Positions 1-64,000 of a stretch of DNA of 64,000 nt are shown here, one piece after another (the stretch's first letter is position 1; the number at the start of each line of letters is the position of its first letter). Position numbers and translations under genes: made by a program. The DNA is taken from assembly GCF_009834535.1 (NCBI RefSeq), contig NC_045701.1, positions 32,736,001-32,800,000 of the forward strand, in the 5' to 3' direction. The notes beneath the pieces were generated by a model. That model was not told the origin of the DNA. It ran no database searches and worked only from the letters and a program-made list of their open reading frames with translations. The DNA comes from Camelus ferus (taxonomy: Eukaryota).

Positions 1-599
1 TGATGCCAAGCCGCCAGCTGGCTGTGGGTCAAGGGTTGACAGAACCCTGGGAGGTTGTCACTAACCAGACCCTCCCTGCCATCCTAAAGCCTCCCCTCCT
101 GGCCTAGTTCAAACTTGCTAAAAAGGGCTTTCATAAACAACACAAGTCTGAAAACTCTTGAAAACCAGGGCGCTCTCCCCGCCCTTCCAGCTCTGGGGGC
201 TTCAGGAGGGTCTGGGCTGCCTGCCAGCCCCGGGCTCTCCCCAGACTCGGGGGTGGGGGTGGGGGGTGGGGAGGCGGTGCTGTTACTCCTTCCTGCTCGG
301 TCTCCAGCCCGGAGTTTCCTCAGGCCCCAGCCTCCCAGCCTCTCCACCCCGCTCTCCCTTAACCCTTTCCTCCGAGGGAAGGAGGATCGCTGGTCTCGAT
401 TCTCCAGGGAGGCTTGGGAGGCGGCAGGGTGGGCAGGAGGAATAGAGAGAAAGGGCCGGTCCCCGAAACCAACCTCCCTCTCCCCCACCCAAGTGCCCCT
501 CCTCCCCCTTCCTCTTCCTCCCACTGGGGAAAGGGGACGGTGGAAGGAAATTAACTTTGACCCCGGGATTCTGGCTCTGGGCCCAAACCTTGGGTGGAA

Positions 600-1026
600 G
601 GCAGAGGTTTCCAGCAGCCTCCCCCCCGCCCCTTCCCTGCCCCGCCGCCTCCCCCCGCCGCCTCCCCCCGCCTCCCGCGCCCCTTTAAGCTACCCAGCAG
701 CCGCCGCCAGAGTTCATCCTGGAGGGGCTGGCGGAGTGGTGGAGGGGGAAGGCTGGGGGCGGAGGGAAGGGCGGCGGGAGCCCGACCGGTCCCACCCCCG
801 GCTGCAGCCCCTGGCAGGAAGAGATTGTCGCGGGAGCAGCCGCCGAAACGGACGGAGCTCAGGAAAGCGGGCGCCCGAGCCGCGGCGGGTGGGTCCGCGC
901 GCCGGGAGGACCCAGGCAGAGGCGGGGGCGCGCCGCCGGGAGGAGGGGGCGTGGCCCAGGCGCCTCGGACCCGGGGACCCCGGTGACACTGTCGGCTCCC
1001 TCGTTCCCGGGGCCGGCAGGGCAGCC

Positions 1027-1040
<14 letters not shown>
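600..1040 (+). promoter_or_regulatory. NYNRIN: NYNRIN CpG-island promoter with probable non-coding exon 1 (donor GTGGGT at 889) and acceptor AG at 1018-1019
   Basis: CpG-dense GC-rich stretch. The acceptor is followed by GGCAGCC-ATG, the same start context as KHNYN at 31452-31461. Confidence 0.7.
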
Positions 1041-17792
<16,752 letters not shown>

Positions 17793-19558
17793 GCTGGAGC
17801 AGAGAGGGGAGCCCCCACCCCAGGGCCCTGGGCTTTCGCTGCTAGGCCTCCCCCTGCCCCCAGCAGTGCTCTCACAGCCCCCTGCGGGGCCTTCATTGTG
17901 CCTTTTGTAGAGAAGTTATTTCATAAGCTTTGCTGAATTGCCTTGAACTGGGGACCAGCATCCCTATGGAAACATCCCCAGGTTGGGGTCTTGGGAGAAT
18001 CTGCTAAAGGCTGTCAGATATGGGTCTCTGGTCGGGTAGAGAGTTCCCTTATTGAGGCAGGCCAGATTCAGGGTCTCTTCCCAAGTGAAATGAAAATACA
18101 CACCCACCCTCCTCCTGAATCTGACTCCTGGCTGTGGGAACCACGAAACAGTGTGTCTCTGGACCTCAGAATCGAAACCACATCCCCCTCTCAAACAGAA
18201 ACCTCGAACGTGGGCTCCTCCCCCGACCTGTTCATCTGGGGGCCCTTTGCCCTTGAAGCTGTCACAGCTGACACAGATCCATGCAGGCTGTGGAGAGGCA
18301 GCCTGCTCCCAGTCTGCCCAGTCTGGCAGACCAGCCTAGGCCTGCCCAGCTGTTGAGGAAGGGCTGGCTGACCCGGGCCTCGCGGCTGGCAGCTGGGGTG
18401 GAAGGATGGCCAGCCAAGTTGGCACGTCCTGCCCGTCAGCCCAGGAAGGGCAAGGGGGAGACGGAGTCAGCCTACCTCATGTGACTCCACCCAGTGGAGA
18501 TATTTCCCACCCCCTGCTTCGATGATATCAACCCCCAGGAGTCAAGGATCTCGATGCCAAGTGTGGCATCTCTATCTGAAGAGCTGCTTCAACTCTACCA
18601 AGGGGCCCAGGCCTCTGTTTCGGGGGGAGGGTGACTGAAATGAGCAGTCTGGCCCATGGTGAGGTGCTGGCGTGGCTCTACCTCCCGACCCCACCCCAAA
18701 GCCCACAGCCCTCTCCTCCTCCCACCGCTGCTATACCCTGCACCCCCAGACCCGACATTGTGTATGACCGCTTTGTCTGGATCCCCGCCCCTGCCCCAGT
18801 CCCCTGGACCTGCCTTCCGTGTTGAGAAAAACCTGGGCTCTCTTAGAGCCACTCTGCAAAGACGACTGGCTGCAAGAGTGCGTTTCTCCCAGGTGTGTGC
18901 GCCTTCACTCACCCCTCCGAATTGCTGCTGCTGCCGCCGACAGAATGGGTTCCAGGTGGAGGACAGCACCCCGTCCCTCTGGCTGGGCCTCTAAGTAGTT
19001 GGATTTCTCCAAAGCTGAGCCAGTCTCCCGGCCTAGCTCAGGTTGCCAAAACACTTGACATTGCTAGAGCCAGAGTAGAACCTGCCACTGAGTCCAACCT
19101 GCGTGTTTTAGGAAAGAGGCCTGGAGACCGGAAGTGACTTGCCCAAAGTCACACAGATTGTTAGTGGCTGAGCTGGGACCAGGATTAAGCCTCTGACTCT
19201 CAGTTTACCATAGACGGGGTTCAAGCCAGAGAGGCTCTCAAAATCCTACATCCATCTTCTTTCCAACTCCCCGTCTCCCAAATCTTGTAGATGAACTACT
19301 TAGATGTTGCCCTTAAACCATTTCTAGCTGTTAATTCTGACCAGGAAAGCATGCTTGGATGACAGCTGAGAAATGGAAAGGTGAGCTGTGGGGTTTTTAG
19401 CAGATACCTCTTCCCTCCTCCTCTCCCCCTCTTCCTCTTCCCTCTGAGGGTCTGTCCAACCTCATTCTCCCTCCCCAGTGCTGTACCTATTCCCCTCTGT
19501 TAACCACATTTATGATCTTATACCCTTTTATGTGACCTTTTTTTTCATTTGATTTGTC

Positions 19559-19564
19559 AATAAA
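19559..19564 (+). terminator. NYNRIN: Probable NYNRIN poly(A) signal AATAAA
   Basis: AATAAA about 1.8 kb after the stop, followed by a T-rich downstream element at 19591-19609. Confidence 0.65.
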
Positions 19565-20139
19565 CGAATCAAAATGGAGCTAGAGTCTAGTTTTTTTTTT
19601 TTTTTTTTTAGCGTTAGATTCAATTATGGAAATGAGGAGGGTGGGACGCAGTCATGGGGCATGGCCGCTGCATGTTCCCCAGGCAGACTTGCAGATTTGA
19701 CAGCCTGGATAGTAACTTCTCAAGTTCGTCTGATCCAGGCTCTTATTTGACAGATGAGGAGACCAGCGCCCAGGCAGTGATACAGCTCAAGGCCACCCCC
19801 ACCTCGCCCCGGCTGGTTCATGGCAGGGCTGGGTGCAGAGCCCAGGCCGCGGGCCTCACACTAGCGCTCTTCCCAGTTCCTGTCTTGGAAGTGGGCGGGG
19901 GAGAATGCAGAGGGATGAAGACTGGTGTAAGAGGGCGGCATCAGTGCTGCCCCAGCCAGGCTGTTTGAATACTGACTCTGTGCCTGCTACCTGTGTGGCC
20001 TTTTCCTGAGGCCTCGATATCTCCATGTATCACATGTGGGGTAACAATTCCTAAATTAAGGATGGTGCAAGGAGAATATGAAATAATCTGTGCGAAGAGG
20101 CTGCTGTGGTGCCCGGTATGGAGTAAGTCTTCATCACCA

Positions 20140-20687
20140 TGATGGACTGCACGTTCGTGTTTCCCCCAAATTCATATGCTGAACCCCTAATCCCTGGTGG
20201 GATGGTGTTAGGAGGTGGGCTTTTGGGAGGTAACTAGATTTAGATAAGGTCCTGGGAGTAGAGCCCCCATGATGAGGTTAGTGTCCTTCTAAGAAGAGAA
20301 TGAAACTAGATCTTGCAGTCTCTCCACCACCTGATACAAGGAGAAGACGGCCGTTTGCAGCTGAGGAAGTGGGCTCTCACCAGACCCATGATCTGCCAGC
20401 ACCTTGATCTTGAATCAGCCTCCAGAACCATGAGATATAAACTTCTGTTGTCTAAGCCACCCACCCAGTCTGCAGTGGTTTGTTTTGTTTTTGTTTTTGT
20501 TTTTTTTACTTTATTTAAAAACATTTTTCGTGGGGAGGAGGTAAATGGATATTTATTTATTTATATGGAGGTATTGGAGATCGAACCCAGGACCTTGTGC
20601 ATGCTAAGTATATGCTCTACCACTGAGCTATACCCTCCTCCCCAGGCTTTGGTGTTTTTGTTACAGCAGCTCGAACTGATGAAGACA
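20140..20687 (+). mobile_element. MLT1 (MaLR) solo LTR interrupted by a SINE
   Basis: Begins tgatggactg...ccccaaattcatatgctgaacc and ends ttacagcagctcgaactgatgaagaca, typical of MLT1A/B. Confidence 0.75.
20485..20643 (-). mobile_element. tRNA-derived SINE, camelid vic-1-like
   Basis: Reverse complement reads GGGGAGGAGGGTATAGCTCAGTGGTAGAG...GTCCTGGGTTCGATCTCC, with A and B boxes and an A-rich tail. Confidence 0.8.
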
Positions 20688-22759
20688 GTAATGTACTAGC
20701 TAACATGTCTCTTCTTCCTGCCCCTGGAACACTTGTTCTTGCTCTCAGGCGCAGAGACCTTCCTAACCCTGGCAAAGCTTCCAGAATTTGGGTCTCCGCT
20801 TCTTGCTGCTTTTCTCATCTGTCCAAACTTCTGTTCAGCACTGGCAGTGGGGCGGAGTGGCTGGAAGGAACTGTCCTTCCTGAGAGCTCCCCAGCTTACA
20901 TGGACACCATCACCCAGTATGTACAGAGCATCTGCTGTGTGCCAGGTCCTGTCTAGGTGTGGAGTGGATGGCAGGTGACGGGAGTGGCATGGTCTCTGCC
21001 CCTTTGCAGTGCACAGTCAGGTGATGGAGCCAACTTCACAAGCAAATACTGTGTGAGGCGGTAAAAGAAGGAGTGTGGCACAGGAGCCCAGGGTGCAGGG
21101 GCCTGAAGTCTCAGCTCACACAGGATCCAGAGAGGTCCTGCCTTCCCTAACCCCCTTCACCAAAAGTAATGCACATGCTCTTAGGACAAGGCAGCGAGTG
21201 AAAGGTTCAGAACTCCTAAGTGGAAGATTGAACAGAAAGATGGCTTAGCAAAATCTCTATTTTCTACTCAAGAGGACTTTAAGCAAGAATCAGATCTGAC
21301 CCACATTGGCTTCTGAGCCCTTGGATAGTGAGATTTCTCTTCTTCACTGTTGAACAGTTTATAAGATCTGATTTGAGATTCCTCCTACTTTTAGAAGAAT
21401 AGATAAAGAAATTGGTCCACAGCCGAGCACCGTGGGCATGGTGGGCTACTGGTCACTGCTTCTCTCCTTTATATCGTCTCTGTTTTCCCTTCTCTTTGGG
21501 GACACTGAGAGCTCAGCTTTCCCAAGGCACTAACAGAGAAATTATAAAGTCCTCAGTAGGCAGATAGTCCCAGACAAAGCAAAATATAAAGAACAACCCA
21601 CACAGTATCTCATTCCTATATTTAAAAGTATACAGGATGGTAATCTTATAAAATGATCTGGTGAGATGGGGACCCCCTACGTTTTGCTATACTGTTTTTT
21701 CCTAGCTACCATTCATTATGTCCTTGTGTTTCTGGGTAAAAGTGGACATACCTGAAAGAAAGAAGCATTGTAACAGACAAATGGCTACAATAAAACAAAA
21801 TAAAAATCTCTCCTGCTTTTTAAAGACCGTCCAAGAACACTTGGGCTGTGCACGATTTTTAACTTGTTTCCTAATTCCTATGGTAACAGTAACTTACATA
21901 TAATGAGTACTTGCTCCATGCCTTCCAAGCCTGTGGGGTAGATACAGTTATTCTCTCCATTTTATGGAGGAAGAAAATGAGGCACAGAGAGGTTGGGTAA
22001 CTCTCCGAAGGTCATGTGCAGCTACTACGTGAGAGACTCCAGTGCCCACCATCTTTACCACTAAGCTCACTGCCTCTCATGCAAGTACATTCACTTTGCT
22101 GCTGGAGCTACTTCCCCCCATGAATCTATGGCCTCTCCATCTTTTATTAATGTATTATATAGTGTCAGTTAAGACTTCTCCATTTCAGTTTAAGTCCCGA
22201 TTAAGATGATTTACGAACTAAAACAGGACCTGGTTTACCTCAGTTGGGTCCAAGAATGATTCTCTTGCCCTGATAAACTTTGAATCGAAGCCACGCCCTT
22301 TTTCTGAGCTGTGATGAGAAAACAGCTATTTTGAGTTGCTGCCTAGGCATTCTGTGCTCACACCCAGAAACTGCACATTTAGATGAGGACATAAGTTTAG
22401 GACTCCTGCCTCAAATTCCTGCTTTGCTTTTCCTGAGGCACCTTTTAAAATGACCATTTGAGGTTGAGCCTATGTAAAGGGAGCGACCTCCATCCCAACC
22501 ACCTTATACGTAACAGGTGCTTGCTACCACGCTCGCTTGTGACCTGGGATGGAGGACTGCCTTTCCCCAACTCACTGCCTCCCTTTCTCTGCGAGATACC
22601 TGCCAATCCCATGTGGTGGCTATGCCTCCTCATCCAACAGATCATAATCTGCATACGCTTAATTTAGTACCAGCTGTGGGTCCCCTGACACACAGGTGTA
22701 CTATTTTCCCTCAGCTAATAAATGGTGCTGTTTCATAAATTTCCACAGTCTTGTAGATG

Positions 22760-23800
22760 GTGAAAAATGAACTAGGGGAGATTGCAGCAGCTGGATTGCT
22801 AAAAACCTGAAAAATCACATTAAGAAATATGGATTTAATTCTAGACCCTCTCCCTCCCCTGGGATCCCCTAAAGGGCTTTAGGCAGTGAAGTTTATTTAA
22901 ATAGATCACTATGGCAACCCCAGTGTGGAGCATGGATTCAGAGAAGCAAAACTGGAGGCCAAGTGGACGGTTAGGAAGCTTTCATAGGACTCGATCTGAG
23001 ATATTGGTTGCTTGAGTCAGGATTGATGGGGAACAATGGATGGAACTGATGGATGTCAGTGACTGGATGTGGAGGCTACAGGAGAGGGAGGAATTGAGGA
23101 TCATAGCTGGTGTTTGGTTCGGGCAACAGGGAGGTTCCATTTTTAGACACAGAGACTAAGGGAGGAAGAACAGATTTAGGGAGGAAAGACTCTAATTTTA
23201 GTAGTTTGATTTTAAGGTGGGATGGCCAACGTAGAAGTCTGAGGTTTAGGAGGGAGGTCCTGTGTAGAGACAAAACATGTGGAAGTAGTTGGCAATGGAT
23301 GGAGACTGGAGCTTCTGAGGGTGTGTCAGGACAACAGAAATCCTAGGGCATAACCTTGAGGGACATCAACCTTTAGGAGATGGGCAGAGGTACAGGAGCC
23401 TGAGAAAGAAACTGGCCTGAGCAGAGAAGTGGAGGGAGAGCCCAGAGCATGCAGGGTCAGGGAAGCGGGGCAGGGGATGCTTCTAGAAGGAGGGGGTGGC
23501 CAACAGGATTACATGTTAGGGAGAGTTTGAGTAACAGAGGACTAGAAGATAGTGACATCAGTGACTCAGAAATCATGAGTGACCAGCTGAGGGCAATTTA
23601 GGTGGAGCAGCAAAAGCCACAGTTGACTTAAGGGGTGAGCAATCGGTGGTGAGCATAGATACTTGGCTCTAAAGGGGAGGAGACGTGATGCTGACTAGCT
23701 GCGGAAGCACATAAAGCTGAGGATAGCTGTATGTCTACCACTGTTTCCATACCCACCTTCTCTTTGAGAGTTAAGAGACTTGAGTCTATCTAACTGCTAA
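22760..23800 (-). mobile_element. L2 LINE remnant
   Basis: GA-rich degenerate sequence with L2-like motifs (ttgagggacatcaacctttagg). Boundaries approximate. Confidence 0.5.
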
Positions 23801-24937
23801 AGAGAAGGAGTGAGTAGGGGGGGAGACGTTGAACATACAAGAAGGAGGAGAGGAAGAGAAAAGGGTATGTTTGCAGGACACGGAATCCATGACTGGTGGA
23901 TGAAGATAGCCACCTTGACAGAAGAAAGGACACGACTTCTCCTGGGTCAGATAGGAAGACGGAGAGATGAGGAGGAAGGTGAGTTTCCGGAGGTGGAGGT
24001 GGGAAGGGTTCCTCTCGGTGTTTCTGCTTTCTCAGTGATGTAGGAGTCTGCTGCTGGAGGTGGGGACAGAGGTGGAGGGGTAAACATTTTAAGGAGAGAA
24101 CAGAAGGCTTCATTTGGATTCCGGGGAAAATGAGGAAAGAAGACGGCAAAGGAAAGCACGGAAGAATTGCCTGGAGGATTGAGGACCAGGGGTGGCTGGA
24201 GACCAGGGATTTAGATCCACAGCTAATTCTTCAGCGGGACTCCTCTCTGTAGGAATCAGCTGCCAGGGCGTGGGCGTAGGGAAGGCGGACAGTTGGATTC
24301 TATTCTTAGGATCCTTTAAGTCCTAGGAGATTTTTGTGCCTGGAGAGGAACACTGGCTACCATCTGTGCTGTATTTATTGTTTGTTTAATATATTTACTT
24401 CATAAACCTACTTAAGCAAAAAACGTCTAAATATTTAAACACCATTTATATAACCAACAAGTCAAAATCTACACATTTTACAAATCAAATTATTTAAACA
24501 TTGGTTGCAAACTTAAATCCCCCTACACATTTCAGTAGAATCGCCGGTATAATATGTCAGCTTCTCTAAAAGCATAAACATTTTGGTAAAGCACATACAT
24601 TTTGCAAGGATTATAAAATGTATTACACCTACACTTAAACTCATTATAAAAATGGGTTTGTAGACCCAAGAGGACACTGTCTCAGTTCAGAACAATTTTT
24701 GAATTTGGATATACAAAAGAGGAGTATTATCTCGGTGCAGATGAAGTTTTGGGTTTAATCAGTGAATTCTTGGTTGGGACCTGGACACTGCTTTTACCTT
24801 CTAAGACGATGGAACTCTGAGACAGTGTTTATCCTATATATCTTGGGAAATTTCAAGCCCACACCTTTTCCATGTATTAAGCACACTGTAACCGGATGTT
24901 TTTTTCTTTAAATGACGTCATCTTTAAATTTAATGAC

Positions 24938-25465
24938 TGTGATATGCAGATGTCCCAAAGATATCCATGCCTGAATCCCTGGAACCACTGAGTAAGTTGT
25001 GTTTAATGCCAAAGGGACATTTTCATATGTAATTAAAGTTATAGGCCTTAAAATAGATAGATTATCCTGGTTTATCTGGGTGGCCCAGTCTAATCACACT
25101 AGTCCTTAAAATCAGAGAATTTTCTCCACTCAAGTCAGAGGCATGGCAGAAGGGTAGGTCAGAGATTCAAACTGTGAGAAGGACTTGGTCTGACATTGTT
25201 AACCCGAAGACTGATAGTCAGGGACCTCAATCCTACAACCACAAGGAACTGATTTCTGAATGTGCTTGGGAGTGGACTGCACCATTTCAGTAAGGAAGGC
25301 AGCCCTGCTTACACTGGCTCTTGACCTAATAAAATCCCAAGCAGAATCCAGTCATGCTGTGCTGGACTTCTGACCCACAGAAACTGTAAGATAGTAAATA
25401 GGTCAAAGTTGTGTTAAGACACTAACTTTGTTGTAATTGTTTTACAGCAATAGAAAACTAATACA
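24938..25465 (+). mobile_element. MLT1D/E-like MaLR solo LTR
   Basis: TG...ACA termini, MLT1 motifs (gattatcctggtttatctgggtggcccagtctaatcac), and 5-bp flanks atgac/ataac. Confidence 0.75.
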
Positions 25466-25589
25466 ATAACTTTACTGCCATTATTGTATAAATTCATCTA
25501 GCTCATTTGCATTTATAAAAAACTTCCCCAATAGCCCTGATATGGTTGCTTTCCCCAATATCCCATCTCCTCTTCTTCTTCTTATGTGA

Positions 25590-26290
25590 CTCCCGATTTT
25601 TAGCTAGGCATGGCTGCCTGGACTAAAGACTCTGTTTCCTAGCCTCTCTCCCTTGCCTGGTGTGGCCAGGTTGTGACTAAATGCTAGCCAGTGAGATGCA
25701 ATCAGAAATGTTGGGTGGGGAGGAGGGTATAGCTCATTGGTAAACTGCATGCCTAGCATGCGTGAGGTCCTGGGTTCAACCCCTAGTACCTCCACTAAAA
25801 AAATAAGTAAATAAACATAATTACCTCACCCCACTCCCAGGGAGAAAAAAAAGAAAGAGACAGAGAGGAAGAGAGAATGCAGAATCTTAACTAGGAAACA
25901 AGATACATGGTTTATGGTCATAGTTCTATTAGTAAATCATGCTGTGATCCTAGACTTCCCTCATTGTACATTCAAATAAAATAATCGAAAAAAAAAAAAA
26001 AAAAAAAGAAGTGTTGGGTGCACCTTTCAAAAAGTTTCTTTAAAAGGAAATGGGTGTGCCCTTTCTTCTTTCTTTCTTCCTGGGGGCTGTAAGGCTGATG
26101 TAATGGTTGGAGCACAAGGAGCCATCTTGGGTCAGGAAGTGATATGCTAAAGATGGTAGAACACCAAGAAAGGAAACTGGGCTGTGATGATCATAAAACT
26201 GCCATCCATCTCTTGACCCTTTATTTGCAGGTTCTTCTATGTGAGATAGAGATAATCCATTATCTTGTTCAAGCTATTATGATTTTGTGT
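25590..26290 (+). mobile_element. Old MLT1J/K-like LTR, host of the SINE insertion
   Basis: MLT1-type motifs continue on both sides of the SINE (tagccagtgagatgcaatcagaa..., gcacaaggagccatcttgg). Confidence 0.55.
25718..26006 (+). mobile_element. tRNA-derived SINE (vic-1-like) with 3' extension, AATAAA and poly(A), flanked by a 14-bp TSD
   Basis: Head gggaggagggtatagctcattggtaaa...gtcctgggttcaacc. TSD agaaatgttgggtg (25704-25717) and agaagtgttgggtg (26007-26020). Confidence 0.85.
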
Positions 26291-26479
26291 TTTATTGTCA
26301 CTGTAATCTCCTTATAATTAGTAGGGTAGTATAGAAGCTCTCTTTCTAAGAGATGATGGATCAGGTTTGAGCAGTGGCCGTTATCTTTTGGATGTTTGAC
26401 TAATTCATCATCATGTAACACACTGTTGGACTTTCTTCCTAGTTGTAACGTATGACCAGATGGTGCCAATCAGTCTCTT

Positions 26480-27250
26480 TCATTCTTGGTAAAGTTCCAG
26501 TTTTTTTCTGGAATCACTCACAGTTCTCTGTATCCACCCTTCCCTACTTATGCAGATAAAGAAAAATAAATGTATTTTATGAATAGATAAAATATCTGCT
26601 ATATTATGTTTATACTCTTTTACTTACCAAAATTAACTAAAAATATTCTATTATATTAATACTTCACATAGTATATTAACTACCTTTTTGCATATTTTAC
26701 AGTGACTTTTTCCTTTTTGAAAATCACAAGAGTCATGGATTTTAAAAATTCACCTTGTTCCAATTAACTGTACTATTTTTCTTTTGATTATCAAATTGTC
26801 ACAGAATGTCAGTTAGGAGCCTATAAAATTGGTTCCTTTGCCTTCTCATCTCTAAGCTGTACATTTAAAAAAAGTATCCTTGCTTTTTGTCTTCAATAAC
26901 ATGTTCCATGCCTAGAGTTATTTATGGCTCTATTCTTCAAAAAACCCTGAGTCCTTTTAAAAGTGAGTAATAGTTGAGGCAAAGATCCAGGTGCTAAGAA
27001 TGCATATCAGATTTTTCCTGATGTTTCTATGCTACTTTAGTGACAAAGTTTGAAAAAGTTATTTCTTTTGAAAACCACAAATTCACATTGGTATTTCCTA
27101 TTTAACTCAAGCACTACCAAATCCTTTTTTATTTGACTCTAACATATAGTGACATTTATTTTCTCTACAACATATCTTCTTGTACCCTATAAGCCCTGAA
27201 CCAAATTGTAATGGCATCTTCTCTCTTTAGTGATCCTACAGGGTCTCACT
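26480..27250 (-). mobile_element. Old L1 (L1ME-like) fragment
   Basis: Very AT-rich degenerate L1-like text. Family not confirmed. Confidence 0.45.
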
Positions 27251-27266
27251 GATCACTATTCTCTAC

Positions 27267-27272
27267 TTTATT
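27267..27272 (-). terminator. CBLN3: Probable CBLN3 poly(A) signal
   Basis: AATAAA on the minus strand about 1.1 kb after the stop, at the edge of unique sequence. Confidence 0.5.
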
Positions 27273-28393
27273 GGTAGATTTGTCCATGCTGGGCCAATGG
27301 GACAGACAGGTGAGACAAAATTTATAACACTGGCAGGAGAGTGGTTGAAGGGGTGAGTCATGGAATCCAAGGTAATCGGACTTTTAAGAAGGAGGGTAAG
27401 ACAGTACAGATCAGGAGAAAGAAGAAAGGTGATGGGATAGTGTTGAGCAGGTACAGTGAAGGTCACTGAGAGAGCTGGGAGGAAGGAAGTGGTGCTCAGA
27501 GCACGGAGCGATCATAGTTCTGACTATAAAGGTGGACCAGTTCCAGGAGGTAGCGGTCACTGATGTGTTCCATACCTGGAGATCTATACTTGCCCACGTG
27601 TGACTGACCTCCATCACCAGCCTCCAAAGGCAGCTCTATATAACCACTCTCGGCCAAAGCAAACATACACACCCCGTGTCCTGGGTGGGGAGGTGAGGGC
27701 CAGAGTCCATCTGGGATTTGAGACAGGCACCGGGTTCACTGCCTGCTGGCTGCCCCAAGGTACATGAAAAATATGTACTGTGTTTGGGCTGGGCGCATGT
27801 CCCCTTCTTGCTGCCACAGCCACAGGCTCCGGGCTGCTCTGTGGACCTCCCCACACTCCTTCTACTGGTTGAACCTCCCGTCCCAGCCCACACACTGCTG
27901 GCTCAGCTTCTAACTGTGCTGGCTGAGATCTGTGACGCTGGCACTCCTCACAGGAAGGAGCCTGCAGAGCACACTGAGGCTGGTCCATCTGGTCCCCTGT
28001 AGGTGCCTGTCAGGCTCACCTGTACCACCTGTTCCCAAATAGCACTGAGCAGGAAGCTTGAGTTGGGGATGGGGGCAGGAGGAGCAGAGTCTGCAAAGTA
28101 GCGCCTGCCTCCCTACCTGCCAAACCCTGCCCTGACCCTAGGGCAGCTGGCAGAAGGAGATGCAGTGGGAGGCTGGGAGGCAATTGTGGGGGTGGAGTAA
28201 GAGGGGCAGGTCCCGAGACACCACAGCTCTACTCTTCATCTTAGATGTATGGCACAGGGCCCCATGCAAGGAGGTGGAATATAGGCAGCCAGAGGGAGCC
28301 CCTCTCCCACCCTAAAGGTGCTGCTTCTGGGGCAGGAGAGGGCAGAGGACAGAAGTCAGGGCCTAGATTACCATCCTTGAAAGGCTAGAGTCC

Positions 28394-29704
<1,311 letters not shown>

Positions 29705-30339
29705 CTAGGCTCTAACCACCCCACACCCTGCTTCTCAGCTCTCTCTCTGGGACTCACTGTCACCTGGTCTTGGCATCTCCCTCTCCATACCTCTCTGTGC
29801 CCCAAGATTCTGTCTTGCCTCTCACTCCTGCTGTCACTGCAGTTCCCTCCTCCTTGGCAGGGCACAAAATGACAGCAGTTGGGCTCTGGGAGGGAGAGGA
29901 GAAACGAGGCAGCCAGACAGGAGGGCTACAGCCAGAACCCCAGGGCAGCCCCTCCCAAGAGCACTGGAGGCTGGAACTGGGATCACAGAGAACACGGGTG
30001 TATGCCTGAGAATGTGTGTGCGTGTGTGCATATGTGTGAGTGTGTGCATATATGTGAGACAGTTCCTGCAGCCTCTTCCTCCTCCTCACTCCTCCCCTCT
30101 TCAGAATCCCTCCTAGCAGCCTCTTTCCCTCTTTTCTTGTTGGAAACAAGAGTGTCCTAGTGTATTCCCCACATTTGTTTTGGTGGAAAGTGCTTGGGCC
30201 AACAGTGTCACTATCCTGTGACCCTGGGCCAGTCTCTTTCTTTCCTTGGTCTTCCGTATCTTCATCCGAAGGGACAGGATTAGTCCCTTTAAGGCCCTTT
30301 CACCTCCGACTCTCAGTTAGTGGTTCCCCGTTCCTGAGA

Positions 30340-30980
30340 AACAACTGCGCGGAGCCACCGAAAACCCAGAGGAGCGGGGAGAGCTGACCCTCAGGCTTGG
30401 AGCGAGAGTCGGTGACGACAGCGGGCGAGGGGGCGGGGCCGCGGCGGGGCCGGAGGCCGGGGGAGGGGCCGGAGGCCGGGGCCAGGCGGGGGCGGGGGCG
30501 GGGGCCGGGGCCGGGGGCCCGGGCAGGGGGGCGGGGAGCAGCCAGCTGCTGGCGGGGGCGGGCGCGCGCCGAACCCCGTGCAGGCCCAGCCCCGGGAGGG
30601 GCCCAGCTGACTCCGCCCCGGGCCAGGAAGTGACTCAAAAACTGTTCGTGATGTGGGGAAGAGAGGTCCCTGTTGGGTGAGGAATCGGGAAGGCCCGCCC
30701 AGATTCGGGCCCCCCGCCCTTCTTCCCTGGGTCGGGGGCGCGGGCGAAGCTGGGGCCGGCGGGCACCGAGCGGCGCCGGCGGGACTGAGTCCGCAGCGGG
30801 CGGCGAGGCGGGTAGGCGCGCTCTCCCCCGCGCCCGGGCCTGGGACCCCGAGGTCGCAGTGCAGAGCGCAGTCGGGGGGCGGCGGCCGCCAGCGGCTGTG
30901 GGCGGGGCCCGGCCCGGCCCCTGGGCCCCTAGTGGGGCGCGTGGCGCGACCAAGGGGTGCAGCAGACGGCGGAGGGAGGG
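30340..30980. promoter_or_regulatory. KHNYN: CpG island shared by head-to-head CBLN3 and KHNYN; probable KHNYN non-coding exon 1 ending at 30811
   Basis: Many GGGGCGGGG boxes, CAGGAAGTGACTCA at 30624-30637, and donor GTAGGC at 30812. Confidence 0.75.
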
Positions 30981-31398
30981 GGAGGGATGGGAGTGGCTAG
31001 ACCTTGGAAATGGCTGACAGGGGACCCCAGAGGACAGCCCAGTTCAAGCCCCAGTGAGGATTCATGTTTAAGAGGCCGTGTTGGACCCAGAAATTGCGGA
31101 GACCCTGAGCAGAGGGACTCTTTAGTCATCCATCGACTCCGGGCCTCCAGACCGAGCTGGATCCCCCCACCCTTCCTGCTCAGGGCTGTGGTTATTATTT
31201 TCAGAAGGCCAGACAGCCTTGTTTGTCCATGACTTCGTCTCCGGAGAGAAGGCCCTCGTGTCCAGATAATCTGACATTCCCCTCCTACCCCCAAGATGGA
31301 CTTAAATACCGGTTACCTCCGGTGTTGTTTACCAGATTGGTAACTAGATGCGACCTGTTGATAGCTGGTGTAGGCCAGGAGACCAAGATTCGGGTTGA

Positions 31399-37856
<6,458 letters not shown>

Positions 37857-40398
37857 GCCTCACGTCTCTGAGTGGCTGCCACCCCATCAGCTTCAGCCTC
37901 ACCCAGCTCAGCTCATTCTGTGAGGGTCCCTCTGCTGCTCAGACCCTGACCCAGACTCACCCTGAGTTGGTGCTTTGGGTCAGGGAAGCACTGAGTTAGA
38001 GCATTTGTGGTGTGGGGAATGCTCTTGCCTGGGGCACTTTGGGGACAGGTCCAGAAGTGACCTGATCTCTTCTTGAGCCAGGACCTCAACCAGCTCTCAG
38101 GAGGTTCTGCTCAGTTTTAACTTCTCAACCTTGCCTTATGCAGGGTTTCTGTAGGGAGTGGGGTCTGCTGGAAAGGGTGGGTCCTGGAGATTGGGACGGC
38201 CGGCCCCTCCTCCACGTTGAGCTGGGGATGGAGGCTAGGGAGGCTAGGGTGGGCGGGAGGGGAATGTGGAACAGGTGACAAGGAAGCTAAGCCTTTCCTC
38301 CTCTTGGCTCCTGCTCTGATGGCCAGAGGACAGGACGCTTCCCAGTCCTGGCTGGGCTCCTGGGCACATTGAAGGGAATGCTGGGCCCTGGAAAGGCTAG
38401 TGTTCTGGGGTCTGGGTCACACTGGGGCAGCAGGGAGCTGGTGGAGAAGGCAGAGGGAGACTTGGCTTCTGGTTTCAGCTCTTCCTGTCTGTGACCTTGA
38501 TTGATCTTGGTCTTTACTTCTGCCTACGAGGGTAAAGGGTAAGAATGCCTGTTGGGAGGAGAGAGGAGAACACAGAGGAAAGCTCCTGGGAGGAAAGGTA
38601 CTTGGACCAAGTCTCAGGTGTGTCTGTGGCTGCACAGGTGTCCTAACCAAAACCTCCTCTTTCCCCAGGGCCTGTGCCCTAGATTTGAACACTGCATCCT
38701 CAGTATAATGTGCCCTGTAATGGCTGCATCCCTTTGGGCAACCCCCCAAATCCACATTTACAGAACAGTTAATTAGGGGTGGCTGTTGGCATTACCAGAA
38801 TACTCTCAGGGTTCGTTCCTATCAATGGCAGCTCTCCTGTTGCATTCAGGTGTTTACAGATGAACGAATGTGTCAGAAAGTCCCCAGTCCCCGGTTACCG
38901 CACTTGCTCAGGCATTGAGCATTCAGCAAACCGATGAAGCCATGCTCTGTGAGGACAACGTTCATGTGCTCTGACCCTAGTGTTTTCTCTACCAAACACA
39001 TATGTTGCATAAAGCAAAGCCCACTTCTGCTCTCCCTGTGTGTGTATGGGGATGGGAGGATGTATAGAGGTTGTAGCTAGAGGAACCAATTATCTGGAGG
39101 AAGAAAACCCAAGAATCAGTCAGAAGGTACCTGACTGGCCACCAGACCAACTGCTGTCACATCTGGACACTCTCTCTCCACCCTGATTCCTATAAGTCAT
39201 TGTCCTGTATCTGCTTGAAGTCCTCCTGTGCCAGGGAGTTTCCTGCCTCTGAGGCAGCACAGCCAGCCTTGGACAGTATTAGTTGTCCTTCCTTTAGTGC
39301 AGCCCCCAATAGGCTTTTCTGTTACTTCTGTCTTTGGGACTGGTCATTCCCTCAGGAACAGTACAGAGCCAGTCAACTTCCTAGAGGGTCCAAGACCAGA
39401 TAAAGAAGTGGAACAAGTGCCCCTGAGTTCTGTGCTGTCTGGGCCCTGCAGCAAGTCCCTGGGCATGGTCCTTTTTTAGGCTCTGACTTCTGTTCCCTGA
39501 ATGGCATAGGGAGTTGAGTTGAAATCACCCCAGATCCTTGTTAGCAGCAGCTAGCATTCAGAGCTGAATGATGATGGAGAGGGTCCCTGGCTCCCAGTGT
39601 CATCGCCCCCTGCCCCTCAGTGGTGATGATCATCACTATTCTGCTAGGCTGGGGGCAGGTGTGTTGGAGAGTGGGTGGTTGGGGAGGTGACAGTGACTCA
39701 AAGACAACACAGTCCCCTCAGAAGAAAGGAGATTGATTAATATGGCCTGAATTGGGGGCCAGAAGAACTACTGGTCAAGCTATGGCAGCTACCAGGGTCA
39801 ATAAAAAGGGACAGAGTCGTTGATGAACACTTTTTTTCACCTGATAGGGTTGAGTTTGTTGTTTTGATAGGTTTCTGCATCTTTAACTTCCAATGCTGGT
39901 GGGTGTGCAGCGGACTAGAGGTATGTTCTGCCCTTTGATGCTGAGGACCCTGGTTGACTGAAGTGGCCCCAATCAGATGAGAGGCCAGTCCTTAGCTTCT
40001 GACAGTCTCAAGCTTTGCACAGCTTTGTCCTGCTGCAGCTTGATGAACTGGGGCCAGCGTGTGATGGCTTTACCAAGTCACTGCTGTCCGGGGACAGGTT
40101 GGAGGCTGTCCTAGACTTGGGCCTTGTCTCTTCCTCTGCTGGTATCCTGATGGCACTGTGTGAACAAGTGTGCAGGGTGACCACAGAGCCCCCCGGAAAT
40201 GATCGTCATTCCTCTTGTCATAACCTCGTGCCCCCAAACTTGTTTCCAGCTCTTTTGGCAGTGGAGGGCCCAAGAAGGGAGATGTGGCCTGTTATAACCT
40301 TCAAAATCCCCTGTAAAGGGAAGGATGACATTCCTTGAAGTAAATGTCAGGAGCACCTGGGCCAAAGAGATGAGCCGGAGCTAGTGAGGTAATTTACC

Positions 40399-40404
40399 TT
40401 TATT
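40399..40404 (-). terminator. SDR39U1: SDR39U1 poly(A) signal
   Basis: AATAAA on the minus strand about 310 nt after the stop. Confidence 0.7.
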
Positions 40405-40713
40405 GCCTCAACTGCAGAACATTCTCTACACAGCAAAATGGAGAAACGGGGCAAGAACGGGACGCGCAGAGAAACCAAACTTGGAAATTCTTTTACCAGG
40501 AGCTGAGGAGGGTAAGGTCCCAACCTGATGAGATTGCAGCCTTGAAACTGAACAGTCTCTGAGTTAAATAAGGTGGGGCAACAGAACAATGAGAAAGAAA
40601 GAGGACTCCCTAAGAACCAGATGGTTCCAGGTCACAACCTCTGCCGACACCCGGTCTGACCAGGAAGCCTCTGCTGAGGAACAGGCCTCGGACCCTGCCA
40701 CGAGCCTCCCCAC

Positions 40714-43366
40714 TTAGGCTACGACTTCCTTCAAGGCAGCCCCCAGCTCTGGGAAGGAATACTGGTAGCCAGCGGCCAGTGTCCGCCGCGGGACCACCTT
40801 CTGGCCCTCCAACAGCATGACAGCACGTTCTTGCCCAAAGACAGCTCGGACCACGGGGCTTGGGAGAGGGATGAAGGCTGGGCGGCCCAGGGCTGCGCCT
40901 AAGGCCCGGGCAAACTCAGCATTTGTCGTGGTGGAGGCTGGAGCCACTCCATTCAGGACCCCTTGCACGTGGCTTGCTTCAAGGGCATGGACCAGGATTC
41001 CTGTCAGGTCCTTGATGTGGATCCAGGGGAAGAACTGGTGGCCTGAGCCGATGGGGCCGCCCAGGCCCAGGCGGAAGGGCAGCAGCATGTGACTGATGGC
41101 ACCGCCCCCACGACCCAGCACAACCCCTACAGCAGGGGAAGGATGGTACAGGGTTCCTCTGTACTCGCCCTTCCTCACTCCTCCCCCATGCTGACTTGGC
41201 TCTATGGCAGGTGAGGGTTACGGCTCTCTGAGACATCCTGTCCTCCCATCTGCAGGTTAGCCAGAAGTGGTGGCATCCACTGTAAACTCAGTTCCCCTTA
41301 TCCCCCCTCCCCTACTTCCCTAGACCAGAGAAGAGACATTCCAACCCTGTTGGAAACCCGGGCCCCTGCTTCTTACCAGAGCGCACCACCACTTGGCGTG
41401 TGGAATCTCCAGGAAGCCTGGCTGCGGCTTCCCATTTGGTTACGAGGTTGGAGAAAAAGTCAAAATCCCCTCCTGGGCTGTCCTCATCATATTCAGCAGT
41501 CAGGCTGGGCTGGTAGTAAGCTGCGGGTGGAAGAGTACTTGTTTGCCTTGGGGTGTCCTTTGGTCCCACCTGGCCCTCTGTGGTCAAGGCTCCCCTGGCC
41601 TCACCCTCCTTGGCCCTTGGGATCTCCCCATGGGAAGATAGAGACATGGATACATTTCCCTTGAGCTTTTCCATGAGCTGACCTGTTCCTGCCCTGAAGT
41701 AATTCGTATCTCTCTTTACAGGGCTAAGCTGAGAGGCTGCTAGAGTGCAGAAGTTAAAAACAAAGACATGGGTGCCAGGCTGCCTGAGTATTGATCTCAG
41801 CGCCACCATTTCTCAACTCTGTGACTTTAGGCAAATTACACAACCTCTCTGTGCAGAATTTTTGCATCTTTTAAATGGGGATAATAGTATCTACCTCCTA
41901 AGTTTCTTGTGAGGATGAAATGTAATATGTACAAAACACTTAGAAGAGTGGCTGATATGTATACACGATAATTGTCTGCAATCATTTGGTCCCAAAGGTG
42001 AAATACAAGAATCAGGAGTTCTGTTCCTAAAGGACTGTGCTGTGAGAAAAAAGGGACTTGAGGGTAGGTGGGATTTCTTCTGGGGCTGGGAGCACTGTCA
42101 CTCCCCCCTCTTTCTCAGAGGGTCCCTGTTCCTCAATGACAGTACACAAAAGTCAGGAGAAGTATGCATGGATTGAGGGCCTGGGTAGTTCCTCTGCTTG
42201 GCAAAGACCAGGACTTTGGGGCCTGAGCCACCCCGTACTATGTACCCCCCTTTCCCTGGCTGGTCTAAAGGGTTGGTGATTTGGGGCATACCTACACCTG
42301 TGACTAAGACCCAGGCCTGGGGGGGTTGTGGGGCCTTGGCAATGGCTCTAGCCAGCATTTGGGTGGTCTCCAGGCGGCTGCTAAGAACTTCTTTTTGGAA
42401 AGCTTCATTCCACCTGCAGGAGAAACATAGGGGAAAATAAAACACTAACTACTTGCACACATTCTTCCCTCTCTTTCCCTGGGGCTCATCCATATCCATT
42501 TCTAGTAAAATATGCATTGTGGCTTAGACAAATGGTCTATTTCTCCTGTAGAGGGAAAAGGCACATCTATTTTGGGCATCCTGAGTTACAAGTGGGGACT
42601 AAGGTCCACTGGCTGAGTGTGAAGAAGGGCAGGTAAGTGTAGAGGAGCAGGGGTGGAGGGATAGCAGTCTGCGACATGGGTCCAGTTCTCAGTCTGGCAG
42701 CTCCATTCGCTGCAGCTCGCAGGTTCTGTCAGAGTCGGCCCTCTCCTCCCTCCGCTCTTAAGGTTATCAGCTTTAGAGCCTGGCTGACCTGCGGAGAGGG
42801 TTGAGGATGTTCTCTCCAGCCAGGTTGACGGCGGCATCGCAGCGGGGCAGCCCCGTCGTAGCAAGCTCATCCTGTGGGAGAAAGCACACAGTGCCCGCGA
42901 GCCACCCAACCAGGCCTTCCCCCCGGGGCTCCCAGAGTCTGGACATACCCACGTGATCCGATCGGGCCCTGGCTTTCGGGAGATCAAAGTCACTTTGTGG
43001 CCCCTGGCCTTCAGCAGCTGGGTTAGGGCTGTCCCAACGAAGCCCGTCCCGCCACCTGATCAGAAAATACAAGGTGTTTATCCTCCTGGGGGCGCCTTCC
43101 TTCCCGCACGGGGTGCCCTCTGGTGCCATCCCATCTAACTCCAGACTTCTCCCCTCCTTCTTGCCCCCTCCCCGCGATGCAGAGATGACACAGGTCACAG
43201 GGCTTAGGGAGATTCGCCTTCTCCGGCTTGGAGGCCAAGGCCAAGTTGCCTGTGCACGAGACGGAACGGCCTCCTAGCCGTTAGTCTCTGGCTAATAGCT
43301 TCCTTTTATAAACCTGCCTCCTCCCACGCCCCCTTTCTGCCCTCCCTCACCCACTAGAACCCGCAT
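40714..43366 (-). CDS. SDR39U1: SDR39U1 epimerase-family short-chain dehydrogenase. Exons 43366-43351, 43055-42949, 42871-42789, 42413-42292, 41520-41377, 41126-40714; 294 aa
   Basis: MRVLVGGGTGFVG Rossmann motif, DAAVNLAGENI, WNEAFQKEV, YYQPSLTAEYDEDSPGG and ...PELGAALKEVVA*. GT-AG junctions; 885 nt. Confidence 0.97.
41760..41975 (+). mobile_element. MIR SINE in SDR39U1 intron 4
   Basis: MIR core (tgtgactttaggcaaattacacaacctctctgtgc...aaatggggataatagtatctacctc). Confidence 0.7.
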
Positions 43367-43620
43367 AGCGACCACGACCTAACGCGCCTGCGCAAGGTTT
43401 AGAGTTTGCCTCCCCTAGAACGCGACTACGGCGTTTTTGCGCATGCGTCTTTAGGGAAGCGCGCTCAGGTGGCTGCGCGGGTAGGATTGAGACTGGGCGT
43501 GGCCTTGCCTGGCGACCCGGAAGAATTCTTGGAGAAGGCTGTGTATTTCATTGCAAGGAGTGGCGGGGACAAGGGCATGGGAGGCCGGGACAGGGAATAG
43601 ACCGAGGGGCGAGGAAGGAA
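43367..43620 (-). promoter_or_regulatory. SDR39U1: SDR39U1 CpG promoter with NRF1-type and ETS motifs
   Basis: GCGCCTGCGCA at 43384-43394, TGCGCATGCG at 43438-43447 and CCGGAAG at 43517-43523. Confidence 0.65.
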
Positions 43621-43829
43621 GGGGAGGAGGCGGAGTAGGGAAGGTTTGAGTGTGGGAAAAAACCTTTGACCTAAAACCCCAGGCTACTCCAACTGCCGAA
43701 TTCTGGATGTTCATTCTGCTTGGTGGCTCAGGAGTATAAGAAGATCCGTCCAGTGCTACGATAGGTTTCTTTCTACCCGGCCTGTTATTTTACCTTTTCT
43801 GCTTCCCGTTCTGGCTCCTTCCTGTCGGG

Positions 43830-44620
43830 ATCTACACGTTCTTAAGTTCCCCACGACTTAAAATAACCCTTTTCCAGTCCTCTTCCTCTGCTAATGTCCT
43901 TTCTTTCTCTTCATCTTCATAGCCAGACTTCTTAAAAGAGTAGTGTCCATTTTCTACTTCCATCAACTTCACATCCGTCCGGCTTCGCATTTATCAGGCA
44001 TTGCGTCTTTTGGCAACATCACCAATTTCCCACGTGTTACCAAAACTAATGCTTAGTTTTCAGTCATTTTTCTTGACCTCTGTATTACTGATGCTCGCTG
44101 ACTCCTTCCCTTTGGAAATGCTCATTTTGCAGCCTCAGTGAAAGCCACACTCTCTTTGGGTCTTTCACCCAGATTTCTTCAGTCTCTGTTGTTTGCTCTG
44201 CCTCTTCCAGTGTCTTAAAATGTTGATATTCCTCAAAGCTAGCTCCTAGGATTTTCCTTTCTTCCCATTCTGCACTTTCTCCCAAACATTTACGTCGGTG
44301 AATTCAGTTACCAGTTTTTTTCTTTTTCAGAGAAGACTTCCAAAATCTATGCAACTATAGGAGAGCCTCAGAGCTCCTGAATCCTATAAAAACTTCCCAC
44401 TAGATATCTCTTCCTGGATGTCTGAAACCCTATTGATTATACTTATTAATATCTCCCAGATCCATCTCTTTCTGTCTCTTTCTGCCACTACCACTCTTCT
44501 TCAAGTTATTATCCTCTTTTTGTCTACATTTCTGCAGTAGTCTCTTTGATTAGTCTCTCTGCTTCTGCATGTTTCTTCTCTCCAAACTCCACACACTGCA
44601 ATTCTGATTATTTGTTCAAG
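43830..44620 (+). mobile_element. L2 remnant
   Basis: CT-rich L2-like text (cccactagatatctcttcctggatgtctg). Confidence 0.5.
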
Positions 44621-45019
44621 ATGAATTGCTAGAGAGAGTTCACTTGATTGAAGGGATTCACCATACCCTTGGAAGCGAGGAGTGGTAGCAGCCTCAAGGT
44701 CCCGTTGTGTTTGTCCCTGTTCTGCCCTATCCTCTCCTCCAGTCAGTCCCTCAACTGATAAGAGTTGGGGCTGAGCAGACCCTAGGCCTTCAACTTCTTG
44801 CTGCTTTGGGAGCAGCCGTTTGTGGCTGACGTTCAGCAAGACTTGTGATGCTGTCCCGCTTCTTATCTGCTCCAGGTATCTGTCATGCAGAAGTGAGTGA
44901 GGGATGGTCTCCCCTGCATCTCAGATCAAAGCTCCACAGATGCAGATCTTCTCTTATCGAGGTGGACTGTCACAAGGGCCCAGTGCGGCCCCAACTGCCT
45001 CTCTAGCTCATGCATCCGA

Positions 45020-45200
45020 ACTGCTGGTTCTCAACTGAGGGTGATTCCTTCCCAGCTTCCTCACCCACCCCTCACACACCTCTGGGGGACATTTAGCAAT
45101 GCCTGGACGTGTTTTTGGTTCCTAACTTGGTGGTGGAGAGGGGGCTGTTGCTACCAGCGTCTAGTGGGGAGAGGTCAGGATGCTCTAAATACCCTACAAT
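45020..45200 (+). mobile_element. MER20 (hAT-Charlie) remnant; second copy inverted at about 49682-49862
   Basis: ggttctcaac...gggggacatttagcaatgcctggac...tttttggtt...ctagtggggagaggtcaggatgct matches MER20 as I recall it. Confidence 0.75.
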
Positions 45201-45666
45201 TCGAAATGTTCTTAGTGCTTTTGAATATCCCTAAAGGTAAATCACGATTGCTGTTGAGTTGATGGTGAGTCAAGGAAGGATCTGGTGTGATTTCTTGTTT
45301 AAGTTGGACATGAGGGTCCTGCCTCTCCAAGGAATCCCTTTCTCTTCTTTCTTTCCCTCTTTTTCTTCATTGTTTCCTCTCTGACTCTGACACACCGACT
45401 CCTTTCAAGGCTTTTAGAGCCTGATGCTGGGAGGAGAGAGCTGCAGAGGGAGGAGAGAGCTGCAGAGGGAGGAGACACAAACTCAAGTCTGGAAACTGGG
45501 TCTTTATGGAGACTGGGAATTCTGTGATCTGGAGGAACATTCTTGAGGCTTAGGGGTGTGGCAGGACTTCCACAGGAACCAGAGGCAGACCACCAAGAGT
45601 GAGTGGCACAGACAGCATGATCGGATCCAGCTCCAGATTTCCCCTCAGGCTGGCCCAGGCTCCAGG

Positions 45667-45809
45667 TTAATCCTCCTTCAGGACCTCATTGATCCAGGGC
45701 TGGTGATGGGAGATCCGGGTGAAGACAGCAGGGGGCTTTGCATGTGACCGTCCATAGGAGACAATGCCCTGGGCCACCCAGCACACAGAAGAGGGCCCCC
45801 TGAGTCTCC
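45667..45809 (-). pseudogene. CMA1: Isolated duplicate of chymase exon 5 (frameshifted)
   Basis: [11 protein letters not shown], then a 1-nt deletion, then [35 protein letters not shown]. Confidence 0.9.
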
Positions 45810-45954
45810 CTGTGGGACGGAGAGTGAGAGGGAGAGAGGGAGAAGGTGAGCCAGGGAAACCACCCACTCCTTCCCGTGGTCCCAACTCTGAGTTGGTCAG
45901 ACCTAGCATCAGATCCAGAGCCCGGTTCCTCATGGGGTGATATGTCTTGGTCTG

Positions 45955-46405
45955 ATTATAAAAGACTGAGACCTAATCATAAGACTATAGAGAAATTCCC
46001 TTTCCCCTACACCTCACCAGAACATTACTAAAAACCTATTTATAGCAGTTCCTTTTACTTAGTATATTTTGTCCAGCTATCAAGAAAAAAAAATTACAAG
46101 GTGTAGTAAAAGATAAAAAAACATAATTTTAAGAGACATAACAAGCATCAAAACCAGTTATGGCAGGGATATTGGAATTGCACACTGGGAGTTTAAAATA
46201 ACTATGATTAATACACTAAGGGCTCTAATGGATAAAGGAGACAGAGTGCAAGAACTGATGGGCAATGTAAGAAGAATAATGGAAATACTTAGAAAGAACC
46301 AGAAAGAAATGCTAATAATCAAAATACTGTAACAGAAATGAAGAATGCCTTTGATGAGCTCATTAGTAGATGGGATACAACCAAGGAAAGAAGTTCAGTG
46401 CTTAG
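45955..46405 (+). mobile_element. Old L1M 5'/ORF1 fragment
   Basis: A-rich L1M ORF1-like text (aactatgattaatacactaagggctctaatgg...gaaatgaagaatgcctttgatgagctcattagtaga). Confidence 0.7.
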
Positions 46406-46406
46406 G

Positions 46407-46680
46407 CTACTGACAAGGGATTAATATCCAAAATATGCANNNNNNNNNNNNNNNNNNNNNNNNNNNNNNNNNNNNNNNNNNNNNNNNNNNNNNNNNNNNN
46501 NNNNNNNNNNNNNNNNNNNNNNNNNNNNNNNNNNNNNNNNNNNNNNNNNNNNNNNNNNNNNNNNNNNNNNNNNNNNNNNNNNNNNNNNNNNNNNNNNNNN
46601 NNNNNNNNNNNNNNNNNNNCCATTATCAAAAAGTCTACAAATAAGAAATGCTGGAGAGTGTGTGGTGAAAAGGGAACCCA
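46407..46680 (+). mobile_element. Short internal L1 ORF2 3' fragment spanning a 180-N gap
   Basis: gacaagggattaatatccaaaata[N]cattatcaaaaagtctacaaataagaaatgctggagag...aaaagggaaccc. No poly(A) tail. Confidence 0.75.
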
Positions 46681-47154
46681 AGGGACAAGGAAGCCCACAC
46701 TGATTGAGGGAAAGCCAAGAGCAGGTGGGAGGAAGAGGGTGACTTCCTTTTATATAACGTGTGACACTGTGCTTAAAGTCCTATATTCTCTTCATCTTCT
46801 GGCCTTGTAATTTGGCTGATCTGTGTGTGCTCACAGGATACGGAGAAGGTCGAGATAGGAACCCAGAGGGCTTGTCCTGAACGGTGACAGAGGAGTGTAG
46901 GGCAGGGGCAGAATGGAGTGGCGGAAATCTGAGGTGAAAAATGACATATGGTATCTGAGGCCGTGTTGGCTGCTGTGTCTGGAGGAAGAATGAGAATTTG
47001 TGAGCAGGCTGTGAGGGGGGAAAGCAGATACCAGAGCCACCTGAGAGGGAAGATGGGCAGAACACAGGGCCAGGATGAACTGAAAGGCCTCTCCCAACTT
47101 CAACCCAGCCTGTGAATTTTCTATGTTCAGGCCCTGGGGTTCTCTGTTCCACAG

Positions 47155-49215
47155 GAGATCACTGGGGGCACAGGGTGCAAGCCACACTCCCGCCCCTACT
47201 TGGCCTACCTGGAAATTATCACCCCACCAGGGTAAGCTGGTGGCATGTGGTGGTTTCCCGGTGAGAAGGGACTTCGTGCTGACGGCTGCTCCATGTACAG
47301 GAAGGTGAGACATCAAGGTCTTTTCATCTCTAAACGGGAGGTAAACAGCCAGGGAAGAACCAGGGACACCACCTGGGGCCTGAGGAGGGGCTCCTGGACT
47401 TGAGTCTCTTTAAGGAGGGGCAAGACCTGGGCCTAAGGAAAGCAGTCTCATAATTGAAGAGCTGCCCTGACCCTCAGTCACTGTGAGCTCAGCTCCCCTA
47501 CAAAGGAAAGGAGGCCCCATCCCAGCATCCTCCTCTAAAAGTAGCTCCTCCTCCCTGACCCCAACACAGGAGACATGGACTCAGTCTTCAGGGTCCCATG
47601 CCGTTCGCTGGCCACTTCCTCTATGCCCTTTCCGAGAACACTGGCCTTTAGTTCCCAGGAACCTGAACTCACCATTTCCATCAGAGGCCAAGAACAGAGT
47701 CCACCTGAGATCCCACCACTTCCCCCTTACCTCTGATACCTCTAGCTCAGAGGGCTGGCCCTCACTAGGGATCCCTGATTAGGAAGTGCCAACCCAGTCC
47801 CCTAGGTCCTCCGTGGCCTGTTCAGTCCCCAGAAGGTCCCAAGAGTCCTGGAAATTGTCTCTGTTCCTTGGGAAAGCTCTTTCCTGAGTAAAACCTGAGT
47901 CCCTCAAATACCAAAAGTGACCAAGGAAAAGGGAGAGGGGTGGGTAGAGACCATTGACCCCAGGAGAGACTTCATACCCTTTTCTCAAAATGGGTATATC
48001 TCAGGGAGAACCCAAACCATCACTGTTTCTCTTTGTCCTTCTTCTCCCTCACAAAGGTCTATAATGGTCACCCTGGGAATTCATAACATAAAAAAGAAAG
48101 AAGACACATGGCAGAAGCTTGAGGTCATAAAGCAGTTCCCTCACTCAAATTATAACGACTCTATTGCTCACCATGACATCATGTTACTGAAGGTGCAAAT
48201 TCTTCTTCCCCTTCTCCCCTTCCTGTTCCCTAGGGCTTCCTTCTCCCCTTCCTGCTGTCTAGGCTGCTTCTTCAGGTTCCATTGCTCTGACACTTCCCCA
48301 ACCTGACTCTCCCACAACTCCCCCCTCTGGAAGTGGCTGTAATGGGGAGCAACTTGCCCCGTCCTTCCCTGATTGCCTCCAACTGCTCCCAAACCCACTT
48401 CTAGCACTGACACGCTCATCCCCTTTACAGCCGGGGGAGAAAGCCAACCTGACCCTGCCGTGGGGATGCTCCCCCTTCCACCCCAATTCAGCTTCCTCCC
48501 ACCCGGGGCAGTGTGCCTGTGCTGGGCGGCTGGCTGGGGAGGAACCTGAGCAGAGGGATGGGGCTGCAACACTCCGCGAGGGGTGAAGCTGAGAGTCCTG
48601 GAGCCCCGGGCCTGCAGACTCTTCACTACTTTTGACCACGGCCTCCAGTTGTGTGTGGGCAGACCCCGGAAGACAAAATCTGCATTTAAGGTGATCCTCA
48701 GACCAAGGTCTTCTCCACAAATCACTGTTCAGGGTCCATACATCTCCGGGAAGGAGATGGAGTCAGAAATTTGTCAGCGGTGACAAAGTTTGAGATCGTA
48801 GGACTGAGGAGCTAGAATTTTCCCTCTGCCGACTGTCCTTCCACAGCCCCAGGCAGTCTCTGAGCATCCTTCCCAGGCTGGGGCACAGAAGTCATGGGGT
48901 GTCATGAAGGAGAGGAAGAAGCAGAATCAGACTGAGATATATCACCCCATGAGGAACCGGGCTCTGGATCTGATGCTAGGTCTGACCAACTCAGAGTTGG
49001 GACCACGGGAAGGAGTGGGTGGTTTCCCTGGCTCACCTTCTCCCTCTCTCCCTCTCACTCTCCGTCCCACAGGGAGACTCAGGGGGCCCTCTTCTGTGTG
49101 CTGGGTGGCCCAGGGCATTGTCTCCTATGGACGGTCACATGCAAAGCCCCCTGCTGTCTTCACCCGGATCTCCCATCACCAGCCCTGGATCAATGAGGTC
49201 CTGAAGGAGGATTAA
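47155..49215 (+). pseudogene. CMA1: Chymase (CMA1-like) pseudogene. Exons 47155-47304, 48057-48192, 48431-48690, 49073-49215; exon 1 not found
   Basis: Chymase peptides [27 protein letters not shown] and [11 protein letters not shown]. Frameshifts in exons 2, 4 and 5; IIGG reads ITGG; catalytic His motif reads TAAPC. Confidence 0.92.
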
Positions 49216-50075
49216 CCTGGAGCCTGGGCCAGCCTGAGGGGAAATCTGGAGCTGGATCCGATCATGCTGTCTGTGCCACTCACTCTTGGTGGTCTGCCTC
49301 TGGTTCCTGTGGAAGTCCTGCCACACCCCTAAGCCTCAAGAATGTTCCTCCAGATCACAGAATTCCCAGTCTCCATAAAGACCCAGTTTCCAGACTTGAG
49401 TTTGTGTCTCCTCCCTCTGCAGCTCTCTCCTCCCTCTGCAGCTCTCTCCTCCCAGCATCAGGCTCTAAAAGCCTTGAAAGGAGTCGGTGTGTCAGAGTCA
49501 GAGAGGAAACAATGAAGAAAAAGAGGGAAAGAAAGAAGAGAAAGGGATTCCTTGGAGAGGCAGGACCCTCATGTCCAACTTAAACAAGAAATCACACCAG
49601 ATCCTTCCTTGACTCACCATCAACTCAACAGCAATCGTGATTTACCTTTAGGGATATTCAAAAGCACTAAGAACATTTCGAATTGTAGGGTATTTAGAGC
49701 ATCCTGACCTCTCCCCACTAGACGCTGGTAGCAACAGCCCCCTCTCCACCACCAAGTTAGGAACCAAAAACATGTCCAGGCATTGCTAAATGTCCCCCAG
49801 GGGTGTGTGAGGGGTGGGTGAGGAAGCTGGGAAGGAATCACCCTCAGTTGAGAACCGGCAGTTCGGATGCATGAGCTAGAGAGGCAGTTGGGGCCGCACT
49901 GGGCCCTTGTGACAGTCCACCTCGATAAGAGAAGATCTGCATCTGTGGAGCTTTGATCTGAGATGCAGGGGAGACCATCCCTCACTCACTTCTGCATGAC
50001 AGATACCTGGAGCAGATAAGAAGCGGGACAGCATCACAAGTCTTGCTGAACGTCAGCCACAAACGGCTGCTCCCA
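48925..50075 (+). repeat. Inverted repeat copy B (~1.15 kb)
   Basis: Near-identical to the reverse complement of 44807-45957. Confidence 0.97.
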
Positions 50076-50616
50076 CACCACACAAGTCTGTGTACCCTCA
50101 ACGTGCTCAAGACTAGTGCAGTGGCACAAAGAAGAGAGGGGTCAGTCCTGCTCAGGACAGGAGGACAATAGCTCTGACTCCTGAGCCCAGGGGTGGAATA
50201 GCCATTGAAGCACAGCAGGGAGCCTGCCTTAGCGGTTCTAATTGATTACTGGTTGCTGTGAGAGAAAACTTGACTTGCTTAAGGGCTCATCCTCCGCGCT
50301 GAGTGTCAGCCCCACCCACCTGCTTCCCTGTCCTTAAACAGCAGCCTGGAGCCACCATCCCACAGCACCTCCATAGGGAGAGGATCAGGGACCTGGGGGA
50401 GGAGAAGGAGCTGCCACCCGGGGTGAAGTGAAGCAGTGACAATGTCCAGGGTCAGGGCTTGGCAGCCAAGGGGTCCATGGGAGCCAGCCCTGCCCTCTGA
50501 CCTCCTACGTAGAGGCTATGCAAGGTGGGGCCTCCCCCGACAGGGGGCCTGGGAGGGCAGGGAAGGTGGGACCAGGAGGAGAGCGGGCTCAGTCCTTTCC
50601 CTCCCTCTGCCCTCAG

Positions 50617-50793
50617 GGGGACTCCGGGGGCCCTCTCGTGTGTGACAATGTGGCCCAGGGCATTGTCTCCTATGGACAAAAAGATGGGTCCACTCCACGG
50701 GCCTGCACCAAAGTCTCAAGTTTCCTGCCCTGGATAAAGAAAACCATGAAAAGTCTCCAACTGCAAGAACCGGGCCATCTTCCCTGGAGCTGA
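50617..50793 (+). pseudogene. GZMB: Orphan granzyme B-like exon 5, with part of intron 4 (50076-50616) and poly(A) signal at 50829-50834
   Basis: [20 protein letters not shown]...[22 protein letters not shown] with Arg226. The 3'UTR resembles GZMB. No exons 1-4 upstream. Confidence 0.8.
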
Positions 50794-51889
50794 TCTAGAA
50801 TCACACTGGGTTGGGGGGCCAGCAACGGAATAAAGCCTCTTAGCTGAGCAGGAAGAGTTGGTTTCTTGTTTATTTGTTGACCCCCATTCACAGGCACCAG
50901 CTCTGTGCTTCGAAAGCCAATGACACTGTTCTGCTGGTTTCTGCTTCCTCCTCTTCCCCCTCCCACCATCACTTCCCCTAAACCCCGTGCAAAGCTATAC
51001 CCAGGTCCCCCACACCTGGCTTTCCAGGGCCTGCCCTTCTGCCAGGGCTGAAGCTGAGTACCATCAGGAGAAGACAGGAACCTCTCTGGTCCTGGGGCCA
51101 GAGTGCCTTACCTCCTTGCCCTGTGTCCTATGGCAGAGAGGAGGGGATGACACCACGGGTCCCGGACACCAGGCAGGCACAGTCTGGGGCTGCCACTCAA
51201 GGACGGAGCCCCCACCGGGGAGGGAGGGGCCTTCCTGAGCAGACATTTCTCTCCCACAGCCCGGGAAGCAGGCCCAGGGCAGGGGTGGATCTCCTGAGAA
51301 GTTCCTCCTTCTCAGCTGGGCAGAATGTCCTTCCTGTCCTCATCCGAGCTCTTGTTTGCTGTGGCTCTCCAGCCTGAATCACTACTGACAATGTGCTTTT
51401 TCTTTAGCTATAATTTTGTTGCTTTTTAAGAGACTTGCAATCAAGATGTTTAGAACTAACAATAATTTCACCTCCATGGCTCTCTCCTCCTTTTCCATTA
51501 CGGGGACATGATCAGGATAACTTGTTTAGCAAATAGTACAGGGATATTAGAAGTGCAATTCTCTGCACAGTGGTGTGGGAATTCTACTTGGCTCCCTGGC
51601 ATCCTTTCCCACTTCACGTGGTATCAGTAACTCATCAAAGAGAATAACTTTCGGGAGAGCCGTTCTTCTTCCACTCTCAGTATATGTGGATTGGACAGAG
51701 CAGACCCCAGCCTAGTCAAAGGCTCTGACTAGGCTGAGGTAGAGCAGAGGTTTCAAGCGCCCTGACCACAGGCACCTGCAGCACCGAGGTAGGCTGTGCT
51801 CTGCGGGGACTGCCACTGTCTGTCTCCACCCCACAGGTTCCTCGTACATGACTGCATCGCTCCTCCCGCTGGGAGGTGGGGTCTGTAGC

Positions 51890-52325
51890 CCTTCTTTTTT
51901 AATCTGGTGGGAGCACTCGATCGTCCAAGATGGAATATGGTAGAATAGAGGCCATATGACTTCAAAATCTAGGTAATAAAAACAACACAGCTTCTGCCCG
52001 GCTTGCTCTGTAGGAGATACTCACTCTGAGGAAGCCAACCACCATGCTGGCAGAGAACCAAACAACTGAGACTACTCGAGAGGCCCTCATGGAGAGAAAC
52101 CAACGTGCTCAGTGAGCGAAACCAACGTGCTCAGTGAGCAGCCAGCACCAAGCACTGGGTGTGTGTGAGCGAGCCCTCAGGTGGTTCCAGCTTCCAGGCT
52201 TCAAGCCACCTTGACAGCAAGGGTAGCACAGGGGAGACATCCACGCTGCACCCTGACCAAAATGCAGACTCCTGGGTAAAAGCAATGTCGTTCTTTCAAA
52301 CCACTCAGTTCTTTAGTAATTAAAA
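51890..52325 (+). mobile_element. Old MLT1G/H-like LTR containing a perfect 22-bp tandem duplication (52096-52139)
   Basis: MLT1-type motifs; gaaaccaacgtgctcagtgagc occurs twice in tandem. Confidence 0.55.
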
Positions 52326-52816
52326 CATTACTCCACACCATTCTGTCCATCCCTCTAACCGTGGCCTTCACCACCCTCGTCTGATCACTGATGGTTTTGT
52401 CTCCTCCCCTAGAAGCGAGGATTCTCATCTCCAGTGTCCCCCACAGTCTCCCACAAAAGGGGCCTCAATAAAGAATTACCCTGGTGATCTATAGTAAACT
52501 ACAGAAATGACGACGTTCTTTGATCTATTATCATAAGACCCAGGTTGCTAGGGTGGGGGACCAGCTGTTGGCGGATACAACATCTCCAACCACCCTTTAC
52601 TTGTAGCTTCATTTCCTGTTTTCTGCTGCTGCAGCTGGCACCAAGCCAAGAGCTACTGGTGCTCTGACAAGTTCATACTCCACTCAGACCCAGGGACTTG
52701 ATCAAAAAGCAGTGTGAGGATTTCGGAGAAGCCTTGTAGGATGGAGGCCACAACATCGGAGGAGACACTTAAGATTAAAACACTGGAAGGAAGAACTGGG
52801 CAGCCTTTGTGGAGAG

Positions 52817-54753
52817 CTGCTCCTGCTTCTGCTCCTGGCAGCCCATCCTCTGTCCGCCACCGGGGACGCAGGTGAGTGACTGTCCCCACCCGCAGAGGCC
52901 CAGGCCCATCCCACACTGGCACACACCTGCTGAGACACTACGCTCATACGCATCCTGGATGGTCTACCTGCTGAAGCTTTCTGGACTGTGCCCAACTCCC
53001 TCAGAGACCAGCAAATCTGACCCCATCTGCCTGCTCCAGCCGAATGCTCCACGAGCACACAGGCAGGCTGGGATGTTTCTTTTAGGGAAAATCATCAGGG
53101 GCTATGAGGCCGAGCCGCATTCTCGTCCCTACATGGCATTTCTTCAGATCCAGACTTCAGGGAACATTATACTCTGTGGCGGTTTTCTGGTGCGTGAGGA
53201 CTTCGTGCTGACAGCAGCTCACTGCTGGGGCAGGTGAGGAGCAGCGCCTGGGCCCCCGCCCCTCTGTCAGCGCCTCACAGGGAGCCCTCTTCTCAGGGGC
53301 CGCAGGCCTGGGCCACCTAGTAACACTGACGAGCTCTTCGGAGGACAGCTAGGCTTTGAGGAGAGAGGGACAGATCAATGCGAGTGGCCTGCGGAGAAAG
53401 GAACTGCCCAAAGCTGGGATGGAAGGAAGCCAAGGTTAAGCCCTGGAGCCCAGAGTGCAAATGTGAGACAGATGCACGGACTGGCTTACAGGCAGGCGGG
53501 CTCTGTGAGAACTCAGCATCCCAAGTGCCCTCCAGGAACTGCCGCCCAGCCCGGGCTGCCCGCAAGCGGACAGAACCGAGATGCTCTGCCCCAGGGCCCC
53601 ACTGCCTAGAATTCTCTCCGCTCCAGTCCTGCCCTGTCCCGAGCCTGTGACTCCACCTCCCTCTCTCTCTCTCTCTGTGCAGCTCAATCAGCATCACCCT
53701 GGGGGCCCACAACATCCTCGAGCAGGAGGGGACCCAGCAGGTCATCCGGGTGAGAAGAGCCATCCCCCACCCAGATGATGATGATGAAAACACGGCCAAC
53801 GACGTCACGTTACTGCAGGCGGGGCGCGCGGCTGCACCGGTTCTCACACACTTTAACCCCAGGGCTTTGCATCCCCCATCACCTCACTCCTGTCCCTCCT
53901 TCCGGTACGACCCCTTCAATTATCCCAGAGCTGTGAAGAAAGCAACCCTACGACTGTCCCTGCAGTCTTTGTGGGCCATGGGTAGGTTAGAATGCCTTTC
54001 CTCTGCCTTCAGCTGACGAGGAAGGCCAACCTGACCACCGCTGTGAGCCCCATCCGGCTGCCCCAGGGGAAGGAGCCGGTGAAGCCAGGGATGGTGTGCA
54101 GTGTGGCCGGATGGGGGCTTCTTGGCGTGAACAAACCTGCAGCAGCAAAACTGCAGGAGGCAGAGCTTGAAGTCCAAACAGACCAGCAATGCATCCATCA
54201 CTACAAACATTACGATGCCACCACCCAGATATGTGCAGGGAACCGAAGAAACAGGGAGAATTGTTTTGAGGTGAGATCCCCAGCGTTATCCAGGCAAAGC
54301 CCTGGGCACATCCCTGGCAGTGGGAACTAGCCGTATCTCCACGTCTGCAACATTTCCTCCTATCCAGTCTCTGGTCCTGTCTCCCTGGGGGATGGGAGAT
54401 TGTCCCACACATATGGGCAGAGACTTCCTAGGGGAGGAGAACGGGGGATGAACAAGGCTGGGCTGAAACCTCAGGAGCCAAAACCTTCATATCAGCCACG
54501 GCCCCCTAACAGAGACCACCCACCCCCTGGGCGGCAGGGAGGGTCAGACCACAAGATGACCCAGCTCACTCCTTCCCCTCTCTGTCCACAGGGAGACTCT
54601 GGAGGCCCCTTACTGTGTAACAGTGTGGCCCAGGGCATTGTCTCCTTTGGAACCAAGGATGGTACACCTCCAAGTGTCTATACCAGAATCTCGAGCTTTC
54701 TGTACTGGATACAAAACACAATGAGAATCTGTGAACTTCAGGGACCAGACTGA
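52817..54753 (+). pseudogene. Duodenase-like chymase-locus serine protease, probably disabled. Exons 52817-52871, 53086-53233, 53683-53818, 54013-54270, 54592-54753
   Basis: GK propeptide, Asn189 and LTRKA...VYTRISSFL closely resemble bovine duodenase as recalled. His, Asp and Ser of the triad are present and frames are open, but ATG is replaced by CTG and the exon 3 donor is GCGGGG. AATAAA at 54845-54850. Confidence 0.75.
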
Positions 54754-56656
54754 GGTGCCCCGGGATGGATCTGTCCATCTTCTCTGGGGCAGAGGCCAGA
54801 ACGGCATTGGGCCAAGGGGATGGAGGGGAGGCTGCCAGGGATGTAATAAACTGTCATCTTCAGAAGTCATTGATTCCTCCTTTATTCATCCACACAGATT
54901 CGTTAGGTAACAAGAGTGTCTGGCAACCCTCTGTTCAATTTTCCGGCCTGTCCCTGGCTTCCCCCTCCAGCAGACCCCTCCTTCCAACTCTGGAATAAAA
55001 ATCCTGTTGCAGTGACAGCCAGCGCCCTCCGATCACACGTCCCCAGTGTCAGCTTCCCGGCCAGGCTGCCTGTGAGTCCATCAGAACACGGAGACATCTC
55101 CTCAGGAAAACTGACCCTCATCTAGAGGACGCTCCCGCCTCCTCCCTCGTCCCCACCCCCACCGCACCCCAACATTCCAGGGCCACATGGCAACGTAAGA
55201 GGATCCAGATTTCAAAGGAGGATCCCCTGAGACGCGCTGGGGTGGGGGTGGGGGGACTTCTCCACCCGAACAGAAATGGAAGAGGGGAGGCTTTGAAAGA
55301 GTGTAGCTCACCCCTGCAGAACTTCCTCCCACATCAGAGTAGCCAGAGCTCAGAAGCCTGAGAACGTTTCAGGAGCGCCTCAGAGTTCCCAGGCCCAGCC
55401 CCGGGGCCTGGCCCAGCTCCGGCTTGGAGTCTTGGGCCCAGGGCCCAGTGCAGCCTCGGGTGTCCGGACAGCTCAGCCTCCTGCAGCCCCAGTTGAGCTG
55501 CAGGGCGCTCTCCCATCTTGGTCTGAGCCAGCCTCNNNNNNNNNNNNNNNNNNNNNNNNNNNNNNNNNNNNNNNNNNNNNNNNNNNNNNNNNNNNNNNNN
55601 NNNNNNNNNNNNNNNNNNNNNNNNNNNNNNNNNNNNNNNNNNNNNNNNNNNNNNNNNNNNNNNNNNNNNNNNNNNNNNNNNNNNNNNNNNAGGAAACTCA
55701 TTGTAATGAAAAGTATTGGTCTCAGGGGTTTCCTAATGTTTCAAAGGTGTCTAACAGCCTACAGCATACTGAGCAAACTTTTTCTTCTACTTTTCAACAT
55801 CTCTTAATTTTTTTATATAAGATTGTTCAGGAAAGTGAACTTTTTCAAAAACCATGCACCTGAGAGAAGGCTCGGCTGAGGAGGAGAGGCTTACTGAATG
55901 TTTGCATTGGTCAGTGAGTCTCACTAAGGGAAAACGCATTTTGGGTATAGAAGTAACACATGCTCATCACAGAAAGACACTTAAATACAGAACATATAAA
56001 TAAGAAAATAAAAATTACTGGGAATTCTACCACCCCGAAGTCATCATCACGAATGCTTAAGTGTCTTTCCTTCCACTCTTTGTCTACTGACTCGTAAGCG
56101 GCTGTTCTGTCGGCATTGGAATTGGGCTATTTAGAACTCCTCGTGCCTTCCTTTCCCTTTCTCTTCTGGCCCCACGGGGGTGAGAGTGTGGGGAAGCACG
56201 CAAGAGGTCAGGATCGCCACGGACAAGGGCATCAGAGACACGGGTCTCTGGACACTGGACAGAGAACACTCAGTGCAGAGTAACTATTAGGATGAACGGC
56301 ATCCGGGTCTGATTTCATCTGAATGGAAAAGAACCAAGAGTGGGGACATGGGGACACTCTTGATTCATGATGGAGCCGACTCTGGGGGTCCAGCCCCTCT
56401 GCTGGCCGCACCTCAGACTTCACTCTCTTGTGCTTGCTTCTTGTTTTCACCTTGTGACTCAGCAGTGGGAGGGCAAGTGTGGTGACAGCGCCCTTCTCAC
56501 CCAGCCCAAGGCAGGGACCAGGGACCCCCACGTTGCTGGCTGACATCCGGCCCAGGAGTCTGTGCCGGGCTGAGCCTCCCCTCCTCCGGTCCCCTGGGCT
56601 TTGTGTCTGGAAGGAAGGAAGACCAGCAGCTCAACCTGCGCAGACTTTCAGGGAAG

Positions 56657-59598
56657 ATGCAGCCACTCCTGCTCGTGATGGCCGTTCTTCTGCCCGCCGG
56701 GCGGGGACAGGTGAGTGACAATCCCCATTCCTCGGGCCTGGGTCCATCTCACTAAGCCCCCTGTTCTCCTGACCCTCCTGCCCAGCTCCAATTTCTGAAC
56801 CCCAGCTCCAGGCCCAAACCCAGACAAACAAGTTCGATGCCGCCCAGACATTCACATGGGCGGATGGCAGGAAGGAAGGGTGCTCACTGGAAGCTTTAGC
56901 AGGGCACAGCCCCTCTCTCTCTCTCTCTCACACCGGGAAAGTGGGTTGTGCATTTGGCAGAGGATGTGAAGCTACAAAAACCAAGTAAGTAAAACCCCTC
57001 ACTCCAACCCGGGAAAGGGCAGCTCAGCCGAAGTCACTGCAGGCTGGGAGTGGTCAGTGGACCCAGCTCAAGGACCGGTGAAGTCTCTCAGGGCCCCCCA
57101 CCCCTCGGTCCTGCCCAGGACAGGAGCCCAGGGTGCGATGGATCAGAAGTGGCAGGATGGCAGCACCCAAAGCTCTCCGGGTGCTAAGCTCTGCCCCGGC
57201 CCCACACAGCCCACTTCCAGTCCCACCTCCCCTGCCTCCCAGGCCCTCAGTGGCCCCAGTGCCTTTGGCAGTGCCCTCCCCACCCCTGTGCCCTTGAATC
57301 CACCAGCGCCGTCCCTGCCAAACTTCAGCCAAAAGCCAACTGGAGGCTATCACTCATGCAGCCAGAGTGTTCACTGCAACCCTAGGGTGTGTTAGGCCCT
57401 AGGACACGAGGATTTCAGAGAATCCCACTCCGTAAGCTCGTAGGAAGATTATTAGAAAAGGACACCTATCAATCTGCTAACAGAGGCTCAGAGTAGTCAG
57501 GGAGACCCGCAGGGAGCGAAGGCTCATCAGGGAGTCCTGTCCACCATTCTCCGGGGCTCCACCACGTTGAAGGCAGACCTTGCCCCCGCCACGAACGTGT
57601 CTGAAGCAGGACGTGAAGGACAAGCTGACCCCCTTTCTCCGAGGGGGAGTCTGAGGCTTGAGGTTAGAAAATGTTACTCTGTTGCAAAGAGAACCTGGAG
57701 GACTCTCCCCTGGGGTCTGCAGGGCTCTGTGGACACACCTCAAACGCCACCTTCCTGATTTTCGCTCCTGACCACAGCCGCCCCCGTCACCCTGTCTCCC
57801 AGCCCTCTCTTTCAGGGGAGATCATCGGGGGCCACGAGGCCAAGCCCCACTCCCGCCCCTACATGGCGTTCGTTCAGTTTCTGGATCAGGAGAGGATGAG
57901 GCGGTGTGGCGGTGTCCTCGTGCAGAAGGACTTTGTTCTGACGGCTGCTCACTGCAGGGGAAGGTGAGGGGCAGCAGCCAGCCTTCCCCTGCTGACACCC
58001 CCGCAGGGACCCCATCCTCTGCCGGGGGGCCGAGCCCAGGGAGGGCCCGCAGCTTCTCATAACACAAGACCGAGAGAGCTCATCAGACGACCATCTGACG
58101 GCAGGACTAAGGTGATGAGAAGCTGAGAAACAGGGCAGTAAGTTTCGAGGTCCGGGGATCAGAGGTGAGAGCAACACGCATAGGTGAGAAGGCGGGGACC
58201 CGACCGGCCAAAAGCAGCATCAGTGAGGAAGAAAGCACGCATTGAAGTCAAAGTGCAAACTCAGAGAAATTTCACGATACTGCTGAGAAAGCTCCATCAT
58301 GTCCCTGCCTTCATGTCATTGAGAAGCACACGGCAGGGCGTCACTCCGCCCCAGGACCTTCTGTGGCCTCAATTTCCCCTCAGCTGCAGCCCTGCTCTGC
58401 CCCCGTGTCACCAACCCCGCACGGCTCTGGGGCTGGCCCTCCTGTGACACCACACTCCCCACACGCTCTCTGCTCTCTGTGCAGCTCAATCAATGTCACC
58501 CTGGGGGCCCACAACATCAAGAAGCAGGAGGGGACCCAGCAGGTGGTCCCAGTGAGAAGAGCCATCCCCCACCCAGACTATAATCCTAAGGACCACTCCA
58601 GTGACATCATGTTACTGCAGGTAAGGAACCTCCCCGCTTCTCTGCCCTCCTGGAAACACACTGTCTCCCCTCCCACTGCAACCAGTCCCTTTCCTCCCTC
58701 CCGTCCTGGCCGCCCGACCTGTCCCCGGGGCTCAGGTGAGAGCGAGGGCTCTGCGGTCTCACTGCAGTGTCCCGGCCCGGAGGCCACTGGCTGAGCTGGA
58801 CCCTGTCTCTCCCCATCAGCTGCAGAGAAAGGCCAAGCAGACGGCAGCTGTGAGGCCCCTCAGGCTGCCCGGGGACCGGGCCCGGGTGAAGCCAGGACAG
58901 GCGTGCGGTGTGGCCGGCTGGGGGCAGGTGGCGGTGGGCGTTCCAGCCACCACTCTGCAGGAGGCAGTGCTGACGGTGCAGGAAGATCGTGTGTGCGAAT
59001 CCCTCTTCCCAGGCTATTACAGCCGCGCCACCCAGATTTGTGTGGGGGACCCGAGCACGGTGAAGACCAGCTTCAAGGTCAGGTTTCCAGCATCTAGGCA
59101 CACAGGCCCCGGGGAGCAGAACTCAGGGAAGGTCTGGGGCTGGGGAGAGGCCATCTTCATTCCTCAGCCCGAGGGCTTGGGCAGCCTGGTCCATGAGTCC
59201 ACACTTTAGACATTTTTCCTGAGTGGGTCAGGGTGGAGGGGGCGGAAGGATCAGTCATGTGGCAGCTGTGTTATCAGCAGAGTTTCCATGAGGACTGAGA
59301 AGAAAGGTTGGCCTGGGTCTCAGTAAAGACCAGTTAGAGCCAGACGGGAGCCCTGGGACCCTGCCCTGGTCCCTGACAGACAGCACCCAGCCCCAGGCTC
59401 CAGGGAGGGCGGGCCCCGCTGAGGACCCTCAGTCCTTCCTCTCTCTGCCCACAGGGCGACTCCGGAGGGCCCCTCGTGTGCAAAAACCTGGTCCAGGGCA
59501 TTTTCTCCTGTGGGAAACAGAACGGGACACCTCCAGGAGTCTTCACCAAGGTCTCCCACTTCCTGCCCTGGATAAAGAGAACAATGAAGCGCCTCTAA
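56657..59598 (+). CDS. GZMH: Granzyme H. Exons 56657-56710, 57816-57963, 58485-58620, 58820-59077, 59455-59598; exon 1 is 1 nt short (frameshift as written)
   Basis: MQPLLLV..., [57 protein letters not shown]. Triad intact; T189/G216/G226. AATAAA at 59694-59699. Confidence 0.85.
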
Positions 59599-59871
59599 CA
59601 GCAAGCTGGAGACTCACCTTTTTGTGGGCTGGCCATCTTCCTGGGGCAGCGGCAAGAATCCCATAGGGGTTGGCAGTGGGATCGCAGGGCCATAATAAAG
59701 GGATCTCTAGAGCAAAGATGACTGAATTCCTGTTTATTCAGCGACCACTTCTGATATGCAACAGCCCTGCCCCAGGCAGCCCTCTGCTGCCAGCTCGGGG
59801 TTCTGCTTCTGCCTTTCTCCCCAGGCCTCGCTCCGCCCTAAATCCCATGCTGTCTGTCTAGAGTCTCATTG

Positions 59872-60331
59872 TGTTACTGAATGCAAGCTCCTGTGCCCGA
59901 CGCACCGTGAGTCCAAACAAACTAAAACGTTGGAGTTTGGAGCGGAGAAAGGTTTGTTGCAGGGCCGAGCCAAGAGAACCCGTGGCTCATGTCCCTCAAA
60001 TCCCAAACTCCCCAAAGGCTTTCAGCTGAGCCTTTTTAAAGGCTCGCTGAGGGTGGGGCGGCCCAGGGTGTGTGCTCAGCTGTGCACAGTCCTCTGATTA
60101 GTTGATGGTGGTTGATCCTTAGATGCCAGGTCTGTGTGCTACTTACGCTTGATCATCAAGTGGTTAATTTCTTCAATCTGGTGGTGGTTTTGAGCATCTG
60201 AAAAACTCAGGAAATATGCAGGAGATACTATTATCTGGGTACTTCAGAGAGGAGCTCCAGCAGAGCCTATGGGGGAGGGGTCTGCCCCCCCCCACCCCCG
60301 GGAAGGCCCCATGGGATCCTTCTGGGTTACA
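59872..60331 (-). mobile_element. ERV1-type solo LTR (460 bp)
   Basis: TGTTAC...GGTTACA inverted termini with 4-bp flanks attg/gttg. Confidence 0.75.
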
Positions 60332-62059
60332 GTTGATTTCCCAGTTACACGTCTTTGGTGCTTATCCTTCTGCAAGGGCTGAGTCTAAAGGACTGTCCAT
60401 TAGAAAAGGACAGCCTTCTCTCCCCCAGAGTGGTCCTCTCTGGGCCTCGGGAACCTCTTAGCTTCTCTAAGCCACATCTGTCATCAACCCCTCGGCAATC
60501 GGCAGAGTAAAGAGCAGGTCAGCGGAAGGAGGGTGAATCCAGGAACCCAGGAGGTCAGGGGCCATACCAGGGACACTCAGTTTCCTGTTTCCAGGGCCTC
60601 TCTCCGGTGAGGGCAGGCTTCCCCTGTAACCAGCACTGGCCATAGCTTAGGAGGCTGGGATGCTCCCACAATGGCCCTCAGCCTCCCCTGGTCCCATGTC
60701 CTGCTCTGCTCCCGGCACTGAGCTCAGTCAGCCTTGCTCCCTGACTGACCGGCCCACACCAGCCCCTGTTTTCCATTTGAGGGCCCTGGCCACCAGCTCC
60801 TTTCCCTGCCTGCTCACCCTGCCTTGAGACAGCCTCCCTGCCTTCTCCCCAGCAGAGGTCCCATTGCCCGTGTGAGTTCTCCTCCACTGCTTGTCCCTGC
60901 CTTAGCTGAGCTGCCAGCCCACCTGGTGCTTATCAGAGAAGCCAGAACCCACCTCCCACCTGGGCAGGCCAGCTCAGGCCCTCGGTCCAGCCCAGCACGC
61001 CCCAGGGGCTTAGGCAGCACCAAGGCCTGTGGAGACTCCCAGCAGCCTCAGGCCTTCAGCCTGTCCTGGACTCAGACCCCTGCCTCCCCCTGCTGGCGGC
61101 CTGGGATATGGCAGCCTTGTGAGCCAAAGGGACCCAGGGCTGCTGGGCAGGAAAGCACCACTTCGCCGTCCATCAGTAGTCAAGGGTTGATCCCTCTCTT
61201 TGTGCCAGCACATAACAGGCTCTGTCCCTGTCATTGGGAAACTTACAGTGATGAGAAATTTCTTCTACGTTCCCCTGGACCCTCATCCAACTCTTCTCTC
61301 AAATGTGCCTCTGCGGGGGCTGTGAGCTCCGGGGAAGACTCAGCAGAAGGCCTTATGGGCTGTCTTGTGGGAAGCATAAGCTTTTATTTCCTTCATACAG
61401 TATTTTCTTAATTTAAAAAATTCTTATTGAAGTATAGTCAGTTACAGTGTTTCAATTTCTTTTCGTCTTATTTTTGAGGGTGCTGGATTTTGCTTTCATA
61501 CACATGTGATTCATTTGCTATTGTTTTTAGAGCCTTCTCTTCTTGATGTTCATCTCACTCAATTCAGTGTTTGTCCAGTTACTGTGAATTTGTTGTGTTC
61601 TGTCACATCCAACTCACTGGCGGTACTGTTTGATAGATACAGGACATCTGGGTCACAGCAAACTGTCTTCCCCTTGAAACGAGGCATCTCCTGGGTTTCT
61701 GGACTGAGGTTCATGCCCCTACATGTAATATAAATAAAGATAAGTCTGTCCCAGGGTGTGAGCCAGAACCAGCGGCAGAGTGGCCAAGGATATCCACCGC
61801 TACGGGCAAGGGTGTGTGGACTTGCGAGGCGGTGTCTGACGGGTCAGCCTGCCCCCTTACACCTGGCAGTAGGACTTGACATAGTGTGAGGTAGATTAAG
61901 AGGAAAACTATTACCATATAAAGACTGTAGCTTCATGAAGACCGGACTGCCCTGGGTGGCTCCTTGAAACGATTTCTGTGTGTGTTTACATTATTTCTCT
62001 CTTTCTTCTAGTGATTTTATTTCTAGGACTTTATCCTGCGTTAGGTCTAAAGTGTGTGT

Positions 62060-62520
62060 TTGTGGGGGGTGTATAAAAGGGTTACTCACAGAGATGTTCA
62101 TCACACCATTACTTAATAAAAGATCTCAAAATGGAATCAGTGTTGATGTCCAAAATAGGGAGCTAGTAAAATATTACACATTCACATTGTATATCATGCA
62201 GCCTTTACCGTCTACATTATCCCCACTCTAGAAACTAGGCTGAGAAAACAAAAGAACGAAATCTAGGCTAAGAACATTAGTAGGCAAGTTATTTTTAAAA
62301 ACCTAATAAATATTTGAGGAAAAGCAAAAGCTCGCCAATTAATCAATGCAAATTAAAAATATTAACCATTTTGCTTATCTGATTGAAAAGGATGACAAAA
62401 GTGATAATACTGAGATTCAGCAATTACACAGAGAAAGTGGCACTTTCACACCTGTACCTAAAGGTCCTAAAAAAAAACGGAAAAAGGAGTCTGATGTCGT
62501 CATCAACCACACAGAGAAAA
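62060..62520 (+). mobile_element. Old L1ME-like fragments
   Basis: L1 3' motifs (agatgttcatcacaccattac..., aatgcaaattaaaaat). Confidence 0.45.
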
Positions 62521-64000
62521 GTGGAGAAGGTAATGCCTAAACACCTTACACAAGTGACATCTTAGAAACAGTACTTAATCCAGCACTACATTGGGGATAA
62601 GCTTTTAAAATTTTTTATAGCTTGAACGCTATGGAAACTTTAAAGTCACAACACAGAATGACATTTGCCATATGGAAGAATGTTCTCTAGGTACGTTCAG
62701 GTCATAAGTAATGTATTTGACTACATGCCTGTTACTACACTTGAAAATTTAAATACTGGAATTAAGTGAATTTCCTCTACACTTGCATTTGATTCTGCCA
62801 AGCACTTGGGAAACAGTTCATAAGCACATGAACGGAAGTTCAAGCTTGGGGAGTTCATGAAAGTCCAGGTAATTCCATCTTTCATGAAATTACATGCAAG
62901 GATTAGCCGATTAACTCTTCGTTGTCAGTGTGAGCTTGTAGACCTACGAGTCCCCAGATCACCGCGCAGAGGGTCTGGTTAGAGCTGCTCGTGTGGGTCT
63001 TGGTCTGTCGTTTCCGTGCCGCTCACCTTACGTGCTCATCAAGAGAAGTTCAAATTTTGTGTGTTCAGTAAATTTCCTCAGAACAATAGTAGCTGTCTGA
63101 GTGAACTCCCATTGTTCCTTCAGTTGTGGCCTGGTAATCACTCTTGCTTTGGCAGTTCTTCAAAGCTTTGAAGAGTTTGAGACCTTTTCCTCGGGTTAGT
63201 TTTGGTTGTTTTTGGTAGGAAGATGGAGTGAAATCGCAGCCCCTGGCGATGCGCTGCTACCCATGTCTCAACTCCGATCACTGGGTGCCTATTTTCACTC
63301 CCCTTTCTTTGCACTCTATTCTTTATCCTTTTCTCTCTCTCTCTTCTTTTAAAGTTGTGTTAATGTTTTTAAAACAAAATAAAGTGCTGAAAAATTTAAG
63401 TAAGAATAAATTCAGATCTCCTAATGCTCAGGCACTTACACAGCTGTTACACTATTTCCCCTTTGCCCTGCTTTCTGCTTAGTACTTCTCAGATACAGAA
63501 ACACATTTCATGAGCTGTAACCATAATACAGCTAAGACACAATACATGTATTAGAGAAAGGACTAAGTTCTTTGCAGCTTTGAAGTAAGTGCTAAGCTGT
63601 GTGTGTTTACGGACAGGGAGAAAATCCTTAACTTTCATAAGATTTTCAAGAGGGCTTATCACAATTCATAAACAACTGAGAATTGCATTAGTTTCCTCTT
63701 CTGATATTTTTGCAACCATGTCCCTGTGGGACACAAAAGCCTTCACCCTGAGGAGGAAGCAGGAAAATTGGGGTCTTTCGCAGTGTCGTGATTTCCACTG
63801 AGTCTGTTGGGGCTCAAGTGACCTGGACGGTAACGGTCAGGGGCAGAGCCTCGTTCTTCCCTGCTCTTTCCCTGGCAGTGCCGTCCACCTGCTCAGGAGA
63901 GAGAGCTGCTCAATCTGCTTGACAAGTTCTAGAAAGAAGTGGAAGTAGCCATGGTCTGAGCAGGGGGCCAGGACAGATGAGAAGACAAGCAGGCTCCAGT

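What the first reader, a model, noticed from the sequence alone, without database searches (positions are those of the whole stretch)
44807..50075. 1.15-kb inverted repeats, each carrying chymase exon 5, bracket exons 2-4: inversion scar or invertible cassette
Seen: 44807-45957 is the reverse complement of 48925-50075. By eye I find three internal mismatches (45025/49857, 45081/49801, 45109/49773) and three more in the inner ~20 bp. Each repeat contains the intron-4 end, exon 5 and 3' flank. Copy A continues outward into L2-type flank towards SDR39U1, copy B continues inward into intron 4 and exon 4, and the outer end of copy B joins GZMB-like intron 4. Inference: this is the pattern of a staggered-break inversion. 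Recombination between the repeats would flip the ~3 kb spacer so that exons 2-4 join copy A on the minus strand, the orientation CMA1 has in human. The alternative is a false haplotype duplication in the assembly.
Basis: partly seen in the sequence, partly recalled or inferred. Interest (0 to 1): 0.75.

Follow-up and report, generated by a model that had tools for sequence, protein, structure and literature searches.

The report
Inverted repeat around dead camel chymase
Two near-identical 1.15-kb copies of the tail of a dead camel chymase gene face each other across a 3-kb spacer; it is most likely a real rearrangement scar, not a working genetic switch.

Summary

The gap at 46440-46619 lies in L1-derived DNA about 530 bp upstream of chymase exon 2. 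It does not lie in any protease exon. Its two flanks fit one L1 ORF2 fragment on the same strand.

The chymase copy is a pseudogene:
- no exon 1 was found;
- exon 2 has a frameshift;
- the catalytic His codon reads Pro;
- exon 4 has an in-frame stop;
- both exon 5 copies carry the same 1-nt frameshift.
So no spacer orientation can yield an enzyme.

Short-read contigs from public camel runs contain three of the four junctions: L|arm, arm|L1 and intron 4|arm. All five contigs stop exactly at the arm's outer boundary. The arm therefore has two outer neighbours in every sample, as a true duplication would.

Two contigs cross the inner boundary without a break, which the window's structure does not predict. 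The arm|R junction could not be recovered.

Verdict: probably a real, recent or conversion-homogenised inverted duplication left by a complex rearrangement (about 0.6). An assembly or haplotype mosaic remains possible (about 0.25). A functional invertible cassette is very unlikely. Interest is low to moderate. The scan noted further palindromes just beyond this window (s1-149126, s1-149710).

The parts
42950..43059 (-). SDR39U1 first coding exon found (GGGTGF Rossmann motif). The last exon is at about 40717-41120. This is the left neighbour gene.
   Evidence: Six-frame motifs and open frames; sequence. Read-based contigs L004-L006 run from arm A into these exons.
43100..44806 (.). L flank: 1.7 kb between SDR39U1 and arm A. 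Junction J1 is 44806|44807.
   Evidence: Four Logan contigs from four runs start exactly at 44836 (30 nt inside the arm, k-1 for k=31) and run left through this flank at 99.5-99.85% identity.
44807..45957 (-). Arm A of the inverted repeat: chymase 3' flank, exon 5 copy and the last 147 nt of intron 4.
   Evidence: Logan contig L003 covers 44807 to 45957 and continues past it.
45667..45810 (-). Chymase exon 5, copy A, with a 1-nt frameshift after [11 protein letters not shown] (at about 45777).
   Evidence: The same frameshift is present in L003 (no indel there).
45958..46439 (+). Spacer, left part: 35 nt of unassigned sequence, then L1-like sequence (ORF1-like, then a jump to an ORF2-like KGLIS motif at 46415). 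Junction J2 is 45957|45958.
   Evidence: Sequence; motif. The L1 ORF1 assignment rests on my own knowledge only; Pfam, Atlas and PDB gave nothing. J2 is crossed by L003.
46440..46619 (.). Assembly gap (180 N) inside the L1-derived piece. It lies outside all protease exons.
   Evidence: Its flanks are in one L1 ORF2 frame, 69 codons apart as written. The letters were not looked up.
46620..46680 (+). L1 ORF2 fragment (matches ORF2p residues 1121-1139) that ends abruptly with no L1 3' end or poly-A.
   Evidence: PDB sequence search: the top four hits are all LINE-1 ORF2p, E 0.003-0.02.
46681..47153 (+). Sequence upstream of exon 2 (presumed remnant of intron 1). No exon 1 or signal peptide was found.
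   Evidence: Three-frame translation; sequence.
47154..47306 (+). Chymase exon 2: ITGG instead of IIGG, a frameshift near 47222-47230, and the catalytic His codon replaced by CCA (Pro) at 47291-47293.
48057..48192 (+). Chymase exon 3 (contains DIMLL, so Asp102 is kept).
   Evidence: Pfam Trypsin E 3.4e-07.
48431..48690 (+). Chymase exon 4 with an in-frame stop at 48547-48549.
   Evidence: The stop is also present in the independent contig L001.
48925..50075 (+). Arm B of the inverted repeat. Inner junction J3 is 48924|48925 (uninterrupted intron 4). Outer junction J4 is 50075|50076.
   Evidence: Logan contig L001 equals window 48478-50075, crosses J3 and ends on the last base of the arm.
49072..49215 (+). 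Chymase exon 5, copy B, with the same 1-nt frameshift (at 49105).
50076..50607 (+). R flank beyond arm B. It resembles paralogous intron 4 only from 50548 onward.
50608..50790 (+). Lone granzyme B-type exon 5 with no exons 1-4 upstream.
   Evidence: 98.3% identical to C. bactrianus granzyme B residues 205-263; Pfam Trypsin E 7e-11.
51485..51485 (.). Left limit of colinearity with the dromedary locus L007. Everything to the left (both arms, the chymase pseudogene, the granzyme B exon 5 piece) is absent from the 8.5 kb upstream in L007.

Best explanation
This is a genuine small palindrome (1151-bp arms, 2967-bp spacer) at the SDR39U1 edge of the camel chymase locus. It is a scar of a complex rearrangement that flipped a 3.4-kb chymase fragment lacking its promoter and exon 1.

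Shown:
- The repeat and its boundaries.
- The chymase copy is a pseudogene with several lesions.
- The exon 5 frameshift is the same in both arms, so it predates the duplication.
- Junctions L|arm, arm|L1 and intron 4|arm exist in independent camel read sets.
- A k-mer fork sits exactly at the arm's outer boundary in every sample seen.

Inferred:
- An already dead chymase gene lay on the minus strand next to SDR39U1, as in human.
- A break-and-rejoin or template-switch event inverted the segment from intron 1 to the 3' flank and kept a second copy of its last 1151 bp in the old position. This could be the staggered breaks of Ranz et al. 2007 or a replication-based inverted duplication.
- The event captured a doubly truncated L1 piece as filler at the arm A junction.
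- The inverted copy was joined to a granzyme B 3' fragment.

Arm divergence is 0.26-0.5%. The window differs from dromedary by about 0.5-0.75% in neighbouring DNA. This makes the event recent (about 1-4 million years), or older with arm-to-arm gene conversion.

The structure has no coding function. Its only likely activity is passive: homologous recombination between the arms could flip the spacer or exchange sequence.
For: - Repeat and mismatches.
- Pseudogene lesions. The exon 4 stop and exon 5 frameshift recur in independent contigs L001 and L003.
- J3: L001 (SRR35890888) equals window 48478-50075 and ends on the last arm base.
- J2: L003 (SRR36380802) spans 44807 to past 45957, carries arm-A alleles at 45944/45948/45949 and ends on the first arm base.
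- J1: a partial ORF that I predicted would start 30 nt inside the arm is on record in four contigs from four runs. The three shown begin exactly at 44836 and run into SDR39U1.
- All five contigs break at the outer boundary. Under an allelic polymorphism every animal would have to be heterozygous.
- Gap flanks are colinear in one L1 ORF2 frame, which supports the scaffold join between the two arms.
- At the inner junction, 11 of 14 bases match before homology ends. That fits a microhomology-type breakpoint.
Against: - The arms lie on two contigs joined across a gap, and no long read was seen.
- If both inner junctions coexist in one genome, k=31 contigs should break at 45943/48939. L001 passes along J3 and L003 along J2 without a break.
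- J4 (arm|R) was never recovered.
- The three internal 'arm-specific' differences do not travel with their junctions in other samples. L001 is J3-linked but has arm-A alleles at all three. L003 is J2-linked but has the arm-B allele at 45081.
- L003 matches the window for only 35 nt beyond J2, then drops to about 76% identity.
- The dromedary locus L007 shows none of this region upstream of its CTSG-like pseudogene.
- No outgroup was available to show which junctions are ancestral.
Confidence: 0.6

Rival explanations
1. Assembly or haplotype mosaic. Each junction is real somewhere, but the window strings together two structural haplotypes (or mis-joins two contigs). Under this reading no single chromosome carries the repeat exactly as written. 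The true structure could be one arm per haplotype, longer arms, or a different spacer.
For: - Arm A ends 482 nt before a gap, and the arms are on different contigs.
- L001 and L003 cross the inner boundary unbranched, each by a different route.
- The window and L003 disagree from 35 nt past J2 up to the contig end.
- Arm-specific SNPs are not stable across samples, and two of the three are CpG transitions.
- Published camel assemblies disagree on GZMB/GZMH copy number at this locus (PMC7924851). The rat chymase locus changed greatly between assemblies (PMC8537139).
- C. ferus carries three identical GZMH-like models, and dromedary carries two CTSG-GZMH fusion models.
Against: - All five independent contigs fork exactly at the outer boundary, which a simple two-allele polymorphism would show only in heterozygotes.
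- The gap flanks are adjacent parts of one L1 ORF2 frame in the same orientation, which is unlikely for a random mis-join.
- J1, J2 and J3 are all present in reads.
Confidence: 0.25
2. An older palindrome kept nearly identical by arm-to-arm gene conversion. It would be structurally polymorphic among camels, with a spacer that flips by recombination between the arms and inner boundaries that shift. It would be a small autosomal analogue of the sex-chromosome palindromes.
For: - 99.5% arm identity.
- The 45081 C allele is found on arm B in the window and on a J2-linked arm in SRR36380802.
- Inner-boundary behaviour differs between samples.
- Other scan notes describe palindromes and a flipped spacer a few kb further on (s1-149126, s1-149710; unchecked).
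Against: - One shared non-CpG site is weak evidence.
- Contig alleles may be bubble-popping mixtures of the two arms.
- Flipping cannot be seen with 31-mers, because it leaves all four junction sequences unchanged.
- No cross-species conservation of the arms was shown, and the dromedary locus fetched lacks them.
Confidence: 0.15
3. A functional invertible cassette. Flipping the spacer would switch chymase exons 2-4 between two exon 5 copies to turn the gene on or off or to change its product.
For: Only the geometry: inverted repeats bracket exons 2-4, and each arm carries an exon 5.
Against: - Both exon 5 copies are identical in coding sequence and share the frameshift.
- Exon 2 is frameshifted and has lost the catalytic His.
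- Exon 4 has a stop.
- No exon 1 or promoter was found.
- No recombinase or short recombination sites are involved, and mammals are not known to use such switches for germline genes.
Confidence: 0.02

Closest known systems
Inverted duplications at inversion breakpoints (staggered-break model; Ranz et al. 2007, PMC1885836)
   Same: Unique, non-repetitive sequence (here a gene's 3' end) is present twice in inverted orientation. One copy sits in the old flank and the other at the far end of the flipped segment. As in that study, the duplicated gene pieces are non-functional.
   Different: The arms here are 99.5% identical, against about 88% on average in that study. A doubly truncated L1 piece fills one junction. 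The other end abuts another gene fragment. Neighbouring genes need additional events. No outgroup arrangement was available to show the un-inverted state.
Replication-based inverted duplications with microhomology and filler DNA (FoSTeS/MMBIR-type events in human genomic disorders; from my own knowledge, not checked here)
   Same: An inverted duplicated segment, imperfect microhomology at the inner junction (11 of 14 bases), clustered base differences next to the breakpoints, and a short templated-looking insert from a repeat element.
   Different: The mechanism cannot be read from one sequence. These events are known as recent human copy-number variants, not as a fixed feature of a species.
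[quoted passage not shown]
   Same: Near-identical inverted arms around a unique spacer. Recombination between the arms can homogenise them and flip the spacer.
   Different: Those arms are at least 8 kb (often tens to hundreds of kb), more than 99.9% identical, carry intact expressed genes and are conserved between species. These arms are autosomal, 1.15 kb long and carry a dead exon.
Alpha-chymase pseudogene in rabbit (PMC8537139)
   Same: A mammal in which the normally conserved CMA1 gene is inactivated inside an otherwise active chymase locus that has been rearranged at one end.
   Different: Camels are not covered in that survey. I did not show that camels lack an intact chymase elsewhere.

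Membership tests
Functional alpha-chymase (CMA1) gene | Five exons with an open reading frame from signal peptide to stop | tested here: not met
   No exon 1 in the 473 nt upstream of exon 2. Frameshift in exon 2, stop in exon 4 (48547-48549), and frameshift in exon 5 in both copies.
Functional alpha-chymase (CMA1) gene | Catalytic triad His57, Asp102, Ser195 | tested here: not met
   TAAPC instead of TAAHC (CCA at 47291-47293). DIMLL and GDSGGP are retained.
Inversion with breakpoint inverted duplication (staggered breaks) | Two inverted copies of otherwise unique sequence, one outside and one at the far end of the inverted segment | tested here: met
   Arm A is contiguous with the SDR39U1-side flank. 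Arm B is contiguous with intron 4 and exon 4 of the + strand gene fragment.
Inversion with breakpoint inverted duplication (staggered breaks) | The sequence is single-copy and the segment is in the opposite orientation in an outgroup or ancestral arrangement | tested here: inconclusive
   The only other assembly reached (dromedary L007) loses colinearity at 51485 and shows no chymase sequence in 8.5 kb upstream. It may be a second copy of the unit. Look-ups were exhausted.
Inversion with breakpoint inverted duplication (staggered breaks) | Clean rejoining: the spacer's far end was originally next to the sequence now beyond arm B | not testable with these tools
   This needs the ancestral arrangement. 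The L1 filler and the lone granzyme B exon 5 suggest more than one event.
Gene-conversion-maintained palindrome | Arms more than 99% identical around a unique spacer | tested here: met
   1145 of 1151 bases identical, with a 2967-nt spacer.
Gene-conversion-maintained palindrome | Arms older than their divergence suggests (present in sister species), with variants shared between arms | tested here: inconclusive
   One variant (45081) is seen on both arm types in different samples. The species of the Logan runs are unknown. The arms were not found in the dromedary locus fetched.
Assembly artefact (false duplication or chimeric join) | Junctions absent from independent read data | tested here: not met
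   J1 occurs in four runs, J2 in one and J3 in one. J4 was not recovered.
Assembly artefact (false duplication or chimeric join) | Half read depth on each copy and no read containing both copies | not testable with these tools
   No read-level access. Indirect: the outer k-mer fork in all samples argues for two copies, while the unbranched inner boundary in two contigs argues against the exact structure.
Programmed invertible DNA switch | A dedicated recombinase with short recombination sites, and two orientations that give different functional outputs | tested here: not met
   Both orientations join broken exons to an identical broken exon 5. The arms are 1.15 kb of gene sequence, not short sites.

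The most novel reading that the evidence does not exclude
The repeat is a recombinationally active mini-palindrome that differs in structure between individual camels: spacer orientation, arm length and an L1-bearing inner junction. It would be one of several palindromes that make the camel chymase locus unusually unstable. The puzzling contig pattern (outer fork in all samples, different unbranched inner routes in two samples) would then reflect real structural alleles.
Probability: 0.2. Interest if true: 0.45.

Novelty: new member of a known kind. Interest (0 to 1): 0.27.

Why it matters
The repeat itself matters little, because it brackets a dead gene and cannot switch anything. It is useful in three ways.

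1. It marks the proximal breakpoint of the rearrangements that reshaped the camel chymase locus. It therefore helps in deciding which gene copies in camel assemblies are real, a problem already raised for GZMB and GZMH (PMC7924851).
2. It shows that the chymase copy next to SDR39U1 is a pseudogene with lesions shared by independent animals. If camels have no other chymase, they would join the rabbit as rare mammals without a functional alpha-chymase.
3. A 1.15-kb inverted repeat at 99.5% identity is a substrate for recurrent inversion, so genotyping and assembly at this locus need arm-spanning reads.

Tried and rejected
Look-ups and searches that found nothing:
- Exact-product look-ups were not on record for the J2-spanning ORF, the full J1 ORF, R-flank ORFs, the predicted J4 edge ORF, the predicted inner-fork edge ORF and dromedary KAB1278056.
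- A protein search with the exon 5 ORF returned no camelid ORFs (best 64% identity). The search database evidently lacks the recent camel runs.
- An exact 33-mer across J4 is absent from JGI metagenome contigs.

L1 identification:
- Pfam, the Atlas and PDB did not recognise the L1 ORF1-like left flank of the gap. Only the right flank was confirmed as L1 ORF2.
- No other L1 copy in the window or L007 covers the gap flanks.

Anchoring on other camel assemblies:
- I could not anchor on SDR39U1. The longest open frame (167 aa) caps candidates at 292 aa, just below the expected protein length.

Ideas rejected:
- The arms are two insertions of one mobile element. They are gene sequence: intron, exon and 3' flank.
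- A fold-back read artefact. That would duplicate the spacer too.
- The exon 5 frameshift is a homopolymer error of the assembly. It is present in two short-read contigs.
- One inversion of a human-like locus explains the gene order. The order of chymase, granzyme B exon 5, CTSG-like and GZMH-like, all on the + strand, does not fit.

Gap letters:
- L007 also spans the position of the 55.5-kb gap. Only alignment coordinates were used, and no gap letters were read or reported.


Full report
**Observation.** The inverted repeat is real in the window.
- The repeat finder on 43000-52000 returns a single inverted pair, 44802-45957 / 48925-50080, with 2967 nt between the arms.
- Pairing the bases one by one gives a solid 1151-bp repeat, 44807-45957 against 48925-50075.
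- It has three internal mismatches (45025/49857, 45081/49801, 45109/49773) and three within the inner 14 bases (45944, 45948, 45949).
- Beyond both ends, complementarity drops to the chance level.
- A self-BLAST of the window shows no other near-identical repeat in 42-64 kb.
- A repeat of this length and identity cannot arise by chance. It is gene sequence, not an interspersed element.

**The gap.** N runs lie at 1041-1196, 46440-46619 and 55536-55690.
- The arms therefore sit on two different contigs. Arm A ends 482 nt before the gap.
- The gap is about 530 nt upstream of chymase exon 2 and inside no protease exon, so reading frame is not at stake for the gene.
- The right flank (46622-46681) matches LINE-1 ORF2p residues 1121-1139. 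The top four PDB hits are all ORF2p, E 0.003-0.02.
- The last bases of the left flank encode a KGLIS motif. I recognise it, from memory only, as lying about 70 codons upstream in ORF2p.
- The two motifs are on the same strand and, as written, in the same frame, 69 codons apart.
- The flanks thus look like adjacent parts of one L1 fragment and agree with the 180-N estimate. This supports the scaffold join but is not read-level proof.
- I did not look up the missing letters.

**What the pieces are.**
- SDR39U1 lies on the minus strand at about 40.7-43.1 kb, only 1.7 kb from arm A.
- Each arm holds about 860 bp of chymase 3' flank, exon 5 and the last 147 nt of intron 4.
- Between the arms, reading left to right:
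  - 35 nt of unassigned sequence;
  - an L1-like piece that is internally deleted and cut off at ORF2p residue ~1140, without a 3' end (45958-46680, containing the gap);
  - 473 nt with no recognisable exon 1;
  - chymase exons 2, 3 and 4 on the + strand.
- The gene is a pseudogene:
  - exon 2 reads ITGG for IIGG, is frameshifted near 47222-47230, and has Pro (CCA, 47291-47293) in place of the catalytic His;
  - exon 4 has an in-frame stop at 48547-48549;
  - exon 5 has lost one G after [11 protein letters not shown] in both arms.
- Beyond arm B come 530 nt of flank and a lone exon 5 that is 98% identical to C. bactrianus granzyme B. After that come a CTSG-like gene and a GZMH-like gene, all on the + strand.

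**Independent read-based evidence.** Logan contigs are k=31 assemblies of single public sequencing runs and can be found by exact ORF product.
- *J3.* The ORF across J3 retrieved L001 (SRR35890888, 1598 bp). It equals window 48478-50075. It crosses intron 4 into the arm without a break and ends on the last base of the arm. It keeps the exon 4 stop and the exon 5 frameshift.
- *J2.* The arm-A version of the exon 5 ORF retrieved L003 (SRR36380802, 1411 bp). It runs from exactly 44807 through the arm, carries arm-A alleles at 45944/45948/45949 and crosses J2.
- *J1.* If a fork exists at the outer boundary, the flank contig should end 30 nt inside the arm, and its edge ORF should start at 44836. 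That predicted 111-residue product is on record in four contigs from four runs. Three were shown: SRR34793922, SRR36380800 and SRR36380801. Each starts at 44836 and runs 2.2-3.3 kb into SDR39U1 at 99.5-99.85% identity.
- So J1, J2 and J3 are present in reads. In all five contigs the graph forks at precisely the base where the two arms stop being alike.
- An allelic polymorphism would need every animal to be heterozygous. A duplication explains the fork directly.

**What does not fit.**
- A genome holding both J2 and J3 should also fork at 45943/48939. L001 passes along J3 and L003 along J2 without a break.
- J4 itself was never recovered.
- The three internal differences are not stable arm markers. 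L001 (J3-linked) has arm-A alleles at all three. L003 (J2-linked) has the arm-B allele at 45081. Two of the three are CpG transitions.
- L003 agrees with the window for only 35 nt beyond J2 and is then about 76% identical, like a different L1 copy. The window's contig ends 447 nt further on.
- These points leave room for structural differences between animals, or for an imperfect assembly near the gap.

**Other assemblies and literature.**
- The genome is a camel (scan note s1-149030).
- Exon 2 of the GZMH-like gene is 100% identical to a C. ferus model.
- A dromedary fusion model (KAB1278060) gave locus L007 from CamDro3.
  - L007 is colinear with window 51485-64000 at 98.7-99.3%.
  - Its 8.5 kb upstream shares nothing with the window.
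  - Dromedary has two such fusion models and C. ferus has three identical GZMH-like genes. L007 may therefore be a second copy of the unit rather than the orthologue.
- Futas et al. 2021 (PMC7924851) report that camel assemblies disagree on GZMB/GZMH copy number and suspect technical causes.
- The Hellman group's survey (PMC8537139) does not include camels. It records a Cma1 pseudogene in rabbit and large changes between rat assemblies.

**Interpretation.**
- The most likely reading (about 0.6) is a real inverted duplication left by a complex rearrangement of an already dead chymase gene.
- The segment from intron 1 to the 3' flank now lies on the + strand. A second copy of its last 1151 bp remains in the human-like position and orientation next to SDR39U1.
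- This is the signature that Ranz et al. 2007 (PMC1885836) attribute to staggered breaks.
- The imperfect microhomology, the clustered differences at the junctions and the L1 filler would equally suit a replication-based template switch. That comparison is from my own knowledge.
- Arm divergence (0.26-0.5%), set against about 0.5-0.75% between the window and dromedary, suggests an age of roughly 1-4 million years, or an older event with gene conversion.
- One inversion of a human-like locus does not reproduce the gene order seen, so more than one event is needed.
- A functional invertible cassette is excluded for practical purposes. Either orientation joins broken exons to the same broken exon 5.
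- Recombination between the arms could still flip the spacer. Flipping leaves all four junction sequences unchanged, so only arm-spanning reads can detect it.

**Verdict.** Observation confirmed. Interpretation partly supported: a scar, not a cassette. The artefact alternative is weakened but not excluded. This is a new member of a known kind, of low to moderate interest.

Noticed in passing
window 47154-49215 and 45667-45810: The chymase copy next to SDR39U1 has at least four disabling lesions. Two of them (the exon 4 stop and the exon 5 frameshift) are confirmed in independent read contigs. If camels have no other chymase, they lack a protease that is conserved in nearly all mammals. I did not search for an intact copy.
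   Followed up: partly
window 50608-50790: A lone granzyme B-type exon 5 (98% identical to C. bactrianus GZMB) with no upstream exons sits 530 nt beyond arm B.
   Followed up: partly
window 52718-54750: The CTSG-like gene has no ATG in front of its signal-peptide-like exon 1 (the frame reads ...[21 protein letters not shown]) and has IIRG for IIGG at the mature N-terminus. Its other exons look open. Dromedary GenBank models KAB1278054 and KAB1278060 fuse its exons to the next GZMH-like gene.
   Followed up: partly
window 51485; L007 8549: There is a sharp end of colinearity between this camel and dromedary CamDro3 (CM016632.2, about 34.04 Mb). There is no poly-A or obvious element end at the break.
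   Followed up: partly
window 45457-45475: A 19-bp stretch of arm A is absent from contig L003 (SRR36380802). This is an indel polymorphism or an arm difference in that animal.
   Followed up: no
window 43040-43075 (minus strand): The SDR39U1 exon carrying GGGTGF is preceded by a pyrimidine tract and CAG, with an in-frame TGA just upstream. The camel start codon may therefore lie in a separate upstream exon, unlike the human MRVLVGGGTGF start that I recall.
   Followed up: no
window 56600-59595: The GZMH-like gene here matches annotated camel GZMH models at 100% in exon 2 but only 85-94% in exons 3-4. It matches dromedary KAB1278056/054/060 at 96-98%. It appears to be a distinct paralogue that RefSeq does not model as such.
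   Followed up: no
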